Shown: piece after piece, positions 1 to 64,000 of the stretch | Layout: every line of letters begins with the position of its first letter | Position numbering within the stretch: the stretch's first letter is position 1 | Sequence record: MW749003.1 | Length of the DNA stretch: 64,000 bases | Reading direction: 5' to 3' (one strand) | Program-made: the position numbers and the translations under genes | Notes under the pieces: generated by a model | Told to the model about the DNA's origin: nothing | Database searches by the model: none | What the model saw: the letters and a program-made list of their open reading frames with translations, nothing else

Positions 1-2
1 AA

Positions 3-3000
3 ATGTATGATTATTCTACTAGAAACCTAAGTTTTATTAAGATCTGGAAGTTTCTAAAAGATCAAGGTATAAAAAATAATAAATTCTTTTTAAAATTAAA
101 TGATGAAACATTACAGGGTGTTGATCCATATGATCCAAATTTAACTGATGAACAAAAGGTAAGAATACAGGTTGAAGTAATGACTAACTTTTGGTATTTC
201 TTAAGGGAAGTAGTAAGAATTCCTGAATCGGGCGGTTCTATTCATTTCATGTTACACAGAGCCAATCTTGGTCAAATGTTTCTTATGGAAAATAATATTG
301 ATATGATTGAAATATTACCTCGTCAGAATGGAAAAACTATCGGTGCAGTATGTCGTTATATATGGGTATATCATTGGGCTACCAAAAATACTCATATGAT
401 TTTTAGTAATAAACAATACGCCGATTCTCAATTAAATATTAAACGTTTTAATGATATAACTGAATTATTACCTAGTTATTTAAAGACTCATTTAGACCCT
501 AAAAAAGATACAAATAACTTAGCACAAATTTCATGTGCAAAAAACAATAATAAAATTGATGCAATGAGTACTGCTAGGACTGTTACTGACGCTGACAAAC
601 TGGGTTAACTAACTATGGCTCAGTATAAACTCCTTTAATTTCTGGAACGTCCTTCCAAGGATAATCAGAAGCTAAGACTTTTAAAAGTAAAGTTCAACGA
701 CTATCGAAACCGACTTATTAGATCGTTGTGATAACGCTAGATAAGGATAAGGGAGTAGAGTAGAATACAAGCTATAGGTATTCAAAAAGGGGAGCACCGT
801 ATTTAGGTGAAGATATAGTCTCATCTCTATGGTAACATAGAGCAGTTCATAAGAGAACGGTATAGGCGTAGCGAACCTATATGAAGGTAACTTGCGTGGT
901 TGTACAGTACCAATTATATGGTTAAATTTTTAGCCCATTATAATAGTGATATTATAATGAATCCTTCTTAACTGCTGGAACATCCTTTTAGGACAATCAG
1001 CATCCAAGCATTGTTATATAAATAACAATGAAGGTTCAACGACTATCGAAACCGACTTATCAGATCGTTGTGATAATGCTAGATAAGGATAAGGGAGTAG
1101 AGTACAACTCAAGCGATTGGAGTTGGAAATGGAAGGCATCTCAATGAGATGAAGATATAGTCTCATCTTCATGGTAACATGGAGCAGTTCATAAGAGAAC
1201 GGTATAGGCGTAGCGAATCTATATGAAGATAAATGATGATGAATTTGCATTTTTAAAATATAATGATACGGTATACGCTAAACTGGTGCAAACTGGCGTA
1301 TTAAAACTCTCTTAACTGCTGGAAACTCCTAAAGTCTTTAGTACCAAAGTGTAATAATCTAAAGGATATATGGACAATCAGCATCCAAGCATTGTTATAA
1401 ATAACAATGAAGGTTCAACGACTATCGAAAAATATAATTTGTATTATATTGAGTAGAGTACTTTCAAGCGAAAGGAAAAGGAGAGCATGATGAAGGTATT
1501 AAATACTGGAGTGAAGATATAGTCTCATCTCTATGGAAACATAGAGCAGTTCATAAGAGAACGCATTAGACGTAGCGAATCTAATGGAAGGTAATTATGA
1601 GTGCTGCACCAGCACTATCAAAAGCATCAGAAGCCGCACAGCGTAATGGTACTCCTTACGGAAAATTAATTACAACAACTCCTAAACTATTGGGCAATAC
1701 ATTAGTAATAATGTAATTGAATCTTCCTTAACTGCTGGAAACTCCTATATGGACAATCAGCATCCAAGCATTGTTGTTTATAACAATGAAGGTTCAACGA
1801 CTATCGAAACCACTCTAACAGATCGTTGTGATAACGCTAGTTAGAAGGAAGGGAGTAGAGTACAGCCTAAGTGATTGAGGTTGGAAAAGGGAAGCATCTC
1901 AATGAGATGAAGATATAGTCTCATCTTCATGGCAACATGAAGCAGTTCATAAGAGAACGCATTAGATGTAGCGAATCTAATGGAAGATAAATGAATGATC
2001 TTGATACAGAAATGGGTAAATATTGTAAGGGTATGATTGATGATGCATGTCCATTTGATGAAGCTTGGTATGATTGGGATATTGATGAAATTAAAAAATA
2101 TATTGAACAGAACTCTCGAAATGACTTTGTTTATTTAGTATTTAATTATAAAGAGTTAGGACATGATGACAAATGGTATCAAAAACAATGTCGTCAGCTC
2201 AATAATGATTTATTAAAAATTAAACGTGAAATATTATTGGAATGGACATTGGCTAACGATACTTCACCTTTTTCAGAGGAACAATTAGCAGAAATTGGAC
2301 AACATGCAGGTGAACCTATTGGTAAGTTTTATGTAATGAAAAGATATAAATTTGAAATTTTCAGTGAAATGCGAAATATATTTAAAAAATCATGGCTAAT
2401 CGGTATAGATATTGGGGCAGGTTTGAATCGAGATTTTACAGTGATATCTATTATTGATCCTAAAGATATGGTTCAAAAAGCAGTATTTAGAAGTAATAAT
2501 ATATCTTTGCCCGATTTAAAAGATTTGGTTATACACCTAGTATTAGAATTTTGTCCTAATGGTGTCATTATTCCAGAACGAAATAACTTAGGTATCTCTT
2601 TAATACAAGATCTACTACGTTCAGAAGTAGCTAATAACTTATATTATGAAGTTAGAGAAGTAAAGGGAGAAAAGAAAGTTGATGACCCAAAAAGATCATC
2701 TAAAAAGACAGTTAAGACTAAAACAAGAGTTTATGGGGTTACTACTAGTAAAGATAGTCGGGATATAATGATCAATGAGATTCTTAGTAATGCAGTTAAT
2801 GATACTCCACATGTGTTTACAAGTAAATATATTTTTGAAGAATTAAGAACATTAGAAAGAAATAAGAAAGGAAAGATTGAACATAGGGATGGAGGTCATG
2901 ATGATACATTATTCTCATGGCTAGTGGCATGCTATGCTTTCTTATATGGAAATAATATAAATAAATTTGTTAAAGTCATCAGTGATGGCGATAATAATGA

Positions 3001-3205
3001 GAATGAAGAAAATAATAAAGATAGAGCTAGAAATATTTATGCATTGTCTAAAATTAATACTGGTAAAAAATCACAGAGTGAGATATTATTAGAAATGTAT
3101 AAGAATGAAAGTAGATTTTTTGAAGATCATAATGAGAATGATAATAATATTAGAAAGCAAAAAAGAATGAAAAGCCTAAATTTTATTACTAGTTTAAATA
3201 GATAA
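3..3205 (+). CDS. terL: Terminase large subunit, spliced: join(3..605,895..922,1236..1279,1600..1683,1994..3205), 656 aa from the ATG at 3 (true start may lie upstream of the window)
   Basis: Walker A PRQNGKT in exon 1. Removing four introns gives one open frame (1971 nt) reading DKLG|RGCTVPIIW|YDEFAFLKYNDTVYA|SAAPALSK...ITTTP|NDLDTEMG, which restores Walker B (IIWYDE) and the TTP coupling motif. The C-terminal RNase H-like nuclease has IGIDIGAG and HDD motifs. Confidence 0.95.
606..894 (+). mobile_element. Group I intron terL-I1 (289 nt, ORF-less)
   Basis: Exon ends in U; P1 CUGGGU/GCUCAG with U.G. P4 UUCUG/CAGAA, R element UUCAACGACUA, S element AAGAUAUAGUCU, terminal G at 894. Confidence 0.93.
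923..1235 (+). mobile_element. Group I intron terL-I2 (313 nt, ORF-less)
   Basis: P4 UGCUG/CAGCA, R and S elements, terminal G at 1235. Splicing restores the W-Y-D-E Walker B codons (t+at = Tyr). Confidence 0.93.
1280..1599 (+). mobile_element. Group I intron terL-I3 (320 nt, ORF-less)
   Basis: P1 UACGCU/GGCGUA, P4, R and S elements, terminal G at 1599, frame restored. Confidence 0.93.
1684..1993 (+). mobile_element. Group I intron terL-I4 (310 nt, ORF-less)
   Basis: P4, R and S elements. The terminal G at 1993 is the G of the ATG that the ORF track used as a start. Junction reads ITTTP|NDLD. Confidence 0.93.
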
Positions 3206-3208
3206 ATG

Positions 3209-3242
3209 AAAGAATGTAGATGAAAATCTACATTCTTTTTTA
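3209..3242 (+). terminator. Intrinsic terminator after terL
   Basis: AAGAATGTAGAT/ATCTACATTCTT hairpin followed by a T-run. Confidence 0.8.
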
Positions 3243-3259
3243 TATTGAAGAGAATTACT

Positions 3260-3271
3260 AACAAATTCATA
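3260..3271 (+). promoter_or_regulatory. Late (non-virion RNAP) promoter AACA-N6-TA
   Basis: AACA aattca TA, matching the AR9 late consensus, upstream of the 3291 gene. Confidence 0.65.
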
Positions 3272-3290
3272 TGAATTTAATTAAAATTAG

Positions 3291-4085
3291 TTGACACATA
3301 TAGGAGGAAGTCTAATGGCTGAAATGATGGATGAACAAGAAGCAAAATTTTTAACAGATGAAGATATTGATCATGTAATTACATCTTTATCAGATGATAT
3401 TATTTTTGATAGTTTGAAAGAACAGATTAGCAATGTATTTGTACAATCTGATAGTAATCCAGTATACTATATTACTTATTTTACTGGTAAATATAATTAT
3501 ATTATGAATAAATATTCAGAGTATGAAGAAGTATGTGAAAAAATAAAAGAAATTAGAGAAGAATTTTATGAAAAACTTAAAACACTAATTGAAGAAAAAT
3601 TTGATTTTACATTAAATTTACCTGCATTCTTTGATGATGAAGAGAAGTTTAATATTATTGGGAACCTTTATGATTTCTTCATAATTAGAAATAAAGTAAA
3701 TTCAGTTAATGTTATCTCTGGATATATTGACAAAGAAATTAAGGATCTTATTAAATACTATAAACCTTTAATTGATAAAAAAGATCTTACCTATAATAAC
3801 ATCAAGAAGACTATTAATAAAGATATTGCAGTAATTATTTGTAAACTACCTGACATTATTTCAAATCTGACTGTGGAATCTGGTTTTGATCTAGTACAGC
3901 TAATGATAGATGATGAACAAGAAATTACGAATATGGTTATTGGTTCTTTATTTGATGAGAATACTGAATATATTAATATTGGAGAAAGCTTTATTGATAA
4001 TATTCTTAATGCTATTAAGAAAAATGAAGTATATTATTTGCAGGCTAGAACTCAATTAGTAAATAAATATTCAGATAAAAAATAA
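3291..4085 (+). CDS. Hypothetical protein, late class (likely start ATG 3315)
   Basis: Long ORF; GGAGG RBS before ATG 3315; late promoter. Confidence 0.8.
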   Translation: MTHIGGSLMAEMMDEQEAKFLTDEDIDHVITSLSDDIIFDSLKEQISNVFVQSDSNPVYYITYFTGKYNYIMNKYSEYEEVCEKIKEIREEFYEKLKTLIEEKFDFTLNLPAFFDDEEKFNIIGNLYDFFIIRNKVNSVNVISGYIDKEIKDLIKYYKPLIDKKDLTYNNIKKTINKDIAVIICKLPDIISNLTVESGFDLVQLMIDDEQEITNMVIGSLFDENTEYINIGESFIDNILNAIKKNEVYYLQARTQLVNKYSDKK

Positions 4086-4105
4086 ATTATTGGAGGACTA
4101 TATAA

Positions 4106-4816
4106 ATGGCAATTATTGATAGTAAAAATAATGATATGATTAAAACAATGAAAGGTCTTCAAGAAAGTTCAGAATCACTATTAAAAACTTTTAAAGATTT
4201 AGGTTTAGATAAAGAAAATAAAGAAGAGTTTGAAGAATTAGAAAAGTCTGCTAATGAAATTAAGCAAGAATTTGATACTATTGCTACGATTGAGGAAGAA
4301 GTTAAGAAATATTCTGGCTGTAGTGCTTTTATTAAACAGCTAGAAGAGGTTCTTGAAGATGATTCACAGAGTGAAGAATTAAAAGAAAAAATTAAGAGAC
4401 AGATTTTTATGATTAAAAGTAGTTATAATTTTAAAGCATTTAGTGAATTACAACCTACTTTAAAGCCTAAAACTTTACTTAATAATTATAAAGCATTACG
4501 AAATAAAGCTGAAAATAAATTAAAGAATAATGATACTTTCACATTTAATACATCCTTTTATTTAGAAAAAATGATTAAAGGAGTATTACCAGATGATTTG
4601 AAATCTTACTCTAGAATGACAGCATCATATATTTATGCTTTTATTAATACTGCTTCTCTTAAACGTGGTGGTTATGCTATCTTTGTTGGATTTTTAATTA
4701 ACAATATTAATAATTTAGATAAAGAGTATCCAGAAAAACAAGAACTTGTAGATAATCTTATTAAATTAACACAACTTTTAAAAGATGAATTGATTAGTAA
4801 TGCTAAATGGAAATGA
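4106..4816 (+). CDS. Hypothetical protein
   Basis: 236-aa ORF with GGAGG RBS, followed by a hairpin at 4830-4866. Confidence 0.8.
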   Translation: MAIIDSKNNDMIKTMKGLQESSESLLKTFKDLGLDKENKEEFEELEKSANEIKQEFDTIATIEEEVKKYSGCSAFIKQLEEVLEDDSQSEELKEKIKRQIFMIKSSYNFKAFSELQPTLKPKTLLNNYKALRNKAENKLKNNDTFTFNTSFYLEKMIKGVLPDDLKSYSRMTASYIYAFINTASLKRGGYAIFVGFLINNINNLDKEYPEKQELVDNLIKLTQLLKDELISNAKWK

Positions 4817-4874
4817 AATAAATAAAATGAGTAAACCTATATATTAAATTATATATAGGTTTACTTATTATTAA

Positions 4875-4886
4875 AACATAATATTG
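4875..4886 (+). promoter_or_regulatory. Late promoter AACA-N6-TG
   Basis: AACA taatat TG upstream of 4917. Confidence 0.6.
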
Positions 4887-4916
4887 AACTACTAAGTCAT
4901 GAAAGGAGTTTAACAA

Positions 4917-5663
4917 TTGAAATATAATTTTTTAAAGAAAGTTGATAATAAAATAATTTTTGATGGTGAATATATGGAAGTTTATATTCCTAAAGACTAT
5001 TTTTCAAAAGGAATTGCTAGTTATCATGGTGATATGGTGAATACATTAGGGGTTTTTAACTTTATGGTTTACACTCAACCAAAAGAATCCAAAAATAAAG
5101 GTGAGATTCATCTATTAAAGCTTCCTATGGAAATAAAGTTTGAATTTACAACATACCATGATATATCTACTAAATTAAGAGCAGACTTAGATAAGGACGA
5201 TTATAGAGTTTTTCAATTGGAAAAAGGCTCTGTATTCATTGATAATGTTATTAAAGAACAATCTGCTGAAAACAGTAAAAAATTTATTTACCTACTTCAT
5301 GGTGGAAAATTACCTAAATCACTAAAGTACAGTGATATAATTGACTTATATCATGAAAGTATCTCTTTAAATAAAGTAAAATTAAATAACCCATCAGTAA
5401 TATTTGAATTAATCATTGCTGAACTATGTCGCTATAGAAATAATACAGAAGTTCCATTTAGAATGATGATTGGTAAAGAGAATGCTAAAGTATCCGACTA
5501 TGACTATAATAATATAGCTCTTAAGAAATTACCTGCTATTAACTCAACATTTAATGCAATGACATTTGAAGATATTAACCAAGCCATTATATCTTCAATT
5601 CGTAAAACTCGTAATAATGAGAATGAAAATCCATCACCTGTAGAAAGAATAATTAAGTACTAA
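4917..5663 (+). CDS. Probable RNAP beta' C-terminal-fragment-like subunit (virion RNAP)
   Basis: C-terminal FELIIAELCR...STFNAMTFEDINQAII...SPVERII parallels SELIIREMMK...SLSRSLLFEQVKKQL...SSILDKLL in the 31421 beta' subunit. Confidence 0.55.
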   Translation: MKYNFLKKVDNKIIFDGEYMEVYIPKDYFSKGIASYHGDMVNTLGVFNFMVYTQPKESKNKGEIHLLKLPMEIKFEFTTYHDISTKLRADLDKDDYRVFQLEKGSVFIDNVIKEQSAENSKKFIYLLHGGKLPKSLKYSDIIDLYHESISLNKVKLNNPSVIFELIIAELCRYRNNTEVPFRMMIGKENAKVSDYDYNNIALKKLPAINSTFNAMTFEDINQAIISSIRKTRNNENENPSPVERIIKY

Positions 5664-5683
5664 AATTTTCTTATTTGTAAAAG

Positions 5684-5695
5684 AACATTTAATTA
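5684..5695 (+). promoter_or_regulatory. Late promoter AACA-N6-TA
   Basis: AACA tttaat TA upstream of the sheath gene. Confidence 0.7.
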
Positions 5696-5728
5696 ATGAA
5701 ATAAAGATTTCTGTAAAGGAGAGATAAA

Positions 5729-8692
5729 ATGGCTACTGAAGCTAGTACATCACAATCAATTTCTACTGGTACTGAAGTAAGTCCTACTTGGTTACACCCA
5801 AGCGTTACAAGTGTAATCAATAGTGAAGAGATCACTTATCAAAGTGGCTCTGGACAACAAAAAATGCTTTCTATCTTTACTTCTGAAAAAGGTGAAGATA
5901 ATAAACTAGTACTATATACTGATCCTGATGAATTTATTGCCAAAACTGGTAATCCAAATCTTAAAAAATATGGTCAATCAGCTTATAACATCATTAACTG
6001 GTTAAAGGCTGGTGGTGAAGTTTATGGTATGCGTGTAATGCCTGATAATGCAGGTTTTGCTCATGCATTCTTAAATGTTCTTTCTAAAGTTGATACTAAA
6101 AAAGTCAAGGATAAGGACGGTAATGCTGTTTCCTATAAAAATGTTACATTGAAACCAGCAGTTGCTTATTCAGATGTAAATAATGTATCTGAAACTCTAT
6201 TAAACTATGAATTAAACAAAGATAGATCTGCTGATGAGACTATTGATGGATTTAAGAATCATTTATTATTTGCAGTCTATCCTACAGGACGAGGAAGCGC
6301 ATATAATAACTTAGGGTTCCGAATTACTCTAAATACTTCTTATGATGAACAACATGATTTCCGTGTTTATAATTTTGAAGTAATTAGATATGATGAGTAT
6401 AATACTGCTAATATTATTGAAGGTCCATTTTATGTATCTTTAAGTCCTGACGCTCTTTCTTCATCTAATGAAAGTATGTTTATTGCAGATGTAGTTAATA
6501 AGTATTCTACTCATTTAAGATGTATGTTTAATGAAGATGCTTTCCTTGATCTTTGTCGTACTATTAATCCAGATGTTTCTCCATCTAAGATTGATCCACT
6601 AACAGGTAAGACAAGAACTGTTCGAGGTGTAGTTGATACTTTCTATAGTAACATTACTAAGAAATTTGAAGATACTCATATTTCTTTACATCGCTATGAT
6701 ACTAACGGAAATGTCATGACTGATTCTAATGATAATCCAATCTTGAATATTATTGATGCTGGTGATCTAATTGAGCAATCAATTCTATTGGCAGATAACA
6801 CTTATCGTAAACGTATGTATGAAAGATATCTTGCTGGTATCGATTATATGAAACAAGTGTTCAATAGTATTGAGAATAATGATTATAATACAATCATTAC
6901 TAAATTGCTTTATACTCCTGATGGTGTAACTCCTGAATCTGGTTTAATTCCAGAAATGGTTGAAAAGCTAAATGGTTATCATACTACTATTCAAAACCTT
7001 GTAACAGTATTTAATAGTAGTCATTTAGAATCAGATTTCAATCGGATTGTTACTGAAAATACTCTTGTTGAACAAGGTATTAAAGATATTATGAGTCTGA
7101 TTGGTCAACTTCTAAGTTACCATAAAGCATTAGAAATGAGTTCAACAGTCCTTGATCTAGATGAGAAAGTTAATTCTGTTTACAACAAGTTAAATCTTAA
7201 AGAGATTATTGATATCCGTGCAGTTTCTAAAAAAGATAAGATTAATGAAATTTCTGACACTATTCTTACTTTAAAAGGAACTGGTGATGAAGATGAACAA
7301 GCAAGTGCTTTAACTTCTATTCTTTCTGATATTAAAACAACTATTGATTATCTTCTTATGATCATCAACGAAAATTCTCTATCTGCTACAGATATTAATC
7401 AAGCAGTAACTCGTTATAATGCAATCATTGATATGTATAATGCTATCTTTGATCCAATTGTATCTAACGATGCGGCTAAAACTATTCTTGCTAATATTTA
7501 TAACAGTCTAGATGAATTAGTTGCAGATCTTTATAATATTTGTGAACTTGCTATCGTTAATATTGATTTACTTATTATTGATGATATTATTAGTAAGAAA
7601 ATTGCAAATATTGTATCTGGTATTGTTCCTGTAACATATACTAATACTGAATTGTATGCACAAAAGGTTTCTACAACTGAAGGCAAAGCTGAACTATTAT
7701 CTAGTATTCGTAAGAATATTGATAACTCTACAGCTGTTGTAACTGTGATGAAATCTATTGTTTATACTACTCAACTTCAAGATTTTAATTCTCCTGCTAT
7801 TTTTATGAATGGTAGTGATGGTGATCTTGATGAAAGTAATCCTACACTTAAGAGTAAAACTATGTTGAGCCTCCTAGTTAAAGGATACCAAGGATTAATT
7901 GATGATAGTGTTACTAATCGTAAAGTTGCTCCTTTCCAATTTGTATTAGACGCCAACTATCCAACAGATGTTAAGAATGCAATTGTTACATTGGCGAGAG
8001 ATATCCGTAAAGATATTTTCTTCTATGCAGATTCTGGTATTCAAGCTAGTCCTGCAGATGCTATTAGTTGGAGAAATGCTTCTTTCAATGTATCTTCCCA
8101 ATTCCTTGGAATTTATACTCAAGACTTCGTAGTTTATGATGAGTATAATGGAAGAGATATTAAAGTAACACCAACTTATTTCTTAGCTACTAAGATTCCT
8201 AGTGTTGCATCTCAATATGGATTGCAATATCCAATTGCAGGTAACAAACGTGGTACAATTGATGGATTTAAATCTATTAGTTATGTACCAAATGAATCTT
8301 ATAAGGAACAATTATATACTCGTCAGTTGAACTATGTAGAACATGATAGTAAACGTACTAAGTTTGGTAGTCAATTAACAGCTGATATGCAAAGAACTCC
8401 ATTGTCTAATATCAATAACGCTATCATTGCTCTTGATATCAAACGTAATGTTGAGGAAATGGCTGAAGATTATCAATTCGAGTTTGAAGATGATGAAACT
8501 ATCAGAACATTCCAGTACAATCTTAATGATTATCTATCTACCTACATTTCTAATAGAAGTTGTGATGAAATTTCTGCAACCGTATATGCATCTGATTATG
8601 ATAAAACTCAACAGATTCTTCGTGTTAAAATCACAGTTAAGTTTAAAGCGGTTGTTGAACGCATCGTAATTAGTATTGATGTAGTTAAGTAA
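5729..8692 (+). CDS. Contractile tail sheath protein
   Basis: 987 aa. Sheath-like N-terminus (GNPNLKKYGQSAY...GGEVYGMRV) and C-terminus (DANYP...IAGNKRG...LSNINN...FEFED). Followed by a tube-like gene. Confidence 0.88.
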   Translation: MATEASTSQSISTGTEVSPTWLHPSVTSVINSEEITYQSGSGQQKMLSIFTSEKGEDNKLVLYTDPDEFIAKTGNPNLKKYGQSAYNIINWLKAGGEVYGMRVMPDNAGFAHAFLNVLSKVDTKKVKDKDGNAVSYKNVTLKPAVAYSDVNNVSETLLNYELNKDRSADETIDGFKNHLLFAVYPTGRGSAYNNLGFRITLNTSYDEQHDFRVYNFEVIRYDEYNTANIIEGPFYVSLSPDALSSSNESMFIADVVNKYSTHLRCMFNEDAFLDLCRTINPDVSPSKIDPLTGKTRTVRGVVDTFYSNITKKFEDTHISLHRYDTNGNVMTDSNDNPILNIIDAGDLIEQSILLADNTYRKRMYERYLAGIDYMKQVFNSIENNDYNTIITKLLYTPDGVTPESGLIPEMVEKLNGYHTTIQNLVTVFNSSHLESDFNRIVTENTLVEQGIKDIMSLIGQLLSYHKALEMSSTVLDLDEKVNSVYNKLNLKEIIDIRAVSKKDKINEISDTILTLKGTGDEDEQASALTSILSDIKTTIDYLLMIINENSLSATDINQAVTRYNAIIDMYNAIFDPIVSNDAAKTILANIYNSLDELVADLYNICELAIVNIDLLIIDDIISKKIANIVSGIVPVTYTNTELYAQKVSTTEGKAELLSSIRKNIDNSTAVVTVMKSIVYTTQLQDFNSPAIFMNGSDGDLDESNPTLKSKTMLSLLVKGYQGLIDDSVTNRKVAPFQFVLDANYPTDVKNAIVTLARDIRKDIFFYADSGIQASPADAISWRNASFNVSSQFLGIYTQDFVVYDEYNGRDIKVTPTYFLATKIPSVASQYGLQYPIAGNKRGTIDGFKSISYVPNESYKEQLYTRQLNYVEHDSKRTKFGSQLTADMQRTPLSNINNAIIALDIKRNVEEMAEDYQFEFEDDETIRTFQYNLNDYLSTYISNRSCDEISATVYASDYDKTQQILRVKITVKFKAVVERIVISIDVVK

Positions 8693-8704
8693 TACAGTAA
8701 TAAT

Positions 8705-8737
8705 GTATAGTGTGAGGATAATTGCCTCACACTATAC
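8705..8737 (+). terminator. Hairpin between sheath and tube genes
   Basis: GTATAGTGTGAGG/CCTCACACTATAC perfect 13-bp inverted repeat. Confidence 0.6.
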
Positions 8738-8752
8738 TATTTATAATAATTA

Positions 8753-8764
8753 AACATATTGATA
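8753..8764 (+). promoter_or_regulatory. Late promoter AACA-N6-TA
   Basis: AACA tattga TA upstream of the tube gene. Confidence 0.65.
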
Positions 8765-8801
8765 TAGAACTTTTATATTATGAGAGAAAGGTGAATGATT
8801 A

Positions 8802-9599
8802 ATGATTAAACAAGGTAACGTTAGAGTTTTTGACTCTTCACTGGCGCAACAGCAATCATTCTTCACTGGTGGCTTAAATCTCAAACAACTAGCTTTTGAC
8901 CCATTGGTTACTGGTTATGCGTTTATTGTTTGGACTAAATTACCAAAATGGATTGTCCAAGAATATCCAGGATTCAAAGCTATGACAGAGAAGAACTTTA
9001 AAGGATTCACTGGTCTAGAAGATATGGAACTTCAGACACAACAATACCAATATGGTTTTGCTAACAATGATTATAACGTTGCGGCTGGTATTACTAAAAA
9101 TAACACTGAATTCACTCTTCGTCATCAAGAGTATTCTGGTAGTCCTATTAAAAATATGTATCAGTTCTGGGTTTCTTCTATTTCAGATCCAGAGACAGGT
9201 ATTGCAACATATCCAAAAGTATATGGTATGGAATATGCGGCTAAAAACCATACTGGCGAGTTAATGTATATTGTTACACGTCCTGACGTTAATAATACTG
9301 AAAAGAGAAATATTGAACAAGCTGTTTATTATACTAATGTAATGCCTAAACGTATTCCATTATCTCATTTTGATTATACTCAGGGTGAACATAACCTAGT
9401 AGAGCTCGAAATTCCATTTAGTGGAAATATGCATATTTCTTCTAAAGTAGATAACTATGCTAAGAAACTTCTTGCTACTACTTACTCCTTTGTTACTGCT
9501 GGTCTATTTGATCCAGAAAAAGCTAATGTTGGTGGACGTTATCTTTCTGAATTTAATAATAGTGCTGGTAGCGTACAACAAGGTCTTGGTGATATTTAA
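8802..9599 (+). CDS. Tail tube protein (probable)
   Basis: Directly downstream of the sheath gene; 265 aa, beta-rich, with FDPLVTGY and WV...DPETG motifs typical of jumbo-phage tube proteins. Confidence 0.72.
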   Translation: MIKQGNVRVFDSSLAQQQSFFTGGLNLKQLAFDPLVTGYAFIVWTKLPKWIVQEYPGFKAMTEKNFKGFTGLEDMELQTQQYQYGFANNDYNVAAGITKNNTEFTLRHQEYSGSPIKNMYQFWVSSISDPETGIATYPKVYGMEYAAKNHTGELMYIVTRPDVNNTEKRNIEQAVYYTNVMPKRIPLSHFDYTQGEHNLVELEIPFSGNMHISSKVDNYAKKLLATTYSFVTAGLFDPEKANVGGRYLSEFNNSAGSVQQGLGDI

Positions 9600-9608
9600 T
9601 AATAAAAT

Positions 9609-9642
9609 AAAAGCATATATCATAATTGATATATGCTTTTAT
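9609..9642. terminator. Bidirectional terminator between tube and portal genes
   Basis: AAAGCATATATC/GATATATGCTTT flanked by A- and T-runs between convergent genes. Confidence 0.75.
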
Positions 9643-9650
9643 TCTTTAAA

Positions 9651-11864
9651 TTAAAATCCTCCTCCTAAGTCTTCTCCATCTCCCACAGAATTATTTGTCT
9701 TAAGGGCAGTTTCAGTAGAATCCATTAGAGCATCTTCATATAATTTGTCCATTAAATCCCAATCAATATTTGGAATCATATGTCTAACGATTTTCTTCTT
9801 GAAATTAGTCTTTTTAGATGAATCTGCATCTGTTTCATCTATATAGGATGATGTAATAAAATCAACAGTTTGGCTAGCATTGGAAATTTGATCATTAATA
9901 TTAGTTAGATTAAGGGATATTGGAGGTGGAAATAGCACTTCAATATCATTAACATCAATATAATCTTGACTATCTTTTTTCTTCTGCTTATCATCTTTAT
10001 CTTTTCTATTGTCATTCAAATGATATTCATTACGATATAACATTCTAATTAACTCTGAAAAGCTTTCAGAGAATGATGCCTGATCTGATACAATAGTTCT
10101 TACAAATGTAGAGTTTTGCATAACAAGTGATCTAGCAAAATCAACATCTTGAGAAGCATCAATATAGTTAGCAGGTACTCCTGTACCATTTACTGCTGAC
10201 TTTAATAAGAATTGAAGGAAATCGCTGTCTGCATCCACGTCCATACCGCTCAATGTATCAAAATCTAAAGGTTTTTCTCCATCTATAAGAGGAATATAGT
10301 AGTCATCAAATACTCCAATACTATTTAGAATTGTAGAAACACTTTTTAAAATATCTGTCTGAATTTCTTTTGACTTAATATCTTTAACTACTCCTTGAAT
10401 AGCACCTTCAATATCTGCATCTAATCCGGTTTCAACATACACCAAACGTTTATCTCTACCACGAGAGATCTTTTGCATTAATTCCGTAATCAAAGTAGCA
10501 AGATATAATTTAGCAAAGAACAAACTTCTTGCTAATTTTGATTGTCCATATAATTCATCACTATCAGTCATAAAATGTACTACTTCATCTGGTGCTAGAT
10601 ACGTGATCTTAACTTTCTTCTCAGTGATATATTTTTCCTTTAATAACGCATAGATATAGTCTTTGAATTCTTTATTATCTTTAATGAATTCGTTATCTAT
10701 CTTTTTTGAAATCCCTTTAATAAACACATTGGCAATAATTTCTTCTCTATCCTTATGATTTGATTGCTCAATATCCACTCTTGAATTGAAGAAATCACTA
10801 ATTGCTGTTGTACCTGAACCCTGTGTTGCAATCTCATCAGTCTTTTCAATATGAATATAACCAAAATTTATTCCATCTACTTCGAGTTTAATAACATTCT
10901 CAGGTGAAAGCATTCTTATAATAGAACCCTTAATACCAAAATGTGTAAACTCATCTTCATCATTTTCTTTATTTTTCTTTTTGTTTAATTGAGATAATCC
11001 ATCCGCAGATAAATTAAGTAAAGCTTTTCTTGGGTCATCCTCATAGTCAATATTTTTATTTATAACACTTGAGATTTCTGATTTAATCTGATTATAATTA
11101 TACTCTGATTTCTCATTCAAATTAGTTTCGAATAGCATTTTTAAATCTTTATCATCAATATCTTCTTTCATGATAAATCTAGAATTTTGCGGTTCCTCAT
11201 TATTTGAATTAAATAAATCCTTATTATCTTCTGTCAATAGCATTTTATTAAATTCTTCATCATACTTTAATACTGCAACAAAATAATCACCAAGTGTTAA
11301 TGTTTTTCTTATAATATTCTTTGCTCTCTTATTTAATTTATACTTTTTAACGAGAAAGTTAGTATTCTTTATAACATCATTACTTAATTCATCTTTTACT
11401 TTATCTGATTTATAACGGATATTTAAAGAGTCTTTAGTCAAATCATCTGGTGACATGATACTATCTCTATAAACATTAATACACTCAGCTAATTGAGGGA
11501 TATAAGAGTAGATAATACTATAATCACTATATCTAGAGATTCTTTCTTTTTCAAAACCCATTAATTGTGATAAATTCTCTTTGGATAAGACTTTTTCTAA
11601 CTGACCTTTATCAAATTTCTTTTTAGGTTTTTCTCCACTCATATTAGCATCATTATTAAATTCAGATGCATTTAGAAAGTCCATCATATTTGGAGTAGTA
11701 TAAGATTTATTTTGATCTATAATCTTATTAATAGAGTTAGATATTTCTTTTGTATCGTTCTCGAAATTATCAGATGTATCAGTACCAAAGATCTGATTAT
11801 TTATCTTATGTTCTAAACCATCAATTTTTCCTCTTGGATCTGCCATTTCATCACCTTTTTCCAT
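9651..11864 (-). CDS. Portal protein (T4 gp20-like)
   Basis: YGQS...LMQKISRGRDKRLVYVE, DDYYIP, DTLSG and TGVPANYID...FARSL motifs of the gp20 family; late promoter at 11875-11886. Confidence 0.82.
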   Translation of the reverse strand: MEKGDEMADPRGKIDGLEHKINNQIFGTDTSDNFENDTKEISNSINKIIDQNKSYTTPNMMDFLNASEFNNDANMSGEKPKKKFDKGQLEKVLSKENLSQLMGFEKERISRYSDYSIIYSYIPQLAECINVYRDSIMSPDDLTKDSLNIRYKSDKVKDELSNDVIKNTNFLVKKYKLNKRAKNIIRKTLTLGDYFVAVLKYDEEFNKMLLTEDNKDLFNSNNEEPQNSRFIMKEDIDDKDLKMLFETNLNEKSEYNYNQIKSEISSVINKNIDYEDDPRKALLNLSADGLSQLNKKKNKENDEDEFTHFGIKGSIIRMLSPENVIKLEVDGINFGYIHIEKTDEIATQGSGTTAISDFFNSRVDIEQSNHKDREEIIANVFIKGISKKIDNEFIKDNKEFKDYIYALLKEKYITEKKVKITYLAPDEVVHFMTDSDELYGQSKLARSLFFAKLYLATLITELMQKISRGRDKRLVYVETGLDADIEGAIQGVVKDIKSKEIQTDILKSVSTILNSIGVFDDYYIPLIDGEKPLDFDTLSGMDVDADSDFLQFLLKSAVNGTGVPANYIDASQDVDFARSLVMQNSTFVRTIVSDQASFSESFSELIRMLYRNEYHLNDNRKDKDDKQKKKDSQDYIDVNDIEVLFPPPISLNLTNINDQISNASQTVDFITSSYIDETDADSSKKTNFKKKIVRHMIPNIDWDLMDKLYEDALMDSTETALKTNNSVGDGEDLGGGF

Positions 11865-11874
11865 TTCAACATTA

Positions 11875-11886
11875 TAATTAAATGTT
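11875..11886 (-). promoter_or_regulatory. Late promoter AACA-N6-TA
   Basis: Minus-strand AACA tttaat TA upstream of the portal gene. Confidence 0.65.
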
Positions 11887-11933
11887 TTTCTTTATGAAAA
11901 AAATAAAAAAAAAATAAAGCATGTAAACATGCT

Positions 11934-12701
11934 TTATTCTGCTATATCAGTAATAAGTATATACTGTTTTACCTCAATATTATTTGAAGGAACAATAATC
12001 TCGATAATATAGAGATTTTCATCTGAATTATAATCATATAATTTAAAGTAGATATCTTGTTTAGATGTCTTAGTGCCTTTGAATCCAACTAAAAATTTCT
12101 TATTATAAATTATTCTAATATAACTATCATCATCTTCTAATTTTTCATCTATAGTACAATTACCAGTATTAGGGTAGAAATAAATAGAAAATGGTGAATT
12201 CTTATATTCTTTTATTACCTCGGTTTGATCACTATTTAATTGAAATTCTCCTAATAACTTATAGTTTTCTATCTTAAATCTATTAGAATCATCAATGAAT
12301 TCATATCTTTGTTCTACTAAAGGTACGTTAGTGTTAAATTCAATATAATTATTATCTATTCTTACTTCAGTTATATTATTCTTATATTCTTTAAAAAAGG
12401 CATAGTAATCAGATCCCCTAATGGAAAATTTACAGTTATTAATTATATCTTCTAAAAATGCATTCTTTTTAGAATAGATAGGATAAGCAGTAATATAAGG
12501 AGTTAGTTGTTCATGACCATTAGCAATTATAACTCCATTAATGTAGTTATAATGTTCCCTGCTATTATGTACCTTTTTCATATATTGATTAAGATCATTA
12601 AGCAGTTTACAAAATTCTTTAACCTCATTCGCATCAGATAATACAATCATATTATCACTCCTATTATAATGATTCCAGTAGAATTTATCTACTGGAATCA
12701 T
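11934..12701 (-). CDS. Hypothetical protein
   Basis: 255-aa ORF in a tightly packed minus-strand operon. Confidence 0.75.
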   Translation of the reverse strand: MIPVDKFYWNHYNRSDNMIVLSDANEVKEFCKLLNDLNQYMKKVHNSREHYNYINGVIIANGHEQLTPYITAYPIYSKKNAFLEDIINNCKFSIRGSDYYAFFKEYKNNITEVRIDNNYIEFNTNVPLVEQRYEFIDDSNRFKIENYKLLGEFQLNSDQTEVIKEYKNSPFSIYFYPNTGNCTIDEKLEDDDSYIRIIYNKKFLVGFKGTKTSKQDIYFKLYDYNSDENLYIIEIIVPSNNIEVKQYILITDIAE

Positions 12702-12707
12702 ATTTAT

Positions 12708-12992
12708 TTATTTATCTTTCCACTGAAATCCAATATTTAAGTTCACTTGTTTAGGACTTAAGATAGTTATTGAATCCCAGTTTAAACCAAATTTAAACTC
12801 TTCTTTATTTGAAAATACTTTTACATTCAAATCTTTTAAGTTAACTAAAAATATTCTACTTGTACAACTATCATAATTTACCATCCATGCCATATCATCA
12901 TCTCTTACAAGGAAATAGCCATCACTAATATCTTTAAACTTTAATTTTTTTGGCTCGTCTTTAATAATTTTTAACTTAATTGACATACTCAT
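12708..12992 (-). CDS. Hypothetical protein
   Basis: ORF with RBS, same operon. Confidence 0.7.
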   Translation of the reverse strand: MSMSIKLKIIKDEPKKLKFKDISDGYFLVRDDDMAWMVNYDSCTSRIFLVNLKDLNVKVFSNKEEFKFGLNWDSITILSPKQVNLNIGFQWKDK

Positions 12993-12999
12993 TCCCCTT

Positions 13000-13215
13000 T
13001 TAATAGTCCTCTATCGGTTCACCTTCATAAAATCTAAAATATTCTGTAGCATAGGTTTCATAGAGACCTTTATCATTAGTAATAATAATTTGATTTACAC
13101 CAGCATTTTCATGCACTAAATAAACTTTATTTCTAGTTAAATTAAATTCAGAAGTCTCAGCTACTACCAAATCGAGATCATTTACCAGCTTGTTATAACA
13201 ATTTCCCTTTTTCAT
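13000..13215 (-). CDS. Hypothetical protein
   Basis: ORF with GAGG RBS, same operon. Confidence 0.7.
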   Translation of the reverse strand: MKKGNCYNKLVNDLDLVVAETSEFNLTRNKVYLVHENAGVNQIIITNDKGLYETYATEYFRFYEGEPIEDY

Positions 13216-13225
13216 AATATATCCC

Positions 13226-13462
13226 TCATTTACTTGTTATCTGTTCTTTATTTTTAAATTGAGATTTCTTTAGACGCTTATTTTGGTGTTCTAATAAGTT
13301 ATTATGACTGTTAATCCTAATGTTCTCATTTGATAAGTATTCAGTTTTTGTTCGTTCTTCATTATATTTATCCATTAAACTTCGATATTTATATAATAAT
13401 GAAAAAGCAGCAACATTAACTATCATAAATTCCACTCCTAGAAATATATTAATAGTATCCAA
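13226..13462 (-). CDS. Small membrane-anchored coiled-coil protein
   Basis: N-terminal hydrophobic helix INIFLGVEFMIVNVAAFSLLY followed by a charged coil. Confidence 0.65.
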   Translation of the reverse strand: MDTINIFLGVEFMIVNVAAFSLLYKYRSLMDKYNEERTKTEYLSNENIRINSHNNLLEHQNKRLKKSQFKNKEQITSK

Positions 13463-13475
13463 TATTATATCTCCT

Positions 13476-14069
13476 TTAGTGTTTTTTACTAACTAATGCT
13501 CTCTTATTAATTACCTTTCTATGATAAGCACTATTAAGTTTGTAATAACATTCTTTAATTACTTTAGCATCATGGAGTGCATTATGTTTATTTTCACTAA
13601 ATGGTAATCCAATATATTCTTCTCGATTAATATCAGGATCAATGTCTAGGATTTTAAATAGAGTACAAATATCAAAAGGAATATAATTAATATTATCTGG
13701 AATATCGAAAGCACTACCAAATAAATTATTAAATAATATCCAATCATAAGATAAACAATCAGACCACATGTCAATGTAATCAAACTGTTCTAACCATGTT
13801 TCTAATGCTTCTTTAATTTCTTTAGAATTTCCTTTCATCGTTACAGTGTAATCATCTCTATTAGACTTAAAATTATTAAATTGATTATAGCCATTGTATA
13901 GTAATTTATCAATAACATTTTCCTGTAACCATTCATCTACTTGATCTTTGTTATAATCATTAAATTCAGCATAAAAAGATCTTCCATTTTCAGCAACTAG
14001 TCCAATACTAATAAGACTGGTCTCCTGATGAAGACCAGTAAATTCTGTATCAAAGAAAATTTTTGTCAT
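13476..14069 (-). CDS. DEDDh 3'-5' exonuclease (Rv2179c/exoribonuclease-like)
   Basis: IFFDTEFTGL, SYDW and HNALHDA motifs. Confidence 0.85.
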   Translation of the reverse strand: MTKIFFDTEFTGLHQETSLISIGLVAENGRSFYAEFNDYNKDQVDEWLQENVIDKLLYNGYNQFNNFKSNRDDYTVTMKGNSKEIKEALETWLEQFDYIDMWSDCLSYDWILFNNLFGSAFDIPDNINYIPFDICTLFKILDIDPDINREEYIGLPFSENKHNALHDAKVIKECYYKLNSAYHRKVINKRALVSKKH

Positions 14070-14082
14070 TTATATCTCTCCC

Positions 14083-15747
14083 TTAAGATACTTGTAATTG
14101 TTTTTGTTGTTTTAATTTTTGAATCAAATCACTTGTTGTTGGTAAATTATGCCATTTATTACCAAAATTGATATAATCCTTACTTGAATAGTCATCAACA
14201 TATTCTTTTGAGATATCATTACCATCTTCTTCAATAACGACTCTCCCATAACATGTTTCAGGTGAGATATTAAATGCTTGAATGATTGATGGATATAGAG
14301 AGCTTAAATCAAAGTCAATACAATTCTCAAATAGGAATTTAGATTTTTCCCCTAATAACTCAATTCCGATATTATCAATGTTATTTGGATTAGCTACAAA
14401 TGCACCTTTAATTTTTCCCTCAGTCTGCTCTCTAATTTTTGCTCTATTATTAGAGATATAAACTCCTTTTTCACGATAGAATTTAGAAGCAAGATTTCGT
14501 AAACAAATTGTTTTCTTCATTGCTTTCTCAATACGTGTTTCAGTTAACATTGCTACTGAATAGATTGCATCAACATCTCTATTCTTTTCTTCCATCATCA
14601 TCATCATAACAGTATCTTGAATATTATAAAACATAAATTTCTTATAATCGGTAATATGGAAAGTTTTAAATCCTTCTTCCATTACATCTTTTGTTAGTCC
14701 TACTTCTTTTTCCCCAATATAGTCCAAACTATAAGACTCTTCTTTACCCATACCTTTTCTTAAGTTAGCATAGAGGTTCATTGCGTCTAGATATACTGAA
14801 TAAGATGTAACATTCATTTCATTACCATTATCAGATGGATCTTGGTTAAATGTATCTTTTCTATAGCTAACTCTCTTATATTTAAATTCTTTTGGACACA
14901 TAATATCTTCTGGATTATGCCCTAATCTCATAATTCTATTCATTAAATAAGGATTATCGAATCCATGTCCATTCCAAGCTAATACAAAATCAGGTTTAAT
15001 TTCAATATTAATAAGATCGTAGAATCGTTTTATCATATGAATCTCACTTTCCCATTCTTCAATGATAAAATTCATCTTTCTACCTTTTAAGATCTTTTTA
15101 TATCTTTCTTCTAGTTCACTCTTAATACTATCTAGGTTACTCATTGTTTCTACATAAGTATCATGATTATATTTTAAGCAAAGTGTATAACAATTAAGAT
15201 TATCCATATCAATAAGTGTCATAATATTTACTGGTGCTTCAGCTTCTTCTGGTTCAGGGAATCCAACAATTTTCTCAATATCAACCTCTATATCGTATAC
15301 CACTTTAGTTAAACCGAAGTTATTTTTATCGGCTGGGTGTTTCTTTAAAAATTGAGAAATATAATAATCTTGAATGTTTACATCTGAACCATGTAAACGA
15401 TAGTCTAAATGAATTCGATTTAATTTCTTTCCAATTCCATAGCCACCAGATTTTATTGTATCCCAGAAATAATTTGTAAGATTTTGATCATTTAATGTAG
15501 TGATAATTGACTTATATAAATCTTTCGCATAACATTTGATTGGAAGTACTTTATCTTTTTCAATGTAGTTTCTTAGTTTTCCATCCCAATATTGTGGTTT
15601 TGTAATGTAATATTCAATGACTGGTTTTTCAATTGTTTCACAACGCTTATTACCATTTTCATCTTTAACAATAAATAGTACCTTATCAAAACCATCTTTA
15701 CTTTTTCTATCTGGATAAAAATAATGTGTATTAATCATCTGAACCAT
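14083..15747 (-). CDS. Family B DNA polymerase, N-terminal subunit (proofreading exonuclease plus motif A)
   Basis: ExoI YDIEVD, ExoII WNGHGFDNPYL, ExoIII YNIQDT and motif A DFDLSSLYPSII; the ORF ends before motif B. Confidence 0.9.
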   Translation of the reverse strand: MVQMINTHYFYPDRKSKDGFDKVLFIVKDENGNKRCETIEKPVIEYYITKPQYWDGKLRNYIEKDKVLPIKCYAKDLYKSIITTLNDQNLTNYFWDTIKSGGYGIGKKLNRIHLDYRLHGSDVNIQDYYISQFLKKHPADKNNFGLTKVVYDIEVDIEKIVGFPEPEEAEAPVNIMTLIDMDNLNCYTLCLKYNHDTYVETMSNLDSIKSELEERYKKILKGRKMNFIIEEWESEIHMIKRFYDLINIEIKPDFVLAWNGHGFDNPYLMNRIMRLGHNPEDIMCPKEFKYKRVSYRKDTFNQDPSDNGNEMNVTSYSVYLDAMNLYANLRKGMGKEESYSLDYIGEKEVGLTKDVMEEGFKTFHITDYKKFMFYNIQDTVMMMMMEEKNRDVDAIYSVAMLTETRIEKAMKKTICLRNLASKFYREKGVYISNNRAKIREQTEGKIKGAFVANPNNIDNIGIELLGEKSKFLFENCIDFDLSSLYPSIIQAFNISPETCYGRVVIEEDGNDISKEYVDDYSSKDYINFGNKWHNLPTTSDLIQKLKQQKQLQVS

Positions 15748-15852
15748 AAATTTATAACCTCCTCAATATTCATCAATAATTTAGTTTTCCATTTTTATAA
15801 AAAGTTAGGCTAAATCACTATATTCTTCCTTTCTATTTATGTAATCATTTAT

Positions 15853-15862
15853 ATAATATATA
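15853..15862 (-). promoter_or_regulatory. Early (virion RNAP) promoter-like TATATATTAT
   Basis: The same motif precedes 21460, 31421, 43014, 44012 and 30715. Confidence 0.55.
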
Positions 15863-15907
15863 TTTAAAGTGATTATGTGAATTTAATATCCACATAATCA
15901 CTTTTTA

Positions 15908-16162
15908 TTATCTAGTATTTACTTTATTAGCCTTTAGTTTAATTAATTTTAATTTTCCGTCTGAAAATTCAACAGTCATCCTATCAGTTTCACCATTACT
16001 GTTGACTTTAATAATATTTTTAATACTATATCCATAAGTAGTAGCATTACTTACTTCATTAATTACCTCTTCCTCTGATTTTGCTTGGTTGAAGTATATT
16101 TCATCATTTTCATCTTTACTAATTACAATAAAGCTATTCTTTTCAATTTTTTCTTTATTCAT
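15908..16162 (-). CDS. Hypothetical protein
   Basis: 84-aa ORF with RBS. Confidence 0.65.
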   Translation of the reverse strand: MNKEKIEKNSFIVISKDENDEIYFNQAKSEEEVINEVSNATTYGYSIKNIIKVNSNGETDRMTVEFSDGKLKLIKLKANKVNTR

Positions 16163-16189
16163 TTTATCTTCATCCTTTGATAAATTATT

Positions 16190-16570
16190 TTAATTACTCT
16201 CAGATCCAAATTTCTTTTTTAGTTCTTCATATCTTTTTCTATCTGCTTCTTCTTTTCTTCTTAGACGATCTTTTCTAATTTGCTCTTGCTTTTTCTTAAA
16301 TTCTTTATCATACTCTTCCCAATCTTTTTCAGTAACAATTCCTCTCTTATCAAGTTCATCTCTAATATATTTATCATTATATAGACTATGTTGTGCTTGT
16401 ATTTTTGGATACACTCTAATTTCAGTATTTCCAAATTCATCAGTCTTTTGCCGAATCAAACAAACTCCACCATCTTTAGTAGCAATAGTAATATAGTCGG
16501 CAAATTGATTTGCTGAAACAAAGCCAATTACTTTTCCTTCTAAATCATTAGTATTTTCGATAAAATACAT
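16190..16570 (-). CDS. Hypothetical protein with charged C-terminal helix
   Basis: 126-aa ORF with GAGG RBS. Confidence 0.7.
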   Translation of the reverse strand: MYFIENTNDLEGKVIGFVSANQFADYITIATKDGGVCLIRQKTDEFGNTEIRVYPKIQAQHSLYNDKYIRDELDKRGIVTEKDWEEYDKEFKKKQEQIRKDRLRRKEEADRKRYEELKKKFGSESN

Positions 16571-16757
16571 ACTATTATACCTCTTCCATTTTTAATATTT
16601 TTACGAATTGCATTATTTACATCTGAAATTCCTTTATTTTTTCTGAATATATTTTCCTTCAATAGATTGTTCTAAATCTTCTTTATTTTTAATATTTCCA
16701 AAGAAAAATTGACCAGCAAGATCTTTTAAATTATATACTTTATTCATTATTAATCTC

Positions 16758-17024
16758 CTAACATTCACTACATTTTTTACATACTCTATAATAATAAAAT
16801 TTACCTAAATCTATTCCTACCCAGTATTGACAACTGTTTCCCTTTTGTATCGTCTCATTACAGAATTCACATATAAAATTTTTTCTTGATTCTCTAACTT
16901 GTCTAATTTTCATGAATGGAGGATAGGTGGGGATTCTTCCTAAACTCTCATCATTATTATAAAATTCACTCATTATTTTTAAATAGATTAATAAAATTCC
17001 AAATATCCCCATAAAAAACATCAT
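16758..17024 (-). CDS. Small membrane protein with a Cys4 zinc-binding motif
   Basis: N-terminal hydrophobic segment; CEFC...CKKC. Confidence 0.6.
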   Translation of the reverse strand: MMFFMGIFGILLIYLKIMSEFYNNDESLGRIPTYPPFMKIRQVRESRKNFICEFCNETIQKGNSCQYWVGIDLGKFYYYRVCKKCSEC

Positions 17025-17038
17025 TTAATATTTTAAAT

Positions 17039-17539
17039 TCACGCATTTTTAACCATCTCTTTCTTCATAGTTATATACCAATAATTATACTTATTATCAA
17101 ACTCAATATTTGTATATGGATTGTTATCAAAATAAGACACAATCATATGAATCAAATTATTCCCATAAACATTAAAACTCTTATTCTTATCAAAGATATA
17201 TTTATATACTTTGCGACTTACTTTATTTTTCTTTCTCCAGAAATCAAATCTAAAGAATTCGTCTAATGATACATCAGCATTAGACTCAGATATAGCTAAT
17301 TCAACACCTTGTGATGGATATTTTACTAATGCATTTTCAATATAGGATATTACTTCATTGACTGCAAGCTTATAATACTTGTGTTTATTTTTATTATATC
17401 TTTTTCTTTCAAAAGCCTGAAACTTCTTATAGAAGAAGTTACAAGGCTTTTCAATGAGAAATAAAAGTATACTATAGTACAACTTTTTATATTTTTTCTT
17501 TCTTTTTTCTTTATTGATTCTTTTTGGTATGTGACTCAA
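17039..17539 (-). CDS. Hypothetical basic protein
   Basis: 166-aa ORF between SbcC and the downstream genes. Confidence 0.65.
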   Translation of the reverse strand: MSHIPKRINKEKRKKKYKKLYYSILLFLIEKPCNFFYKKFQAFERKRYNKNKHKYYKLAVNEVISYIENALVKYPSQGVELAISESNADVSLDEFFRFDFWRKKNKVSRKVYKYIFDKNKSFNVYGNNLIHMIVSYFDNNPYTNIEFDNKYNYWYITMKKEMVKNA

Positions 17540-17550
17540 TTAAATTCCCC

Positions 17551-20325
17551 CTAGTACTTATAAACAATTCCTTTATTTTGCATGAACTCTTCATTATCTG
17601 TATCTATATTATGACCATTTAATAAAATTAAATCAACTGGACTAGAATCAAATTCATTGTTATGACTGATCACAAATACTTGTTCGATACCTAATTCTTG
17701 AATTTGAGACTCAAGCAATGATGTATATAGTCTTCTATTTCTTGCAGATAACGTACTATCAACCTCATCTAAATAAAGAATATTATATTTAGTTGATTCC
17801 ATCATTCTTTCTATCATTCCTAGTGATAGCGAAATAATTGTTAATGATGTTTCCCCTTGAGAAGCTTCTTTAATATCTTCTAAAAAAGTGCCATCAGATT
17901 TAAACACATTAATAAAGAAATCAGATGCACTTATATCAAATTTAATCTTAAATTGATCACCATATGCGATATCTAATAAGTTATTAGCTCTCATTGCTAT
18001 ATCTTTAAGATAGTTATCAATAAAGAATAATGGAATTCCTTTCTTTGGATCAAGTGCTTCTTTAATAATCTTATAATTATTATAATTTTCCTCAATTTCT
18101 TTTAATCTTTCAGTGCAATCATCAATAATGATTAAGTCTCTTTGAACTTCTTTTAATTTAATTTCTAATGGTTCAAGTTCAGATCTTTTACTTCTCAATA
18201 GAAGAAGATTATCATTAATGATTTTCTCATTTGCTTTAATAGAATTATAGATGTTTAATTTCTTTTGGTAATCAGCTTCTTTTTTATTTAGCTCATTAGT
18301 ATTATTCTCAATAATACTTTTTTGATTTTTAATAGTTTCTAAAATTGCTAATTTTGTTTTATTATTTTTAATTTTCTTGTCTATTGATTTTTTACTAGAA
18401 ATTAGAGTATCAATTTCACTCTTACACTGAAAATACTTTTCCTTAATTTCCAATAATTCCTTTTTAGCCTGTTCAACAATTTCATTTTGCTTTTGTGCTG
18501 TTTTAAGATGAGATAATAAATTTTCTTTTTTATCTTTTTCAATTATAATATCCACTTTTACACTAGCTATTTCAATAATATCCTTAATTGAAAACTTTTC
18601 TTGGATGTCACTAATGCTACTTTTTAGAATATCAATTATATTTTCCTCTGTTATAGCATTATCATAAATTAATGAAATTACTTCTTTATTAGAATTAATT
18701 TTCTTATTCAATCTCATAATATCTTGAGCATAGTTCCATCTATTTCTTAATTCTTCAAGATTTTTCTGATCTTCAATAATACTATTTTCAATATCTATTA
18801 ATTCGCTAAGTAAGGGTTCTAACCTAGAATAATCATTATTTCTATAATCTAAAGCTTTAACAATAAAAGGACATGTATCAATTATACAATTACTTGGTCT
18901 TTTCTCAAGTGTTTCAAGTAAATAAGAATTTGACTCAATTTTATTAGTCTCTTTTTCAATAGTATCTTTTCTATTTAGATCAACTTGTAATTTTTCATCA
19001 AGCCTCTTAATCTCATTAGGTATAGTAATTATTTCAGAAACATTAAATGATTCAATGATATGACTAGTATGATCAGACTTAATTGATTCAATTGTTTCAA
19101 CAATTCCATCCAAGATATATTGATATTGAGTTGCCATTTGAACTGTTATATCTAGATCTGAATAAGGACTATTTAAAATTTTCTTTTCATACTGTTCAAT
19201 TAATGAATCTTTATTTTTTATTTGTTCCTCTATATAGTCAGTATCAGCTTTATTTTCAATGATACTATTTTTAGAAGTAATTTCATTTCCTAGACGAACG
19301 ATATCTTTTTCAAGATTATCAATCTGATTATTGATTAAATTTAGTTCTCCATTTAGTTCAACTTCTAATTTATTACATTCCATAATTGAATTATTAATTC
19401 TATCAATCTCATAATTTTTAAGATTTGGATATCTTTCATAATAAGTATCCAAAATCTTTTCACCTTTTATAATTTCAATTTGCATACCTTTAATGGTATT
19501 ATTTAGATGGTTAATATAATGATCATAATCATCAAAGCCCTCAGTATCTAGACTTACTTTTAATTCGTCTATCTTTCCCTCAGTTCGGTTAATATTCTTA
19601 TCAATATTCTCAATCTCTTTATTTAATTCATTAATTCTTTTGGTCAATGTTTCATTTAATTTTTCCAAGTTATCCTTGGAATCTAATTTTTCTAATTGAC
19701 TTCTAATGCTTTTAATAGTACTTGTAACATTCTTAAATTTTTCATTGACTATCTCAAATGCTTCTAAATAATCATCAATATCTGGAAGAAAATTGTTTAT
19801 ATATTTCTTCCTATCAGCAGTTTTTAAATCTACAAATGTAGTTACATTACTCCCAAGTCTTGCTACTCTAAAATAATCCCTTGTTAGATTAAATTCTTCT
19901 TGAAGAATTTTTTCAAATGTTCTAATACCGCCATTTTCATTCAGTTCTTCACCATTCTTTGAAATAAATGATTTATTACCACTACTATTAAATTTACCAT
20001 CTACCACTTTTGCATAGTAATGTCTAATAATGTAGTTATCTTTTCCACTAGAGAGATGAATTTCTTTTTCACCTTTCTTGCCATCAAGAATGATAGATTT
20101 TCTCTCATCATTAGTATCTCTATAAGGAGTTAATAAACTTAAAATAGTCGTTTTACCAGAACCATTATCACCGATTAAAGCAATAATTTTATTAGTAGAT
20201 TTTGAGAAATCAAGCTCTAGTTCTGTTTTACCTAATCCAGCATAAATTCCAGCAAAGTTAACAAATCTTGCATAAGTGATTTTCATTCTCTCACTCTCCC
20301 ATAATATCTCATCTTTCATTTTCAT
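17551..20325 (-). CDS. sbcC: SbcC/Rad50-like SMC ATPase
   Basis: Walker A GDNGSGKTT, long coiled coil with CIIDTC hook-like motif, signature SQGE, Walker B LYLDE, ISH loop. Confidence 0.9.
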   Translation of the reverse strand: MKMKDEILWESERMKITYARFVNFAGIYAGLGKTELELDFSKSTNKIIALIGDNGSGKTTILSLLTPYRDTNDERKSIILDGKKGEKEIHLSSGKDNYIIRHYYAKVVDGKFNSSGNKSFISKNGEELNENGGIRTFEKILQEEFNLTRDYFRVARLGSNVTTFVDLKTADRKKYINNFLPDIDDYLEAFEIVNEKFKNVTSTIKSIRSQLEKLDSKDNLEKLNETLTKRINELNKEIENIDKNINRTEGKIDELKVSLDTEGFDDYDHYINHLNNTIKGMQIEIIKGEKILDTYYERYPNLKNYEIDRINNSIMECNKLEVELNGELNLINNQIDNLEKDIVRLGNEITSKNSIIENKADTDYIEEQIKNKDSLIEQYEKKILNSPYSDLDITVQMATQYQYILDGIVETIESIKSDHTSHIIESFNVSEIITIPNEIKRLDEKLQVDLNRKDTIEKETNKIESNSYLLETLEKRPSNCIIDTCPFIVKALDYRNNDYSRLEPLLSELIDIENSIIEDQKNLEELRNRWNYAQDIMRLNKKINSNKEVISLIYDNAITEENIIDILKSSISDIQEKFSIKDIIEIASVKVDIIIEKDKKENLLSHLKTAQKQNEIVEQAKKELLEIKEKYFQCKSEIDTLISSKKSIDKKIKNNKTKLAILETIKNQKSIIENNTNELNKKEADYQKKLNIYNSIKANEKIINDNLLLLRSKRSELEPLEIKLKEVQRDLIIIDDCTERLKEIEENYNNYKIIKEALDPKKGIPLFFIDNYLKDIAMRANNLLDIAYGDQFKIKFDISASDFFINVFKSDGTFLEDIKEASQGETSLTIISLSLGMIERMMESTKYNILYLDEVDSTLSARNRRLYTSLLESQIQELGIEQVFVISHNNEFDSSPVDLILLNGHNIDTDNEEFMQNKGIVYKY

Positions 20326-20373
20326 GTTTTTAAATAATTTTTTTATTTACAAGAATATAAATAAATTATTTTA

Positions 20374-20514
20374 TTATATATCAGACTGATTATATTCTTC
20401 AAAATTATCACATTCTTCACATTGTATTATAAGTAATGATTCGAATTCATCATCATCTACTATAAAACTAATATTGTTTGATCCACACTCATCACATCTA
20501 ATAGTAAAACTCAT
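20374..20514 (-). CDS. Small acidic zinc-ribbon protein (46 aa, below the ORF-track cutoff)
   Basis: MSFTIRCDECGSNNISF...IQCEECDNFEEY with a GGAG RBS. Confidence 0.6.
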   Translation of the reverse strand: MSFTIRCDECGSNNISFIVDDDEFESLLIIQCEECDNFEEYNQSDI

Positions 20515-20697
20515 TTAAATCACTCCATTTTTCTTTTATTTTATTAACTTATTTATAATATATTCTTTAATCTTTTTTTATTTTTAGAGAATTAATTATA
20601 ATAAAACAAAATTATAATAAAATAAACCCCTCAATAAAAGCAGAACAATATTGTTTAATTAAACCAAGGATATCAGATAATGATATCCTTGGTTATT

Positions 20698-21384
20698 TTA
20701 TTCTTCATCTTCAGTAAATTCTACTACATCATAAATATTTCCATTTTCATCTCTTGCAATGTATTCCCCATTTTCTTCTGTAATCTCTATTTGCAGATCT
20801 GGTAATTCAGCATCTTCTATAATATTATAATCGCCATCCAGACAATAAATATTTTTCTCCATATCTACTACATATTGATAGTCATTTATTTTTTCCTCTA
20901 TTACTGTCTCTTCCTTTTCAGAATTGCTTTCATTTTGTTCTTCTTTCAATCTTGCTTCTAATAATGCATCTACTTCTTCATCATTTTTCTGTGATCCAGA
21001 AATATCTTCAGATTCTTGTTTATTTATAATTTCACTAAATTTTTTATCTTTTTTATTATTAAGAATATAATCATGAACACCAGCAACAATTTCTCTAATA
21101 TCAGAGTTATCGCCACCCTCTTGATTTCTTTGATTTTTAAGTGCAATATCAGCCTCAGTTTTCTTAGCATTTACGATTTGCTGAATGATAGATATCTTAC
21201 CAGTTTTAAGTGAAATTAAATTAGAAGTTTGTTTTTCTATAAATGTAAGAGTTCCATTACTGCCACTATTTTTAACTTTATCATAATGCTCTTTTGTTTC
21301 ATCATATAATTCATCGATTTTTTCTAATTCATTCTGAAGAATACTTAATTCTTTAGAAATATCGATATTAATATTATCAGCCAT
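20698..21384 (-). CDS. Hypothetical acidic coiled-coil protein, late class
   Basis: 228 aa; late promoter AACA ttatat TA at 21413-21424; hairpin at ~20663-20695. Confidence 0.8.
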   Translation of the reverse strand: MADNINIDISKELSILQNELEKIDELYDETKEHYDKVKNSGSNGTLTFIEKQTSNLISLKTGKISIIQQIVNAKKTEADIALKNQRNQEGGDNSDIREIVAGVHDYILNNKKDKKFSEIINKQESEDISGSQKNDEEVDALLEARLKEEQNESNSEKEETVIEEKINDYQYVVDMEKNIYCLDGDYNIIEDAELPDLQIEITEENGEYIARDENGNIYDVVEFTEDEE

Positions 21385-21446
21385 TTTTTATCACCCCTAT
21401 AATATTTAATACTAATATAATGTTCCGTATTAAAAAGATTTTCAAG

Positions 21447-21456
21447 TATATATTAT
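21447..21456 (+). promoter_or_regulatory. Early promoter-like TATATATTAT
   Basis: The motif sits immediately upstream of the structured intergenic region. Confidence 0.6.
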
Positions 21457-21776
21457 TACTGTGACGATATCGAAGTAATAGAATTTCGTCATAATTCCTA
21501 CGGTATCATTGTAGGGTAATTTTCTTAGATATTGTTCATTTACACGGACTCAAACATGTTCCCGTAGCTGTAACAATAAGAAACACAAAAACTAGTAATA
21601 AATAAGGTAATAAAAGAATGGTTGGAAAGACAAAAATATTCATCAGGCTACATACCACGAAAAGTGTATTGAACGAATGACAATACCCACCTAGTGATTA
21701 TAGCAAGATCTTTCACCATTCTCCGTATCCTTATAAAGAGAAAAAGGATTTTTTAAAATGGAGAGGAGAATACGCT

Positions 21777-21857
21777 ATGACAAACACAGTTGAGAAAAAT
21801 GATTGTCTGGGAAAATTCCCTATTGATGCAGTAAGAATTAGAAGTTCTATTATTTAA
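21777..21857 (+). CDS. 26-aa small ORF MTNTVEKNDCLGKFPIDAVRIRSSII
   Basis: Strong RBS GAGAGGAG 8 nt before the ATG; lies inside the structured transcript. Confidence 0.45.
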   Translation: MTNTVEKNDCLGKFPIDAVRIRSSII

Positions 21858-21879
21858 ACATATACGACGACTACTTTTA

Positions 21880-21917
21880 CTATGGGTGGGGGCAACCCCA
21901 CCCATAGGGCTTTTTTT
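21880..21917 (+). terminator. Strong intrinsic terminator
   Basis: CTATGGGTGGGG-GCAA-CCCCACCCATAG followed by GGC and T7. Confidence 0.9.
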
Positions 21918-21966
21918 GGTCAATGTATAAAGATTTCGTCAAAATACTTAATGGGGAGGTTTTTGA

Positions 21967-22740
21967 TTGAATTGGTTTAAAAGAATGTTTATGGCAAAGG
22001 AGAAGGATAAGGAAATTGATTCACTAAGAAGGATGGTTGAACAGAGTAATGAAACTATTAAACTCATGGATGGTGTCATAAAAAGATTAGAGGATAATAT
22101 GACTAAATCCAGACAAGAATCAGCAGCAACTCTTCAGGAAGAAAAAGAATATCAAGATCAAATGAAATTGGAATCAGAAAGGATGCGGGAATATGAATAT
22201 ATTCAAAATGCTCAAAAAGTTGTTTCTACTTATTTAACTAAATATCTAGATCGTTTTAATCTAATTGAAAATCGTTTTTCACTTGCTCATAATATAGATC
22301 TTCTTTCTAATTCTGATGACTTAATGTTTAAAATTGTACAAATGATTAAATTGTCTAAGACAAGTGTTGAATTTGCTACTGTTTGGAACAATCATGTTAT
22401 AAGAATTAGTATTGATAATGATGAAGATGATGTATATTATAGTATTAATGGTGGAAAAAATCTAAGTTCCGACATTGTAGGAACCAAATTTCTTACTAAA
22501 TTTAAGAAGGATATCCAATTAGATATATTGAATTTTCCATGTGTTCAGACAAATAAGATTTACGAAGTAACTGGTAAAAAGTACAAGTATGTCTTAGCTA
22601 ACTCAAGAAGAGAATGTTATTATATACTTAAAGATAAAGAGATGAAAACAAAAATAAAAGAAGTTAGTTTTGTTGAACCAAGTGCATATACACGTTCTAT
22701 TAGATCTAGACTAGTATATGTAGTGCCTCATCAAACTTAA
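21967..22740 (+). CDS. Hypothetical protein with N-terminal coiled coil
   Basis: 257 aa; GGGGAGG RBS and TTG start. Confidence 0.8.
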   Translation: MNWFKRMFMAKEKDKEIDSLRRMVEQSNETIKLMDGVIKRLEDNMTKSRQESAATLQEEKEYQDQMKLESERMREYEYIQNAQKVVSTYLTKYLDRFNLIENRFSLAHNIDLLSNSDDLMFKIVQMIKLSKTSVEFATVWNNHVIRISIDNDEDDVYYSINGGKNLSSDIVGTKFLTKFKKDIQLDILNFPCVQTNKIYEVTGKKYKYVLANSRRECYYILKDKEMKTKIKEVSFVEPSAYTRSIRSRLVYVVPHQT

Positions 22741-22748
22741 TGCTTATA

Positions 22749-22782
22749 AGAGTAAAGTCTTTTATAGACTTTACTCTTTTTT
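22749..22782. terminator. Bidirectional terminator
   Basis: AGAGTAAAGTCT/AGACTTTACTCT plus T-run between convergent genes. Confidence 0.75.
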
Positions 22783-25700
22783 TTATTCCCTAGTTAGAGA
22801 ATAGATTGCTTGTATTGCTTCATTCCCAATTTGGCGGGAGTTTCGACCCATTTGATCTAACATATTTTTCTTTTCCCATATTAGTCGTTCTGCTTCTTCA
22901 TTAGCTTCTTTACTAAATACTCCACGTAGAGATACTGTATCACCCAAAATCTTCCAGTAGATTCGCTACATCTACTGCGTTCTCTTATGAACTGCTCTAT
23001 ATTACTATAGAGATGAGACTATATCTTCACAATATAATTGTGCCCTCCGTTTCCATTTAAAGAGGAATTATAACCTTATTACGGAATACCTCTACCGCTT
23101 GGCTGTACTCTACTCCCTTCCATCTAACTAGCGTTATCACAGCGATCTGTTAGAGTGGTTTCGATAGTCGTTGAACCTTCATCTTTAAATGAATTAAAGA
23201 CGCTTGGATGCTGATTGTCCATATAGGATTTTCCAGCAGTTAAAAGGGTTTTACTACGACAGTAGATTATTATCTTTTATAGGTAAATACTAAATTACCA
23301 CAATCCCATATTCTTTTAAATCTAGTTTTATCCATGATTTCAAATTCAGTACTATTATCACTATATAATTTTGGAAATTTCTTTTTGAGATTAGACTTTC
23401 TATAATTAAATCTATGGAATCGTTGAGTTTTTTCAACATTAACATACCAATAGTTGGGTTTACTAATATGACTTAATTCAAATTTATTATTGATATAAAC
23501 ATTACCATCTGACCAGCGTCTATCTGCATAGGTTATTAATTCTTTCCACTCATAATTTCTCTCGAAGTATTTGAGAAGTTTACTAAAAGCACCTATTACT
23601 CTATAGTCCATATCGGTAGCGAATCTTGATAGTTCAAAAATATTATCAACACTATTTCTACCTAGACTTTTTCTAAGTTTACTAAAAGTCATAACCGCTA
23701 CAAGTTCATCGCCATCTTCTTTTGGAAGCCATAAGCCTAATTTAATTGATGACAAATCTTTTCCCTGAATGTGATTTCTTTCTAGGAATTCATTTTTAAA
23801 ATTGTTATCAATTACTTCTACATAACAATTTCTAGCGTATATTTTAGTAGAATTATTTAATTTTAGTAAGTGTCTTATTTTTTCTTTTACTATGAGAGGT
23901 TTGTTAACCCATTCGTCTTCAAAAATTTGAATTAGTCTAATCCCTTTACTATTACATTTTTCTAATTTTTCTAAATGATAGTTTCTTTTCTTCCCCATTT
24001 GCTCTGAATGCCAATATAAACCATTAAATTCAAAAGCAATTTTTTTGGAAGGAATAAATATATCAATCTCTTTACCTTCAAGTAATTTCCTGTCATTACA
24101 TATGACTTTATCTACAACTAATCCTTTAATAAAAGAAGATAGTTCTTTTTCCATTTTTGATGAACTTTTAAATGCACAATATGGACATCTATTTCCATTA
24201 TTAAAGTTTTTAATTGTAACTTCATACTCCTTATTACAACTATGATGTAACAACCTAATCTTCGTTTTATTATTACGATATTCACCTAATAATGAATACT
24301 CATTATTTGTAACTAAGCTAATTTTTCTTTTAACCTCATCAGTAGTTAGCCTTCTTTTACCAGAACATTGAGGACATCTATTTTTCAAAGCATAATAAGG
24401 AGTAGTCTTCCATTCATAATTACAGTCATTACATCTGAAAAGTATTTTGGTATCGATATTGATATATTTCTCAAGACTTATAAGTCTTCCATTAGTCTTT
24501 TCTTTTAATTCCTTCTTAAACTCATCATTGCTTTTTAATCTTGATTTACCTTTATTAATATCAGCACACTGAGGACATCTACTACCATTATGAAATATAT
24601 CAGGTCTAACCTCATATATATTTCCACATAGTTCATGCCTTAATTTGATTTTAGTCTTATTGTTAATATATTCATTGGATAAAACTGTATAGGTATTGTT
24701 AGTTAGTAATTTAACTTCTTCTTTGAATTCATCCAGTGTCTTTTTGCGTGGCATACACTAATACCTCCAAATAATTAATAATTATTTGTTTATTTGACAC
24801 TGTATTCCCTTAAAAAGAAATAATATTGAATTTATCGTAGTCCCCGCCTAAAGCCTTTAAATAACCATTATAAGGAATTACTGTATCAACAAAAAGTTCA
24901 TCCTCTGCGGGATAGTCAGGGTATATAACAGGATAATCAGGTAAGTATCTATCTTCCAGCTTTTGAGGTCGTGTTTCTTTTGTTGAGAGAATTCTAATTT
25001 TACTTGGATAAATATTCTATAGTGATAGGTAAAGATTTGATATAATCTCCTCTTTTTCCCCCACTTCACACCCTACGTGCGACTTTCACCGCATAAGGCG
25101 TTCCATCAAAATATATTATTTTGACTATGACCCTTCGCTCCAATGGAGTTACCCATCTTCATAACTACTATGGTCTGCTGACTTTCTATATAAGAGTATC
25201 AACTATAATTTCTCTTATATAGAATCTCTGACGTTCCGTAAATGATAGTATAGCTATAACTTAGATGCCTTCTGCCCTATATAAACTTCTATTGTACCAC
25301 ACTTTACAATCAGGTCGTTCACCAGTACCGTATTACTAAACCCTGAATTTATATAGTATAAAAAGGTTCGTGTTCCTCATCATATTATAGCACCGCCCAC
25401 CCTATCTATTAGTATTATAGCATTACTAATATTCAGATGACTTCACCTAACTTCATACAAATATTTTATATAGTTTAAAATAGATGCATGTAGGAGTATT
25501 AGCGACAAGTCTTCAATGAAAATGGTCATATCTTTTACTTGTTCTCATTTACAGTTTAGATTATAAAATCTACTCCATTTCACATTAAATGCTTATAGGA
25601 GAACGTCACATACGATACTGCTCTATTGGATATCTTGTTACATATACATGTTTATCTTTGGTAATATCAACTGCCGCAATGAATAGAATATCAGTTAATG

Positions 25701-26778
25701 TAAAGTTACGTCCTAGTTCTTCTCTATATAATGGAATAGGAATTTCATTCCCCTTATCATCTTTAATCATTAAACTATTAAAACGACTTTCAATAGACTT
25801 AATGTATAATGAGATCATCTTTTTAACTGCTTCCTCAGAAAATTGTTCTCTTATATTACTAATAGTTATCTCTTTTCCATTATGCTTAAATTTACTAAGT
25901 TCTGATTCACGTTCAAGAATATAATCTTGGATATATTTAAGAAAGAATGGATAAAATTCTACCACTAATTGTGATAGGGGAATACCTGTCCATCCAAATC
26001 TAATAGGGTTATCCTTCCAGCTATTTGACTTAAATCGTGGTGCTGAGATTACACTACGAGTTGCATAATCAACAGATTTACCTAAAGAGTTTTGATGGAA
26101 CATACCATTTTTACCAGCTAAAGAGGATGTAAAATAGTCATAGATATCATATAAAAGAGTCTGAATAGATGATTCTGTTATTACTCCCATAAAATCATAA
26201 TCTTCACCCTTAGAAATTGATTGGCTATACCTAATTAATTTAGCATATTTGTCATTCACTTCATCAACAGCTTTAATCGTATCATTAGAAGATTTTGAGG
26301 GATTATAATCTCTATAAAATGCTGGAATCACTAAATATTTGTCAATAAATATATCATCCTTACCAAGTTTATTTAATAATGTAAGATAACTTGTTCGTCT
26401 ATCAGTTCCAGTATTACTAAATTTTAATTGGTCGTAAATAGTATAAAAATAGGTAACTCCAGTTTTACCATTATCTTTATCTTCAACTAACTTGCCGCCC
26501 TCAACTTTAAAATATTTCTTTCCAGATAGACAATCTGCAATTTTTCGATCCATAGAGGTTAGAAGCTTATAAATTACTGGATGGAGAAATTTTCTCTTTA
26601 AGTCTATATAACCGAAAATTATTTTTCTTTCTTTACTTCCCGGATAACCAAAAATACTAGTTGAAAATAATCCATCTTCAGTTGGTATATTTCCCATATT
26701 AAAGTAAATCGGATTTGTTACTTCTTTACATGCATGAGAAGTAATAAATTTATCTATATTTAATGTATCTATTTTCAT
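22783..26778 (-). CDS. Multisubunit RNAP beta' N-terminal (catalytic) subunit, probably virion RNAP, spliced: complement(join(22783..22944,24834..25018,25614..26778)), 503 aa
   Basis: GLFSTSIFG, GKSVDYATRSVI and TRYP motifs. The spliced frame (1512 nt) reads TRYPIEQY|QNIYPSKI...NGYLKALGGDYD|GDTVSLRG, restoring the DxDGD catalytic motif. The late promoter at 26801-26812 fits a packaged enzyme. Confidence 0.92.
22945..24833 (-). mobile_element. Group I intron (1889 nt) with a homing endonuclease gene in the P1 loop, inserted in the DYD|GD active-site motif
   Basis: Exon end CUACGAU pairs with GUCGUAG (23254-23260). P4, R and S elements and the conserved 3' module lie at 22945-23250; terminal G at 22945. 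Confidence 0.93.
23270..24754 (-). CDS. Intron-encoded homing endonuclease: Zn-finger repeats + Vsr/EDxHD-like nuclease + C-terminal Mom-like GNAT domain
   Basis: Three H/C-xx-C...RCPxC repeats; EIDIFIP...FEFNGLYWH; ELSRFAT...ITYADRRWSDGNVY. Own late promoter at 24779-24790 and GGAGG RBS. Confidence 0.8.
   Translation of the reverse strand: MPRKKTLDEFKEEVKLLTNNTYTVLSNEYINNKTKIKLRHELCGNIYEVRPDIFHNGSRCPQCADINKGKSRLKSNDEFKKELKEKTNGRLISLEKYINIDTKILFRCNDCNYEWKTTPYYALKNRCPQCSGKRRLTTDEVKRKISLVTNNEYSLLGEYRNNKTKIRLLHHSCNKEYEVTIKNFNNGNRCPYCAFKSSSKMEKELSSFIKGLVVDKVICNDRKLLEGKEIDIFIPSKKIAFEFNGLYWHSEQMGKKRNYHLEKLEKCNSKGIRLIQIFEDEWVNKPLIVKEKIRHLLKLNNSTKIYARNCYVEVIDNNFKNEFLERNHIQGKDLSSIKLGLWLPKEDGDELVAVMTFSKLRKSLGRNSVDNIFELSRFATDMDYRVIGAFSKLLKYFERNYEWKELITYADRRWSDGNVYINNKFELSHISKPNYWYVNVEKTQRFHRFNYRKSNLKKKFPKLYSDNSTEFEIMDKTRFKRIWDCGNLVFTYKR
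25019..25613 (-). mobile_element. ORF-less group II intron (595 nt, IIB/bacterial class B-like)
   Basis: 5' end GUAUG; D1 closure UGACGUUC/GAACGUCA; ~25-nt D4 hairpin; D5 ACGCCUUAUGCGGUGAAAGUCGCACGUAGGGUGUG (CGC triad, GAAA loop); D6 ending CCUAUCACUAU. Excision restores the frame (c+ag = Gln). Confidence 0.9.
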
Positions 26779-26868
26779 TTAAATTTCCCTCCTATTATTA
26801 TAATAATTTGTTAACGGTTTAAGAGAAATGAACAAAAAAAAAAATATGAAGGGATTAACCTTCATATT

Positions 26869-27132
26869 TTATTTAAATTCAATTTTTTCATTTCCCAATG
26901 GCATAATTCTAATACTGTTACTAACTGAGTCGTTTACAATAATACAATCAATTGATCTATTATCTTTTAAATAAATTAGTCTTTTAATGAGAGTTGGTTT
27001 TTTAGGATCAGACATTTTATTTAATGTATCAAGCTTATTTATTACATCTTTAGTAGTTTCTCCGCATAATAATTCTGATTTTTTATATCCTTTAACAATA
27101 GTTAAATAAAAGTTTTCATTTAGGTATTTCAT
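26869..27132 (-). CDS. Hypothetical protein
   Basis: 87-aa ORF with RBS, followed by a hairpin at ~26843-26868. Confidence 0.7.
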   Translation of the reverse strand: MKYLNENFYLTIVKGYKKSELLCGETTKDVINKLDTLNKMSDPKKPTLIKRLIYLKDNRSIDCIIVNDSVSNSIRIMPLGNEKIEFK

Positions 27133-27160
27133 ATATTAGTCCTTTTTATTATATTTTTGA

Positions 27161-27622
27161 TCAATGATTATATGATTCAATTGTTACTGAAATCTCTTTA
27201 ATTCCAAAGCTTTTAATAGTATTTTTAATTCTTTCAAATTGTTCATCAATATTATCAATATTAATATCTTGGATGTTTAAACTTATAGAACCACTATCAA
27301 ATTTCTTTTCAATTGGTTTATTTAAAGATTCATTAACTATGTGAGTTGGTGTAATTCCCTTTACATTATCCTTTTCTTCTGTATAATTTAAAGGTTTTCT
27401 AACTCCATATCTAATTTCTTCTTCTGGAGTCATTTTTCTAGTGATTACCTCACCATGCATACTTTCTTTTCGTGGTCTCTTACCTCTAATTTTTGAACCA
27501 TGATATTGTACTGTTTGATATTTTACCCCAGTCTTTTTAGAAATATCAGAATAAGACAGATCAGTCTCTCCAATTAATCTTTTTGCTTCTTCAATATTAT
27601 ATTGCCCATTCTCTCTTCCCAT
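27161..27622 (-). CDS. Helix-turn-helix DNA-binding protein
   Basis: N-terminal LSYSDISKKTGVKYQTVQYH HTH pattern. Confidence 0.65.
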   Translation of the reverse strand: MGRENGQYNIEEAKRLIGETDLSYSDISKKTGVKYQTVQYHGSKIRGKRPRKESMHGEVITRKMTPEEEIRYGVRKPLNYTEEKDNVKGITPTHIVNESLNKPIEKKFDSGSISLNIQDINIDNIDEQFERIKNTIKSFGIKEISVTIESYNH

Positions 27623-27672
27623 TATTTTTCCCCATTTCTATTTAATATTTATATAGTTTTGTTTCTCAAATT

Positions 27673-27894
27673 TTATAATTCTTTAAATAAAAGATAAAAT
27701 AAAATAATAATGATTATTAAAATAATTCCAAAGGGAATGTATATAATAGGATCACTTATATGAAGAATTGTACTACTTTTATCATCTTCATAGAGGTAGT
27801 TAACAGGATGTGTAGGACTTAATAAATTATTTGGACTGGTAGGATTTAAAGGACTTGTTGGATTAGCAGGATTTAATTGACTAGATGGATTCAT
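27673..27894 (-). CDS. Small membrane protein with NPxSP repeats
   Basis: NPSSQLNPANPTSPLNPTSPNNLLSP followed by a C-terminal transmembrane helix. Confidence 0.7.
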   Translation of the reverse strand: MNPSSQLNPANPTSPLNPTSPNNLLSPTHPVNYLYEDDKSSTILHISDPIIYIPFGIILIIIIILFYLLFKEL

Positions 27895-27957
27895 CTTATT
27901 CTCTCCTTTGTAGACAAAAATAAAAACATAAGAGACTTATAAGTCTCTTATGTCATG

Positions 27958-28683
27958 TTATACTGCTTTCTCTTCCGTTTCTGGTCTTTCAATGATTACA
28001 TATGGAACTGCGTTAAATCCTTTTTTCATTAGATTTTCATTAAAGCCATCAATATCTTTATTGTTATAACCAGTTGATGGAATATAAATATCTACTTCTT
28101 CAAAACCATCATTACAATTTTCTACAATATCATTAATATTTGATAATTCATCTTCTACAATCATTTTTACATTCTTTAGATTCTTAATATAATCTGATTT
28201 CTTTTCATTTTTCCCAACAAAAATAATCTCTACTTTATTAGAATTTAAGAAAGTTTCAATAAATTTTCTTTTTCCTTCTTTGGTTCCTTCACTTGTTCTT
28301 GTTACAACATAGATTTTATCTACGAATTTTTGTAATGATAATTTATAAATTCCTTCACACATTTTAGTTGGCATACAATCTTCATAAAATTCATCGTTAT
28401 CATATAATGAATAAAATCTTTCAAATAATTCTTTTTCTTCTTCATCTGATAATACAAGATTTTCTTTTCTTAACCATTTATTTAAATGAAATTCTGGACG
28501 TGATAGTACTGTTTGATAATGTTCAAATGTACCAAATTCCAATCCTTCTAGTTTACTTAAATCAAAGTATTTTCCAAAATAATCAGCATTTTGCTGAATC
28601 TTATGAACCCATAAAGGACTAATGTCAGTTAATACCTCATCGCAGTCTGTAACAATTGAAAATGGTTCTTTAATAGAAAACAT
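27958..28683 (-). CDS. HAD-superfamily 5'(3')-deoxyribonucleotidase
   Basis: Motif I DCDEVLTD, motif II VVTRT, motif III K, motif IV IVEDE. Confidence 0.75.
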   Translation of the reverse strand: MFSIKEPFSIVTDCDEVLTDISPLWVHKIQQNADYFGKYFDLSKLEGLEFGTFEHYQTVLSRPEFHLNKWLRKENLVLSDEEEKELFERFYSLYDNDEFYEDCMPTKMCEGIYKLSLQKFVDKIYVVTRTSEGTKEGKRKFIETFLNSNKVEIIFVGKNEKKSDYIKNLKNVKMIVEDELSNINDIVENCNDGFEEVDIYIPSTGYNNKDIDGFNENLMKKGFNAVPYVIIERPETEEKAV

Positions 28684-28762
28684 TAAATCCTCTCCCTGTA
28701 ATTATAATACGCACGAAGGAATATTAGAATAATACCATTATATTCTAATAATATAAATGCTT

Positions 28763-30715
28763 TTAGAATGTTAAGATATTGGTTGGAAATTGTGTCTGCT
28801 TAGTTGTTTCTAGTATTTTAAATCCTAAAGATTCTAACATAATCATACCACTCTTAATATGGTCGTTAACCATCGTTTCAATATCAATAAATGGAGTAAC
28901 CCACTCAGGTAATTTTTTGATTGATTTTGGTAGACACAGGATTGTAAAACCATACTTAGAAAGATTTTCATTATCATAAATAGTTTCTTTAATAGTTTTA
29001 TAGACATCCATTGGTATTTTACCTGCTAAATCGTTTAAACTCTCAGTTGTTAATTTAATTAGATTTACTTTGGTAGGTAACACAATTTCATTATCAGGAA
29101 ATAATTCATTCCAAATAATAGTTCCTCTAATAGATTGCATTGCATAAGGATTAGCATATGATTCAATTTCATTAGCCTTAGATGGTAGAGTATAAGTAAT
29201 TTCTCCATTCATTAGCGAATTAGCAATTTCATTTTGTAAATGAACAAAGTTCCCAAATACTTTACTTAAATCAATTTTATCAGAAGATAAAATATTTTCA
29301 TCTAGCATGTCAGTAAAGTAGTCTCTTACATTTTTGTTTACACTTACTTTTCTAATAGCTAAACCTTTAATATCAAGTTTAGGCTTTTCAAACATACGAC
29401 CTTCTTGCATGATTAATTTACCAGCATAACTTTTCTTATTACGAGTAAGCATTAGACGTTTATAGAAAAACTCATTTTTCATATTGATAATAGGACGTTT
29501 TTCAGAAGGAATATTTAGTTCAGATGTCATTTTCCAATAAACATTTTCAATTACCTTTGCCAATAAATATGATGCAATATTAACAACACTTACTTTACCT
29601 TCATCCGTCTCGTCTACATTATCTGGGTAATTTTCTTTTAAGTATTTATAAAATGGATCTAACATTAAGAAGTTTGAGTCAGTATCTACTACTAATACTG
29701 TTTGTCTCTTTTCATTCTCTGCATTTTCATAACGATAGAAACTTAAATAATTATATAAAACCCATTCTTGAATATATGTCCATAACATTTCTAGTGAATC
29801 TTTAATATCTTTAGGTGGATCATTTGGATCTAAAAATTCTTTATTAATTACTTTTCCTAAAAGATTAGAGATCTCATTATTACCTAAGAATTCATAAAGA
29901 TTATTTTTATAATAAATTTTATTAAGTGTTTGTTGATCCATTCTCTCAATAATATCTGAAAGAACTTTTATATCTGAATCATTTCTATTTCTCCATTTAC
30001 GTAGAAGATATTGTAATAATTCTCCACTTTCAATATTTCTATTAATAATATGTGTATATACATATTTCTGTTCTTGAATATTATTAATGTATAGAAGAAC
30101 GTCATTTAGATTTTCAAAGTGAAAGTTATTAGACATAAAATTCTCAAATGCATTTACAGCAGTCGTAATAATAATTACACCACTATATGTAATACTTGGA
30201 CCAAAGTTTTGATTAAAGAAGATACTATTTTTCTCAACTGTTGCTCCATAAAATGAGTTAGCAAGAAGTTTAAAGGTTTTTTGCATTAAATCTAAATTAT
30301 TATATTCCGTTCTATCTTCATCATTAACATGCTCAAACATTTCTTTTTTTACTTTCTTACGTGATACCAGCAAGTAATCAACCATATCAGAAAGTAAATT
30401 TACACCTTCATTATGTTTTCTATAGAATGCTCCGTAACCAGTAATTATTGGTTTCTTTTCTTCTAACCATTCAGTAACACTTAATAAATTTTTTACACTT
30501 TTTTGCTCACCATCATTAAATACAACATTTTTACCTTGAATAGTGCTATTAATTTCCTTGTCTAAAAATTCTTCAATCTCTTCTTCTCTAATATCAGGAA
30601 ATGAAAGAAGTAATTGTTTCTTTGCCTGTTCTTTATATTTTTCTAAGAAATTTGGATATGAATTTACATAATCTTTAGTTTCCTGCAAATTTTTCTCCTC
30701 CCAAGTGTTTATCAA
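28763..30715 (-). CDS. Family B DNA polymerase, C-terminal subunit
   Basis: Motif B KLLANSFYG, motif C VVDTDSNF, KKSYAG; early-type promoter at 30772-30781. Confidence 0.9.
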   Translation of the reverse strand: MINTWEEKNLQETKDYVNSYPNFLEKYKEQAKKQLLLSFPDIREEEIEEFLDKEINSTIQGKNVVFNDGEQKSVKNLLSVTEWLEEKKPIITGYGAFYRKHNEGVNLLSDMVDYLLVSRKKVKKEMFEHVNDEDRTEYNNLDLMQKTFKLLANSFYGATVEKNSIFFNQNFGPSITYSGVIIITTAVNAFENFMSNNFHFENLNDVLLYINNIQEQKYVYTHIINRNIESGELLQYLLRKWRNRNDSDIKVLSDIIERMDQQTLNKIYYKNNLYEFLGNNEISNLLGKVINKEFLDPNDPPKDIKDSLEMLWTYIQEWVLYNYLSFYRYENAENEKRQTVLVVDTDSNFLMLDPFYKYLKENYPDNVDETDEGKVSVVNIASYLLAKVIENVYWKMTSELNIPSEKRPIINMKNEFFYKRLMLTRNKKSYAGKLIMQEGRMFEKPKLDIKGLAIRKVSVNKNVRDYFTDMLDENILSSDKIDLSKVFGNFVHLQNEIANSLMNGEITYTLPSKANEIESYANPYAMQSIRGTIIWNELFPDNEIVLPTKVNLIKLTTESLNDLAGKIPMDVYKTIKETIYDNENLSKYGFTILCLPKSIKKLPEWVTPFIDIETMVNDHIKSGMIMLESLGFKILETTKQTQFPTNILTF

Positions 30716-30875
30716 TTTTTAGTTATTATTTCTCTTAAAAATATCTAAGATTAAAAATAACTAATCAATATAATAATATATTTTTAAAAAGGTTTTTATT
30801 TAAACAATTAAATATAAAAGTATTTATTTCAAATAAACATTTAATTATATTAATCTGAAAGGAAAGTGATTTTTA

Positions 30876-31175
30876 ATGTCATCATTCTTCAACTTACTCA
30901 CTGAGTCAAATACTAGTGATATTATTCTTGAGCAAACTTTTCAAGAAGCTAACGTAGTTCGTATGGATAAACAAACTCTTAAAAAACGTTTGCTTACTCA
31001 AGCTACACTATTAGCGGCTAAAGATGCTAACGATCCAATTTATCAAAAATATGTTAAAGCGGCTAAACAAAAACGCCACTTCCGTTCTCAAATTCAACAA
31101 AAATATGGTGCTAAAGGTCAAGCTAAAGTCCGTGAGTTCCTTAAACAGCAACAACAAGCTAAACAAGCTCGTTAA
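30876..31175 (+). CDS. Small late protein, probable virion/head component
   Basis: Two late promoters (30803-30814 and 30836-30847), highly expressed codon usage, N-terminal LLTES. Confidence 0.65.
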   Translation: MSSFFNLLTESNTSDIILEQTFQEANVVRMDKQTLKKRLLTQATLLAAKDANDPIYQKYVKAAKQKRHFRSQIQQKYGAKGQAKVREFLKQQQQAKQAR

Positions 31176-31356
31176 TTTTCGGATCATAGAAATATGAATG
31201 AGAAGGATTACTATTAATGTAATCAGATTTGAAAGTGAAGAATAATTTTAAATTATCCTTAAGATCTTTAATAAGATCTTAAGGATACTTATATGCCGTT
31301 TACATATAATACTTAGTTATTTTTAAGATATTAAAAAACATAAAAAGTGATGTAAA

Positions 31357-31366
31357 TATATATTAT
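31357..31366 (+). promoter_or_regulatory. Early promoter-like TATATATTAT
   Basis: Upstream of the non-virion RNAP subunit, as expected for an early gene. Confidence 0.6.
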
Positions 31367-31420
31367 TAACTTGTATTTTTCCATGTTTCATGTTATAATT
31401 AATCAACGGAGGGATCATCA

Positions 31421-33316
31421 TTGGAAAAGACCTATAATTTAAATGATATTCTATTATCAAATGAGTATGAAAAAATTAAAGAGGATATCAAAGAAGAAAT
31501 AATTAATGATATGGCATCTAAGAAAGTAGAGTATAGCAATACTTCTGAATTTGCTAAAAATGATTTTCTTAAAGATGAATTCATTGATTTAGTTGTTGAT
31601 GGAGAAACATATGAAATTACATATGGAAATCTAATCACATTATTAATTGTTGCAAGACCATTTAATCACTTTAAAGTACCAATGACTGAAGATTTATTAT
31701 TTGATCTATCTGATTTAAAAGAATACCAAAATTATTATACTACATTGCTAGAACATTTTAGTTACAGTAATGAAATTAAATCTATTATTAAAGATGTTAT
31801 TAGTGAGTTAGCAATTTTCTCTGGGGATATTAACGTAACATTTGGTAATACAGTTTCTATTAAATCACTTATTGATTTGGGAAATAAAGTAAAGAGATTT
31901 AGAGAACTATTACATTATCGTTTACCAAATGATGAGGCATTAGAGTTTAATGATATTGAGGCTATTATTAAAAAGAATTTAGATGAAATTATGAAAATTC
32001 TTTCTGAAACTGATAATATGCTAAGATATTACATTGATTCAGGTGCTGGTATTAACTCAAAACAATTTGGTCAAGTATTATCATTAGTAGGTTCTAAACC
32101 GGATTTATTTGGTAAAATTATTCCTTATCCAATTAATACTAGTTTCCTAAGAGGATTAGATGTACGGTCTTTCTATATTAATGCTTTAGGGGCAAGAAAA
32201 GCTTTAATCACAAACTATCAACAAGTAAGAAACTCTGGCTATCTAACAAGAAAAATTAGTATGTTATTGATGGATACAAAATTAATTGATTTAGATGATT
32301 GTGGAAGCCATGAAAACAACTATCTTTCAATTAATGTTGAGAATAAAGATGTTCTAAAAAGATTCTCTAAAAGAAGTTATTTAAATGATAATGGTGAATT
32401 AGTTGAAATTGATATTAATGATGAAAGTCTAATTGGACAGGTAATAAAAATTCCTTCCCCAACTACTTGTGCGTCTAATGAAGGCGTTTGTCGTAAATGT
32501 TATGGTAAATTATTTGATATCAATAAAGATCTAAATATTGGTATGATTGCAGTTCTACTATTAACAGATCCATTAACTCAGCGTTTATTAAGTGCAAAAC
32601 ACTTACTAGAGACTCGGTCTTCTAAGATCGATTGGGGAACTAATTTTGAAGAGAACTTTATCGTAAACAGAAACTTAATTTATCCTAAAGTTTATAATGG
32701 AACGGTTATTATTAAAGAAGATGATTTTAAAGAAGATGAGGAAACAGAAGAACAAGTATTTGATACATTTACTTTAAAAAGTGGTAATAGATTTATTTCT
32801 ATTAGTTCACCAATGAGATTATTCCTAAATAAAGACCTTAAGAAACAACTTGATGAAAGCTTTTATAATATAGAAGAAATGCAATTTGAAATTCCATTAA
32901 ATAAGCTTGATGAAGGCGATAGTTTTGCAACATTCATCATGGATAATAACGAATTATCAAAACCATTAAGGGAAATTAAAGATCTTATTGAAACTAATAA
33001 ATATATTAAAGATCATAATGTTAATGAAGTGGTAAACTATTTTATTTACCTCTTAAATGAATCAGGTATCAATATTCAGTCTGTTCATTCAGAGTTAATC
33101 ATTAGAGAAATGATGAAACTAGATGATTCAGATAGAACACAATTTAAAAATGATAAAATGCCGGATTATGAAATCTTCCGTATTACAGATGCTAATTTAA
33201 AGGGAGATAGTCTATCAAGATCATTATTATTTGAGCAAGTTAAGAAACAGCTAACTACACTAGATTATGATACATTTAATAAAACAAAATCTTCAATTTT
33301 AGATAAACTACTTTAA
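31421..33316 (+). CDS. Non-virion RNAP beta' C-terminal subunit (AR9 gp154 ortholog)
   Basis: Bridge helix GARKALI...SGYLTRK, Zn site C...SPTTC...VCRKCYG, trigger loop PLTQRLLSAKH. The 631-aa sequence matches my recollection of AR9 gp154 almost exactly. Confidence 0.93.
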   Translation: MEKTYNLNDILLSNEYEKIKEDIKEEIINDMASKKVEYSNTSEFAKNDFLKDEFIDLVVDGETYEITYGNLITLLIVARPFNHFKVPMTEDLLFDLSDLKEYQNYYTTLLEHFSYSNEIKSIIKDVISELAIFSGDINVTFGNTVSIKSLIDLGNKVKRFRELLHYRLPNDEALEFNDIEAIIKKNLDEIMKILSETDNMLRYYIDSGAGINSKQFGQVLSLVGSKPDLFGKIIPYPINTSFLRGLDVRSFYINALGARKALITNYQQVRNSGYLTRKISMLLMDTKLIDLDDCGSHENNYLSINVENKDVLKRFSKRSYLNDNGELVEIDINDESLIGQVIKIPSPTTCASNEGVCRKCYGKLFDINKDLNIGMIAVLLLTDPLTQRLLSAKHLLETRSSKIDWGTNFEENFIVNRNLIYPKVYNGTVIIKEDDFKEDEETEEQVFDTFTLKSGNRFISISSPMRLFLNKDLKKQLDESFYNIEEMQFEIPLNKLDEGDSFATFIMDNNELSKPLREIKDLIETNKYIKDHNVNEVVNYFIYLLNESGINIQSVHSELIIREMMKLDDSDRTQFKNDKMPDYEIFRITDANLKGDSLSRSLLFEQVKKQLTTLDYDTFNKTKSSILDKLL

Positions 33317-33323
33317 TTAATAA

Positions 33324-33363
33324 AAAACAGTATAAAGGTCTATATGATCTTTATACTGTTTTA
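33324..33363 (+). terminator. Intrinsic terminator
   Basis: AAACAGTATAAAG/CTTTATACTGTTT plus T-run. Confidence 0.75.
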
Positions 33364-33438
33364 TTTTTACATATTAATGTATAAATAAATAAAAATATAG
33401 ATAACAAAATATCAGAAATAAATTTAGGGAGAGATTTT

Positions 33439-34029
33439 ATGTTAGCCTTTCAAGATCAAAAAGAATTCAGAAATCATATTAATGATTTTACAAAAAGACA
33501 AGAAGAAATTGATGAACTTATGATAGATATTACCGAGTATATAAAAGAATATTTATGTACTAATTATATTATTGGTGAAAAATTAGTTTTAGTACCTGAT
33601 GAGCGTAAAATTGATATTTATTTCTTAGAGGAAGTTGATTCATTACTTATGTGTAGCATTGATATTTTTAGTATGGTTATTACAGGTTATAAAATAGATC
33701 CTAGATTATTAAAGAAACATAAAAAAATGATTGAAAAACAGTATAAAGATATACATGACGCTAAAAAAGGACTTACAAAACGTTTATCATTTTTAAAATC
33801 TATTAAACTCCCAATTAAAAAAAGATATGAACAAATAGAAAGAATTGAATATGAAATCATTCAGACAGATATTGTAATTGGCTATATAAACGACTATATT
33901 TATTTTACTAATACTAGAGATGATTTAGTCAATCAAATTTCTTATGATATACAAATCAATTTTAATGAAGAAAATGATAAATATCCATTTTTAAAATTCT
34001 CTAGAGAGTATGAATTTCTTGGTTCTTAA
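33439..34029 (+). CDS. Hypothetical protein
   Basis: 196-aa ORF with RBS. Confidence 0.75.
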   Translation: MLAFQDQKEFRNHINDFTKRQEEIDELMIDITEYIKEYLCTNYIIGEKLVLVPDERKIDIYFLEEVDSLLMCSIDIFSMVITGYKIDPRLLKKHKKMIEKQYKDIHDAKKGLTKRLSFLKSIKLPIKKRYEQIERIEYEIIQTDIVIGYINDYIYFTNTRDDLVNQISYDIQINFNEENDKYPFLKFSREYEFLGS

Positions 34030-34045
34030 TAGGAGAGGATAATAT

Positions 34046-35479
34046 ATGATAAGAGTACAACCAACTAGAATTCTTGTTGAAAACTATAAAGCTGGTGAAA
34101 GTGATAAACTAGAGAAATCACTATCTGTATGGGATAAAACTATTTTTCAATATACCTTTTCAGCATTTTTAATTGATGAAGATACAAATCAATTATTAAT
34201 TCCTGGAGGTTATGATTACACTAAATTAAAAAAGTGTTTTCCAAGAGATAAGATAGTTAATGAAAGATTAAATGTTGATCCTTACAATAAAGTAACCTTT
34301 TCACTAAAATATCCTCCTAGAGATTCAATACAACAAGATGCAATTAAATTTCTTTTACAAACAAATGATTCACAGAAATTCTTATGTTTACCAACAGGTA
34401 AAGGAAAGACATACTGTTCTATTAACTACGTATTTAAGTCTAAGAAATTACCAATGGTATTTGTAGACCAAGAGAACTTAATGGAGCAATGGAAGAAGAG
34501 TATTCTAAATTTTACGTCAGTAAAAGAGGAAGAGATATTTCTTATTAGTGGTAGAAATAGTATTGATAAGTTAATGAAAATGAAAAAGAAAGAGCTAAAA
34601 AAATATAAGTGGTTCATTGCTATTCATAAAACTATTGGTAACTATATTGACGATAATCCAGATAATATTGATAAGTTAATGAAACACTTAGGCATAGGTG
34701 TTAAATTGTATGATGAAGCACATGTCGAATATAAAAATATATTCTATATTGATTCATTAACTAATACTGAAAGTGTTTATATAACAGCTACTCCATCCCG
34801 AAGTGATCCAATTGAAAATAAAGTTTATCAAAATATTTTCAATGATGTTCCAATGTATAAAGTTAAAGAAGATGAAATTGTTAATTATCACAATATAATT
34901 ATTGTGAAATTTAACAGCAAACCTAGTATTGATGATCAAGCCAAGATGAAATCAAAATACGGTTTTGATACAAATAGATGGTGTAAATATATTCTGGATA
35001 ATATTAAATATGAAGAATTTATGAATCATATTACAAAAAATATTATTGAAAGAGTAAATAAGAATTTTGATAAAAAAACAGTACTATTATTTCATACAAT
35101 GGCTGGCAATGATGTTATTATTAATGATCTTAAAGAAACTTACCCAAATATAGAAATTGGGAGATATAATTCCAGTATTAAGGACAAGGATAAACGCTTA
35201 AAGGAATTAGAAAAAGATATAATAGTAACAACAGATGTATCATTTGGGAAAGCTATTGATGTTAAAGGATTAGAGATACTTATAAATACGGTTCCATTTG
35301 GATCAAAAGTTCTAACTGAGCAGTTATTAGGTAGATTAAGGGAGATTGAAGGAAAAGAAGTATGGTATATTGATCTTGTAGATATTGGTTTTGATAGTTG
35401 TAAAAAACAATTAAAACAGAGACAAAATATATATAATAAAAAAGCAAAGAGAATTTATGAATTAGACTTGACAAAATAG
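34046..35479 (+). CDS. SF2 DNA helicase (UvsW-like)
   Basis: LPTGKGKT, YDEAH, TAT, GKAID and QLLGRLR motifs. Confidence 0.88.
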   Translation: MIRVQPTRILVENYKAGESDKLEKSLSVWDKTIFQYTFSAFLIDEDTNQLLIPGGYDYTKLKKCFPRDKIVNERLNVDPYNKVTFSLKYPPRDSIQQDAIKFLLQTNDSQKFLCLPTGKGKTYCSINYVFKSKKLPMVFVDQENLMEQWKKSILNFTSVKEEEIFLISGRNSIDKLMKMKKKELKKYKWFIAIHKTIGNYIDDNPDNIDKLMKHLGIGVKLYDEAHVEYKNIFYIDSLTNTESVYITATPSRSDPIENKVYQNIFNDVPMYKVKEDEIVNYHNIIIVKFNSKPSIDDQAKMKSKYGFDTNRWCKYILDNIKYEEFMNHITKNIIERVNKNFDKKTVLLFHTMAGNDVIINDLKETYPNIEIGRYNSSIKDKDKRLKELEKDIIVTTDVSFGKAIDVKGLEILINTVPFGSKVLTEQLLGRLREIEGKEVWYIDLVDIGFDSCKKQLKQRQNIYNKKAKRIYELDLTK

Positions 35480-35567
35480 ATAAAAAATGGTATAATCATA
35501 TTTAGATATGATTATACCATTTAAAATATTCATTTTAAAAGTATTATGGGGGAAAGAAGGAAGATAA

Positions 35568-36458
35568 ATGATCATCACACATTATGATGCAGATGGAAAA
35601 ACATGTTTAGTTCTAGCCAAAAAATATATGAATGGAATAGGTAGTTATCGAATTTGTGACTACTCAAATGTGGATGAGGTAGTAAATGATTATCTAGATG
35701 CTATTGAAAACTGGCAATGCACTGATTCAGTTTTAGTCATTACAGATATTACTATTTCTAAAGAAACCGCAGAGAGAATTGAAAGTTTAAAACACTTATT
35801 CAATTTTATTATGCTAATTGACCATCATCCAGCAAATCACTATTATCTCAAGAAATATGAGTGGTGCTTACTATTTAAGGATAATACCAGTGCTTCTAAG
35901 GAATTATATCAATATTTAAAGCAAAAAGGTTTAATCAATATGAATGATGACAGCTATGATGAACTAATTGACTCTGTTAATTCATTAGAAACATGGGATT
36001 ATGATAACGAGAATGCTAAGATTATTAATGATTTATCTTATAACTTAAAGACTCATGACTTTTTAGCAAGATTCTTAATCAATCCATCTCTCACATTGAG
36101 TAAGAAAGAAAAGATTATTCTTGGAATGAGACAAGATGATATTCAGGCAACTATTCAAAAAGTTAAACCAATAATTAAAGGTAAAACATGTTATATTTTT
36201 GTAGATAGATATGTTACTGAAATTACAGAACATATATTTGGGAATTTTGATAATGTAGATGTACTTATTGCTATTAATCCAATGAATCATTCTATCTCAT
36301 ATAGAAGTAGAGATACTAGAAATGATGTTTCAAAGGTAGCAAGTGAGAATGGTGGAGATGGAAGAAAAACAACTAGTGGTAGTCCTATTAGCGAAGACGC
36401 AATGTTAAAAATTGTTGATATTTTATTAAAGGATGGTGCTAAAGATTATGCAAAGTAA
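35568..36458 (+). CDS. DHH-family phosphoesterase
   Basis: THYDADG, ITD and IDHH motifs; DHHA1-like SYRS...GG.G. Confidence 0.82.
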   Translation: MIITHYDADGKTCLVLAKKYMNGIGSYRICDYSNVDEVVNDYLDAIENWQCTDSVLVITDITISKETAERIESLKHLFNFIMLIDHHPANHYYLKKYEWCLLFKDNTSASKELYQYLKQKGLINMNDDSYDELIDSVNSLETWDYDNENAKIINDLSYNLKTHDFLARFLINPSLTLSKKEKIILGMRQDDIQATIQKVKPIIKGKTCYIFVDRYVTEITEHIFGNFDNVDVLIAINPMNHSISYRSRDTRNDVSKVASENGGDGRKTTSGSPISEDAMLKIVDILLKDGAKDYAK

Positions 36459-37005
36459 AAATGAAATTTCATTGGGATTAAGTGTTAAAATTACAAACAA
36501 AAATAAAAATGCAAAGATTATTAGTCTTTGCATTTCTGATCTTGGAGGTAAAAACTTATTTTATGCAGAATTTAATGATTATTCTGAGCACTTTTTAGAT
36601 CATTATGCTAAGAAAGATATCATTCCTAATTTATTATTTAATGAGAAAAATGATTTTATTATAGAGAGTAACAATCATTTTCACATCAAATCTAATAGTG
36701 ATATAATAAGAAAAGAAGTTTCAAAATGGCTGGCAAACTATTATCTAAAACATAAGAAGAAGATTAAGTTTATTATTGATGATAAACAATTTAGCTGGCT
36801 GTTCTTTTCAGAATTAATTGATTATGAAATTTTTCCTAAATTTATGTTATCCAATGATACAATTGATTTAGATTCTCTTCTAGAGTTCCTAAATATTAAT
36901 CTATCAGGAACATCATTAGAGAAAAAATCCAATGCTATTATTAGCGCCAAAGGGAACATTAGTATTTGGAAGCAACTATTTGATGTATATCAAAATAAAA
37001 GATAA
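36433..37005 (+). CDS. Probably inactive paralog of the 13476 DEDDh exonuclease
   Basis: IISLCISDLGGKNLFYAEFNDY aligns with LISIGLVAENGRSFYAEFNDY, but the DTE and HNALHD residues are replaced. Confidence 0.6.
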   Translation: MVLKIMQSKNEISLGLSVKITNKNKNAKIISLCISDLGGKNLFYAEFNDYSEHFLDHYAKKDIIPNLLFNEKNDFIIESNNHFHIKSNSDIIRKEVSKWLANYYLKHKKKIKFIIDDKQFSWLFFSELIDYEIFPKFMLSNDTIDLDSLLEFLNINLSGTSLEKKSNAIISAKGNISIWKQLFDVYQNKR

Positions 37006-37030
37006 ATTTATATTATAATAGTGTCTTTAA

Positions 37031-37219
37031 ATGAAAAGGAGGAGTAGCATGAATACTTATTATGATTATTCAAATCAGACTAAGAAGACGTTAAAAACTA
37101 ATGAAAGAAGTCTCTCTAGGAAAGAAAGGAGGGAATTAGCAAAACTAGAAGAAAGAGAAAGGAGGCTTTATGATAAGAAGCAGAGGGAAATTGCAAAACG
37201 ATTGGGGTTCATTAAATGA
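37031..37219 (+). CDS. Small basic hypothetical protein
   Basis: AGGAGG RBS before the second Met (37049). Confidence 0.6.
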   Translation: MKRRSSMNTYYDYSNQTKKTLKTNERSLSRKERRELAKLEERERRLYDKKQREIAKRLGFIK

Positions 37220-37503
37220 TAGATGTTTTTATTCAAGGTAAATTTAATATTAAAAGATTAAAAAAGTATTTCCATGATAATACTAAAACGATGTTTCTAA
37301 ATGTAAATGAAAAAAATTATCTTATAGCATTTGATAGTAAAGAGCAAAAAGAGATAAATACTAGGGAATTGAGAAACTGTATAGAATGTCTACAAGATCA
37401 CATGGACAATGTACCATTAGATAGCTGGACAGATAAAGTTGCAGGTATTAATTATGGTACATATTTTGGACAAAATTTATCCTTAAGAGTATATATTTTG
37501 TAG
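37216..37503 (+). CDS. Hypothetical protein
   Basis: Start overlaps the upstream stop codon (translational coupling). Confidence 0.65.
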   Translation: MIDVFIQGKFNIKRLKKYFHDNTKTMFLNVNEKNYLIAFDSKEQKEINTRELRNCIECLQDHMDNVPLDSWTDKVAGINYGTYFGQNLSLRVYIL

Positions 37504-37572
37504 ATTAATTTTCATAAAAAGTTAGAAAAAATTAAACATAAAAATGTATCAAAAAAAAAAATAATTAGAAAT

Positions 37573-38613
37573 ATGGGGGAACACTTAATGAGCAGACTAG
37601 ACACAGTAGAAAGAATTGAAAAAACTTTATTTTCAGTAGGAAATCTATTCTCCGTGAAAAATGTAATTCTTAATGGAAATAAAGGAAAGAACGATAATAA
37701 ATTAAATTCTATTTATACACGCTCATATGATTCACAAAAATATTCAGATAGAAGTACGTTAGATCAAATCCAAATCAGAACTTCTGATTTCCTTGTATTT
37801 TCATATCATGATTTTCAAAATAAAATTAATGAGGATATTTTTATCAGCTATCCTCATATGATGAACTTTATGACAATCTTAACATCTGCTTATAATATGG
37901 TTAATGCTGATGAGGTTTATCAAGGAAATAATATTAATCCAAAATATGCAAATTTTTCTTTAACAACAAATCCTCTTGGTGGAGGTAAACAATTAGCTTT
38001 TATTCCTACTATTATTCAAAGAGATCAAGTATATACTAATGGTGTTATTTTATTCCTTGGATCAGAAGATTATGCAATTGAATTAGATGCTTCTCAACTA
38101 GGCGCTCTTTATTATATCTTAAATAATTTCAACCTATTATCTGAAAGCTCTACTTTGTTCCTTACAGGATTAATGTTTGATTCAGCTGTAGAAGGTTCTG
38201 AACCATCTGTCAACACATTTAGCTCTGCACCTAAAAATAATGCTGGCTTTAATGCTAAACCTAAACGTGGAATCTTTGGTGGGAATAATGGTGCTTCTAG
38301 AGGTAATGGTAATACATTCGGTGGAAATAAGAGCGAAGAATCAAGCCCTAAACGTAATGCAGGATTTAAACCGCAAACAAAGAATGTTACTCCAGATGAG
38401 TTAGAAAGTGCCATTGAGAATGGAACTGATCTAAATCCTCCTATTCCTAGTGATGACGATATCCCATTCACTGGTGGAATTGAAGATGATTCTCCTATTG
38501 AAACTGGAAGAGAGAATAATGATTCTCCTATTAGTTTTAATGATGTAATGGCTGGAGCAACAGAGATCGAAGTTCCTGATCTTGATGATAAAGACGGCGG
38601 CATTAATTTCTAA
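37573..38613 (+). CDS. Putative single-stranded DNA-binding protein
   Basis: Folded N-terminal domain, G/N/P-rich linker, acidic tail containing DDDIPF and ending DDKDGGINF. Confidence 0.45.
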   Translation: MGEHLMSRLDTVERIEKTLFSVGNLFSVKNVILNGNKGKNDNKLNSIYTRSYDSQKYSDRSTLDQIQIRTSDFLVFSYHDFQNKINEDIFISYPHMMNFMTILTSAYNMVNADEVYQGNNINPKYANFSLTTNPLGGGKQLAFIPTIIQRDQVYTNGVILFLGSEDYAIELDASQLGALYYILNNFNLLSESSTLFLTGLMFDSAVEGSEPSVNTFSSAPKNNAGFNAKPKRGIFGGNNGASRGNGNTFGGNKSEESSPKRNAGFKPQTKNVTPDELESAIENGTDLNPPIPSDDDIPFTGGIEDDSPIETGRENNDSPISFNDVMAGATEIEVPDLDDKDGGINF

Positions 38614-38642
38614 GATTACAAAGCAAAGGGTGAAACAGAACT

Positions 38643-38981
38643 ATGACAAACAGCAATGATTTCCTAGATAAAATCTCTCAAATTAGTAATACAAAAGAAA
38701 CAGAAAAGAAAAAACCTTCTAGAAAAGGACGTAAGGTTGAAGTAGAAGTATTGGAATTTGAAATTGATGAAGAAAAAGACACTGAGTTAGCAGTATTTGT
38801 TAAACAGATAGTTAATAAAGCTCAGATTACCAATCAAGATGTATATAATGCATTAGGAAGAGTTGAAGGTTGGAATCTAATTAATGGACTACGAAAAGGT
38901 AGTGTTAGTTGGGGAAGAGTAAAGAAATGGTGTGAAATAATTGGATATAGGGTAGAAATTACTCTATCAAAAATTGATTAA
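38643..38981 (+). CDS. Hypothetical protein, possible XRE-like HTH
   Basis: ITNQDVYNALG...LRKGSVSWGRVKKWCEIIG resembles an XRE helix pattern. Confidence 0.5.
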   Translation: MTNSNDFLDKISQISNTKETEKKKPSRKGRKVEVEVLEFEIDEEKDTELAVFVKQIVNKAQITNQDVYNALGRVEGWNLINGLRKGSVSWGRVKKWCEIIGYRVEITLSKID

Positions 38982-38985
38982 TGTA

Positions 38986-39026
38986 AATAAGGATAGACAT
39001 ATATGTCTATCCTTATTTTTTTTTAT
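38986..39026. terminator. Bidirectional terminator
   Basis: AAATAAGGATAGACAT/ATGTCTATCCTTATTT between convergent genes. Confidence 0.8.
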
Positions 39027-39481
39027 TTTTCTGGATTTGATTTAATTACAGCATCTTTTAATTTAGAGAGTGTATCATTATATCCATAATTTACACCACG
39101 AGAGTCCAAGATTTCTTTAAGTTCTTTTTTAGTTGCTTCTTCAAGATCTTCCATTGTATATGCTACGTCAGAATCAATTTCCTCTGTTTCTTCTTCTGAA
39201 ATTTCTTCTTGTTCTTCAACTAATGTTTCTTCTTCTTGAGACTCTTTAGGATCTTCTACAGAAACTTCTTGTTCTTCAACAGATTCTTCCACTTGAGGTT
39301 TTGGCTGTTCCTGAATTTTTTGAGGTTTTTCTTCTTCATAACGAACTACATTAAAACCTAGTTTAGTCAACAATTCATACTGACCTACAGTAATACTAAT
39401 AGGACGGTTAATTGGACCTTTTCCAATAGTAGGAATAAGTTTAGAGTCAGTAATTGTTACACGAATTCTTTGTTTACTCAT
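39023..39481 (-). CDS. Acidic-linker protein with a C-terminal HeH/SAP/Rho-N-like module
   Basis: TKKELKEILDSRGVNYGYNDTLSKLKDAV. Confidence 0.55.
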   Translation of the reverse strand: MSKQRIRVTITDSKLIPTIGKGPINRPISITVGQYELLTKLGFNVVRYEEEKPQKIQEQPKPQVEESVEEQEVSVEDPKESQEEETLVEEQEEISEEETEEIDSDVAYTMEDLEEATKKELKEILDSRGVNYGYNDTLSKLKDAVIKSNPEK

Positions 39482-39496
39482 ATACTGTATCCTCCC

Positions 39497-40093
39497 TTAA
39501 AGTAAGTCTAGATCTAATAATGACTCTCCGATGGCTTCTAATTCTTCATCATCTTCGTCATCTTCATCTGCTAATTCTTCAATTTCTTTATCATCAGCAA
39601 TAGTCTCTTTTTCTTCATTAATTAAAATTTCTTCAAGTTCATCCAATGCTTCATCAAGAATAATGTCATCATCTTCGTCATCATCCTCAAAATCAAGAAC
39701 TTCTTCATTAGAAGTTGCTTCTTCTAATTCAAGTTCTTCTAATGTAACTTCATCTTCTTCTTTGACAATCTCTTCATCTTCAGAGATGATTTCTTCATCT
39801 AATAGTTCTTCAGATAACTCTGCACCTTCTAATAGATCATCTTCGTCATCATCATCCATATATAAACCTGAAGTGTCATCATCTTCGTCATCAAGATCAT
39901 TAACATCTAAGTCTACATCAAGATCATCAATGTCAACTGATAAATCCTGACCGTCAATTTTTGCTTCATCAAGAACTTCATCTTCAGTTGTCTCAACTGT
40001 TTCTAGTTCTTCCTCTAAACCCTCAAGTTCCTCATCAATATTAAGCAACTCAGTATCTTCATTAAGCATCTTATTTTTAATAGTTTTAAACAT
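39497..40093 (-). CDS. Extremely acidic late protein (prohead core/scaffold-like or DNA mimic)
   Basis: About half the residues are D/E; repeated L/I-x-E motifs; late promoter at 40131-40142. Confidence 0.6.
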   Translation of the reverse strand: MFKTIKNKMLNEDTELLNIDEELEGLEEELETVETTEDEVLDEAKIDGQDLSVDIDDLDVDLDVNDLDDEDDDTSGLYMDDDDEDDLLEGAELSEELLDEEIISEDEEIVKEEDEVTLEELELEEATSNEEVLDFEDDDEDDDIILDEALDELEEILINEEKETIADDKEIEELADEDDEDDEELEAIGESLLDLDLL

Positions 40094-40133
40094 TTAAGTC
40101 TGCTCCTTCCTTAAATAAGGTAATTATACTTAT

Positions 40134-41321
40134 TTAATTGTTTAAAATTGTATTCTTTATTTCTTTTAGTATGAAGAGAATACATGGAATAATCATATAA
40201 TTATCCAATGTCTCCTTTATTTTTTCCTTAGTAATAAAATTAACAATTTCTTCTTCTACTAAAGCATTGTTTAAAAAATTAATTATAAAATTATTTATTT
40301 TATAATTATCATCAGTATACGGTTCATTTGTTTTAATTCTTTTAATAAAATCACTAGTAAATAAAGGCAATAAATCACTAGAATCTGATTCAGAATAACT
40401 AATATGGAGAATGTTATACTTGTTTTTATAGAGATTAAATATGCTCTTACTATCGTTAATTTCTTCAAGAGTATAGTTTAAATTCTCTAAATTATCTGTA
40501 CTTTTTTCTTCAATGGCTGAGTATATACTATTATCATAAGCAAAAAATTCATCCATACTTTCATTTAGTAGCGGTTCTATTTTAATATTTTTCAAGAATG
40601 TTTTAGAATTGATAAATAGATTATTATTTTGGATAAATTTCATAAGCATATTATCGTATAACTGATTCTTGAAAAGAAAAGTATTATAGAACTTATTATA
40701 AAATAACTTTGTATACTGTTTTGATAAGATATTAAATGCATCATCTATTTTACCTAACAGGAGAAAATCTGTGGTCTTAAGAATACTCTTAGCTTCTTTA
40801 CCAATATTCTCATAAACAACTTTATATTCTTCAGTTAATTGTCTCTCTTCCAGTATTCCAAGATTATCACCTGATAGTATATAAGTAATTCTATAGAATA
40901 CTTTATTATCAATACTACTAGTCTCAACATTACTAATTCTAAATAGATAATCTTTATTTAGATAATTAACTAGGAAATAGTCATTTGGGAGTGGTTTAAG
41001 AGTATTAGGTAGAACGATTGCAGTACTTTCTACTGATGTATCTAGACCATTTTCAGTATCATATTCTAAATTAGGATCAATTTGTTCCATATTATAAATA
41101 GGGAAATTTTCAATTTTATTAAATTTTATAGGAGACTCTACACCAATAACTTCCATAACACCTTGTAGTGTTTGATCCTCCATAGAATTCATTATATCTT
41201 TAGAATAATAAGTGACAAAGTTTGGAGAACCTTCTATGAACCGAGAGAAATCTTTAGTGGTACTCGTAAAATTGTTTATATATTTTTCGATTACATCTTT
41301 TTCTTCAATAAATCGACCCAT
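40134..41321 (-). CDS. Late, probable virion structural protein
   Basis: 395 aa; late promoter at 41355-41366; GGAGG RBS. Confidence 0.6.
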   Translation of the reverse strand: MGRFIEEKDVIEKYINNFTSTTKDFSRFIEGSPNFVTYYSKDIMNSMEDQTLQGVMEVIGVESPIKFNKIENFPIYNMEQIDPNLEYDTENGLDTSVESTAIVLPNTLKPLPNDYFLVNYLNKDYLFRISNVETSSIDNKVFYRITYILSGDNLGILEERQLTEEYKVVYENIGKEAKSILKTTDFLLLGKIDDAFNILSKQYTKLFYNKFYNTFLFKNQLYDNMLMKFIQNNNLFINSKTFLKNIKIEPLLNESMDEFFAYDNSIYSAIEEKSTDNLENLNYTLEEINDSKSIFNLYKNKYNILHISYSESDSSDLLPLFTSDFIKRIKTNEPYTDDNYKINNFIINFLNNALVEEEIVNFITKEKIKETLDNYMIIPCILFILKEIKNTILNN

Positions 41322-41457
41322 TATTTTACCTCCTTTAAATTAATATAAAGTCAATATTCATTTGTTCAGTTATTATTTACATGATAAACTTTGATTCATT
41401 TGTTGAAACATACTATTAGTGATTTAAAAATAAAATAAGAAGGAGGGAGAATAAGAA

Positions 41458-42267
41458 ATGCAAAAAATTGAGAATGAACTAAATAATCTTTTATATGAGT
41501 CTATAGAAATACAAAATCTAATCAATGAAATATATTATATTGAAAGAAGTTTAATTTTATCTGAATATAATGATATTTCTAATAATACAGCTATATTAAA
41601 TGAAAATTTAACTGATAGTATATTAAGAGTTTTACAAAAAATAAAATTACTCATTAATAAAATTATTATTTGGTTTAAAGATATATTTAGCAAGGTAATA
41701 ACAAAAATTAAGAATGATACTCCCAACTATAATTTAAATAGTAAAAAAAGAGTAATATCAGAAATTGATATTATACTAAGTATTAATAATTTACTTAGAT
41801 CTTATGAAGATGTAAGTGTTGATTTGAGTTCAATCAACCTTTTATTGTCGGCTAGTATTAATAATACAAAGCTAAATAATGCTAATATACCAAATATGAA
41901 AAAGACAATTAATAATAAGAAAAAATTAATTAAAGATTCTTGTGAAAATATTGTAGTTAAAAGAACAAATTTAACATATATAGCTAGCGATATTAATGCT
42001 ATTATAAAAAATAAAAATATTTTAGTAAATTATTTAAATAAAAAATGTAATAAACAGATTCAAAATCAAATTATAGTTATGAAAGAATATTATCATACTT
42101 TGACTAGGATGAATAATTCTGGCATTGATCAAGGTAAATTATATATAACTATAAATTCTTTTGCAGAATTTATTAGCATTTCAATAAGTTCATACTCTCA
42201 ACTGCTTACAGCAGGTATTTCTATTCTCTCTGAAAGTACAAAAGTGTTAGAACAATTTACAGAATAA
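41458..42267 (+). CDS. Late hypothetical protein, possible internal head protein
   Basis: Late promoter at 41407-41418; ILNE followed by an amphipathic helix, as in jumbo-phage head proteins. Confidence 0.55.
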   Translation: MQKIENELNNLLYESIEIQNLINEIYYIERSLILSEYNDISNNTAILNENLTDSILRVLQKIKLLINKIIIWFKDIFSKVITKIKNDTPNYNLNSKKRVISEIDIILSINNLLRSYEDVSVDLSSINLLLSASINNTKLNNANIPNMKKTINNKKKLIKDSCENIVVKRTNLTYIASDINAIIKNKNILVNYLNKKCNKQIQNQIIVMKEYYHTLTRMNNSGIDQGKLYITINSFAEFISISISSYSQLLTAGISILSESTKVLEQFTE

Positions 42268-42285
42268 TAGAGAGGTAGATTTATA

Positions 42286-42501
42286 ATGCGTGGTAGAAGT
42301 AGATATTATAAACATTCAATCATGTCCAATGCGACATTCGGAGAGTTAACTATCAGAAATAAAGATATGGAATTAATTATTCCACAAAAATATATTACTT
42401 TAGAAGGTAAGATTTATCAGAATATTCAGAAACTTATTGATAAAGGTAATATAGTTGAGTTAAAAGAAAGAGGAATTAAAATAAATAATCTAATGTCATA
42501 A
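42286..42501 (+). CDS. Hypothetical protein
   Basis: GAGG RBS, 71 aa. Confidence 0.6.
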   Translation: MRGRSRYYKHSIMSNATFGELTIRNKDMELIIPQKYITLEGKIYQNIQKLIDKGNIVELKERGIKINNLMS

Positions 42502-42529
42502 GAGACATTAGATTATTTTTATTATTCTG

Positions 42530-42913
42530 TCAAGAAACTTTCTGTTCTACTTTAAAATGAAATAGTGTATTTACATAATCATTTGTTTCTGGATTTTGAG
42601 AGATAACAAAGACCTTATTCTCATCTTTATCTTCACATACAATATCACTAGTATTACAAATATCCAGATTTGAAATTGCATTAATGATTAACTTTTTATA
42701 GTTTTCATCCTTCATTCTTACAATAAAACGACAAGATGGTTTATCTCTAAATTCTTTATATTTTTCTCTTAATACTTTTAACATCTCTAGATAAATGTAA
42801 TCTTCCATAATTTCATTATTATCCATGAATGAACCTTCAACTAATTTAATAATTTCCATTTTTATGCACCCCTCTAGATATTGGATTAATCTAACTAAAT
42901 GTTGATTATTCAC
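42530..42913 (-). CDS. Hypothetical protein (likely start ATG 42859)
   Basis: GAGGGG RBS before MEIIKLVEG. Confidence 0.6.
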   Translation of the reverse strand: MNNQHLVRLIQYLEGCIKMEIIKLVEGSFMDNNEIMEDYIYLEMLKVLREKYKEFRDKPSCRFIVRMKDENYKKLIINAISNLDICNTSDIVCEDKDENKVFVISQNPETNDYVNTLFHFKVEQKVS

Positions 42914-42960
42914 ATAAAAAAATCAAAAATTCCAGAACCGTATTAAAATTTTAGATGAAA

Positions 42961-42970
42961 TATATATTAT
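42961..42970 (+). promoter_or_regulatory. Early promoter-like TATATATTAT
   Basis: Heads the early-gene block; repeated at 43969-43978. Confidence 0.6.
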
Positions 42971-43013
42971 TAAAGTGAAAAGGATGTTATATTTATTAAA
43001 GGAGAGGTAAATT

Positions 43014-43937
43014 ATGATTTGTGAGAAAGAAAGAGAGATCACAGTAGAAGAGAGAATTAGGAATGTAAGAAAATTAAATGTTAGTAGAGAAGTATTGGAA
43101 GAGATGGTAAAGAGACACTATAGAAAAGTTCCTGTAGATTTAATTCTAAAGAATACATTTATGGTTCCATTATACACTGAAGCTTTACCAAAATGTATTA
43201 TATATCGAAAAGACAGATATCCTAAAAATCGTTATGTTGGTCTTAAAGAGACTATTAAGAAACAACATTTTCAGATGTATCATATTATATCGAATATTAA
43301 AGAAGAAGAAAGAACTGTCGCTGAACAACAATTTTTGAATTATATAGATAGTAAGGACTTCTATAGTCTTCAGATGAAACTTCTCACCATATTTATTTCC
43401 ACATCAGCAATGACTAATCCAAATACTAACTATCTCCAAAACTTCAGTAATAGCGTACTTAAAGTAATAAATAAGATTAAGAATGAAAGAAAAATTGAAT
43501 TTATTGGACAAGCAGAAACAAAATTTAATTTTTATTTCTCTGATCATTTTCAATTTGATAGAATGATACATCGTGGTATTCCCTATCATAATCTAGAAAT
43601 GGCATTAACGCCAATCGTTCAGTTTGAAAACTATAATAAATTTAAGAAAGGGACAGTGATAGCATCACAACTAAACTTAGGTGATACTGAAATTAGTCCT
43701 ATTATCCTAGTAGGCGTTACTAAAAATGAAGATAAAGAAATTGAATTTACAATTATTACAGTACTTTATAATCAAGATAAAAATTATGTAATAAAGGATT
43801 GTGATGATTTTATATGTAGATATTATCATGAAGAACAGAAAAGATATAGAAGTATTAATTATAAAAGTAATAAGAAAGTATTTAGAAAATATTTCCCTAC
43901 TATTAAGGTAGTAGACGAGGAGGAAGGCATTTATTAA
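43014..43937 (+). CDS. Early hypothetical protein
   Basis: 307 aa; GGAGAGG RBS; terminator hairpin at ~43920-43952. Confidence 0.8.
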   Translation: MICEKEREITVEERIRNVRKLNVSREVLEEMVKRHYRKVPVDLILKNTFMVPLYTEALPKCIIYRKDRYPKNRYVGLKETIKKQHFQMYHIISNIKEEERTVAEQQFLNYIDSKDFYSLQMKLLTIFISTSAMTNPNTNYLQNFSNSVLKVINKIKNERKIEFIGQAETKFNFYFSDHFQFDRMIHRGIPYHNLEMALTPIVQFENYNKFKKGTVIASQLNLGDTEISPIILVGVTKNEDKEIEFTIITVLYNQDKNYVIKDCDDFICRYYHEEQKRYRSINYKSNKKVFRKYFPTIKVVDEEEGIY

Positions 43938-44011
43938 TGCCTTTCTTTTTTTTATTGAAAAAATTAAATATATATTATAAAAAAGAATAAAATTATTAAG
44001 GGGGAAGTATA

Positions 44012-44371
44012 ATGGAAATTGTTGTAAAAGCATTAACTGCTGTAGCTGAAGTAACAGAATTGGAAACTCTATATGAACATTTTAAGAATGGTTATACTCA
44101 TATTCTTGCGTCTAATTATCAAGATGACTTATGTTTAGTAGCTAGAGGTAATATTGAGGGAGATATAATTGAAGAATTAAAAAATGAATTGTCTGAAGAG
44201 GCATTTGAAGAATTAATGTGGATTAGTAAAGAATTTAATTTAGTAGATAAATTTAAAGATGAATTATATCATATTGAAGTATTATATAATGAAGATGATT
44301 ATCTGATTGCTAGAGTTAAAGATAATGATTATCTAAAAGATATTAAATTTCATGTGGAAAAAGGAGATTAA
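44012..44371 (+). CDS. Early acidic hypothetical protein
   Basis: Own early promoter motif and RBS. Confidence 0.75.
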   Translation: MEIVVKALTAVAEVTELETLYEHFKNGYTHILASNYQDDLCLVARGNIEGDIIEELKNELSEEAFEELMWISKEFNLVDKFKDELYHIEVLYNEDDYLIARVKDNDYLKDIKFHVEKGD

Positions 44372-44372
44372 T

Positions 44373-44753
44373 ATGTCTAAAGTACTAGGACTAGGGTTAG
44401 GTGATATTGTAAATTTAGCAAGTGAAAGAGATGGAGTAAAATATAAGTTAATTGAAAGTACTAAAGGTGATAAATGTTATGCATTATTGCGTTCAGATGT
44501 AGAGACAATATTTTTCTACTATGATGGAAATCATAAAGGAACACATCCAATTATGGCAGAAGATAAAAATGGAATAGACTTAACTAGTGATGAATATATG
44601 CCTTTTCTTATTTTTGCTGATGAATTATATGATGGAAGAATTTTAACTGAAGAACATACTGGATTAAATAGAATCATTACTAAAAAAGGTTTCTTGTCAG
44701 ATAGTGAAAAGGTACATTGGAAATCCAAAATGCATTATTTTGATGTTAACTAA
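44373..44753 (+). CDS. Hypothetical protein
   Basis: AAGGAG RBS before ATG 44373. Confidence 0.7.
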   Translation: MSKVLGLGLGDIVNLASERDGVKYKLIESTKGDKCYALLRSDVETIFFYYDGNHKGTHPIMAEDKNGIDLTSDEYMPFLIFADELYDGRILTEEHTGLNRIITKKGFLSDSEKVHWKSKMHYFDVN

Positions 44754-44819
44754 ATAGATATTAAAATTAGGAATTTAATTATGAAGATAATTTCATCATG
44801 AATATACATAAAAGGAGTA

Positions 44820-44978
44820 ATGAAAATGGATATCTATGAATCATTTTGTTTTTCACTATTAGGATTTGGTTTAGCAATTGCAGTTGTATGTGTAACATTA
44901 AGTGTTATTTTAGTATTAAATACCAATATTCTTATTAAAAGACAAATTGAAAAGTTGGAGGATAAAATAAATGACTAA
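44820..44978 (+). CDS. Small single-pass membrane protein (52 aa, not in the ORF track)
   Basis: AAGGAG RBS; hydrophobic segment FCFSLLGFGLAIAVVCVTLSVILVL. Confidence 0.6.
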   Translation: MKMDIYESFCFSLLGFGLAIAVVCVTLSVILVLNTNILIKRQIEKLEDKIND

Positions 44979-45435
44979 AATTATCTCAGGTTTTCCAGGA
45001 ATTGGTAAGAGCACTCTCTATAATAATACTGATTTAAAAGTTTTAGACTCTGATAGTAGTAATTTTTCATGGTCAAGTCCGGGAGTACGCAATAAGGATT
45101 TTCCACAAAATTATATTGATCATATTAAAGAAAATATGGGTAAAGTGGATATTATTCTTGTATCTTCACATGATGTCGTAAGAGAAGCGCTTAATGATAA
45201 TAATATTGATTATTATATTGTATATCCTGATATTAAATTAAAAGATGAATATCTCAAACGTTATAAAGAAAGAGGAAATGATGATAAGTTTTTATCTTTC
45301 ATAGAGAAAAATTGGGAATCTTTTATTAATGCAATTGAAGATGAAAATAACGCAACTTTGATTAAATTGCATTCTAATGAATACTTATCTGATATTATTA
45401 AGTTATTTAAAAATATTGAAGGGATGGGGTTGTGA
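44971..45435 (+). CDS. Small P-loop NTPase/kinase-like protein
   Basis: Walker A GFPGIGKS at the N-terminus. Confidence 0.75.
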   Translation: MTKIISGFPGIGKSTLYNNTDLKVLDSDSSNFSWSSPGVRNKDFPQNYIDHIKENMGKVDIILVSSHDVVREALNDNNIDYYIVYPDIKLKDEYLKRYKERGNDDKFLSFIEKNWESFINAIEDENNATLIKLHSNEYLSDIIKLFKNIEGMGL

Positions 45436-45436
45436 A

Positions 45437-45709
45437 ATGAAAAGAGACTATACAGTAACAATCAGACATTATACTAAAGGGAGTATTTCAGCATGTGACG
45501 TTGCAAATATAATAAAAGAAGAACGACATAATTTATTAGGTGGTAGTGATAGATATATTGATAGTGATGGAATGATTAAGGAAGAAGATTATCGTAGTAA
45601 TAGTGTTGATGTTATTCGAAAAGCAACTGATGAAGAAATTAAGTATTATGAAGCTTTATATGAAGCAGAAGAATATTTTAATAAATTACATTATAGTGAG
45701 GAGAAATAA
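45437..45709 (+). CDS. Hypothetical protein
   Basis: ATG follows the upstream stop codon; RBS present. Confidence 0.65.
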   Translation: MKRDYTVTIRHYTKGSISACDVANIIKEERHNLLGGSDRYIDSDGMIKEEDYRSNSVDVIRKATDEEIKYYEALYEAEEYFNKLHYSEEK

Positions 45710-45710
45710 A

Positions 45711-46802
45711 ATGAAGAAAAAAATAATTGACACACTAGAGATGTATGGCTATAAAAACATAAAATGGGATAAAAACAATGGATATACTTTTGATGGCAAT
45801 TATAGATTTGCTGAACTAGCACATGATATTAATAAAGGATTTTACATTAATACTACTTCTGGTCATATCAATATCAATGAGTCAGAAGAATATATTGAGC
45901 AACTTAAAAAAGTAGCACTTTTTGTAAAGACACTTAATGAAATAAATAAAATAGAATTAAATCCAAATTATTGTTTATTGATTGATTCACATTTTGATGA
46001 TCCACATGTAGCATTTTTATCAGGAGCAATATTATTTAAACCAAATGTTGGTGACATTAATAAAACATTCAAAGATGCATGGACAGTAATTGGTTCTTCA
46101 TTCGCTAGTCCTGAAGATCAATATGAAATATTACGAAATGGGAAGAATACAATTGATGACATGATGGAATTAGCTGGATGCATGGATGACAAAGATAAGA
46201 AATACTTTTTAGAATATCATCCAAATGGTTATAGAACATTAGATGAAATTTCTGATGAGGTTTTATTTGTAGATAGAGTTATCACTATATCTCATCAGCC
46301 ATATGATGAGCAAATTTTAAAAGATCGATTTTCATATAACGTTATAAATGGAAAAAATGCTGATGACTATGTAAGGGAAGTTAAAGTTCATCCTTCTAAT
46401 GATATGGAGGGAAAAAATATGACTTTAATTTTGTTATATGATGATATGAATGATGGTGCTGTTTATCATGCTTGGTTGGTTGAAACAAAGAACGAAATAT
46501 ATGGATATATTAATAGGCTGTTCCATCATTTTTTGGAAAGACATAAAAGTAGTTATTCACATGTTATTAATAGTATATCGAATATTAAATTTTCTGATGA
46601 AAAGATAAATGAAATAAAATCTATGTTCCTAGAGGGAATTCAAGACAAGATTATCAAAGAAGCTATTCATCAATTTAAAGATCGTTTAGAATTTAATGAA
46701 GATATCTACCAGAAGATTGATAATATATTTATTTATGACAGAGATGGTGGTTATTCAAATATGGCTGAAGTATTTACTAATGAAAGTAACAATAAACTAT
46801 GA
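45711..46802 (+). CDS. Hypothetical protein
   Basis: GAGGAG RBS before ATG 45711. Confidence 0.75.
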   Translation: MKKKIIDTLEMYGYKNIKWDKNNGYTFDGNYRFAELAHDINKGFYINTTSGHININESEEYIEQLKKVALFVKTLNEINKIELNPNYCLLIDSHFDDPHVAFLSGAILFKPNVGDINKTFKDAWTVIGSSFASPEDQYEILRNGKNTIDDMMELAGCMDDKDKKYFLEYHPNGYRTLDEISDEVLFVDRVITISHQPYDEQILKDRFSYNVINGKNADDYVREVKVHPSNDMEGKNMTLILLYDDMNDGAVYHAWLVETKNEIYGYINRLFHHFLERHKSSYSHVINSISNIKFSDEKINEIKSMFLEGIQDKIIKEAIHQFKDRLEFNEDIYQKIDNIFIYDRDGGYSNMAEVFTNESNNKL

Positions 46803-46869
46803 ATAAATATACAAAAAAAAGTAAATAATAAAGATAACACCTAGAGCTATTCATTTTCATATATGAATA

Positions 46870-47000
46870 ATGCTAGTAAAATGTCCTGATTGTGAAGGTA
46901 CAGGGTATGATACTTGGTTTGTTGGTGATAAAAAATACAAGATCATAATACTCCATGCATTAATTGCAATGGATATGGTAAAATTAAGGAGGAAAATAAA
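46870..47000 (+). pseudogene. Frameshifted DnaJ-type zinc-finger mini-gene
   Basis: CPDCEGTG in one frame and CINCNGYG in the -1 frame, joined at an A6 run (46930-46935). Confidence 0.5.
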
Positions 47001-47504
47001 ATGAGTAATCAGTGGACTAAAAAAATAGAAATAGATGTATTTGATAAGGAAAAATTTACCATTGGTAATCCCTATATGATTATTAATAATAATCCCTATA
47101 AGATTGGTAATGAAATTTATTTTGGTCTATTAAAGAAGATAACTAGTGATGAATTAGTATTTAAAGGTCTTGATGATGATATTTTTGTTAGTATTAATGA
47201 TATATTAGACGATAATATAAAAATTATTAATATGACAGCAATTAACGTATCACCACAATTATTTTCACCTGGACAAATTTTCAAAGTAAAGAGTGATATA
47301 GAACTAAATAAAGAAAAAATTCTTAATAATGGCTCATTAATAATAATTGATTCTATACTATTAGGTTCTAAAGGCAAAGACTATTATAATATTGTTATCA
47401 AGAGTAAAGGTCAAATAACAGAAGAAGTAAGCTTACCTAAAGATATTTTTATGGAAATCATTGATAAAAATTCAGAGAAAATAAAGATGATGCCTAGTGA
47501 ATGA
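47001..47504 (+). CDS. Hypothetical protein
   Basis: AAGGAGG RBS, 167 aa. Confidence 0.75.
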   Translation: MSNQWTKKIEIDVFDKEKFTIGNPYMIINNNPYKIGNEIYFGLLKKITSDELVFKGLDDDIFVSINDILDDNIKIINMTAINVSPQLFSPGQIFKVKSDIELNKEKILNNGSLIIIDSILLGSKGKDYYNIVIKSKGQITEEVSLPKDIFMEIIDKNSEKIKMMPSE

Positions 47505-47673
47505 CAGAATATGTAATCATACTGATTATTTAAAAATCAGTATGATTACTAAATATTAGTGTTAACATGATTAATATTGTGTTTTAAAATGTAAATTTAT
47601 TGTTTTAAAAATAAAGTTTTTCTATAACTAAAATAGAGATTTAGTAACAAATCATCAGAGGAGGAATGTGTAA

Positions 47674-47826
47674 TTGAAAGTAATGATTGGTTCAGCAATG
47701 ATAGTACTTGCAATCTTATTTCTCTTGTGGTTGGCAATCAGTCCATTATTCGAGAAAATAGGTAAAAGTACCAGAAAAGTAAAAAATAATATTTTTAAGG
47801 GTGATGAGAATGACAGTGAGAAATAA
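47674..47826 (+). CDS. Small membrane protein (50 aa) coupled to the SPFH gene
   Basis: GAGGAGG RBS, TTG start, hydrophobic segment MIGSAMIVLAILFLLWLAISPLF. Confidence 0.6.
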   Translation: MKVMIGSAMIVLAILFLLWLAISPLFEKIGKSTRKVKNNIFKGDENDSEK

Positions 47827-48616
47827 GATTATTGGTGGTATTGTTGCGGGTGTAGTATTAATTTTAGGTCTGATTATCTCTATCTTTATGGTTGAGAAAA
47901 TTCCAAACGGATATGTTGGTGTAGTTTATTCTCCTAATGGTGGAGTAAAAGAAACTACTCTTGACCAAGGTTGGCATTGGATTAAGCCTTTTGATAAGGT
48001 TACAGAATATCCAGTTCGTATGCAAACAGTAAATAACAAAGATATTAAAGTAGCAACATCTGATGGTAAAAACATTGAAATGGATATTGCTTATAACTAT
48101 GTTGTACAGCCAGATAAAGTGGTAGATGTATTCAATAAGTTTGGTTCAGTTAAAGTTGAACAAATTGAGAATTCATATCTTAAATCACGTTTATGGGATG
48201 CTTCTCGTAAAGTAATTTCTAAATATTCAGTAATTGATACTTATGGTCAAAAATCTTCAGAAGCGGCTAGTGAAATTCAAAAAACATTTGCTGAAGATAT
48301 GAAAAAATATGGTTTCATTATTGATGATCTTACTCTAGGTGTACCAAAACCAGATATGGCTACTCAAGATGCAATTGATGCTAGAGTTAAATCTTCTCAG
48401 GAATTGGAACGTTCTCAAACTGAGATCAAGATTGCTAAAGCAGATGCTGAGAGAAAGAAAATTGAAGCTCAAGGTATTGCTGATGCCAATGAGATTATTA
48501 AAAAATCCATGTCTAAAGAGATTATTATGAATAAATGGATTGAAAAGTGGGATGGTAAAATGCCAAAAGCAACTGGTAGTAACTCACTTCTTCAACTTCC
48601 TCTAGAAGATAAATAA
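47801..48616 (+). CDS. SPFH/band 7/prohibitin-domain membrane protein
   Basis: N-terminal transmembrane helix; IPNGYVGVVYS, V.TSDGKNI and AIDARV...AEA.R..I.A.G.A.AN motifs. Confidence 0.88.
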   Translation: MMRMTVRNKIIGGIVAGVVLILGLIISIFMVEKIPNGYVGVVYSPNGGVKETTLDQGWHWIKPFDKVTEYPVRMQTVNNKDIKVATSDGKNIEMDIAYNYVVQPDKVVDVFNKFGSVKVEQIENSYLKSRLWDASRKVISKYSVIDTYGQKSSEAASEIQKTFAEDMKKYGFIIDDLTLGVPKPDMATQDAIDARVKSSQELERSQTEIKIAKADAERKKIEAQGIADANEIIKKSMSKEIIMNKWIEKWDGKMPKATGSNSLLQLPLEDK

Positions 48617-48751
48617 CAGTAAAATAGGAATTAGAGTCTGAGTGACTCTAATTCCTATTATTAATTTACATAGGAGAATTGTAATATTTTATTAGATAAT
48701 TTTCCAGAGAAAATGTAATTGATCCAGATGTTTTAAATAAAGGGAGATAAT

Positions 48752-49048
48752 ATGAATCAAAAAATATTGCCTATAAAATTTATCCTTATGTCTATGTCTG
48801 AATGTCCATATTGTAATGCTAAAATAGTTAATCATAATTATCATCAATGTTATATAAATTACAATGATATTAAAGGTACTATCAATATAAGATCTAATAA
48901 TCAAGGAGAGAAAAATTTATGCTTAAACTATTCTCAAAGAAAAATAAACCTAAAATATGTAAAGAATGTGGTAGAGAATTTATTAGTGAGCATTGGGCAA
49001 TTTGTCAGAATTGTCTTAAGAAAAGAAATTGGTGGTCTTAAAAAATAA
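48752..49048 (+). CDS. Hypothetical protein (CPYC motif); the 3' third overlaps a second small ORF
   Basis: GGGAG RBS. The C-terminal part is probably read-through overlay of 48919-49041. Confidence 0.45.
   Translation: MNQKILPIKFILMSMSECPYCNAKIVNHNYHQCYINYNDIKGTINIRSNNQGEKNLCLNYSQRKINLKYVKNVVENLLVSIGQFVRIVLRKEIGGLKK
48919..49041 (+). CDS. 40-aa zinc-ribbon protein
   Basis: AAGGAGAG RBS; CKECG...CQNC. Confidence 0.55.
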   Translation: MLKLFSKKNKPKICKECGREFISEHWAICQNCLKKRNWWS

Positions 49049-49068
49049 GTATAAAAGGGGAAACTAAT

Positions 49069-49437
49069 ATGAAAACAACAATTACTGCTGAGGAATTAGT
49101 AGAAGCATATAAAAAGACTGGTATTAAACCCATTAATAAAGTATATGTAAATCCAGTAATAAATTGTGGTTGTGCATTATCAGTTCTATCTATCAGTAAT
49201 AGTGACGGTAAATTATCATTAAGTAAAATTAATGCTATTAGAGATGTTGAAGAATTAGAAGATATTTTTAGAAATAAAATTGGTCTTGATCCAAACTATA
49301 ATATCGAAGCTTTTATGGATGGATTTGATTGCATTATGAGTGGACAAATGGGTACTAGGGAATGGGATGAAGGATATAAATGTGCAAATGTTATTAAAGA
49401 AGAATTTTTAATTAATGATCTAAGTCGGGGGGTTTAG
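49069..49437 (+). CDS. Hypothetical protein
   Basis: 122-aa ORF with RBS. Confidence 0.7.
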   Translation: MKTTITAEELVEAYKKTGIKPINKVYVNPVINCGCALSVLSISNSDGKLSLSKINAIRDVEELEDIFRNKIGLDPNYNIEAFMDGFDCIMSGQMGTREWDEGYKCANVIKEEFLINDLSRGV

Positions 49438-49439
49438 TA

Positions 49440-49946
49440 ATGGAGAAAGAATCTATAAAAGATTTATTAAGATTAAGAGTTAGTAAATTTTCATTAGAAA
49501 ATGAATTTAAAAAAATAAATGAAGATGATATTGAGAATATTACTAATGAAATCATTAATAATGTTGATAGAACAATATTGACTAAACATGATTTTGATCA
49601 TTATTTAAGAAATAATGTAAATCCTCATATTATTGATGATATTATACTAAATGCTACTAAAGAATATTTAAATGGATACACAGTATCAGATCCTAAAGAA
49701 TATATATTTTTGTTAGTAATTTCTAATATGATTAAATATCATAGAGATTTTGACACATCTGGAATTGGATATTCTGAAGAACAGATTGAGAAGAACGAAA
49801 ATGAAGCTAGTTTATCTTCTTCTTTATCTATCATTGACATTAAAAAAATTTTTGGTGGAAAAGAAGATATTGAGAAACATATTACATTTTTAATGAGAAC
49901 TTATGGTGTAAGCAGAAATAGAATTAAGTACTTTTCTATTAACTAA
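49440..49946 (+). CDS. Hypothetical protein
   Basis: 168-aa ORF coupled to the upstream gene. Confidence 0.7.
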   Translation: MEKESIKDLLRLRVSKFSLENEFKKINEDDIENITNEIINNVDRTILTKHDFDHYLRNNVNPHIIDDIILNATKEYLNGYTVSDPKEYIFLLVISNMIKYHRDFDTSGIGYSEEQIEKNENEASLSSSLSIIDIKKIFGGKEDIEKHITFLMRTYGVSRNRIKYFSIN

Positions 49947-49983
49947 AAAGATCTTAGAGGATTAAAAGTAATTGGGGAATAAT

Positions 49984-50030
49984 AAAATAAAGGATAGAGA
50001 TAATTTAATCTCTATCCTTTATTTTTTTTT
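49984..50030. terminator. Bidirectional terminator
   Basis: AAGGATAGAGAT/ATCTCTATCCTT with A/T tails between convergent genes. Confidence 0.75.
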
Positions 50031-51759
50031 TTGTATACTTAAAAACTAAATTTCCACAATCCCAAATTCTATCATAACCAGCTTCTCTCATAATTTGAAT
50101 TTCTGTTTTATCATTACTATAAATTTCTGGAAATAATTCTTTTAATCTTTGTTTTCTATAGTTGTATCTATGTGAAAGACTCAATTTATTTTTATTAAAA
50201 TACCAATAATTTGGCTGAGAATTATGCATAAAGTGAAAGTTATTTTTATAATATACATTTCCTTCTGACCATCTTAAATCAGCATATGTTATGATGTTAT
50301 TCCAATCATAATTCTTTTTAAAATAACTGAATAATTTTCCAAAACTACCTATTACATTATAGTCTCTTTCTGTAGCAAATCTACTTAATTCATAGTCATA
50401 TTTATTCCCTTTTTGCCCTAAGCTAACTCTAGGTTTACAGAATGTCATTACTGCTACTAACTCATCACCCTCATTCCTTGGATACCATAGTCCCAGTTTA
50501 ATAGTAGAGTTATCAGATCCCTGAATATGATTTTTATCTAAAAATTCTCTTTTCACATTATTCTGAATTTCTTTTATATAACATTTTCTAGCATATATTT
50601 TTTCTCCATTATTTAAACCTAAAATATGTTTTATCTTTCCCTTTATAAGTTCTTTATTATCAATCCACTCATTCTCAAATAAATGAATTAATCTTATACC
50701 TTTTTCATTACATTTTTTCAATTTATTTAGATGGTAGTTTCTACCTTTTCCTTGAGATTCACCATGCCAATATAAACCATTATATTCAATTGCTATTTTC
50801 TTTGAAGGTATATAAATATCCAGTTCTAAACCTTCAAGTATTTTTCTGTCTGATAGAATTACATTAGTGCTATTGGGGAGAATTTGTTTAATATAATCAT
50901 ATAATTCAATCTCATCTTTTGAATTATGTTTCTTTAGTTGACATCTAGGACAATCTCTTTTAACTTTTTTACCTCTTGAATTACCATGTAAAATATCGAC
51001 CGGTCTAACCTTCCAAGAATAGCCACATGAATGCTCAATAACTATTGGAGTTTTATTATTAATATATCTACTCTTAATTGTATAATCATTACTATTAAAT
51101 ATTCTATAAAAATCTTCTTTAAAACCATTAGATCCTTTATTTTTTGGATTTTTATTACATATATTACACCTTTTTCTTTTTAGGAAATTAGTTGGTGTAA
51201 TAAAGAAATTATGAGAATCACTAGTATTGTGTCTCATCTCAATTTTATCTTGAGAGCTAATATATTCTCCTAATACAGTATATTCATCTCCTACTAAATC
51301 ATACACTTCTTTAATAAACATTTCAGTAGTCTTTGTCTTTTTCCTTTTTATTAGTTTCTTAGTACAATCAGGACATCTTGAACCCTTACTGAGAAAGTCA
51401 TTAGGTCTTTTTTTAAATTCCTTATTACAGATGTTATGTCTAAGTAATACTAGTTCAGAACTATTAATATATTCTCCTAATACAGTATATTCATCCCCTA
51501 CTAATTCATACACTTCTTTAATAAACATTTCAGTAGTCTTATTTTTTCTTTTAGATATTCTTTCTGATTTATGTAAAGGACATCTATTACCTGCATTTAA
51601 AAAGCCATTTGGTGTGACATAGTATTCATGACTGCATTTTTCATGTTTCATTTTTATTTTATTATTAGTTCCAGTATATTCTCCTAATACAGTATATTCA
51701 TCCCCTACTAATTCATACACTTCTTTAATAAACATTTCAGTAGTCTTCTTTTTAGGCAA
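50005..51759 (-). CDS. Free-standing homing-endonuclease-like protein: Zn-finger array + Vsr/EDxHD-like nuclease + Mom-like GNAT (likely TTG start 51759)
   Basis: Paralog of 23270-24754 (ELDIYIPSKKIAIEYNGLYWH; ELSRFAT...ITYADLRWSEGNVY). It lies outside any intron, after the beta gene stop. The start was chosen by the AAAGGA RBS and similarity to MPRKKT. Confidence 0.8.
   Translation of the reverse strand: MPKKKTTEMFIKEVYELVGDEYTVLGEYTGTNNKIKMKHEKCSHEYYVTPNGFLNAGNRCPLHKSERISKRKNKTTEMFIKEVYELVGDEYTVLGEYINSSELVLLRHNICNKEFKKRPNDFLSKGSRCPDCTKKLIKRKKTKTTEMFIKEVYDLVGDEYTVLGEYISSQDKIEMRHNTSDSHNFFITPTNFLKRKRCNICNKNPKNKGSNGFKEDFYRIFNSNDYTIKSRYINNKTPIVIEHSCGYSWKVRPVDILHGNSRGKKVKRDCPRCQLKKHNSKDEIELYDYIKQILPNSTNVILSDRKILEGLELDIYIPSKKIAIEYNGLYWHGESQGKGRNYHLNKLKKCNEKGIRLIHLFENEWIDNKELIKGKIKHILGLNNGEKIYARKCYIKEIQNNVKREFLDKNHIQGSDNSTIKLGLWYPRNEGDELVAVMTFCKPRVSLGQKGNKYDYELSRFATERDYNVIGSFGKLFSYFKKNYDWNNIITYADLRWSEGNVYYKNNFHFMHNSQPNYWYFNKNKLSLSHRYNYRKQRLKELFPEIYSNDKTEIQIMREAGYDRIWDCGNLVFKYTKKKIKDRD
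51261..51747. repeat. Three 73-bp near-identical direct repeats, 207-bp period (51261, 51468, 51675)
   Basis: Each encodes KTTEMFIKEVY(E/D)LVGDEYTVLGEY. Two copies are identical; the third differs at 2 positions. Confidence 0.9.
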
Positions 51760-51780
51760 AACAATCATCCTTTTATATAA

Positions 51781-51820
51781 ATTGGATTTCAACTATTATT
51801 TTGTTTAGTTGAAATCCAAT
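51781..51820 (-). promoter_or_regulatory. Late promoter AACA-N6-TA forming the loop of a perfect 15-bp inverted repeat
   Basis: Arms ATTGGATTTCAACTA and TAGTTGAAATCCAAT; the loop 51796-51805 is AACAAAATAA on the minus strand. Confidence 0.65.
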
Positions 51821-51838
51821 TTGTTTATCAATAAAAAA

Positions 51839-54800
51839 TTATTCTGAATATATTTTACCAATTTCTCGTTTAAGATGTACTAATGCTTTGTTTAAATATA
51901 GAGCATTATAAATATCAACGGTCATGCGTGAAACAATACTCAATGGACTCATAATAGCTTCAATATTCTCATCTGGATCATTCTCACTAAAAGGCTCTTG
52001 ATCTTTAGGAATAACATCAGATACAATTGTTTTAAGTGCTGTATAATACGTAATCTTATCTCCAATACCAAGTTCATCATCATACTCAATATAAATCTCA
52101 ATGAGTAGTCCGTCTACTTCAGTACCTTTAATTTTCTCACCTGATTGCTTTTGAATAGGTTTAAGATTAACAGAAGTCAGATCATTAGTAACAGACTTAA
52201 TCTTATCTTCTTTCTTCTTACTATCTTTAATATAGTTCTTCAGAATCTTTTGTACTGAAGGAGAAAACTCACTGATATCTTTATTGTAGTACATTACAAC
52301 ATCTACAATCTTACCAGTATATTTAGAACTTACTTTGTTCTTAGATAACTCATTAATAGTCTCATTAAAGTCATCTCCTAGTTTATCTAAGAGTTGGTTG
52401 AGTGATTTATCTTCAAAGGAGTTTTCAAAGATAATCAATGGATCACCAGTCTTAACCATATCGCCTTTCTTAACAATAAAGTCAATGTTTGAGTTAACTC
52501 CAAGAGCAAGTTCTTTCTTCATAGTAATTTTAGTAGATAGGTCTTGAGATAAGCTTTCTGTAATAATACTACTATCTTCATAAGTGTAATCTGCGCTTGC
52601 TAGTGCTACTTTACAAAGCTTCCCTGTAGTATACGTGATATCATCTTTCTTATCGCCAAGGAAGTAACTTGGATTCTTCGCTAGGATATCATCTTTTTTG
52701 AATTTCTCTCCTACTTTGATAATGAGTTCTTTACGATTAGCAATGTAAACAATTATCTTCCACCAAATTCGCTAGTTTTGGTGCGCCCTCTAACGGACTG
52801 CTCCATGTTACCATGAAGTTGAGACTATATCTTCAAAGTTCCCTGTTTCCCAGTATACATAAATAAAAGTATACCAGATTTCATCTCAGAAACCTGCCAC
52901 CAATCGCTTGTGGGGTACTCTACTCATCTTTATTAATAAGATTTTCGATAGTCGTTGAACGTTCTCTATTAGTTTAATAGAGCTTCGCTTCTGATTATCC
53001 TTTTAATAAGGACTTCCCAGAAATTAAAGGAATTTAACGTGAGCCTTTAAACCCACCATTACTATTCTTACTCATATGCTCGGAGAGATCAATGACGTCT
53101 TTCTTACCATCATTATAACGAACGACAGCTAGCTCATGTTCTTCATCTATGGACTCTAGAACTCCATCTTTTTTTGCTCTAAACACAAAGTCGTCACTTA
53201 GAATATAAGCAACAGTCTTCTCTACACCACTACCAAATAGAGGTTTAGATTGCTTTGTGGTAGGAATGATCGTTAACTTCCATTAGATTCGCTACGTCTA
53301 ATGCGTTCTCTTATGAACTGCTCTATATTTCTATAGAGACGAGACTATATCACTATCCTTAATAATTAAGGATAACTCCCATTTCCATTTAAGGGATTCT
53401 CACCCACTCCAAACACTTGAGCCGTACTCCTATTGCGGAATTTCACCGCTACTCACAATCCTAAGATTGCTTTCGGATAGTCGTTGAACTTTATTCAAAA
53501 GTTTTCTTTAAGTATTCTTCTAGATTACTTAACTGTGTATAATTGAATCTGAATAGTTTATAACCCTTTCTTTTACAATACTCATTTTTTAGATTATCAC
53601 GGAATTGTATATCCTCTAAGCCTTCTTCTCCACCAAAAAAATCAGATGGCTTAAAATGTTGCTTACCATCATATTCAACTAATATTTTAGTTCCGTCCTC
53701 ATCTTCAAAATAGAAATCAAATCGTAATCTTCTTCCTGTTTTTGGATTAACTAAGTCTGAAAATGATTTTTCAATTTCAAAGTAGATATTATTCTGGTTG
53801 AAATAATTAGTAATAATTTGAATCCCACTAGAATTTCTTCCAATTCCATTACTACAATGAGGACATCTGTACCCTAAAATAAAGTTATTTGGCTTTATCT
53901 TAAAAGTTTTTTCACATTTTCCATGATATAATGTAACATGTTTGTGAGCATGGGTATATTCATTTGTTAGAGAATATTCATTACCAACCAATTCATAAAG
54001 TTTTTCTTTAAATGTCTCTGTAGTTCTTTTTTTAGTTTTAGCACAATTTGGACAACGATAACCAGAAAGAAAATTTACAGGTAATACAGAATATTCATTA
54101 CCGCATTTGTTATGTCTCATCTTAACGTGAGTCATATTGTTTATATATTCAGAAGTAGGTTTATATTCATTACCGACCAATTCTTCAACTTTTTTTCTAA
54201 AATCAGAATCGGTTCTTTTTTTATTTTTAGCACAATTTGGACAACGATCTCCTCGTCTGATAAACTGATATGGTTGAACCTTATATTCATTACCACATTT
54301 ATTATGTCTAAATAAAATTTTAGTATGCTGTGCTAAAAATCTTCCTAATACCACATATTCATCACCAGTTAATTCTTTTACTTTCTTTACAACTTCCATA
54401 TGTTTTTTATTCAATAAACAAATTGGACATTTAGTTACTTTATTTTTCTTAAAGAAACTATCTGGTCTCATTTCAAATGTACTATCGCATACTTTATGAT
54501 AAAATATAGCATTTATAGTTGATGATATATATTCTCTAACTTCAAATTCATTATTATATACATCTTTTAATCTTCTAGAATAAACTTTACTTAACATATT
54601 ACACCCTCCGACAAACAGTTGTAATAATATGTTAAATTATTTAAAAACTATTTTGAATATTAGCTGCTGATTCTCCAATTCTATTAGTTTTCAAACCTTC
54701 ACGCTTATTATTTCTAATTACGTTGTGGTCTAATAGACTCTAAGGAATTTCCAGCAATTAGAGAGTTTATCTAATAGTATTACTACTATTAGGCACGAAT

Positions 54801-57800
54801 CATGCTTTTGTTGGGTACTCTGCATGCCTACTCGTGGAGGATCAGCATGCCTTACTGTAAAGGAGTTCAATAATTCTGCTGGACCATAGATATTTGTCGT
54901 GTTATTTTTTGTATTAGGATTGGTGTCTAAGAATCCTCGTGTGTTTTTAAATGCTGGATCAAAAGTTAACTGTCTAACCCATTATCTTCATATAGGTTCG
55001 CTACACCTATACCGTTCTCTTATGAACTGCTCCATGTTACCATGAAGATGAGACTATATCTTTATCTAGTCAAAAAAAAAGAAAGGAGATGACTAGATAT
55101 CTCCCATTTCCATTTAAGGGATTCTCACCCACTCCAATCGCTTGAGCCGTACTCCTATTGTGTGTTAACCACTAAAGGATAGTCGTTGAACGTTACTCTC
55201 GTTATAATTAAAAATAATTTATAAAATTATTATTTTATTTTTTCCATAATAGTAGCTCTCCTTTTTAACTTACTACTATTATAATATATTTAACGAGAGT
55301 CTTCGATACGGATTGTCCTATTATTAGGAGTTTCCCGTAGTTAGAGAGATTTTATCATTATATATCACTATATAAGGGGGCAGTTTAATTCACCCCAACT
55401 TTCATTATCTTCCACTAGATTCGCTACATCTAATGCGTTCTCTTATGAACTGCTCTATGTTTCCATAGAGATGAGACTATATCATCATCCTATTAGGATG
55501 CCTCCCATTTCCAACTCCAATCGCTTGAGTTGTACTCTACTCCCTTCCACTAACTAGCGTTATCACAACGATTTGTTAGAGTGGTTTCGATAGTCGTTGA
55601 ACCTTACTCTAATGAGTCTTGGATGCTGATTGTCCTTAAAGGATTTTCCAGCAGTTAAAGAGGTTTACTTATAATATTTCTATTATAAGGGACTATTATA
55701 AATCTTGTCTGGAAATTCAAGAATTATAATAATTCAATCCGAGTCGGGCGTTGACATTGCCATGATTCCACGCATACTAGGGTCATAAGCTCGAATATCA
55801 GTTGTATAAGCATCCGTTTTCCTTCATATAGGTTCGCTACACCTATACCGTTCCTTAGAACTGCTCTAAGTTTCCTTAGAGACGAGACTATATCATCACT
55901 TAAAAAGTGCCTCCCATTTCCAGCCTCAATTGCTTAGGCTGTACTCTACTCCCTTCCTACTAACTAGCGTTATCACAACGATCTGTTAAAGTGGTTTCGA
56001 TAGTCGTTGAACCTTTACCTTATTACAAATAATTTGTAACTTAGGTACTTGGTTGCTTATGATTACCCAATCCTTTAAATTTTTACCATACCTGAATTGT
56101 TATATTCAGCCATCTATTATGTTTCCATATAGATTTGGTATTAAAGGCTCTAAGGGTTTTCCAGCAGTTAAAGAGGTTTTAATTGGACTAAAACACTTTA
56201 ATCCAAGTTCCTTCCTGAAAGCCCCTTGTAAGTAGCCGCACCACCCTTTTCAATTTCCAAAGAAGGGTTAAGGACACTATATTCATCGACAGTAGGTGAA
56301 TTCATTAATGTCTTTAATAGAATATCCTGTGGAACAGACATCTTAATAGGATTACCAGCTTTCAGTGTATCCTTATACGTTTTAAATGAATCTGCCAAGA
56401 TTTTATATAGATAAGCATTTACTTGCTCAGTACCACGGATTCGATATGAATTCATATCATTCAGTGGACTATAGCTCATATCTTCCAATAAGGTATTCGC
56501 ATACAACAATATGTCATAGATATTCTCAGGTAATTCTAACTGTTTCAGCACATCTAATGTGATAGGATCAACCATTAGAGATAGAGTATTGTGAAGACCT
56601 TTACCCATATTTCTACTACCGAACATCTCATAGAAAGTCTCAATATAAGGATCTTTAGAGTTCATTTCTTCAAATGCATACTCTTCAGTAGCCATAGTAC
56701 TTAGACCACTTAATAATAGGGAATTTCTCAATAAAGAATTATTATAATATAGGTATCCATCTTTAAAACGGATCTTATCATAGTCATCATCAATTGTAAT
56801 TCTCTTATTTTTAGTATCAAAGCTATATTCAATATTATATCTTTCTAATAAATCTTCTAATCCTAATTCATATCCAAGAAGAACCACTAGAGGGATCATT
56901 CTATTATTAATACGAACTCGGTTATATGCTAGAGACTTAGAATTACTTAAAGAAGATAATTTTTTATAAGCTTCCTCACTAAGTGAAGTGACAACAACTT
57001 TAATAATGAGTTCTGAAAGACTCATATCAGTATTTTCTTGTTTCTTATTATTAATCAGATAAACTCTTTTACTTGAACGATTAAGAGCAATAACGTTTTC
57101 ATTATCTTTTGTATGACCGATTGGTAAGAATTGTTTATCATCAATATTAATCTTAGCAAGCTTAGCCATATTATCAAGATCACTTTTCAATAAATCTTCT
57201 ACTTCTTTTTGACTGAACATAAGTTTATATTCATCATTCTCTAAGCTTAGAAGGAAAGAAGAAATCTCATTATATTCAAGAGTTGTTTCATAACCCTCAT
57301 TAATTGTTAGAGCGTTACCTAGGCGATAATTAAACTTCTTACCTGATACCTTAAATTCATTTAAATCCATACCAAAGAGTTTCTTAAGTTTCTCAGTTTT
57401 ATGAGATAATTTAGAACCAAAGCGCATGACAAAAAACTTATTGTAGTTAGTAGTAATCTGAACTTCATCAGGTTTTGTTTTTACAATGGGCAAAGATAGA
57501 ATTTGCTTAAGAATTAATTTTTTACCACCATTAATATTCATAAACCTACCATCTCTGATAATAGGATAATCAAATTTAACAGTATGCTTTACATTACGAT
57601 CATCTTGGAAAGTAACAGTATAAGTTAATTTTTTTGATAAATCAGTAGATGTGTCTTCTGTTTTAATATCACTTACAAATAATTTAACATCGCTATCTCC
57701 ATTAAATGATGAAAGAACTGCAACTAAGTCTTTTTTCATCTGTTTTTCAAAGTAGCTCATATCAAAATCTTTGAGATTTGAATATCTAGTTTCTTCTTGA

Positions 57801-58996
57801 ATAACATTTGTATTGGTAATTGGCTTTCGGTCAATACTTGTTGATTTAAAGTCATCAATAATATCTTGAATATTAATATCATCAAGAGTAACTTGTTTTT
57901 GTTTTTCTTTTAGACGTTCAAGAGTCTTTCTCTGTTTAATTTCATCTCCACCAGTAGACTGAAGCTCTTTAAGAGTTGAAATATCGGCTTTTAATTCTTT
58001 ACTGTTATTTAAAATATCAATGATTTCATCTTCACTTTTATCAAGAATATCTTCATCACTTGAATCAATAGCTTTTTCAATATCATCACCAATCTTATCA
58101 GTAACTTCAATTGCACTACTAGATAGTTTTGTATTTCCATCGATTTGGAAATTACTTAATAATTTTTCTTTAACTCTTTCAGATTTTTCTTTTACTAATG
58201 CATCTCTCTTGTTTTCTGTTTCTTGAGTTGCCTCTTCTTTACCTAAAGGTTTTTCATCATTATTAGTCCTCTGATGGTTTGCTGTTTTAATGAGAACATT
58301 TAATGCATTAAGGAATCTATTTGCAAGAAGATTAGAAAGTTCATCATTAATATTGAATTTAATAAATGTATTATTAACTGTAGTATAAAAAATAAAGTCT
58401 ACATTCTTAAGCTCTTTCTTCTGTTCCTCTGTTAACAACTTTCTTTTAATTGCCATATAGATATAAGCAAAAGGTGTTCTTGCATTATTTAAGTCAAAGA
58501 ATGATGGATCAAGAACATTGTCAGGAACAGGAATTGCTACTGCTTTATTCTCATATGATGCGCCCTCTTTAATTTTAGATATAAGAAAATCAAAGTACAT
58601 TTCAACTCGTTTTCTTCCACGAACTTTAATTTCTACTTCATTCTCAAGATGCTCGTTTGTAATATCATAGATCAAGTTAAGATCATTATAATTAGTTAAG
58701 GCACGTTTAGTATAAATAATACTAGAACATTTTGCTTTTACCTCATCATAATATTTCTTTTGATCTACAATAATTCTTTTATTCTTCTGAATGGTATTGA
58801 ATGCTCTTGGAATATATACTCCTCTAAAAAAAGAAGGACTGAATATATTAGAATTAATAAAATCAAATATCTCACTTTGATTATTTCCTGAAAAGAAAAT
58901 CAAATTTGAATTACGGTCATTTTTCCTTTTTTTAATGGATGAAAGTTTTATATTAGAGTACACTCTCAATTCCTTGAGATTATCAAGATAAAACAA
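51839..58996 (-). CDS. Multisubunit RNAP beta subunit, probably virion RNAP, spliced: complement(join(51839..52749,53051..53270,54802..54979,55392..55402,55737..55814,56201..58996)), 1397 aa
   Basis: The spliced frame (4194 nt) reads GLSGRNLD|DAYTTDIRAYDPSMRG...STPDSD|KVGV|VRQLTFD...GMQSTQQKH|IIPT...SNGG|FYIANR...GDKITYYTALKTIVS...PLSIVSRM, giving beta conserved regions in order. Late promoter at 59022-59033. Confidence 0.92.
52750..53050 (-). mobile_element. Group I intron beta-I5 (301 nt, ORF-less)
   Basis: P1 GGGU/GCUC; P4 variant UUCUG/CAGAA as in terL-I1; R and S elements; terminal G at 52750. Confidence 0.9.
53271..54801 (-). mobile_element. Group I intron beta-I4 (1531 nt) with a homing endonuclease gene in the P6 region
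   Basis: P1 GCAU/GUGC. The ORF lies between the Q element (CAGCAG) and the R element (UUCAACGACUA). Terminal G at 53271. Confidence 0.92.
53491..54597 (-). CDS. Intron-encoded homing endonuclease: four Zn-finger repeats + Vsr/EDxHD-like nuclease, no GNAT domain
   Basis: HxxC...RCPxC repeats; LRFDFY...VEYDGKQH; own late promoter at 54622-54633. Confidence 0.82.
   Translation of the reverse strand: MLSKVYSRRLKDVYNNEFEVREYISSTINAIFYHKVCDSTFEMRPDSFFKKNKVTKCPICLLNKKHMEVVKKVKELTGDEYVVLGRFLAQHTKILFRHNKCGNEYKVQPYQFIRRGDRCPNCAKNKKRTDSDFRKKVEELVGNEYKPTSEYINNMTHVKMRHNKCGNEYSVLPVNFLSGYRCPNCAKTKKRTTETFKEKLYELVGNEYSLTNEYTHAHKHVTLYHGKCEKTFKIKPNNFILGYRCPHCSNGIGRNSSGIQIITNYFNQNNIYFEIEKSFSDLVNPKTGRRLRFDFYFEDEDGTKILVEYDGKQHFKPSDFFGGEEGLEDIQFRDNLKNEYCKRKGYKLFRFNYTQLSNLEEYLKKTFE
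54980..55391 (-). mobile_element. Group I intron beta-I3 (412 nt) with a vestigial endonuclease expression cassette
   Basis: P1 GGGGU/GCCCC; P4 variant UACGG/CCGUA; R and S elements; terminal G at 54980. Confidence 0.9.
55403..55736 (-). mobile_element. Group I intron beta-I2 (334 nt, ORF-less)
   Basis: P1 GGAU/GUCC; P4, R and S elements; terminal G at 55403. Confidence 0.9.
55815..56200 (-). mobile_element. Group I intron beta-I1 (386 nt, ORF-less)
   Basis: P1 UUGGAU/GUCCAA; P4, R and S elements; terminal G at 55815. Confidence 0.92.
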
Positions 58997-59086
58997 TTAT
59001 ACCCACTTCCTTTCTTAACAATATCTATTTGTTTACATAAAAAATTAAAAATAAAAAGATAAGGTTTTATCCTTATCTTTTATTAT

Positions 59087-59356
59087 TTATTCTGTTATAG
59101 ATTCATTCAATTTATCTTTATTATAAATAGTAATAATATTATTATCTATAGTATCAGATTCATCTGAAAATGAAAATTCACTTTTTATATATCTAATTAA
59201 ATCATCTTTATCTTTAAAATTTTCTTGAGTATAAGGATCAAATGGTTGGTAATAGAACTGTTGTCCACTAGGAATAAAGTAACCATCTGTAACCCATCTT
59301 CCATCTTTTTCTTGTCTGAGTATAAATTGCTTATCATGACTTTCCATAGTTGACAC
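59087..59356 (-). CDS. Hypothetical protein
   Basis: 89 aa, end of a late operon; terminator hairpin at ~59053-59083. Confidence 0.65.
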   Translation of the reverse strand: MSTMESHDKQFILRQEKDGRWVTDGYFIPSGQQFYYQPFDPYTQENFKDKDDLIRYIKSEFSFSDESDTIDNNIITIYNKDKLNESITE

Positions 59357-59358
59357 CC

Positions 59359-59958
59359 CTATACAGTTTTCGTTTCATCTTCACTAGAAACCTTCAAGTT
59401 AATCAATACTTCACTCTTATTTTTAAGAACTACTGTAATAACAAAATCACCAAGAACTAATGGAGTTCCTTTGATCATTTCACTATCAGTATCATAATAC
59501 AAACTTGAAGGCAATCCTTTAACCTGTTTAATAAGAGATACTTCACTTGTATTTAATTTTACGGTTAGTGAATGTCCTGAAACTGCATTAATTGAAAAGT
59601 CTTGTAGACCATTTACAGAAGGTTTTAGGTAAATAGTATAGTCCATTTTAACATCAATTGTTGACTTAAGTGAAGTTACATTAGTTAAAAATACTTTATC
59701 TTTTTTATTTTCTTTAACAATTAGATTGGAAAAACCACTTAATACAGGTTTATTAGAATTAAAATTACATAGAGTTGCCTGTGTTTTCCCTATAGAATCA
59801 CTAATATTTTTAACATAAAAAGTATTTGTTATTATATGATTATCAAGGTTATTTAAATCTGTAATTTTTCCATCTTTGACATTAAGTTCATTTTTCACCT
59901 TAAAACCATTTAAATAAGTTAATCTAGTTTTAACAATCACTTTACTTAACCCCTTCAT
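59359..59958 (-). CDS. Probable tail-associated protein with an Ig-like C-terminus
   Basis: GLPSSLYYDTDSEMIKGTP...GDFVITV resembles putative Ig (He_PIG) repeats. Confidence 0.5.
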   Translation of the reverse strand: MKGLSKVIVKTRLTYLNGFKVKNELNVKDGKITDLNNLDNHIITNTFYVKNISDSIGKTQATLCNFNSNKPVLSGFSNLIVKENKKDKVFLTNVTSLKSTIDVKMDYTIYLKPSVNGLQDFSINAVSGHSLTVKLNTSEVSLIKQVKGLPSSLYYDTDSEMIKGTPLVLGDFVITVVLKNKSEVLINLKVSSEDETKTV

Positions 59959-61891
59959 AAGAAGTATAAGTAGAAATGGCTCCTGAACCAGTTATTATAA
60001 TTGGTACTCTCGTAGGTGATGTTGAGCTTGTAGAAACATTATATGATTTATCTTGGCTATCTCTAAATATTGCATTTCCTTCAAGCATTAATTTAATTTC
60101 TGTTTCTTTTAATTGTCCTGTCATATCTCTTGCCTCGACTAGTATTGCACTTTCAATATTTTGATCCACATAGGTAATATCTGTATCTTCGAAACTAACT
60201 GAGACATCAACTGACAAGAAAGGACTAATCATTTCTAAATTAGCACCTTCTTTATTTCTTATAAACCAAACTCTTTCTAAATCATCAATACCTATTGATC
60301 TAATAGGATCAGTAATATTCTCTACTAATGAAAATCTCTTTGTAGTAGAATCAGCAGTATAAATCCAGAAACCGTTATTCTTAATAATTGTAATAAATTG
60401 ATCACCTAATGGAAAAATTGCTTTAACACCATCTAAATGAAAATCTTTGAATGGTAGAGAATCTTTTAAAGTTAAATTTAATTCGGTATCATCAAATTCT
60501 AAAAGATGAATTGGGAATTCTTTTGTTTTACTAGTATTTGCTAAGTAAGAAGCATTCTGAGAACCAGTTTTAGCATTTGAATATGATGCATTAGCATAAT
60601 AATAATTATCCCAATCACTATAGAAGATTTCATTTAAATGTGAAAATACATTTCCAATATATAAATACTTAGTATTATTAACAGTAATTGATCCAATTTG
60701 TATTGAAAATAAATTTAAACAATTATCTTGATAATTGTAAAGTGTTTTTAAATCCAAGCCAGTAACACTAAGATTTGTTACAGTTCCTATTTTTCCATTA
60801 GGAATATCTATAGGTAATTTACACAGAGAACTACTTGAACCAGTAGCATATTCCATTTGCAAATAATACAAACAACTTTCTTTAGTATCAAAATATGGTA
60901 TTTGTCTAGCAAATGTAGAATAACCAGTTGTTGCACCTGCATGAATATTTTTACTAAATAAAACTGTTTCAACTAATGTTGGTGAAATCATCTTAACTAT
61001 TAGTCTTGTTTTTGGTCCAGCCACTGTATATGTTGTACCATCTTCCTTGGTTACAGTTTCATTATTAAAAATATAACCTTGTGTTAAAATTATTAAACTG
61101 CCATTGGAAGTTTTACCTAATATATTTAAAATTTCTTCTCCACTTAGAGTATAACTTTTAGTTAGATTTAAATTTTTATCAAATAGGAGTATGCTATCAT
61201 TTAAGTTAACATCATTATAAGCTGTTGAGGTTGAAGCCAAAGAATACTGATTTAAAGCAGCAGCACTATAATAATTATTACTATACAATGAAGGTGATAA
61301 AAATTGATTACTGGCATATTTATTTAATTCAAGATATTCTTTTCCGAATAAACTAATTTTAGAATTTTCATCATTACGTCCAGTATTATTTATCCCAAAT
61401 CCTCCATAATTTATCTTATTCCTAACAACGATGAATGAACTTTCATCTAACTTAACTAACGAAGTTTTTCCCAATCCATTTGAAAATCTATAGGTATTTA
61501 AGATTTTTCCATATTTATATTGATAAATAGCGCAACCAGTATTTCCAGAACTTTCCGATACTCTAATTTCTGTACCATCATTGAATGAAATTGAATTCTG
61601 AAAGATTGTTTCATCTTTCCGATATGGTAATCTTCCTCCTACAAAAGCAGTTCTACCATCATAATTAATACTATGAGTTCTTGTTCTAGTATTAATATTA
61701 TTTGCATTATACATGGTAGAATAACTAAAGTATGGTGATCTTGCAACTTTCTCTTCTTGTAAAGAATTTTTATTATACGTCTTTCCATTAATTAAAATTG
61801 TATTACTCTCTTCCTGAAATAAAGGGAAAGAAGTAAAATTTTCTCTTGTAATTGAGAAATTTCCTTGACCAATTGAATAAATTACACTCAT
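59942..61891 (-). CDS. Probable tail fibre/baseplate-associated beta-rich protein
   Basis: 649 aa, S/T/N/Y-rich and beta-propeller-like, in a late operon. Confidence 0.45.
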   Translation of the reverse strand: MSVIYSIGQGNFSITRENFTSFPLFQEESNTILINGKTYNKNSLQEEKVARSPYFSYSTMYNANNINTRTRTHSINYDGRTAFVGGRLPYRKDETIFQNSISFNDGTEIRVSESSGNTGCAIYQYKYGKILNTYRFSNGLGKTSLVKLDESSFIVVRNKINYGGFGINNTGRNDENSKISLFGKEYLELNKYASNQFLSPSLYSNNYYSAAALNQYSLASTSTAYNDVNLNDSILLFDKNLNLTKSYTLSGEEILNILGKTSNGSLIILTQGYIFNNETVTKEDGTTYTVAGPKTRLIVKMISPTLVETVLFSKNIHAGATTGYSTFARQIPYFDTKESCLYYLQMEYATGSSSSLCKLPIDIPNGKIGTVTNLSVTGLDLKTLYNYQDNCLNLFSIQIGSITVNNTKYLYIGNVFSHLNEIFYSDWDNYYYANASYSNAKTGSQNASYLANTSKTKEFPIHLLEFDDTELNLTLKDSLPFKDFHLDGVKAIFPLGDQFITIIKNNGFWIYTADSTTKRFSLVENITDPIRSIGIDDLERVWFIRNKEGANLEMISPFLSVDVSVSFEDTDITYVDQNIESAILVEARDMTGQLKETEIKLMLEGNAIFRDSQDKSYNVSTSSTSPTRVPIIITGSGAISTYTSYEGVK

Positions 61892-61902
61892 AAATATCCT
61901 CC

Positions 61903-62295
61903 TTAGATACTTTTAATAGAATAAGTTAATGTACAGTTTCCTCCTATAGAAATGACAAGATCACTTCTTTGTGAAGAAAATGCCATTACTTTTCCTGCAT
62001 CTATATTTCCTTCATGTAATACCGAACCTAATGATGTAATCTTAAAAGGAATAGCTATAGAATTTTTGTTTTTAATATTAATACTACAGCTTATTACAGA
62101 TGTTCCCCCAATCGTATTTAATATATTAGACATATTAAATATTTCAGTTAAATTTGTTATATTAGTAAAATCTTTAGTCTCACTTTTTGAGTTTACTGAT
62201 AGGGAATTCTTTTGTAAGCTAAGAATATCTTCCTTAATAGTTTTACCAATGATACCTTTTATTTGATTCTGATTAATCAATAAGTTCACCTCCAC
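61903..62295 (-). CDS. Hypothetical late protein
   Basis: GGAGG RBS; late promoter at 62298-62309. Confidence 0.65.
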   Translation of the reverse strand: MEVNLLINQNQIKGIIGKTIKEDILSLQKNSLSVNSKSETKDFTNITNLTEIFNMSNILNTIGGTSVISCSINIKNKNSIAIPFKITSLGSVLHEGNIDAGKVMAFSSQRSDLVISIGGNCTLTYSIKSI

Positions 62296-62379
62296 TCTAA
62301 ATAATTGTTTTTAATTTAGTAAAAATATAAAAAATAAGCATACCCTTTTTTTAGAGGTATGCTTATCTTGTTTTTCCAA

Positions 62380-63552
62380 TTATTTGACTCTTAATTTTTG
62401 CCCTACATAGATTTTATTAACATCAGCTAATTTATTCCATGATTTAATTTGATCAATTGAAGAGCCAAATTTCTTAGCAATAGCTGATACATTATCTCCT
62501 GCTTTTACAGTATAATACTGTACAGATGAATTAGTGGAACTACCACTAGTAGGAATTTTAAGTGTTTGTCCTACAGAAATTTTATTTGGATCTTTAATTC
62601 CATTAGCTGATGCGATAGCATTAACTGTAGAGCCAAATTTCTTAGCAATAGCAGTTAAATTATCTCCTGCTTTTACTTTATAAGTTGTAGAAGAACTAGA
62701 TGTCTTAGTAGAACTTACTGATTTAGAATTACCGCTAAGTTTAAGAACTTGACCTACATAGATTTTATTTGGATCTTTAATTCCATTAATACTTTGAAGA
62801 GTAGAAACAGAAACTCCAAATTTACTAGCAATTTTGGAAAGAACATCACCTTTTTGCACTGTGTACGTACCAGAAGGTTTACTTTCTTTTTTAGGTGCTG
62901 ACACTGTAACTGGTTTTACAGCAGATTCTGTTTTAACAACTTTTTTAACTCCGCCAGTAAACCAAGTAAGTGATTTATCACCATTTAGTAAATTCATGTC
63001 AAGAGTACCGTTATACCATGATACTTTCCCATATTCGGTATATTGCCAGATGCAACAAGGGAAATCTGGTTTTTTATTAGCTGTACCATCATTACGACCA
63101 TAACGAGGAATCCATAAGAAGTCAGCATCAACTTTATTCAGTCCATAAGACATATAAAGATTGTGAGATACATAATAACCAGTCTTATAATCAGCTTTTC
63201 TACAAGTATCAATAAATGCTTGTGAGGCTTCTCTAAGATTAGCAGTTCCGCAAGATGCAACTGTATCATCCTCAACATCAAGAGCTAGAAATTTAGCATC
63301 TTTATCAATACGGCTTAGGAAATCATTTGCTTCAATAATAGCATCTTTAACTGATACATAGTGTCCATAAGCATAATGACCAAAAGGAATGCCGTATTTC
63401 TTACAATTAGCCACATGATTTTTGTATTCTCGGTCAATAGTCTTTGAACCATATTGAACACGAATAATCATAAGATCTACTTCTTTAGCCGCTCTTGCCC
63501 AATCAATTGCACTTGAAGGTTGGTGGTGAGAAATATCAATAATGTAACCCAT
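62380..63552 (-). CDS. Endolysin: GH25 muramidase with three LysM domains
   Basis: [13 protein letters not shown] and IWQYTEYG (GH25); three Y.V..GD.L..IA.KFG LysM repeats; late promoter at 63581-63592. Confidence 0.93.
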
Positions 63553-63706
63553 ATATAAAAGTTCCTCCTTTAATTAAGATTAATAAAATGTTACTTTAAT
63601 AATGCGATAAAATAATATTAGACAGATATAGGTATATTATTAATATTTCTATCGTCTTCAAGCATCCAAGGCTTACCTTCATATAGACTATACTGCTAAA
63701 GAATTA

Positions 63707-64000
63707 TTAGGACATTATTACTACACGATATTGATTCAATGTAGGCGCTTGAGAGAAGCTAACAGTGATATTATTTTCATCTATTCTTACAATATCTGTA
63801 CTAATATTAGCGAATGTTTCATTATCGAATACTTGCACAATAACATCACGAGTATTAAAATTATGATTAACTGTAAAAGATGTAGCAGTTCCATCCCCAA
63901 TTGTTGATACAAATTTAGGATTTAAACTACCTACAATTTTTAGACCATCAGCATCTGTTGCTAAACGTGAATCATTTAATTTAACTTTTAAGCTACCATC
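63707..64000 (-). CDS. C-terminal end of a tail fibre/structural protein (5' part outside the window)
   Basis: Open frame GDGTATSFTVNHNFNTRDVIVQVFD...IDENNITVSFSQAP, a common phage tail-fibre C-terminal module. Confidence 0.6.
   Translation of the reverse strand, partial: DGSLKVKLNDSRLATDADGLKIVGSLNPKFVSTIGDGTATSFTVNHNFNTRDVIVQVFDNETFANISTDIVRIDENNITVSFSQAPTLNQYRVVIMS

Follow-up and report, generated by a model that had tools for sequence, protein, structure and literature searches.

The window analysed here, a stretch of 64,000 nt from sequence record MW749003.1, comes from the Bacillus jumbo phage vB_BspM_Internexus, a relative of PBS1/AR9, and holds the genes that we call HEG1, HEG2 and HEG3, together with an interrupted gene for the beta' subunit of the virion RNA polymerase (Table 1). 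HEG1, the orthologue of AR9 g146, was recovered on the (-) strand at exactly the coordinates given in the initial annotation, and its reading frame opens with an ATG preceded, about 10 nt to the 5' side, by a GGAGG ribosome-binding site. GenBank labels the gene "Hef-like homing endonuclease" in both Internexus and AR9, and the full-length protein matches PHROG 559 (E 6e-155) and PHROG 3339 (E 3e-107). From its N-terminus, it consists of a set of three zinc-ribbon repeats, then an EDxHD/Vsr-like nuclease, and lastly a C-terminal domain of 198 aa on which most of the following concentrates.

Table 1. Features of the window, with the evidence on which each assignment is based.
Feature	Position	Strand	Description and evidence
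HEG1 (INTERNEXUS_28)	23270-24754	(-)	Hef-like homing endonuclease ORF, 494 aa; ORF list and GenBank annotation
HEG1 residues 1-196	24167-24754	(-)	Three treble-clef zinc-ribbon repeats, CapR / DUF4379 type
HEG1 residues 197-296	23867-24166	(-)	EDxHD/Vsr-like nuclease core; phmmer to PDB 3r3p
HEG1 residues 297-494	23273-23866	(-)	Mom-like GNAT domain, ~198 aa; AF2, Foldseek, VIA-align, hhalign
Group I intron with HEG1	22945-24833	(-)	1889 nt; exon mapping to intron-less Goe21 rpoC1
Group I ribozyme core	22995-23306	(-)	Rfam RF00028, 85.5 bits, E 2.3e-20, full model matched
beta' exon 1	25614-26778	(-)	Mapping to Goe21
beta' exon 2	24834-25018	(-)	N-terminal beta' part; blastn to Goe21 nt 1166-1350; unannotated in GenBank record
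beta' exon 3	22783-22944	(-)	Begins GGT GAT ACA (G D T...); mapping to Goe21
HEG2	50005-51759	(-)	Free-standing paralogue, 584 aa from ATG; upstream TTG at 51792 possible
HEG2 parts	nuclease ~50623-50862; Mom-like domain 50029-50622	(-)	Zinc-ribbon-like repeats come first
HEG3	53491-54597	(-)	Zinc-ribbon array and DUF559-like (EYDGKQHF) nuclease, without Mom-like domain

The N-terminal repeats are recognised by Pfam PF21817 (E 2.5e-13) and PF14311 (E 2.6e-10), carry CxxC pairs at residues 60, 108/127 and 190, and presumably form a DNA-binding array. Behind them, residues 222-294 match the catalytic domain of the phage intron endonuclease I-Bth0305I (PDB 3r3p; phmmer E 5.8e-6), in agreement with the EDxHD/Vsr-like nuclease proposed earlier from the sequence. 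The position of the catalytic Asp is kept, D231 aligning with D196 of I-Bth0305I, and N244 and H249 align with positions 208 and 213; the fifth active-site residue, D222, falls opposite His260 of HEG1 in a part of the alignment that is uncertain. I-Bth0305I, the EDxHD prototype, shares with HEG1 not only the Vsr-like core but also a DNA-binding region N-terminal to the nuclease and a location in a phage group I intron within an essential, conserved gene, whereas it uses NUMOD/HTH motifs in place of zinc ribbons and terminates with the nuclease, having no GNAT domain (Taylor et al., 2011; PMC3239194).

The homing character that had been claimed for this gene is borne out by its surroundings, as HEG1 lies inside a group I intron that the close relative Goe21, whose beta' gene is uninterrupted, lacks. 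The 5' splice site comes after ...GACTACGAT, the last base of the intron is G, and the ribozyme core overlaps the final 37 nt of the HEG1 reading frame, stop codon included. Exon 2 ends in the GGDYD codons of the Mg-binding motif and the resulting junction reads GGDYD|GD, so that the intron interrupts beta' within the codons of its catalytic Mg-binding motif; once spliced, the beta' reading frame is 1512 nt long (503 codons), in frame, and equal in length to that of Goe21. Identity to Goe21 is 82.7% in exon 2, which adjoins the intron, against 98.8% in exon 1 (blastn), and a co-conversion tract would be expected to leave such a drop beside the intron.

HEG2 combines the same parts in a free-standing gene. 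As in AR9 (g188/g189), the virion RNA polymerase beta gene lies just upstream of it; PBS1 has HEG2 as well, and Goe21 lacks it at this intergenic spot. Its Mom-like domain is 59% identical to that of HEG1 (tblastn E 5e-78), compared with 37% for the N-termini. HEG3 is a paralogue of AR9 g147 (34% identity, E 8e-44) and has the zinc-ribbon array alone in common with HEG1, at ~35% identity. The initial annotation had placed the C-terminal domain in HEG1 and HEG2 and noted its absence from HEG3, a distribution that tblastn reproduces, with no further copy of the domain across the window. HEG3 cannot, however, be taken as the HEG1 enzyme minus this domain: its nuclease is of a different type, in which BLASTP finds no similarity to that of HEG1.

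We modelled the C-terminal domain of HEG1 with AF2, obtaining a GNAT fold at a pLDDT of 94.5, and compared this model with known structures. The best Foldseek matches are chains A and B of the Mu Mom crystal structure 8bv8 (E 3.6e-7), ahead by more than two orders of magnitude of generic GNATs, which follow at 1e-4 or weaker; the 13 matches at E ≤ 1e-3 are Mom and GNAT acetyltransferases. GNAT toxins such as 7byy also occur in the Foldseek results. VIA-align gives Z 13.8 over 134 residues for the model against Mom, with Z values of 12-13.8 to dozens of GNATs, and here Mom has the highest percentage identity and an aligned length among the longest of the matches listed. At the profile level, hhalign of the family against 31 Mom orthologues yields 91.2% probability (E 1e-6, 128 columns), the HMM of Mom orthologues scores up to 29 bits on members of the Hef-like family, and relatives 52-56% identical to the HEG1 domain reach 26.5, 27.7 and 36.7 bits on Pfam PF25680 "Mom", for which the gathering score is 27.1. 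The window's own domains are further removed: scans of the C-terminal domains of HEG1 and HEG2 against Pfam (E ≤ 10) and NCBIfam returned no match, Mom included, and pairwise BLASTP of the HEG1 domain against Mu Mom is non-significant (E 0.11), although the motifs are nonetheless in register. Since these direct family scans are empty, the link to Mom rests on relatives, profiles and structure, and on that footing the predicted fold supports the suspected likeness: it is a GNAT fold, and among solved structures Mu Mom is closest to it. The motifs that first drew attention to the domain (ELSRF at residue 374, YADRRW at 409 and GNVY at 417) are also real, and constitute the conserved core of the family.

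Membership of the GNAT superfamily leaves room for substrates other than DNA, and the domain might, for example, acylate aminoacyl-tRNA or protein in the manner of TacT/AtaT-type or RimI-type GNATs. VIA-align places RimI (5isv) level with Mom at Z 13.8, and the toxins found by Foldseek also fit this idea, but the sequence profiles pick out Mom rather than other GNATs, the Foldseek margin in favour of Mom is wide, the Mom-specific R111 and D149-x-R151 residues are retained, and the domain has DNA-binding and DNA-cutting domains as its permanent fusion partners. We therefore regard a non-DNA substrate as very improbable.

The family to which this domain belongs is large and widespread. HMMER searches with the Mom-like domain retrieved 15,292 cluster representatives at E ≤ 1e-3, and tblastn located it in 398 phage records, at up to 11 places per record; some genomes have as many as ten copies. 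Hundreds of phages infecting Vibrio, Campylobacter, Klebsiella, Acinetobacter, Escherichia (T4-like), Prevotella and Thermus carry the nuclease and Mom-like cassette. This spread across phages of many unrelated hosts means that the cassette is not an adaptation to uracil-containing DNA, a link that the initial annotation had put forward. The nuclease motif stands ahead of the Mom-like domain in 65 of the 81 viral-contig reading frames with at least 100 aa upstream (drawn from 84 viral-contig reading frames in 80 loci). Mean pairwise identity across the family falls from 49.5% in the Mom-like domain to 44% in the nuclease and 26% in the N-terminus, making the Mom-like domain the best-conserved part of the protein and the N-terminus the most divergent, and the N-terminal domains of relatives vary in kind as well, comprising zinc ribbons, DUF723, DUF7487 and HTH. 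Taken together, these data show or strongly imply that the nuclease and the Mom-like GNAT form one conserved cassette, on which the DNA-binding heads differ between phages. Two short matches, P0143 and P0237, were considered as stand-alone copies of the domain and discarded, as both begin ~20 nt from contig ends and are thus truncations; the HEG1-type domain is found behind a nuclease, unlike Mom.

A fusion of Mom to a nuclease is already described and is not new. From sequence, Iyer et al. (2021) predicted jumbo-phage Mom domains fused to nucleases of the restriction-endonuclease fold (PMC7824862), a domain combination identical to that of HEG1, and read them as restriction-modification-like conflict systems. 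Applied to HEG1, this published prediction would make the protein a weapon in a single polypeptide, in which the Mom domain protects the phage genome by modifying its adenines throughout, leaving the nuclease to attack DNA of the host or of superinfecting phages generally; that several copies per genome are common is in keeping with it. The context of HEG1 points instead to homing elements, because of the intron and the precise insertion polymorphisms: HEG1 is carried by a self-splicing intron whose insertion point is exact and highly conserved, where the allele of a sister phage is intron-less, and HEG2 is present or missing at a single intergenic spot, depending on the phage. The nuclease, moreover, belongs to the EDxHD homing family, and every copy has its own variable DNA-binding head, which fits site-specific and not genome-wide action. 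The namesake of the family argues in the same direction, as the 2010 review by Edgell (PMC2988022) describes hef of phage U5 as cleaving nrdB and its product as a site-specific homing enzyme. We accordingly judge general restriction-like attack to be improbable.

The comparison with other Hef-like endonucleases (including U5 Hef, the Hef proteins of Campylobacter phages, Dickeya phage F-LimIII, and AR9 g146 and g188) strengthens the family assignment of HEG1, which shares with them the full-length PHROG 559/3339 relationship and the annotation. Like HEG1, these genes are multi-copy and either free-standing or intron-borne, although most of those described are free-standing and HEG1 is intron-encoded. 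In a T4-like phage the cassette sits between nrdA and nrdB and is 39% identical to HEG1 over 301 aa (E 4e-46), while its N-terminus is unrelated to the zinc-ribbon repeats that head HEG1. The GNAT/Mom domain goes unmentioned in the I-Bth0305I paper and in the Hef-like gene literature found by our searches, which likewise returned no experimental test of the Mom-like domain in any Hef-like protein and no report of Mom-type modification in the DNA of phages carrying Hef-type enzymes.

Mu Mom (8bv8; PF25680) is a Gly-tRNA-dependent N6-adenine DNA aminoacyltransferase, in which mutagenesis has shown R111, S124 and R151 to be essential (S124A being catalytically dead) and H58A, D149A and Y159A to reduce activity greatly (PMC13219725). 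Most of these residues have equivalents in the HEG1 domain, at an overall identity of ~16-19%: H58, R111, D149, R151 and Y159 align with H328, R377, D411, R413 and Y420, and E108 with E374. We computed conservation over 132 unique family sequences, among which H328, E374, R377, Y420 and also G388, at the start of helix a3, are invariant (132/132), with D411 kept in 127/132 and R413 in 125/132. In T4-like Hef the D411 position is occupied by Asn, so some lineages at least manage without this Asp.

For S124 the assignment is uncertain, and the HEG1 domain has no secure equivalent. Three sequence alignments give three registers, which put Y384, I387 or F390 opposite S124, a hydrophobic or aromatic residue each time, whereas S391 is indicated only by a register based on the secondary structure of two AF2 models; in both models helix a3 has the serine as its third residue, with a basic residue coming next. 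At the S391 position, 89/132 sequences have Ser and 35/132 have Gly, HEG2 being one of the latter. Helix a3 itself has 12 residues in the HEG1 domain against 16 in Mom, and the HEG1 loop is closer to that of a canonical GNAT. The alignment begins only at Mom residue 37 (hhalign), the HEG1 domain starting directly behind the nuclease, and Mom Y59 is aligned to I329; Y59, W48 and the first ~36 residues of Mom have no counterparts in the HEG1 domain in this alignment. W48 is a dimerisation residue of Mom, and the basic segment 11-19 is proposed to bind tRNA (PMC13219725). Towards the C-terminus, short strands and helices are inserted between the last two core strands of the AF2 model (domain residues ~135-182), and by sequence this insertion can be aligned to the HTH-like residues 175-209 of Mom only around ...YH....

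These observations can be read in two ways. The Mom-like domain may be catalytically dead and kept for DNA handling, transferring no group but either binding, and perhaps flipping, a base beside the cut or dimerising for two-strand cleavage, and the insecure S124 equivalent, with a best candidate position that varies between Ser and Gly, the replacement of D411 by Asn in T4-like Hef and the missing tRNA-binding N-terminus all favour this. Mom, moreover, is a tight dimer (PMC13219725), I-Bth0305I dimerises for cutting (PMC3239194), and pocket residues could stay conserved through binding alone. Against a dead module, the Mom-like domain is the best-conserved part of the protein, and its invariant residues are those that count for catalysis in Mom. 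GNATs hold their cofactor at the motif-A loop and the start of helix a3, and it is here that the domain has its invariant Gly, along with what we take to be a motif-A-like loop (consensus V-I-G-G-A-S-K-L-L). A head that reads sequence, furthermore, should diverge between paralogues whose targets differ, as the N-termini of HEG1 and HEG2 do (37%), but not their Mom-like domains (59%). On balance we hold a dead module to be doubtful, while giving it serious weight.

We lean instead, tentatively and at somewhat less than even odds, towards the Mom-like domain still being an enzyme, one that, held on DNA by the remainder of the protein, flips a base (most likely adenine) within or close to the recognition site and acylates or aminoacylates it. 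The donor could be aminoacyl-tRNA, as in Mom, or acyl-CoA, which the more canonical GNAT loop might suggest. Such a base modification would render the carrier genome's own site refractory to cutting, and this protection would count above all in free-standing family members, whose insertion leaves the target undestroyed. An intron-borne homing endonuclease has no need of self-protection, since the intron destroys the site, and for HEG1 this is a point against the domain being an enzyme.

For the protein as a whole we are far more confident, placing at roughly 0.9 the probability that HEG1 is a Hef-type EDxHD/Vsr-like homing endonuclease residing in a mobile group I intron within the codons of the beta' Mg-binding motif. 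The variable N-terminal zinc-ribbon array would provide target binding, the EDxHD nuclease would cleave the allele without the intron in a co-infecting relative, for example Goe21, and recombinational repair would then carry the intron and its gene into the cut allele. A more far-reaching proposal, which we put forward as an unlikely one, is that Hef-type enzymes are self-contained cut-and-mark elements whose Mom-like domain would attach an acyl or aminoacyl group to one adenine inside their own recognition site.

Of the mobile nucleases that large phages carry, Hef-like genes are some of the commonest, and the chemistry of Mom was solved in 2026, with glycine coming from Gly-tRNA and the essential residues known (PMC13219725), so assays already available could directly test the role of the Mom-like half. 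A dead domain would be a clear case of a DNA-modifying enzyme reused for DNA handling. If it is active, it would show a way for a selfish nuclease to bring its own immunity, and would be a naturally site-targeted DNA adenine-modifying enzyme. Were the cut-and-mark proposal true, a genome newly gaining a free-standing copy would be immune at once with its target site still intact, the logic of restriction-modification would be compressed into a single homing protein, and Mom-type DNA chemistry would have a second, site-specific branch.

In both stretches compared, 22500-26000 and 49400-57000, the window matches Bacillus phage vB_BspM_Internexus (MW749003.1) exactly and at unchanged coordinates. 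The virion RNA polymerase beta' gene of Internexus, a Takahashivirus about 98% identical to the uracil-DNA jumbo phages PBS1 and AR9 over 22500-26000 of the window, is split by two introns. In the related phage Goe21 the N-terminal part of beta' is one uninterrupted 1512-nt gene, and mapping this gene onto the window supplied the exon borders and those of the group II intron between exons 1 and 2 (see table). The group I intron has a U preceding its 5' splice site and ends in G; the ORF of HEG1, its Hef-like homing endonuclease, begins 80 nt inside it, and the ribozyme core downstream overlaps the final 37 nt of that ORF, including the stop codon. The spliced beta' ORF is in frame, with the junction GGDYD/GD inside the polymerase's Mg-binding aspartate motif, a classic homing target.

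Features of the beta' locus and of HEG1 in the window
Feature	Position	Strand	Evidence and remarks
beta' exon 1	26778-25614	minus	Goe21 mapping; 98.8% identical to Goe21
Group II intron	25019-25613	minus	595 nt, ORF-less; Rfam RF02004 80.5 bits, RF00029 55 bits
beta' exon 2	25018-24834	minus	Goe21 mapping; 82.7% identical to Goe21
Group I intron with HEG1	24833-22945	minus	1889 nt, flanked by exons 2 and 3; Goe21 mapping
HEG1	23270-24754	minus	ORF list; 494 aa; GGAGG ribosome-binding site
Three treble-clef zinc-ribbon repeats	HEG1 residues 1-196		Pfam CapR E 2.5e-13, DUF4379 E 2.6e-10
EDxHD/Vsr-like nuclease	HEG1 residues ~197-296		phmmer to I-Bth0305I catalytic domain, PDB 3r3p, E 5.8e-6
Group I ribozyme core	23306-22995	minus	Rfam, 85.5 bits
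beta' exon 3	22944-22783	minus	Goe21 mapping; 94.2% identical to Goe21

Judged by sequence, the divergence of exon 2 from Goe21 (82.7% identity versus 98.8% for exon 1) looks like that expected of a co-converted flank; lying between two introns, the exon resembles a co-conversion tract with the introns' more distant donor as its source. The GenBank record leaves it (24834-25018) unannotated and gives exons 1 and 3 as separate 'beta subunit' proteins. INTERNEXUS_27 (23124-23222), a 32-aa 'hypothetical protein' within the ribozyme core, is probably no real gene.

HEG1 and its AR9 orthologue g146 are both labelled 'putative Hef-like homing endonuclease' in GenBank; PHROG 559 covers HEG1 end to end (E 6e-155), and its label, 'HNH endonuclease', is a misnomer here. 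The phmmer alignment to 3r3p places D231 at the position of I-Bth0305I D196, and N244 and H249 at positions 208 and 213. The initial annotation, which had proposed a Vsr-like homing endonuclease fused to a Mom-like GNAT domain, is thus upheld as to the nuclease by this match, and as to homing by the location of HEG1 within a group I intron and the intron-less Goe21 allele.

A direct Pfam and NCBIfam search with residues 297-494 gave no match, and the nature of this C-terminal domain emerged from structure and profile comparisons. AlphaFold2 (55-sequence alignment) modelled it with pLDDT 94.5 and pTM 0.83, and in a Foldseek search of the PDB this GNAT fold retrieved chains A and B of phage Mu Mom (8bv8) first (E 3.6e-7 and 6.4e-7), with ordinary GNAT acetyltransferases behind, from 1e-4. 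VIA-align scored RimI and Mom equally (Z 13.8), the highest identity, 19% across 134 aligned residues, being that to Mom. Compared profile to profile with 31 Mom orthologues, the domain reached 91% probability (E 1e-6, 128 columns); the HMM built from these orthologues gave members of the Hef-type family scores of up to 29 bits, and relatives 52-56% identical to the window's domain scored 26.5-36.7 bits on Pfam PF25680 'Mom' (cut-off 27.1 bits). On these structural, profile, HMM and PF25680 matches, the domain is a Mom-clade GNAT, as the Mom-like assignment had anticipated; it belongs to a distinct branch and is not a Mom orthologue. It is secure that HEG1 is an intron-borne, Hef-type EDxHD homing endonuclease carrying such a domain.

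Mom takes glycine from Gly-tRNAGly and attaches it to N6 of adenine in double-stranded DNA; it cannot do without R111 and S124, the mutant R151A is inactive, the mutants H58A, Y59A, W48A, Y159A and W181A are severely impaired, and D149A has greatly lowered activity (PMC13219725). Across 132 unique Hef-type domains, drawn from 55 database proteins and 84 ORFs in 80 viral contigs, H328, R377 and Y420 (Mom H58, R111 and Y159) are invariant, as are E374 (Mom E108) and G388, where helix a3 begins; D411 (Mom D149) is kept in 127 and R413 (Mom R151) in 125. In the same comparison Mom Y59 is replaced by Ile or Leu, and Mom W48 and the first 36 residues have no counterpart. At the position of S124, each of three alignments has a hydrophobic or an aromatic residue. 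By secondary structure S391 is a candidate counterpart: in the AlphaFold2 models of the two proteins, S124 of Mom and S391 of the Hef-type domain both come third in helix a3, the one before an Arg and the other before a Lys. At the S391 position 67% of the 132 sequences have Ser and 27% have Gly, among the latter HEG2, the free-standing paralogue. The loop before a3 (consensus V-I-G-G-A-S-K-L-L) is, we presume, nearer the canonical GNAT cofactor loop (motif A) than that of Mom.

We give a probability of about 0.45 to the domain still being an enzyme, which would act on DNA that the rest of the protein keeps tethered; this is favoured because the domain is better conserved than any other part of the protein, its invariant residues are catalytic ones in Mom and the cofactor loop is intact. 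The main rival, a dead module serving base flipping, DNA clamping or dimerisation, is possible if somewhat doubtful, and draws on the uncertain counterpart of S124, the Ser/Gly variation at S391, an Asn at the D411 position in T4-like Hef and the loss of the Mom N-terminus.

The domain is widespread, with 15,292 cluster representatives at E<=1e-3 and 398 phage records, often multi-copy, including phages of Vibrio, Campylobacter, Klebsiella, Acinetobacter, Escherichia, Salmonella, Dickeya, Prevotella (Lak) and Thermus. On this spread of hosts the suggested link to uracil-DNA is rejected. Of the 81 ORFs on viral contigs in which the domain is preceded by 100 aa or more, 65 carry the nuclease motif in that upstream part; two short matches inspected as possible stand-alone domains were both cut off at contig ends. 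A T4-like coliphage has the same nuclease and Mom-like cassette (39% identity, E 4e-46) between nrdA and nrdB, joined to an unrelated N-terminus; the hef of phage U5 is reported to cleave nrdB (PMC2988022; PMC3239194). Over 300 random family pairs, mean identity is 26% for the N-terminus, 44% for the nuclease and 49.5% for the Mom-like domain, a gradient by which the domain is, at the level of sequence, a constant module in a conserved cassette of two domains rather than a target-reading part. The published reading of Mom-nuclease fusions as a restriction-modification-like weapon (PMC7824862) fits this architecture but is at odds with the intron context and the insertion polymorphisms.

A search of the whole window located a single further copy of the C-terminal 198 aa of HEG1, in HEG2 (50005-51759, minus; 59% identity, E 5e-78); HEG3 (53491-54597, minus) has none, just as first noticed. 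HEG2 directly follows the gene for the virion polymerase beta subunit, an arrangement shared with AR9 (g188/g189), and is missing from the matching intergenic spot in Goe21. HEG3 shares with HEG1 the zinc-ribbon repeats alone (~35% identity) and has a nuclease of another type, the one point on which the initial annotation is corrected; one DNA-binding array thus serves two nuclease cassettes within this genome. HEG3 and AR9 g147 (3600-4508 of AR9 locus L005) are paralogues (34% identity, E 8e-44) in which the HEG1/HEG2-type array is joined to another nuclease, of the EYDGxQHF type and with a weak DUF559 match.

In AR9 (L005, 3513-5010) the same group II intron as in the beta' gene of Internexus holds g147, a 302-aa zinc-ribbon and Vsr/DUF559-like homing endonuclease, between domains D1-D4 and D5, and the annotation assigns g147 to a group I intron; a phage group II intron with such an endonuclease, not a reverse transcriptase, merits separate attention. 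Group I introns are densely clustered in two places, with four Rfam matches in the beta gene (52801-56243, minus; AR9 g189 is a join of six pieces) and four more in tandem at 596-1942 (plus). Overlapping the 3' end of the match at 55453-55711 (minus) is a 118-nt stretch (~55436-55553) that shares 85.7% identity with an unannotated part of the 45-kb Staphylococcus phage StB12, whose host is of another genus.

HEG1 and its family were already annotated, PF25680 already reaches relatives, and a 2021 paper had described Mom-nuclease fusions of jumbo phages (PMC7824862); our literature searches found no paper on the experimental function of the Mom-like domain of Hef-like proteins. New here are a comparison, residue by residue, with the Mom data of 2026, the recognition that within a swappable cassette this domain is conserved most strongly, and the exact intron site within the polymerase active-site motif. 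A plausible role for the domain, if active, is marking of the recognition site, which would render carriers of the free-standing copies immune.

Follow-up and report, generated by a model that had tools for sequence, protein, structure and literature searches.

A virion RNA polymerase gene of Bacillus phage Internexus interrupted by a group II intron and by a group I intron with an endonuclease gene in its predicted P1 loop

Closest described introns and the Internexus locus

Among group I introns, those of subgroup IA2 are typical of phages, and in the td intron of phage T4, the control of whose endonuclease I-TevI was reportedly treated by Gibb and Edgell in 2010, the P6 region holds the ORF. 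An endonuclease gene placed in P1 is known from Ppo.L1925, a nuclear rDNA group I intron with I-PpoI, and the two-intron layout of the gene considered below is said to have been published for AR9 and PBS1 by Lavysh in 2016. In the T4 introns, an in-frame stop is encountered soon past the 5′ splice site (review PMC3984707), and in the myxomycete S1389 nuclear rDNA introns a sense-strand endonuclease gene forms an extension of P1 (PMC8395846), an arrangement that places the guide far from the 5′ splice site. According to the accessible part of a more recent paper (NAR 2025), homing endonucleases of the CapR/EDxHD-Vsr type carry several CapR-like repeats and, after them, a Vsr-like nuclease domain; its Fig. 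5A gives the two-intron layout of the AR9 and PBS1 gene, and within that part the P1-loop position of the ORF and the distal guide are not described.

The window analyzed here is a stretch of 64,000 nt from record MW749003.1, to which it is 100% identical at unchanged coordinates, and its split gene encodes the N-terminal β′ subunit of the virion-packaged RNA polymerase (RNAP) of Internexus, a Bacillus jumbo phage related to AR9 and PBS1. In AR9 (g145–g147) and PBS1 (genes 32–35), the same gene is interrupted at the same two sites by ribozymes 98–99% identical to those of Internexus, with the same group I endonuclease (99%) and the same internal late start site. AR9 differs in having a 961-nt domain IV insert with g147 and its promoter, which Internexus is without, and in its annotation, since AR9 g145 is given as a three-piece join enclosing g146 and g147, whereas in the Internexus record each exon is entered as a gene of its own, without a join; the Internexus gene model is corrected here (Table 1). 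Compared with T4 td/I-TevI, the ORF lies in the predicted P1 loop rather than in the P6 region, and no sequestering hairpin was found in folds of the endonuclease ribosome-binding site. The P1-endonuclease introns of nuclear rDNA are eukaryotic and nucleolar, reside in rRNA, and encode His-Cys box enzymes without coupled translation, whereas the Internexus intron resides in a phage mRNA and has a putative enzyme of the CapR/Vsr type and a late promoter of the phage. New here are an account of the P1-loop layout, another such intron in a helicase gene of this phage, the loss of an endonuclease gene from the group II intron, and an exon 2 that has diverged mostly at synonymous sites.

Table 1. 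Features of the split RNAP gene, in window coordinates, from upstream to downstream
Feature	Position	Strand	Description
Late promoter, RNAP gene	26801..26812	−	AACA-N6-TA motif; start site 26801; same upstream sequence as AR9 g145 late start (dRNA-seq Table S3)
Exon 1, virion RNAP β′ N-terminal subunit gene	25614..26778	−	1165 nt = 388 codons + 1 base; Goe21 alignment, AR9 g145 annotation
Group II intron, ORF-less	25019..25613	−	595 nt; starts GUAUG, ends AU; splits Gln codon C/AG; Rfam RF02004 and RF00029, RNA joint
Exon 2	24834..25018	−	185 nt; final codons encode D-Y-D; Goe21 alignment and exon translations
Predicted P1 5′ strand	24834..24841	−	ACUACGAU, final 8 bases of exon 2; pairs with 23253–23260, probability 0.94–0.998 in full-length fold
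Group I intron	22945..24833	−	1889 nt; 5′ exon ends U, intron ends G; RF00028, RNA joint, Goe21 alignment
Late promoter inside predicted P1 loop	24779..24790	−	AACA-N6-TA; start site 24779, 25 nt ahead of endonuclease ATG; same sequence as AR9 g146 entry, dRNA-seq Table S3
Homing endonuclease gene	23270..24754	−	494 aa; CapR-like zinc-finger repeats, weakly Vsr/EDxHD-like middle, C-terminal 200 aa without Pfam match
Candidate P10 guide	23261..23264	−	UACU; would pair with exon 3 bases 1–4 (GGUG), two G·U; sequence reading
Internal guide, predicted P1 3′ strand	23253..23260	−	GUCGUAG plus U; 9 nt past endonuclease stop codon, 5 nt ahead of P3
Contiguous ribozyme core P3–P9	22995..23252	−	No P2; large insert after P7 where P7.1/P7.2 would be; Rfam alignment
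3′ terminal hairpin	22955..22977	−	Loop GUAGCGA; common to this phage's group I introns
Exon 3	22783..22944	−	162 nt including stop codon; opens with G-D codons of DYDGD
Terminator-like hairpin	22750..22778	−	13 bp, −16.9 kcal/mol (fold); between RNAP gene and convergent gene 21967–22740

Exon junctions, ribozyme classes, and spliced RNA

The junctions are fixed by three relatives without either intron—Goe21, BpSp, and LPJP1—which encode the same protein and align with the exons: in Goe21, the uninterrupted gene of 1512 nt is accounted for without a missing base by 1165 + 185 + 162 nt, and the three exon translations, each compared singly, tile the proteins of all three phages. The subunit carries the metal-binding DxDGD motif in a β′-like N-terminal module, and its GDYDGD aligns with the identical motif in the β′ chain of the solved AR9 non-virion RNAP (7S00/7S01, chain d). 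Further matches of the DxDGD-bearing module are bacterial β′ chains, and the only Pfam match in exon 1 is a sub-threshold one to RNA_pol_Rpb1_1. Three statements made in the first-pass annotation hold, namely that a single catalytic-subunit gene on the minus strand contains both intron classes (RF02004 and RF00029 matches versus RF00028), that a single 185-nt exon separates them (25018–24834, exact by the Goe21 alignment), and that the group I intron interrupts DYD/GD, with an Asp codon on its 5′ side and a Gly codon on its 3′ side. The mRNA for the 503-residue subunit would require the loss of both introns.

Both Rfam matches of the group II intron exceed their gathering scores (RF02004, 80.5 bits at 25559–25386; RF00029, 55.1 bits at 25103–25019), and membership of the group (clan CL00102 and RF00029) is further seen in domains D1–D4 and D5–D6 scoring above threshold, in a 5′ end (GUAUG) that resembles GUGYG, in a 3′ end (AU) of the AY form, and in a D6 that aligns including the bulged A. 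Candidates for the EBS1–IBS1 interaction are GGUACUG at intron bases 285–291, which is able to pair with CAGUAUC, and GAUACU at base 414. The intron is 99% identical to that of AR9 apart from the domain IV insert, where AR9 has its endonuclease gene g147; this gene has been lost in Internexus. The group I core is matched by RF00028 over the full model (1–253) at 85.5 bits, the gathering score being 50 (23306–22995), and the Rfam alignment leaves a 113-nt insert between P7 and P3′, the site of P7.1/P7.2 in IA2-type introns. As is usual for the class, the 5′ exon ends in a U (U24834), which pairs with G23260 in a predicted 8-bp P1, and the last intron base is a G (G22945).

RNA contigs from other samples show that both introns are removed from RNA in vivo. 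The joint 25018/25614, skipping the 595 nt of the group II intron, occurs exactly in contigs of four runs from two studies, one of which is a single-organism study from 2017 whose contigs carry AR9-type letters. The joint 22944/24834, skipping 1889 nt with exact excision and exon ligation, is exact and unambiguous in contigs of runs X2 and X3 only. Both of these runs are metatranscriptomes, and the joint in them could conceivably derive from an allele without introns whose exon 2 is of the AR9 type. All three exons are joined in one contig (X2 record 8), and in another (X6 record 26) the group II intron is out and the group I intron kept, although contigs give neither the order nor the efficiency of the splicing events.

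The predicted P1 loop, its distal guide, and the endonuclease gene

Within the 1889-nt group I intron, GUCGUAG (23260–23254) is the only site that pairs with the last seven exon bases by Watson–Crick pairs plus the splice-site G·U, and by our own estimate about 0.1 such site would be expected by chance. It begins 1573 nt past the 5′ splice site, with the ORF (24754–23270) wholly in between. These results bear out two earlier proposals, of a P1 guide lying some 1570 nt downstream and of an endonuclease ORF occupying the P1 loop, the interval between the exon end and the guide; with the loop so filled, selection of the 5′ splice site would therefore fall to a guide that lies 1573 nt downstream and immediately ahead of P3. 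The helix also forms when the 2236-nt precursor is folded without constraints, and P1 probably forms as drawn. That another guide is used instead, either proximal to the 5′ splice site or at GUUGUAG within the ORF (24118–24112), is extremely unlikely: the latter pairs with the exon end if two extra G·U pairs are allowed, but it lies about 860 nt from P3, whereas the 23260 site is 5 nt from P3, as in the helicase intron described below. Moreover, the 79 nt between the 5′ splice site and the ORF hold no candidate guide, and the full-length fold selects the 23260 site.

P1 and the guide are invariant in Internexus, AR9, and PBS1, so the three copies, identical there, yield no covariation for P1, and a search of IMG/VR for more diverged copies of the locus returned AR9 only. 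Elsewhere in the ribozyme, paired changes separate AR9 from Internexus, with the P9 pair 23006/23001 kept by a double change from A–U to G–C and the 3′ hairpin pair 22975/22957 changed from G–C to U–A. The D-Y-D codons are GAC UAC GAU in the alleles that have the introns and GAU UAU GA(U/C) in the intronless Goe21 and BpSp, and the two C bases turn two G·U pairs of the predicted P1 into G–C pairs.

Several additional structures were considered and set aside. A helix closing the P1 loop (24825–24807 with 23286–23269; −14.4 kcal/mol), considered as an extension of P1, has a duplex energy that 4.6% of ORF windows and 2.1% of shuffles equal or surpass, and it is missing from the full-length minimum-energy fold, and a pairing of exon GGGG with P3 CCCU seen in the fold is unconserved, as AR9 and PBS1 have GGAG. 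A 9-nt repeat, AAUCUACUG, with one copy ahead of the guide and another in the 3′ hairpin, was considered as an alternative-pairing switch, but is probably due to chance; in AR9, the hairpin copy is altered by a paired substitution and the other copy is unchanged.

The same design recurs in the DnaB-like helicase gene of Internexus, where a second intron of 1356 nt, its junction set by the intronless AR9 g007, has an endonuclease ORF in its predicted P1 loop. Its guide, GCUGUGA, lies within the last three ORF codons and 5 nt ahead of P3, and is a match for the end of its own exon, UCACGGU; thermodynamic folding of this intron did not recover P1 (probability 0.008). Among the endonuclease-bearing group I introns compared, only those of the virion RNAP and helicase genes have the ORF within the P1 loop; the five others (four in the Internexus record and one in an AR9-type record, G001) have it between P4 and J6/7. 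The others of Internexus share the ribozyme family, the P3–P9 core, and the 3′ hairpin. Plain motif searches revealed intron cores in five of seven paralogue loci (L007, L008, L009, L011, and L013); an Rfam scan of the same seven gave no match, a blank that is uninformative given those cores.

The endonuclease is matched by CapR (E = 2.5e-13, two stretches) and DUF4379 in Pfam and by PHROG 559 (E = 6e-155), with weak matches to Vsr and MTES_1575 (E = 0.02–0.08), and is 99% identical to AR9 g146. The internal late promoter, also proposed in the first-pass annotation, is real, coinciding at position 24779 with a late start in the AR9 dRNA-seq data, where Table S3 lists late start sites for g145, g146, and g147. 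The AACA-N6-TA motif itself was rejected as stand-alone evidence, because it occurs on this strand 5 times against 5.2 expected, and only the two sites matching AR9 starts are counted. The endonuclease gene has a ribosome-binding site and a late promoter of its own, and this promoter yields endonuclease mRNAs that start inside the intron and are without the 5′ exon, which uncouples expression of the endonuclease from the polymerase precursor.

Possible control of splicing, origin, and significance

It has been suggested that the intron acts as a control device, in which P1 formation is gated by ribosomes that translate the endonuclease ORF or terminate on it, or by the activity of the late promoter inside the intron, and the amount or timing of the β′ subunit is thereby set. 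The geometry permits such gating, since a ribosome terminating at the stop codon 9 nt ahead of the guide would sit over the candidate P10 guide and probably also over the first bases of the P1 guide, and the helicase guide even sits inside its ORF. In addition, the exon reading frame enters the group I intron and stops after 7 codons; AR9-like phages are without a phage nucleus, so ribosomes are able to reach the precursor; an interplay of translation and splicing is documented for the T4 introns (review PMC3984707); and in AR9 at 40 min the RNA of g146 (722) exceeds that of g145 (298). However, both introns are absent in Goe21, BpSp, and LPJP1, and a regulatory need is thus not evident. The promoter-derived transcripts, moreover, have no 5′ exon and are unable to change P1 of the precursor in cis; a very high stability is predicted for P1; and folds of the precursor and of the promoter transcript gave no clear difference in masking of the endonuclease ribosome-binding site. 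A control function is therefore considered unlikely.

A further proposal, that part of the ligation occurs in trans, with endonuclease mRNAs that contain the guide, core, and exon 3 pairing with exon 2 of another RNA, draws on the existence of such 5′-exon-less RNAs and on their greater number than gene transcripts in AR9. Across a P1 loop of 1.57 kb, cis and trans pairing are nearly alike in topology, and organelles are known to have group I introns that are spliced in trans (PMC3873408). Ordinary cis splicing nevertheless accounts for all of the contigs, and trans ligation appears very improbable. A speculative combination of these ideas would make endonuclease translation and P1/P10 formation mutually exclusive on any one RNA, a conflict resolved by the internal promoter, with ribosome load late in infection tuning the splicing of the subunit and perhaps exon donation in trans; this scheme is judged quite unlikely.

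The introns look like optional genetic parasites rather than a control device. Exon 1 is 98.8% identical to bases 1–1165 of the Goe21 gene, and exon 2 differs from its Goe21 counterpart at 32 positions, a DNA divergence of 17% with only 2 amino-acid changes; the diverged tract comprises the last 22 nt of exon 1 and the entire exon 2. From this pattern we infer that the selfish elements came in together with exon 2 from a diverged donor. Overall, a late gene for the N-terminal half of a β′-like catalytic subunit would have been invaded by two mobile self-splicing introns, and the model as a whole—a late virion RNAP β′ gene with two mobile introns, an endonuclease gene in the P1 loop, a distal guide, and selfish passengers—is held with high confidence.

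No new kind of element is described, and regulation of the polymerase by its introns finds no support here. The group II introns form a natural pair for experiments, being nearly the same in sequence, with an endonuclease gene in AR9 and PBS1 and none in Internexus. Furthermore, the two phage group I introns, each with a whole translated gene predicted to lie between guide and splice site, offer compact tests of long-range P1 formation versus ribosomes.

Gene model and joined exons

Over 22600-26900, the window is identical to Bacillus phage vB_BspM_Internexus (MW749003; 100% identity, equal coordinates) and 98.4% identical to AR9 and PBS1. The AR9 homologue, g145, carries the annotation "virion RNAP subunit, beta' N-terminus" and is given as a join in three pieces, with the endonuclease genes g147 and g146 within it, and reportedly Lavysh described this two-intron layout in 2016; in the Internexus record, the pieces of the same gene are entered as separate genes. 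That record also holds INTERNEXUS_27, a 32-aa "hypothetical protein" at 23124-23222, which lies within the group I ribozyme core and is probably not a real gene.

The Goe21 homologue is uninterrupted (1512 nt), the BpSp and LPJP1 genes are likewise intronless, and the BpSp and LPJP1 proteins are fully tiled by the three exon translations, the sole gap being a split Gln codon. Because these relatives align across both insertion sites, the sizes and borders of introns and exons are fixed (see the table), each exon having been compared individually. The first-pass annotation, which had placed a group II and a group I intron in this one gene with a single 185-nt exon between them, is thus borne out, with Rfam matches to both classes on the minus strand. 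Its further claim that the group I intron splits DYD|GD also holds: the junction set by alignment falls exactly between D and G of a DYDGD motif, which in alignment corresponds to GDYDGD in the solved beta' chain of the AR9 non-virion RNAP.

Features of the interrupted beta' N-terminal gene
Feature	Window coordinates	Strand	Basis	Aligned Goe21 bases
Exon 1	26778-25614	minus	Goe21 alignment	1-1165
Group II intron, 595 nt (GUAUG start, AU end)	25613-25019	minus	Goe21 alignment + Rfam	
Group II D1-D4	25559-25386	minus	Rfam, 80.5 bits	
Group II D5-D6	25103-25019	minus	Rfam, 55.1 bits	
Exon 2, 185 nt	25018-24834	minus	Goe21 alignment	1166-1350
Group I intron, 1889 nt (U precedes, G last)	24833-22945	minus	Goe21 alignment + Rfam	
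Group I core	23306-22995	minus	Rfam, 85.5 bits	
Exon 3	22944-22783	minus	Goe21 alignment	1351-1512

Contigs of public RNA runs were placed on 22700-26850; they show joints alone, splicing order, efficiency, and strand not being readable from them. Four runs, drawn from two studies, carry the group II joint (25018/25614, skipping 595 nt); one of the studies is a single-organism one from 2017 whose contigs bear AR9-type bases. The group I joint (22944/24834, skipping 1889 nt) occurs in two metatranscriptomes of food fermentations. All three exons are contiguous in one contig, and in a further one the group II intron is gone with exon 2 still continuous with the group I intron. An intronless template in the metatranscriptomes could conceivably be the source of joined contigs; exon 2 in the RNA contigs matches the intron-bearing form (4 differences) rather than the Goe21 form (32 differences). 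In one of these metatranscriptomes (X2), a contig identical to Internexus crosses a domain IV lacking an ORF, so at least one sample showing the joint contains the short group II form. At 25115-25117, the tip of domain IV, a well-covered contig in both metatranscriptomes carries 34 other bases, representing either a third form of domain IV or another, related copy of the intron.

A distal guide and P1-loop endonuclease genes

The intron was searched for sequences that could pair with the final 6-7 exon bases while placing a G.U at the splice site. The sole Watson-Crick site in the group I intron is GUCGUAG (23260-23254). It is 1573 nt away from the splice site and falls between the endonuclease stop codon, 9 nt before it, and P3, 5 nt after it; the intron has no P2. 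This agrees with the guide proposed earlier, about 1570 nt downstream with the endonuclease ORF in the P1 loop. A weaker candidate, GUUGUAG at 24118, lies inside the ORF, and the same search found no proximal candidate in the 79 nt preceding it. Unconstrained folding of the 2236-nt exon 2-intron-exon 3 RNA yielded an 8-bp helix of 24841-24834 with 23253-23260 (pair probabilities 0.94-0.998), and a candidate P10 could form between the four bases preceding the guide and the four that open exon 3. P1 and guide are both invariant in AR9 and PBS1, and hence show no covariation within this intron. The exon end reads GAC UAC GAU in intron-bearing alleles and GAU UAU GA(U/C) in intronless Goe21 and BpSp; the two C bases turn two P1 G.U pairs into G-C, which backs P1 indirectly. 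Endonuclease genes in P1 are likewise documented for nuclear rDNA introns (PMC8395846).

The DnaB-like helicase gene of Internexus contains a second group I intron of like design (1356 nt; MW749003 158891-160246, L011:1431-2786), with an endonuclease ORF occupying its P1 loop. Its guide, GCUGUGA, is 5 nt ahead of P3 within the last three ORF codons and is complementary to the exon end UCACGGU; the junction set by intronless AR9 g007 falls exactly at the predicted place. AR9, PBS1, and Goe21 lack this intron. Folding did not recover its weaker P1, so that position and complementarity are its support; it is a second indirect support for P1 in the RNAP gene. Five other endonuclease-bearing group I introns (four in the Internexus record, one in the AR9-type record G001) have the ORF between P4 and J6/7, making the P1-loop position a minority design.

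In the window, the terminase and RNAP beta genes (596-1942, 52801-56243) contain eight more group I cores of that family, and a ninth, at about 54800-53280 and split by an endonuclease ORF, escaped Rfam. The seven paralogue loci L005, L007-L009, L011 (the helicase locus), L013, and L014 gave no Rfam match at the gathering threshold, although some of them, as at L011 701-965, contain clear group I core motifs; this seems a tool or filter effect. Between 22957 and 23006, six clustered changes in the P9 and 3' hairpins set AR9 apart from both Internexus and PBS1, and four of these make up two compensated pairs; the AR9 hairpin resembles the 3' hairpin of the beta-gene intron in the window (53301-53279), suggesting patch conversion between intron copies.

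Internal promoter and the proposed regulation of P1

Like the T4 td intron, the group I intron has a late promoter within it. In an AR9 dRNA-seq table, g146 has a late start site 25 nt ahead of its ATG, and the identical upstream sequence in the window places the Internexus start at 24779, with an AACA-N6-TA motif at 24790-24779. The late-promoter motif occurs 5 times against 5.2 expected, and so by itself is no evidence. The table also gives late start sites for g145 (window 26801) and g147, and at 40 min g146 RNA exceeds g145 RNA in AR9.

The internal late promoter and the structural reading of the first-pass annotation therefore stand, given the AR9 start site and the guide search. Its suggestion that the promoter could modulate P1 has this against it: RNAs started there are without the 5' exon and so have no means of affecting P1 in cis on the precursor. 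The geometry allows conflict between endonuclease translation and P1/P10 formation, and translation-splicing interplay is established for T4 introns (PMC3984707); AR9-like phages are not nucleus-forming. Adaptive gating through P1 by endonuclease translation or the internal promoter is nonetheless rather improbable.

Origin and mobility of the introns

Both elements are mobile introns of known kinds. In AR9 and PBS1, an endonuclease gene and a promoter for it sit in group II domain IV; in Internexus this 961-nt insert is cleanly absent, and the ribozyme is still 97-99% identical. Of the 185 bases of exon 2, 32 differ from Goe21, with only two amino-acid changes. The diverged tract begins 22 nt ahead of the group II site and extends as far as the group I site, where it ends (24834-25635, exon 2 plus the last 22 nt of exon 1; 36 differences, mostly synonymous); over its first 77 nt, exon 3 is identical to Goe21. 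Within the tract, Goe21 is nearer BpSp than Internexus is. It resembles a conversion tract delimited by the two intron sites, and is consistent with import of both introns and the intervening exon from a diverged donor. Among full-length paralogues of the group I endonuclease, the closest are 49-59% identical; those at window 50005-51792 and MW749003 125956-127398 (50-59%) also cover its C-terminal 200 aa, a part with no Pfam match. In a plain motif search, no intron core flanked these paralogues on the strand that encodes them, which hints that the endonuclease may be a captured free-standing gene.

The two-intron layout is published for AR9 and PBS1 in Fig. 5A of a 2025 NAR paper. New here are the corrected Internexus gene model, an explicit account of the P1 loop and distal guide, a second, Internexus-only P1-loop example, a natural group II variant without endonuclease, and the exon 2 tract. 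Three relatives without introns make the same protein, the group II insert is absent from Internexus, and the diverged tract is bounded by intron sites, all of which argue that the introns are passengers, not regulators.

Follow-up and report, generated by a model that had tools for sequence, protein, structure and literature searches.

How phage genes come to retain ORF-less group I introns has long been asked, and we know of only two worked examples (MobE with nrdB, and F-CphI with psbA). The question is raised again by Bacillus phage Internexus, a giant phage of the AR9/PBS1 group, in which an endonuclease gene stands directly behind the virion RNA polymerase (RNAP) beta gene, itself interrupted by five introns. 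Does this enzyme mobilise itself, or a neighbouring ORF-less intron, into the beta gene of competing phages, and what protects its carrier? The first-pass annotation of the locus had proposed a trans-acting mobiliser whose target would be an intron-minus site in beta, with the intron I5 as the nearest candidate for both target and immunity device. We examined these proposals in a 64,000-nucleotide stretch of the Internexus genome (record MW749003.1), referred to below as the window, whose positions are used throughout.

The endonuclease cassette and its expression

The following features make up the locus:

49984..50025, no strand assigned: pre-existing terminator hairpin, common to the convergent gene clusters (z = -9.95)
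50005..51759, minus strand: coding sequence of the free-standing Hef-like homing endonuclease, 584 aa, TTG start at 51759
50032..51837, no strand assigned: cassette of 1.8 kb (hairpin, late promoter and endonuclease gene), found in Internexus, AR9 and PBS1 and not in Goe21, from collinear BLAST chains and junction sequences
51779..51822, minus strand: 17-bp hairpin directly 3' of the beta stop codon, with the late promoter within its loop and 3' arm; it lies inside the cassette missing in Goe21
51794..51805, minus strand: late (non-virion RNAP) promoter, AACA-N6-TA, identical to the mapped late start region of AR9 g188
51839..52749, minus strand: last exon (E6) of the virion RNAP beta gene (the gene for the N-terminal half, AR9 g189), joined to E5 in Goe21 and PBS1

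The endonuclease gene sits between the beta stop codon (51839-51841) and the common terminator, i.e., between genes, and begins 79 nt from that stop codon (70 nt with the alternative ATG start at 51768), close to the 80 bp first read. Counted from the first in-frame TTG, the longest version of the ORF has 595 codons (50005..51792, minus strand). Its placement outside any intron, as initially annotated, was borne out on two sides: Rfam group I and group II models gave no match overlapping the ORF, and in Goe21 the terminator hairpin comes right after the beta stop codon, at a distance of 19 nt. Goe21 thus represents a clean empty site, lacking exactly 50032-51837. At its other end, the ORF terminates inside the terminator hairpin, past a poly-A run whose length varies; a difference of a single base there makes the Internexus C-terminus five residues longer than that of AR9.

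The gene had also been credited with its own late promoter, which homology confirms. For g188, the AR9 ortholog, dRNA-seq placed a late transcription start at AR9 position 149101(-) (PMC5312081 Table S3), and the 50 nt upstream of it are the same in Internexus at every letter, AACA-N6-TA included, which would place the Internexus transcription start at 51794. Expression of AR9 g188 follows a late profile, with three successive tabulated values of 2.7, 99 and 400 (PMC5312081 supplements). The region 51760-51845 folds with -21.8 kcal/mol (z = -4.9), and the predicted outer helix in read-through RNA also pairs the ribosome-binding and start region of the endonuclease.

Both the gene and its promoter are already on record in sister phages: the enzyme is annotated in them (as "Hef-like homing endonuclease" in AR9), and the promoter was mapped in AR9. 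The orthologs AR9 g188 and PBS1 gp77 share 98% amino-acid identity with the Internexus protein, contain no stops or frameshifts, and have the same position behind beta, the same hairpin and the same late promoter. Synonymous and non-synonymous codon changes stand at 11:11 between Internexus and AR9 and at 10:3 between AR9 and PBS1, with no frame breaks. The gene is intact, and non-synonymous changes are under-represented.

A three-module enzyme and its paralogs

The protein was assigned to PHROG 559 (E 4e-167), and tblastn searches recovered matches annotated as Hef-like in phages of Campylobacter and Tenacibaculum as well as in AR9. At E <= 1e-10, we counted 2588 relatives. It consists of three modules:

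50935..51759, minus strand: four tandem Zn-ribbon repeats (CapR/DUF4379 treble-clef) of ~65 aa each, aa 1-275, from Pfam CapR and DUF4379
50620..50922, minus strand: Vsr-like, EDxHD-type nuclease domain, aa ~280-380, from phmmer, Foldseek and invariant columns
50020..50607, minus strand: C-terminal GNAT domain like that of phage Mu Mom, aa ~385-580, from Foldseek

Enzymes of this three-module design abound in metagenomes, where the relatives number in the thousands, and to our knowledge have never been characterised. The Cys pairs of the Zn-ribbons are conserved across a 53-sequence alignment, and the AF2 model (pLDDT 86.5) renders the array as repeating units of a helix and a beta-hairpin. 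We presume this array to be the DNA-binding module. Repeat 3, as read off the translation, is missing one conserved Cys.

The nuclease domain matched 3r3p (I-Bth0305I) in a phmmer search against PDB (E 1.7e-5), and Foldseek returned 1cw0 (Vsr), 1vsr and 3r3p with probability 1.00 each. Six of its residues (E283, D314, E325, H332, H343 and K346) do not vary across the family (53 sequences), and all are kept in Internexus. The E-D-x-H-D motif reads E283, D314, N327 (the x position, which varies) and H332, and the column of the last Asp holds Gly339. This position is Gly in Internexus and Asp in AR9 and PBS1; among the 53 relatives, D occurs 32 times, G 6 times, and N and S 5 times each.

Gly339 brings up the possibility of a stagnant or domesticated gene, one that has lost cleavage or taken on another role, e.g., in regulation, and is kept only through its linkage to an essential gene. 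Such a fate would fit the Gly in place of an Asp that pairs, in the alignment, with D222, an essential residue of I-Bth0305I, the Cys missing from repeat 3, and the 98% identity among three phages that are all carriers, for which recent homing need not be assumed. However, position 339 is variable in the family while none of the six invariant nuclease residues is missing from Internexus, non-synonymous changes are under-represented, the AR9 ortholog is actively transcribed late, and presence/absence polymorphism together with flanking mosaicism points to recent mobility. We therefore consider a stagnant gene very unlikely, and the Internexus enzyme is apparently a functional homing endonuclease beside an intron-rich essential gene.

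For the C-terminal ~200 residues, the best Foldseek match was Mom (8bv8_A, E 1.5e-5, probability 1.00, TM (target) 0.52). A PDB sequence search with this domain gave no match, and the likeness to Mom comes from the fold search only. Within the domain, H411, R460, D494 and S498 are invariant, and R496 and Y503 nearly so. The reference residues of Mom are H58, R111, S124, D149, R151 and Y159 (PMC13219725); R460, D494 and R496 are spaced like the essential R111, D149 and R151, a correspondence of spacing only. The counterpart of Ser124 is ambiguous: it may be S472 or S498, and position 474 is Gly in Internexus.

The enzyme has paralogs at three further places, two of them within introns of the window:

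53491..54597, minus strand: paralog encoded in intron 4, 368 aa, with Zn-ribbon repeats and nuclease and without the Mom-like domain
23270..24754, minus strand: paralog in an intron of the beta' gene, the closest in the window, 46-47% identical over the whole three-module architecture

The earlier description of the enzyme as a paralog of an intron-encoded one therefore holds twice. BLASTP against the intron-4 ORF, whose insertion occurs in Internexus only, gave E 9e-35, with an alignment that spans the Zn-ribbon repeats and runs into the beginning of the nuclease; the ORF at 23270..24754 is contained in a group I intron that interrupts the virion RNAP beta' gene (AR9 g146). The remaining paralog is a second free-standing copy, 43-53% identical, which likewise stands behind the gene encoding the remaining half of beta and is also missing from Goe21; this second locus corresponds to AR9 g264/g265. 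In this comparison, the AR9 assembly (G001) was taken in place of Internexus's own. The gene for the other beta half is intron-less, and synonymous mosaic tracts are dense in its 3' half and adjoin the paralog: ~75 sites split AR9/PBS1 from Internexus/Goe21, and 13 Internexus-private sites fall in the last ~80 nt. All three full-length three-module copies (3/3) belong to virion RNAP loci: two follow such a gene directly, and the third occupies an intron within one. This fits recent evidence of jumbo phages using such enzymes on each other. The intron-free second copy of the arrangement serves as an internal control.

With a Mom-like domain and a nuclease in one chain, the protein could also be a restriction/modification-like weapon, in which the former marks adenines at the enzyme's own sites and the latter attacks unmodified DNA of a co-infecting phage (or of the host) at many sites, its place behind beta being incidental. 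The Mom fold is the best structural match, the residues spaced as Mom H58, R111, D149, R151 and Y159 are invariant or nearly so, and Iyer et al. predicted the same division of labour between nuclease and modification for Mom-nuclease fusions of jumbo phages (PMC7824862). It would also account for PBS1, which has the gene without I5, and for the intron-less second locus. Against it, a confinement of 3/3 full-length paralogs to virion RNAP genes is the behaviour of a site-specific homing enzyme rather than of general restriction, the namesake Hef is such a homing enzyme, and the counterpart of the catalytic Ser124 of Mom is ambiguous (G474 in Internexus, with S472 or S498 as alternatives). We judge this explanation unlikely.

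Intron I5 and polymorphism beside the cassette

Two features of the beta gene bear on the target of the enzyme:

52750..53050, minus strand: intron I5, group I, ORF-less, 301 nt (Rfam RF00028, 76 bits)
51868..51929, minus strand: cluster of synonymous polymorphisms (n = 13) in the last ~90 nt of beta, a candidate co-conversion tract or target region

I5 is inserted in the codons of the conserved NSNGGFY motif of beta, 909 nt from the beta stop codon, in good agreement with the distance of about 1 kb first noted. In an AR9 RNA run, a joint missing exactly 301 nt corresponds to its removal. Internexus, AR9, PBS1 and the metagenome strains X1 and X4 carry the endonuclease gene, which Goe21 and BpSp lack; I5 is absent from PBS1 and Goe21. 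The gene and I5 accordingly occur together in Internexus, AR9, X1 and X4, PBS1 has the gene alone, and Goe21 has neither. Two independent records of PBS1 agree on an intact endonuclease gene without I5. BpSp has a homolog of I5 at the same site and no free-standing gene behind beta. The AR9, PBS1, Internexus and Goe21 phages thus form a natural test set, in the tractable host B. subtilis, of genomes with both elements, the endonuclease only, or neither. With beta exon 6 and the endonuclease as queries, searches of GTDB genomes, IMG/VR and JGI metagenome contigs returned only AR9 and distant matches (26-39% identity). Takahashivirus phages do occur in samples from fermented food and wetlands. 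In metatranscriptome X5, the Goe21-type junction lacking I5 was found at high depth and pieces of the endonuclease and I5 at ~10-fold lower depth; these depths suggest that X5 is a mixture of strains, though contig depths are no proof of it.

This distribution bears directly on collaborative homing, the arrangement of F-CphI and the psbA intron, in which the enzyme would cut intron-less beta at the I5 site, I5 would protect its carrier by interrupting that site, and the pair would spread as a two-part unit. The proximity of the two elements (909 nt) favours it, as do their pairing in four genomes or strains, their joint absence from Goe21, and the fact that among close relatives I5 is always accompanied by the gene. 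The insertion site of I5 also falls in a conserved motif and is a polymorphism hot-spot: of about 20 exon nt, 7 are variable. Across the site, PBS1 differs from Goe21 at 4/17 bp, including a non-synonymous Ala-to-Ser change, which is how a resistant target variant should look; since PBS1 and Goe21 differ there, the I5 site is still a possible target.

Yet PBS1 lives with an intact enzyme, and I5 seems dispensable there; BpSp has the I5 homolog without a free-standing gene behind beta, and the free-standing paralog of the second locus stands without a partner intron. Taken together, these three cases suggest that self-immunity needs no intron. Clusters of silent changes also flank the beta' intron, which has its own enzyme, and so are not specific to the free-standing enzyme. 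The co-occurrence, moreover, comes from effectively 5-6 related genomes and is not statistically meaningful. By eye, we also sought a TTNG-N6-CNAA site, like that of I-Bth0305I, and a motif common to the homing site of the beta' intron and the I5 site, and found only a weak GGNGGN...TAT likeness (8/17), not above chance in AT-rich DNA. Collaborative homing is, in our estimate, rather unlikely, and the proposed role of I5 as both target and shield fared poorly, also given that the Mom-like domain could offer another route to self-protection. The predicted co-occurrence with introns was seen in part, in the four paired genomes or strains and in Goe21, but not in PBS1 and BpSp.

Closer to the cassette, the beta gene has 17 variable sites in ~100 nt, all synonymous, compared with about 1 per 30-50 nt elsewhere. 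The 13-site cluster breaks down into 4 sites private to Goe21 (51917-51929) and 9 that split Internexus/AR9 from PBS1/Goe21 (51868-51908). Strain X1, which has both gene and I5, is identical to Internexus across 51868-51929 and thus represents the same haplotype. Goe21 was the only close genome without the cassette to compare, and the sites called private to such genomes have a sample of n = 1 behind them. PBS1 is mixed here: it matches Goe21 over the 40 nt adjoining the cassette and the cassette-bearing type over the following 13 nt, a pattern not to be had from one simple contiguous conversion tract. Synonymous mosaicism is strong along the whole beta gene, with its five introns and other endonuclease genes, and the polymorphism signatures flanking the cassette could stem from other nucleases at beta.

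At the distal end, the divergence between Internexus and AR9 shifts sharply at the exact border of the cassette. Window-wide, an identity of 96-99.9% between the two phages is the norm, the exception being a divergent cluster at 44-50 kb that ends at the cassette. We also considered a recent exchange of the endonuclease-beta block between Internexus and AR9 and rejected it, as the identity profile showed the similarity of this block to be the window-wide norm.

From presence/absence polymorphism and flanking mosaicism, the cassette is probably mobile. The notion of a trans-acting mobiliser hence survives in part: the enzyme is free-standing, apparently functional and polymorphic, with an empty site and clustered changes on its flank, but I5 as its target or immunity device does not follow.

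Proposed homing and comparison with known systems

Our preferred reading, which we hold to have an even chance of being correct, is that of a mobile, free-standing Hef-like cassette that spreads by intronless homing directed at the 3' region of beta and occasionally takes I5 along (trans homing). The enzyme would be produced late in infection from its own promoter for the non-virion RNAP. When a cassette-less relative co-infects, it would cut or nick the rival DNA in the 3' part of beta or its immediate flank, and repair off the cassette-bearing genome would copy the cassette in. Adjoining beta sequence would be co-converted over variable lengths, and I5, 0.9 kb away, may ride along, as the nrdB intron does with T4 MobE. 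We infer here the cleavage, its position and the direction of conversion. PBS1-like recombinants, with the cassette and without I5, are a prediction of trans homing. Self-protection would be independent of I5, through silent differences in the target or possibly through modification of the site by the Mom-like domain. In the phage DNA, uracil replaces thymine, as is established for AR9/PBS1 (PMC5449584), and target recognition can not be extrapolated from enzymes that act on thymine-containing DNA.

An extension of this reading is a self-marking homing element, in which the Mom-like domain, guided by the Zn-ribbons, would modify an adenine within the enzyme's own recognition site in beta. Carriers would then be immune without an intron or silent mutations, unmodified rivals would be cut, and the cassette, sometimes with I5, would be copied in. 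It would account for PBS1 and for the intron-less second locus and, if true, would give homing endonucleases their first case of built-in immunity through modification; we regard it as improbable.

Intronless homing of the cassette has its closest namesake in Hef of the T4-like phage U5, which is free-standing, lies between genes and cuts the neighbouring essential nrdB (Sandegren et al. 2005, reviewed in PMC2988022). The Internexus enzyme is likewise free-standing and of Vsr-like lineage, a kinship at the family level that comes from annotation and from the grouping in the I-Bth0305I paper; its host gene is RNAP beta instead of nrdB. Within the AR9/PBS1 group, AR9 and PBS1 differ from Internexus in having Asp where it has Gly339, and PBS1 also in lacking I5.

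For the passenger role of I5, the nearest precedent is T4 MobE, which mobilises the nrdB intron (with its defunct I-TevIII) in trans by co-conversion, and for which MobE-only recombinants occur (PMC2790892). In both systems, a free-standing endonuclease stands beside an intron-containing essential gene, and the intron is non-autonomous. However, MobE, a nickase of the HNH type, has no promoter to itself, whereas the Internexus enzyme is of the Vsr type and has its own late promoter and a Mom-like domain. F-CphI of cyanophage S-PM2, which has an Endo VII catalytic motif and cuts at the insertion site of the psbA intron (PMC6083498, PMC2988022), resembles the Internexus enzyme in being encoded immediately downstream of a gene with an ORF-less group I intron. 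It cuts at the intron site, whereas in the Internexus group, PBS1 shows the enzyme coexisting with a beta gene that lacks the intron.

The EDxHD prototype, I-Bth0305I (3r3p), shares the Vsr-like catalytic domain, its D196, N208 and H213 corresponding to D314, N327 and H332. It differs in being intron-encoded and in having NUMOD/HTH modules N-terminal to the nuclease, with neither a Zn-ribbon array nor a Mom-like domain, and its essential D222 aligns with a column that is variable in the Internexus enzyme family. Finally, the intron endonuclease of PhiPA3 targets the virion RNAP gene of PhiKZ in interference competition (Birkholz et al. 2024, reviewed in PMC12908238). It is a homing endonuclease of a jumbo phage at a virion RNAP subunit gene, as we propose for Internexus; the PhiPA3 enzyme is intron-encoded and experimentally tested, while the Internexus enzyme is free-standing and its action on beta is predicted.

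The endonuclease gene behind beta and its promoter

The window corresponds to the first 64 kb of the Bacillus phage vB_BspM_Internexus record (MW749003.1), with unchanged coordinates; this jumbo phage belongs to Takahashivirus, the genus of AR9 and PBS1. The gene INTERNEXUS_65 is annotated in the record as a "putative HNH endonuclease", and its AR9 ortholog g188, which is 96% identical, as a "Hef-like homing endonuclease". The following features define its surroundings:

50005..51792, minus strand: endonuclease ORF, 595 codons (ORF reading)
51839-51841, same strand as the endonuclease ORF: stop codon at the end of beta, the six-exon gene for the N-terminal half of virion RNAP beta (homolog of AR9 g189)
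51839-52749, minus strand: last exon of beta (comparison with relatives)
52750-53050, minus strand: I5, an ORF-less intron of 301 nt (comparison with relatives)
53491-54597, minus strand: endonuclease ORF in I4 (comparison with relatives)

Beyond I4, the same comparison places I3, an 11-nt exon, I2 and I1, and the exact 301-nt splice of I5 was seen in an AR9 RNA run. The annotated start of the endonuclease is a TTG at 51759 with a well-spaced AAAGGA upstream; an ATG is also present at 51768. The first-pass annotation had described a paralog of the I4-encoded enzyme, located outside any intron about 80 bp from the beta stop codon and equipped with its own late promoter, and this description held. 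The two genes share a strand, and with the beta stop codon at 51839-51841 the distance to the annotated TTG of the endonuclease is 79 nt. Rfam group I models matched four of the beta introns and nothing over the ORF, and the two enzymes are related (E 9e-35), having Zn-ribbon repeats and the start of the nuclease in common. In AR9, dRNA-seq placed a late primary 5' end of g188 at 149101(-) (PMC5312081), and the 50 nt given for its upstream region recur without mismatch at Internexus 51795-51844, including the motif AACA-N6-TA. Judging from this sequence identity, the mapped AR9 end supports a late promoter that is more than a consensus match. The tabulated g188 transcript levels rise over three successive values (2.7, 99 and 400) in parallel with beta (PMC5312081). 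At its other end (50005-50035), the ORF continues via a poly-A tract into a terminator hairpin; this tract differs by one base in AR9, leaving the g188 C-terminus five residues shorter.

An intact nuclease with a predicted Mom-like domain

Pfam returned only weak CapR/DUF4379 Zn-ribbon matches, while PHROG 559 matched the protein from end to end (E 4e-167) and a sequence search of the PDB recovered the catalytic domain of I-Bth0305I (E 1.7e-5), the prototype of the Vsr-like "EDxHD" family in which Hef-type phage enzymes have been placed (PMC3239194). A word search found more than 2500 relatives, many of them full-length, 45-50% identical and encoded on large phage-like contigs. The nuclease residues E283, D314, E325, H332, H343 and K346 are invariant in a 53-sequence alignment and all present in Internexus. 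Position 339, the counterpart of the essential D222 of I-Bth0305I in the alignment, is Asp in AR9 and PBS1 and Gly in Internexus; we do not take this as inactivation because the column varies across the family (53 sequences). The reading frame is unbroken in all three phages that carry the gene (Internexus, AR9 and PBS1). Synonymous and non-synonymous codon differences number 11 and 11 between Internexus and AR9, and 10 and 3 between AR9 and PBS1, a deficit of non-synonymous changes. That the gene is dead, as Gly339 might imply, is very unlikely.

An AlphaFold model (pLDDT 86.5) predicts four helix-plus-hairpin Zn-ribbon units, a nuclease and, at the C-terminus, a domain some 200 residues long. 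The modeled middle domain matches Vsr and I-Bth0305I in structure, and the top structural match of the predicted C-terminal domain is Mom of phage Mu (8bv8, E 1.5e-5), a GNAT-fold DNA adenine-modifying enzyme. The invariant C-terminal residues are spaced like H58, R111, D149, R151 and Y159, which are important for Mom function, with an ambiguous equivalent of the catalytic Ser. A Mom-nuclease fusion was previously reported in jumbo phages, with modification predicted to provide self-protection and the nuclease to attack others (PMC7824862). Such a modification-protected weapon is a serious alternative explanation of how self-cleavage is avoided, if a rather improbable one.

A putatively mobile cassette and a second, intron-free locus

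Comparison of junctions revealed that the close relative Goe21 lacks exactly 50032-51837: its beta stop is followed by 19 nt and then by the terminator hairpin that contains the end of the Internexus ORF. This empty site therefore defines a cassette composed of the gene, its late promoter and a 17-bp hairpin directly behind the beta stop; the promoter occupies the loop and 3' arm of this hairpin. In read-through beta RNA the hairpin is extended, and the ribosome-binding and start region is base-paired in it (z = -4.9); the late transcript, whose 5' end lies within the hairpin, cannot form it. By analogy, this arrangement may resemble the control of T4 endonuclease genes.

Across four genomes, the last ~100 nt of beta contain 17 variable sites, all synonymous; elsewhere, variable sites occur about once every 30-50 nt. 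Four of the 17 (51917-51929) are private to the cassette-less Goe21, and nine (51868-51908) divide Internexus/AR9 from PBS1/Goe21. On the distal side, identity between Internexus and AR9 drops to 78-92%, with indels, in a single strongly divergent cluster at 44-50 kb (44000-49947), against 96-99.9% in the rest of the window. The boundary of this cluster coincides exactly with the distal end of the cassette. Within the cluster, 47500-49434 is identical in AR9 and PBS1, which start to differ ~500 nt before the cluster ends.

A paralog search in AR9 uncovered a further free-standing Hef-like gene, g265 (INTERNEXUS_147), outside the window, at a locus that serves as a control:

Internexus record 124366-127416 (locus L020, 1680-4730): second locus
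AR9 locus L018, 2274-5277: g264/g265

g265 lies directly behind g264, whose product is the C-terminal half of the same virion RNAP beta subunit, and just ahead of convergent genes. None of the phages compared has an intron in g264, and the endonuclease is again missing from Goe21. Dense mosaic tracts in the 3' half of g264, made up mostly of third-position changes, extend up to the endonuclease: ~75 differences at nt 642-1165 divide AR9/PBS1 from Internexus/Goe21, and the last ~80 nt hold 13 Internexus-private differences. The endonuclease alleles of Internexus and AR9 are only 74% identical here. From its sequence pattern, this locus has the appearance of repeated homing with co-conversion, no intron being involved. 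The three full-length paralogs (g188, g265 and the copy in the beta' intron) all reside at virion RNAP genes.

Association with I5 and models of homing

Co-occurrence of the endonuclease with I5, a check called for beforehand, was tallied across genomes.

Endonuclease and I5 in Internexus and its relatives
Internexus: endonuclease present; I5 present
AR9: endonuclease present; I5 present
PBS1 (two independent records): endonuclease present; I5 absent
Goe21: endonuclease absent; I5 absent
BpSp (more distant): endonuclease absent; at the I5 site, a homologous intron carrying a 1.3-kb insertion with opposite-strand ORFs

The BpSp intron (locus L006, 5913-7481) carries gp246 (PHROG 22902) and gp247 on the opposite strand; gp247 had no matches, and Rfam did not detect this intron. 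Among public sequencing runs, both elements occur in a fermented-food metagenome strain (X1), whose beta 3' end is of the Internexus/AR9 haplotype, and in a wetland strain (X4). Metatranscriptome X5, probably a mixture of strains, yielded a Goe21-type junction without I5 and, at low depth, pieces of the endonuclease and I5. Close relatives occur in fermented-food metagenomes and metatranscriptomes and a wetland metagenome (runs X1, X2, X5 and X7-X9), and in at least one of these samples intron-bearing strains appear to coexist with intron-less ones. The genome and read tallies thus indicate that the two elements mostly travel together and are separable in both directions. The proposed association is borne out by Internexus, AR9, X1, X4 and Goe21, but not by PBS1 or BpSp.

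Beta also varies elsewhere. Goe21 lacks I1, I2 and I5. Three distinct insertion sites fall inside 11 nt of the gene (window 55392-55402; locus L003 ~8690-8710): I2 precedes AAAGTTGGGGT, I3 follows AAAGTTGGGGT, and an ORF-bearing intron of Goe21 lies 6 nt upstream of the I3 site.

In strict collaborative homing, I5 would be both target and shield. The I5 site does lie in conserved codons (NSNGGFY) and is a polymorphism hot-spot, with three silent changes beside it in intron-bearing alleles; within 17 bp spanning it, PBS1 and Goe21 differ at four positions, one of which changes Ala to Ser in PBS1, and a resistant target variant in an I5-less carrier would have this look. However, similar clusters flank the beta' intron, which has its own enzyme, and other endonuclease genes in beta differ between these phages: a Vsr-type ORF in I4 of Internexus only (window 53501-54742 against locus L002 9128-9193), the HNH-AP2 ORF g190, with its own early promoter, in I3 of AR9 and PBS1 only (window 55227 against L002 9677-10316), and the ORF of the Goe21 intron. 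We consider this model unlikely, and less likely than trans homing. At beta' itself, the 12 nt preceding the insertion site differ by four silent changes between intron-bearing alleles and the intron-less Goe21 gene (GGCGGGGACTACGAT against GGAGGAGATTATGAT; window 24834-25018 / 22948 against locus L016 2243-2252).

Homing plus trans homing is the most likely mechanism for the endonuclease and I5. The free-standing enzyme would act on alleles without the cassette, at a target in the 3' portion of beta or next to it, repair would copy the cassette into the cut allele, and I5 would be co-converted when the tract extends 0.9 kb. PBS1-like genomes would be recombinants of the kind expected when conversion ends before reaching I5. 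What the data show is an intact gene, its family, its promoter and the comparative patterns; cleavage, the site of cleavage and the direction of conversion belong to the proposed model.

For AR9, the gene, the name of its family and the late promoter were already public, and trans and collaborative homing are established concepts. Assembled here are a natural genotype series, an empty site, flanking polymorphism clusters, evidence that I5 is dispensable and an intron-free twin locus. The endonuclease is thereby a clearly delimited candidate that can be tested, and its kind is already known, so that it comes as no surprise. Trans homing was demonstrated for T4 MobE with the nrdB intron (PMC2790892), whereas for I5 we propose it by analogy.

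Follow-up and report, generated by a model that had tools for sequence, protein, structure and literature searches.

In the jumbo Bacillus phage vB_BspM_Internexus (AR9/PBS1 group), the N-terminal part of the beta subunit of the virion RNA polymerase (RNAP) is encoded on the minus strand (58996-51839), very probably by a late gene that is interrupted by five selfish group I introns and is spliced. The window, that is, the whole stretch of DNA that we analysed (64,000 nucleotides), comprises bases 1-64000 of the Internexus genome and matches MW749003.1 at 100% with the same coordinates. The five introns and six exons of the original prediction are borne out by RF00028 cores, P1 pairs and an open spliced frame. 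The features of the gene and its flanks are as follows.

Late-promoter motif AACA-N6-TA, 59022..59033, minus strand: homologue of the mapped AR9 P189 promoter.
Exon 1, 58996-56201, minus strand: 2796 nt, residues 1-932, TTG start, ends ...GLSGRNLD; from the ORF list.
Intron 1, 56200-55815, minus strand: 386 nt, group I, no ORF; RF00028 70.2 bits.
Exon 2, 55814-55737, minus strand: 78 nt, residues 933-958, DAYTTDIRAYDPSMRGIMAMSTPDSD; from tblastn and collinearity with uninterrupted homologues.
Intron 2, 55736-55403, minus strand: 334 nt, group I, no ORF; RF00028 104.4 bits.
Exon 3, 55402-55392, minus strand: 11-nt micro-exon AAAGTTGGGGT, three codons (K-V-G) and two bases of the following one.
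Intron 3, 55391-54980, minus strand: 412 nt, group I; RF00028 74.4 bits.
Exon 4, 54979-54802, minus strand: 178 nt, residues 962-1021.
Intron 4, 54801-53271, minus strand: 1531 nt, group I; 3′ half RF00028 45.4 bits.
Intron-4 ORF, 54597-53491, minus strand: 368 aa, predicted homing endonuclease.
Exon 5, 53270-53051, minus strand: 220 nt, residues 1022-1095.
Intron 5, 53050-52750, minus strand: 301 nt, group I, no ORF; RF00028 76.3 bits.
Exon 6, 52749-51839, minus strand: 911 nt including the stop, residues 1095-1397, with the YEDSS and GDK...SRM motifs; from Pfam Rpb2_6 and profile alignment to bacterial beta.
INTERNEXUS_65, 50005..51792, minus strand: free-standing Hef-like homing-endonuclease gene, homologue of AR9 g188; PHROG 559 and 3339.

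The exon sizes predicted earlier (2796, 78, 11, 178, 220 and 911 nt) proved exact, as boundaries that were derived independently agree with them. The spliced coding sequence of 4194 nt encodes 1397 aa without an internal stop, and the predicted protein aligns with 12 metagenomic homologues that have no interruption, without a gap at any of the five junctions; uninterrupted homologues of equal length, 1397 aa, exist. The gene belongs to the AR9 g189 family, with 99% amino-acid identity in exon 1 (99.1% to exon 1 of both AR9 and PBS1), the same neighbouring genes and the same split point of beta. The K-V-G of exon 3 is conserved in the uninterrupted homologues, and the exon is 100% identical in AR9 and PBS1.

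The product had been described as a beta subunit with all C-terminal motifs, which is wrong: the protein is an N-terminal fragment of beta and not the whole subunit. It stops just past the counterpart, in the alignment, of the bacterial GDKMAGRHGNKG...PSRMN motif, ending, like its homologues of 1370-1430 aa, after the GDK...SRM segment. Pfam Rpb2_6, expected in full in a complete bacterial-type beta, is matched only to position 272-283 of 373, and we could not detect any Pfam match to Rpb2_7, the C-terminal clamp/anchor part, in the 1397-aa product. In the PDB profile alignment, the last ~230 residues of bacterial beta are left uncovered. A separate gene, homologous to AR9 g078, encodes the C-terminal module of beta.

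Four of the five introns (1, 2, 3 and 5) score above the Rfam gathering score of 50 for RF00028, with E-values between 1e-16 and 6e-27, far beyond chance. The 3′ half of intron 4 scores 45.4 bits (E 3e-9), under the gathering threshold, because a 1.1-kb ORF splits its core; the ORF-less intron 4 of AR9 scores 76.6 bits. A U·G pair at the 5′ splice site in P1 and a terminal G are found in all five introns. The P1 pairs of introns 1 to 5 are, respectively, UUGGAU/GUCCAA, GGAU/GUCC, GGGGU/GCCCC, GCAU/GUGC and GUGGGU/GCUCAC; the helices of introns 2 and 4 are just 4 bp long, and the pairing in intron 2 spans a long P1 loop. In the Rfam alignments, introns 1-4 have an unmodelled insertion of ~80 nt between P7 and the 3′ strand of P3, the site of P7.1/P7.2 in subgroup IA. 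All five introns are paralogues within a single family of phage introns, whose 3′ tails are mosaic, and, judged by their sequences, the Internexus copies are probably self-splicing.

The introns had been placed in the fork-loop and active-site-proximal region and, indeed, all five interrupt conserved motifs of the catalytic region, within residues 932-1095. Intron 1 separates the last two residues of GxxGxN-L-DD, a segment that aligns with bacterial GPGGL(S/T)RER (fork loop 2). Introns 2 and 3 flank the KVG of TPDSDKVGVV, which aligns with ETPEGPNIGLI; intron 4 lies between QQKH and II, aligning with NMQRQ and AVP on the two sides of the site, and intron 5 between NSNGGF and Y. Interruption sites recur in metagenomic relatives, where two were verified as RF00028 introns.

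All five exon junctions are present in contigs of public RNA libraries from two studies. This evidence consists of assembled contigs, not single reads, and comes from AR9-like phages, as the RNA runs with this stretch have zero depth over the intron-4 ORF that only Internexus carries. The joint of 56201 to 55814, which skips exactly the 386 nt of intron 1, was found in four runs (X1, X2, X4 and X6). Between 54979 and 55737, contigs of X1 and X4 contain ACCCCAACTTT, the reverse complement of exon 3, and X2 has a one-letter variant. One 1488-nt contig (X4, record 18) spans exons 1 to 5, and another (X4, record 17) joins 52747 to 53049 at intron 5, leaving the product unchanged. The exon junction of intron 4 was seen in AR9-type RNA; the ORF-bearing intron 4 of Internexus probably also splices, as suggested by its intact pairings and the viability of the phage.

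The expectation that the gene is late is supported by its AR9 homologue, g189, which has a mapped late promoter and read values of 0, 24 and 390 at 5, 20 and 40 min, respectively. The entry for this promoter gives a transcription start site at 155790 and a 26-nt leader (mBio 2017 supplement). Its sequence is kept upstream of the Internexus gene with one mismatch, and transcription is predicted to start at the A of position 59022, which lies 26 nt ahead of the start codon. The support for a late promoter here comes from homology, because the AACA-N6-TA motif by itself occurs at chance frequency. AR9 g188, the free-standing endonuclease gene, has its own late promoter. The pre-mRNA would start from the AACA-N6-TA late promoter and be spliced to the 4194-nt frame, including the 11-nt exon between introns 2 and 3.

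Only one intron was predicted to encode an endonuclease, and we found a long ORF (368 aa) in intron 4 alone. It matches PHROGs 559 (3e-83), 9084 'homing endonuclease' (7e-22) and 7140 'intron encoded nuclease' (2e-16), the latter two with its C-terminal part. The ORF contains repeated treble-clef zinc-finger/CapR-like modules (Pfam DUF4379, E 4e-9, and CapR), followed by a putative C-terminal Vsr/DUF559-like domain, a weak match to Pfam DUF559 (E 0.0075; 16.6 bits versus a cut-off of 20.6). It is 34-38% identical to AR9 g079, AR9 g147 and Goe21_02050 and is a paralogue of the two AR9 genes, of which g079 is annotated as cd01038 DUF559; the nearest relative of the ORF outside the genus is a Twort intron-encoded protein (37% identity). 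No phage record except Internexus itself contained the ORF at 60% identity or more, and a comparison with PDB sequences gave no match. The Pfam similarity, although weak, and the family labels predict that the product acts as an endonuclease. [quoted passage not shown]

In the alignment with AR9, the ORF is part of a 1.24-kb insert (breakpoints 54743 and 53500) in place of 65 nt in AR9, where intron 4 measures 353 nt and has no ORF. The neighbouring exon 4 is only 87.1% identical to AR9 at the nucleotide level, in contrast to 96-100% for the other exons, while its protein is 96.6% identical; the divergence is mostly synonymous. Apparently, a diverged piece of exon 4 was imported together with the intron 4 endonuclease gene.

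What is left in intron 3 of a deleted HNH-AP2 endonuclease gene is a ribosome-binding site with a 5-codon ORF (55247-55230). The same intron is 638 nt longer in AR9 and PBS1, the difference being most of g190. A degraded early-promoter box lies at ~55292-55281; in AR9-type RNA contigs, two more letters, AT, at 55283 complete AAATATATATTAT. We infer that, in Internexus, intron 3 lost an HNH-AP2 gene and intron 4 gained a Vsr-like one, with the direction of both changes read from the remnants and not from a rooted phylogeny.

The layout of six exons and five introns is not new in kind, since the annotation of the sister phage AR9 already has it. The AR9 counterpart, g189, carries a note as a virion RNAP subunit and has been published as an intron-containing late gene (Lavysh et al. 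2016 and 2017). It is the same gene, with the same six exons and five intron positions; its annotation joins six pieces that begin and end on the same bases as ours. AR9, however, carries an early-expressed HNH-AP2 gene (g190) in intron 3 and an ORF-less intron 4, whereas Internexus has the 5-codon remnant in intron 3 and the 368-aa Vsr-like ORF in intron 4. The comparison of intron presence that had been proposed for AR9, PBS1 and related genomes gave a divided answer: AR9 agrees with Internexus in all five positions, but PBS1 and vB_BsuM-Goe21 have fewer introns (5 in Internexus, 5 in AR9, 4 in PBS1 and 2 in Goe21). The exons of PBS1 and Goe21 are nearly identical, and those introns that are present occupy the same sites. 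Introns 1 and 2 are absent from Goe21, in which exons 1-3 are fused, and intron 5, 100% identical to the AR9 copy, is precisely absent from both PBS1 and Goe21. Goe21 differs further in having a Vsr-type ORF (344 aa) in intron 3; without introns 1, 2 and 5, it also has no downstream free-standing endonuclease gene at this position. INTERNEXUS_65 is a possible trans-acting partner for the ORF-less introns. Introns 3 and 4 show three endonuclease states among phages with 97-99% identical exons. The endonuclease turnover, the diverged tract of exon 4 and the presence or absence of introns among near-identical phages are new here. Known multi-intron genes likewise have several group I introns in one conserved gene and exon numbers that vary between close relatives; with five introns in 164 codons and an 11-nt exon between two of them, the Internexus gene is the densest among the records compared.

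The introns are probably selfish mobile elements that entered highly conserved sequence by endonuclease-driven homing or transposition and have since reached different points in the homing cycle. Intron 4 would represent the stage with an intact Vsr/DUF559-like endonuclease gene, intron 3 the stage after loss of the HNH-AP2 gene, and introns 1, 2 and 5 the ORF-less stage, in which presence varies between near-identical phages. Such a homing history probably accounts for the arrangement seen in Internexus.

Alternatively, the cluster of introns and endonucleases may be an interference-competition system that cuts the virion RNAP gene of co-infecting relatives, the swaps of endonuclease genes being an arms race; we consider this possible, though the less probable reading. 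A precedent comes from the jumbo phage PhiPA3 (Birkholz et al. 2024, PMC11620839). Its gp210 is encoded in a putative group I intron that interrupts a highly conserved site of gp211/209, the gene for the homologous, beta-like subunit of the virion RNAP; gp210 was shown to act in this way on PhiKZ gp178 and gives a 3.7-fold competitive effect. The three endonuclease states despite near-identical exons, the mostly synonymous divergence of exon 4 and the free-standing endonuclease gene directly downstream also fit this idea. However, an ordinary homing cycle, in which introns are gained, become fixed, degenerate and are lost, would produce the same pattern equally well, and the nucleus-import biology behind the PhiPA3 case is not known to be common to AR9-like phages. 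Furthermore, PhiPA3 has one intron with an HNH nickase, and its site borders a conserved aspartate pair and coincides with none of the five Internexus sites; competitive function is demonstrated for PhiPA3, while Internexus is a candidate. A more specific version, by analogy with PhiPA3, is somewhat more speculative still: the 164-codon catalytic segment might be a contested site between co-infecting AR9-like phages, where the endonucleases of the introns and of the free-standing gene next to them cut the gene of rivals, ORF-less introns and the divergence of exon 4 confer immunity, and the swap between introns 3 and 4 marks a recent round of the contest and not neutral decay. With 5, 5, 4 and 2 introns and three endonuclease states, the four near-identical phages form a natural series for measuring homing, co-conversion and the loss of endonucleases in a gene for a protein that must be packaged. 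They reveal no new kind of element. The series could show whether introns give a competitive advantage, which was shown once, recently, in a Pseudomonas jumbo phage.

The window contains, as originally counted, 11 introns in three genes: four group I introns in terL, one group I and one group II intron in the virion beta′ gene, and the five in beta. All 11 are in late genes, which had suggested that late (virion or packaged-enzyme) genes tolerate or select introns and early genes exclude them. This generalisation is tempting but most likely wrong: the genome-wide check that had been proposed goes against it, since genes that are not late are also interrupted elsewhere in the genome. In Internexus, the non-virion RNAP beta′ N gene has a group I intron at 129178-129483 (RF00028 84.8 bits), the DnaB-like helicase gene has two (81.4 and 67.4 bits) and gyrB has one (64.7 bits); an exonuclease gene is split by a homing endonuclease, with a weak RF00028 match (26.1 bits), and gyrA is a split gene. 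In AR9, joins are annotated for gyrA (g044) and for the non-virion beta′ N gene (g270), both of which have mapped early promoters and transcripts at 5 min; g007 (DnaB) is detectable at 5 min. At the gene level there is no enrichment, with 6 late versus 4-5 non-late host genes (Fisher p 0.3-0.5). Counted per intron, ~16-17 of ~21-24 are in late genes (nominal binomial p ~0.002-0.005), but introns inside one gene are not independent events; the higher number of introns per late gene comes from terL (4) and the beta N gene (5), the multi-intron genes of the genome, both late.

That the gene is fragmented and non-functional, or made as separate polypeptides, is highly improbable: although the Internexus annotation gives CDSs 66, 67 and 70 without a join, and jumbo-phage RNAP subunits are known to be split over several genes, the annotated fragments miss exons 2, 3 and 4 with their invariant motifs, the DNA in between is made up of group I ribozyme cores, spliced RNA is seen in AR9-type phages, and uninterrupted homologues have equal length. 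In the GenBank record of Internexus, each of these three separate ORFs is named 'RNA polymerase beta subunit', and a spurious antisense ORF is also annotated, while exons 2-4, which hold the invariant motifs of the catalytic region, are left out. The practical worth of the analysis is a corrected annotation of the Internexus beta gene.

The gene at 51839-58996 matches MW749003.1 (Bacillus phage vB_BspM_Internexus) at 100% identity with unchanged coordinates, which makes the window bases 1-64000 of this genome. The phage, Internexus, belongs to the genus Takahashivirus together with AR9, PBS1, Goe21 and BpSp. In the GenBank record of Internexus the gene appears as three unconnected 'RNA polymerase beta subunit' ORFs with no join, and the 368-aa ORF of intron 4 as a 'hypothetical protein'. 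The annotation of its AR9 homologue, g189, gives a six-piece join with the note 'beta subunit, N-terminus; virion RNAP subunit', and the first and last bases of this join agree with our gene model. The arrangement of g189 with g190, an HNH-AP2 endonuclease gene inside intron 3, was published in 2016-2017 and is annotated in GenBank; the Internexus gene is a second, unannotated instance of it, with other endonuclease occupancy, and its novelty is low. A further 60-aa 'hypothetical protein', INTERNEXUS_69 (56053-56235, plus strand), runs antisense over the exon 1/intron 1 boundary, within the group I ribozyme core, and is most likely a spurious gene call.

Rfam matched a group I intron in each of the five gaps between exons, with that of intron 4 lying directly 3' of the 368-aa ORF.

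Exons and Rfam group I matches of the gene
58996-56201, minus strand, exon 1, 2796 nt
55864-56243, minus strand, match to intron 1, 70.2 bits, above the gathering score
55814-55737, minus strand, exon 2, 78 nt
55453-55711, minus strand, match to intron 2, 104.4 bits, above the gathering score
55402-55392, minus strand, exon 3, 11 nt
55030-55401, minus strand, match to intron 3, 74.4 bits, above the gathering score
54979-54802, minus strand, exon 4, 178 nt
53321-53550, minus strand, match to intron 4, 45.4 bits, E 3e-9
53270-53051, minus strand, exon 5, 220 nt
52801-53085, minus strand, match to intron 5, 76.3 bits, above the gathering score
52749-51839, minus strand, exon 6, 911 nt

The 3' ends of the Rfam matches (55864, 55453, 55030, 53321 and 52801) were ruled out as intron ends, because they break the reading frame. 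Reading of the sequence revealed a conserved tail of ~51 nt beyond the Rfam 3' end in every intron, of the form ...CAGUUCAUAAGAGAACG-hairpin-GAAGAUAAUG with a GUAGCGAA-type loop, and the hairpin stems carry compensatory changes between copies (CAUUAGAU/AUCUAGUG, GUAUAGGU/ACCUAUAU, CACCAAA/UUUGGUG). The tail-corrected ends reproduce exactly the exon sizes of the original prediction (2796, 78, 11, 178, 220 and 911 nt), and splicing them yields a frame of 4194 nt (1397 codons) free of internal stops. The last base of every 5' exon is U, which can form a U·G pair in a P1 helix of 4-6 bp with a guide sequence near the 5' end of the intron, and the final base of every intron is G. In intron 4, P3 (ACUCUCU/GGGAGU), P4 (UGCUG/CAGCA) and P7 to P9.2 are readable. 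The ribozyme cores, the splice-site pairings and the open spliced frame are shown, and the observation of five introns in the gene is confirmed. Pfam gave no matches on the small single exons, which are too short.

A search with the exon 1 protein found 104 relatives, ~45 of them uninterrupted (roughly 1370-1430 aa), including one of exactly the 1397 aa of the spliced Internexus protein. Aligned to 12 uninterrupted homologues, the spliced protein has no gaps across the five junctions, which sit in the most conserved blocks (GxN-L-D|D-A-Y, TPDSD|KVG|VVRQL, MQSTQQKH|IIP and NSNGGF|Y).

We also placed contigs of public RNA libraries on 52500-56500. Exactly 386 nt were skipped at intron 1 (joint 55814|56201) in four of four runs. 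The joint 54979|55737 holds 11 letters between its sides; in runs X1 and X4 these are ACCCCAACTTT, the reverse complement of exon 3, and in run X2 they differ by one letter. X4 record 18, one contig of 1488 nt, reads through exon 1, then 89 nt (78 + 11), then exons 4 and 5. At intron 4 the joint was 53264|54802 with six substituted letters, and at intron 5 contig record 17 gave 52747|53049, where a TT ambiguity makes the product equal to that of 52749|53051. The runs derive from AR9-like phages and not from Internexus: the Internexus-only ORF has zero depth, and a loose contig end at 55226 runs into AR9 g190, so that validation by RNA goes through the AR9 copies. Four of the five Internexus introns are validated via AR9 copies ~97-100% identical to them; for intron 4, AR9-type RNA validates the exon junction alone. 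Odd joints (for example 52924|55991 and 53351|55937) were rejected as splicing and assigned to cross-mapping between paralogous intron copies.

Neither phmmer against PDB with the last 500 aa of exon 1, which gave nothing useful, nor any search other than a profile of 29 full-length homologues reached bacterial beta. With this profile, residues 904-981 align to ...NPL..GPGGL(S/T)RERAGFEVRDVH...ETPEGPNIGLI, residues 1001-1168 to E. coli beta 671-833, and residues 1309-1373 to GDKMAGRHGNKG...PSRMN, beyond which the protein has 24 residues to its C-terminus. In E. coli rpoB numbering the introns fall at about R540/E541, P567/N568, G570/L571, Q688/A689 and C764, and their description as clustered in the fork-loop and active-site-proximal region was fair. 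The original prediction also credited the protein with all C-terminal motifs. This is incorrect. The Pfam match to Rpb2 domain 6 stops at about position 283 of 373, and there is no domain 7; the rest of beta, its C-terminal module, has a gene of its own, a homologue of AR9 g078 with an N-terminal HD domain, which in Internexus lies at about 218-221.6 kb and is interrupted too. The structural reading of the gene was right apart from the 'complete beta'.

Comparison across AR9, PBS1 and their relatives, proposed with the original prediction, showed that the presence of the introns varies.

Introns of the gene among close phages
Internexus, all five introns (386, 334, 412, 1531 and 301 nt)
AR9, all five, sites as in Internexus
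PBS1 (two records), four, with intron 5 precisely missing
Goe21, two; lacks introns 1, 2 and 5
BpSp, four interruptions, partly at other sites (about 913, 960, 1011-1022 and 1100)

Endonuclease content varies as well. In AR9 and PBS1 the HNH-AP2 gene g190 occupies intron 3; in Goe21 a Vsr-type ORF of 344 aa does. Intron 3 of Internexus has only a ribosome-binding site and a five-codon ORF (ATG GAA AAA ATA AAA TAA, 55247-55230) within 55230-55292 (minus strand), an apparent remnant of an AR9-type HNH-AP2 homing-endonuclease gene; the early-promoter box of the intron has one AT repeat fewer than the AR9 consensus AAATATATATTAT. AR9-type RNA contigs reach very high depth over 55230-55292, with a maximum near 4760 in run X6.

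In AR9, PBS1 and Goe21, intron 4 is ORF-less (353-360 nt). In Internexus, 65 nt of it are replaced by a 1243-nt segment bearing the 368-aa ORF, which has treble-clef zinc-finger and CapR-like repeats and a weak DUF559/Vsr-like C-terminus, and has matches in PHROG families that carry the annotation of homing or intron-encoded nuclease. The ORF is 34-38% identical to AR9 g079, AR9 g147 and Goe21_02050; other phage records held no match of at least 60% identity, and phmmer of its C-terminus against PDB gave nothing useful. Against AR9, exon 4 shows 87% identity in DNA and 96.6% in protein, the changes being mostly synonymous, and the first 58 nt of intron 4 show 83%; together they form a diverged tract (54744-54979, minus strand), and all other exons and shared introns are 96-100% identical. 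Divergence of exon 4 and the start of intron 4 between such flanks is the pattern expected for co-conversion, probably with an endonuclease-bearing intron from a more distant donor. Further exon-4 variants occur in metatranscriptome contigs.

Metagenomic homologues point to a wider hot spot of interruption in this region. Metagenomic ORFs that stop early lose similarity at recurrent positions (~913-914, 920-939, 952-966, 1003-1016 and 1094-1103). Of two such contigs that were retrieved, the one of 236 kb carries RF00028 introns at the site of Internexus intron 1 and at ~1011-1018, the latter with a NUMOD4/HNH ORF, and the one of 270 kb carries a single intron at ~1014-1016. Within the window, all ten group I introns are paralogues of a single family, sharing 70-96% identity over 80-310 nt.

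Group I intron loci of the window
596-1942, plus strand
22995-23306, minus strand
52750-56200, minus strand

The similarity of their 3' tails is mosaic: some copies in different genes agree at 93-96% over the last 80-90 nt, with cores at 72-84%, beta intron 3 matches one terL intron at 96.5% over 86 nt, and the tails of beta introns 2 and 4 resemble that of another terL intron, which suggests exchange or recombination between copies. Over about 118 nt, the core of intron 2 (55436-55553, minus strand) shares 85.7% identity with a part of Staphylococcus phage StB12 (44.7-kb genome) that bears no annotation, indicating that the intron family crosses host genera.

Directly downstream of the beta gene lies a free-standing Hef-like endonuclease gene (50005-51792, minus strand), the AR9 homologue of which has its own late promoter. 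It contains three direct repeats of 207 nt that are nearly identical (marker AACATTTCAGTA at 51317, 51524 and 51731) and encode repeated KTTEMFIKEVYELVGDEYTVLGEY zinc-finger/CapR-like modules. The Internexus introns, intron 4 included, would self-splice and may have spread through endonuclease-mediated homing, with ORF-less introns possibly helped in trans by the Hef-like endonuclease. Goe21, which has the fewest introns, lacks the gene of this endonuclease at the position; over four genomes, this correlation is no more than a lead. If the introns have a role beyond selfishness, the nearest functional precedent, by analogy, is gp210 of an intron in the homologous virion RNAP gene of PhiPA3, which nicks PhiKZ gp178 with a 3.7-fold competitive effect (PMC11620839). 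The virion RNAP beta' N gene also holds a group II intron (25019-25559, minus strand; D1-D4 80.5 bits, D5/D6 55.1 bits), adjoining a group I intron with a Hef-like endonuclease ORF inside it; an earlier description of this in AR9 and PBS1 exists (Nucleic Acids Res 2025).

For AR9 g189 a late promoter has been mapped (TSS 155790, 26-nt leader), and its read values at 5/20/40 min are 0/24/390; g190 is early, with its own promoter within the intron. The 51-nt g189 promoter string is present upstream of the Internexus gene with one mismatch, placing the start at 59022. At 54633-54622, 25 nt before the start of the intron-4 ORF, an AACA-N6-TA motif resembled the dedicated late promoters of AR9 g079 and g146; it was rejected as a dedicated late promoter since the motif occurs at chance frequency (79 in the window, 84 expected), and is kept as a lead.

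The original prediction held that introns are tolerated or selected in late genes. This stands within the window: terL, virion beta' and the N-terminal beta gene are all late in AR9, and the non-virion subunit gene (31421-33316, with an exact early-promoter box at 31354) and two DNA polymerase genes had no Rfam matches. Genome-wide it fails, as RF00028 introns also lie in non-late genes of Internexus outside the window.

RF00028 introns in non-late genes
129178-129483, non-virion beta' N gene
158107-158392 and 159871-160196, DnaB-like helicase gene
174517-174902, gyrB

A weak Rfam match (169065-169256) lies inside a homing-endonuclease gene separating two exonuclease fragments. An insert of about 0.8 kb (192316-193126) interrupts the Internexus gyrA/topoisomerase IV subunit A gene and matches no Rfam intron family, RF00028 included, at E up to 1; AR9 gyrA is annotated with two introns. 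In AR9, gyrA and non-virion beta' N have annotated joins, mapped early promoters and transcripts at 5 min, and both interruptions were listed in an earlier comparative paper. In Internexus the DnaB-like helicase gene (157374-160748) has two introns and gyrB (173034-175741) one; RF00028 was not found at the corresponding AR9 positions, so these introns were gained in Internexus or lost in AR9. By gene, 6 late and 4-5 non-late genes host introns, which is no enrichment (Fisher p 0.3-0.5, with AR9 class sizes of 125 late and 166 other genes); the evolutionary inference is not supported. The per-intron count alone is skewed to late genes, because of terL and the N-terminal beta gene, and introns of the same gene are not independent events.
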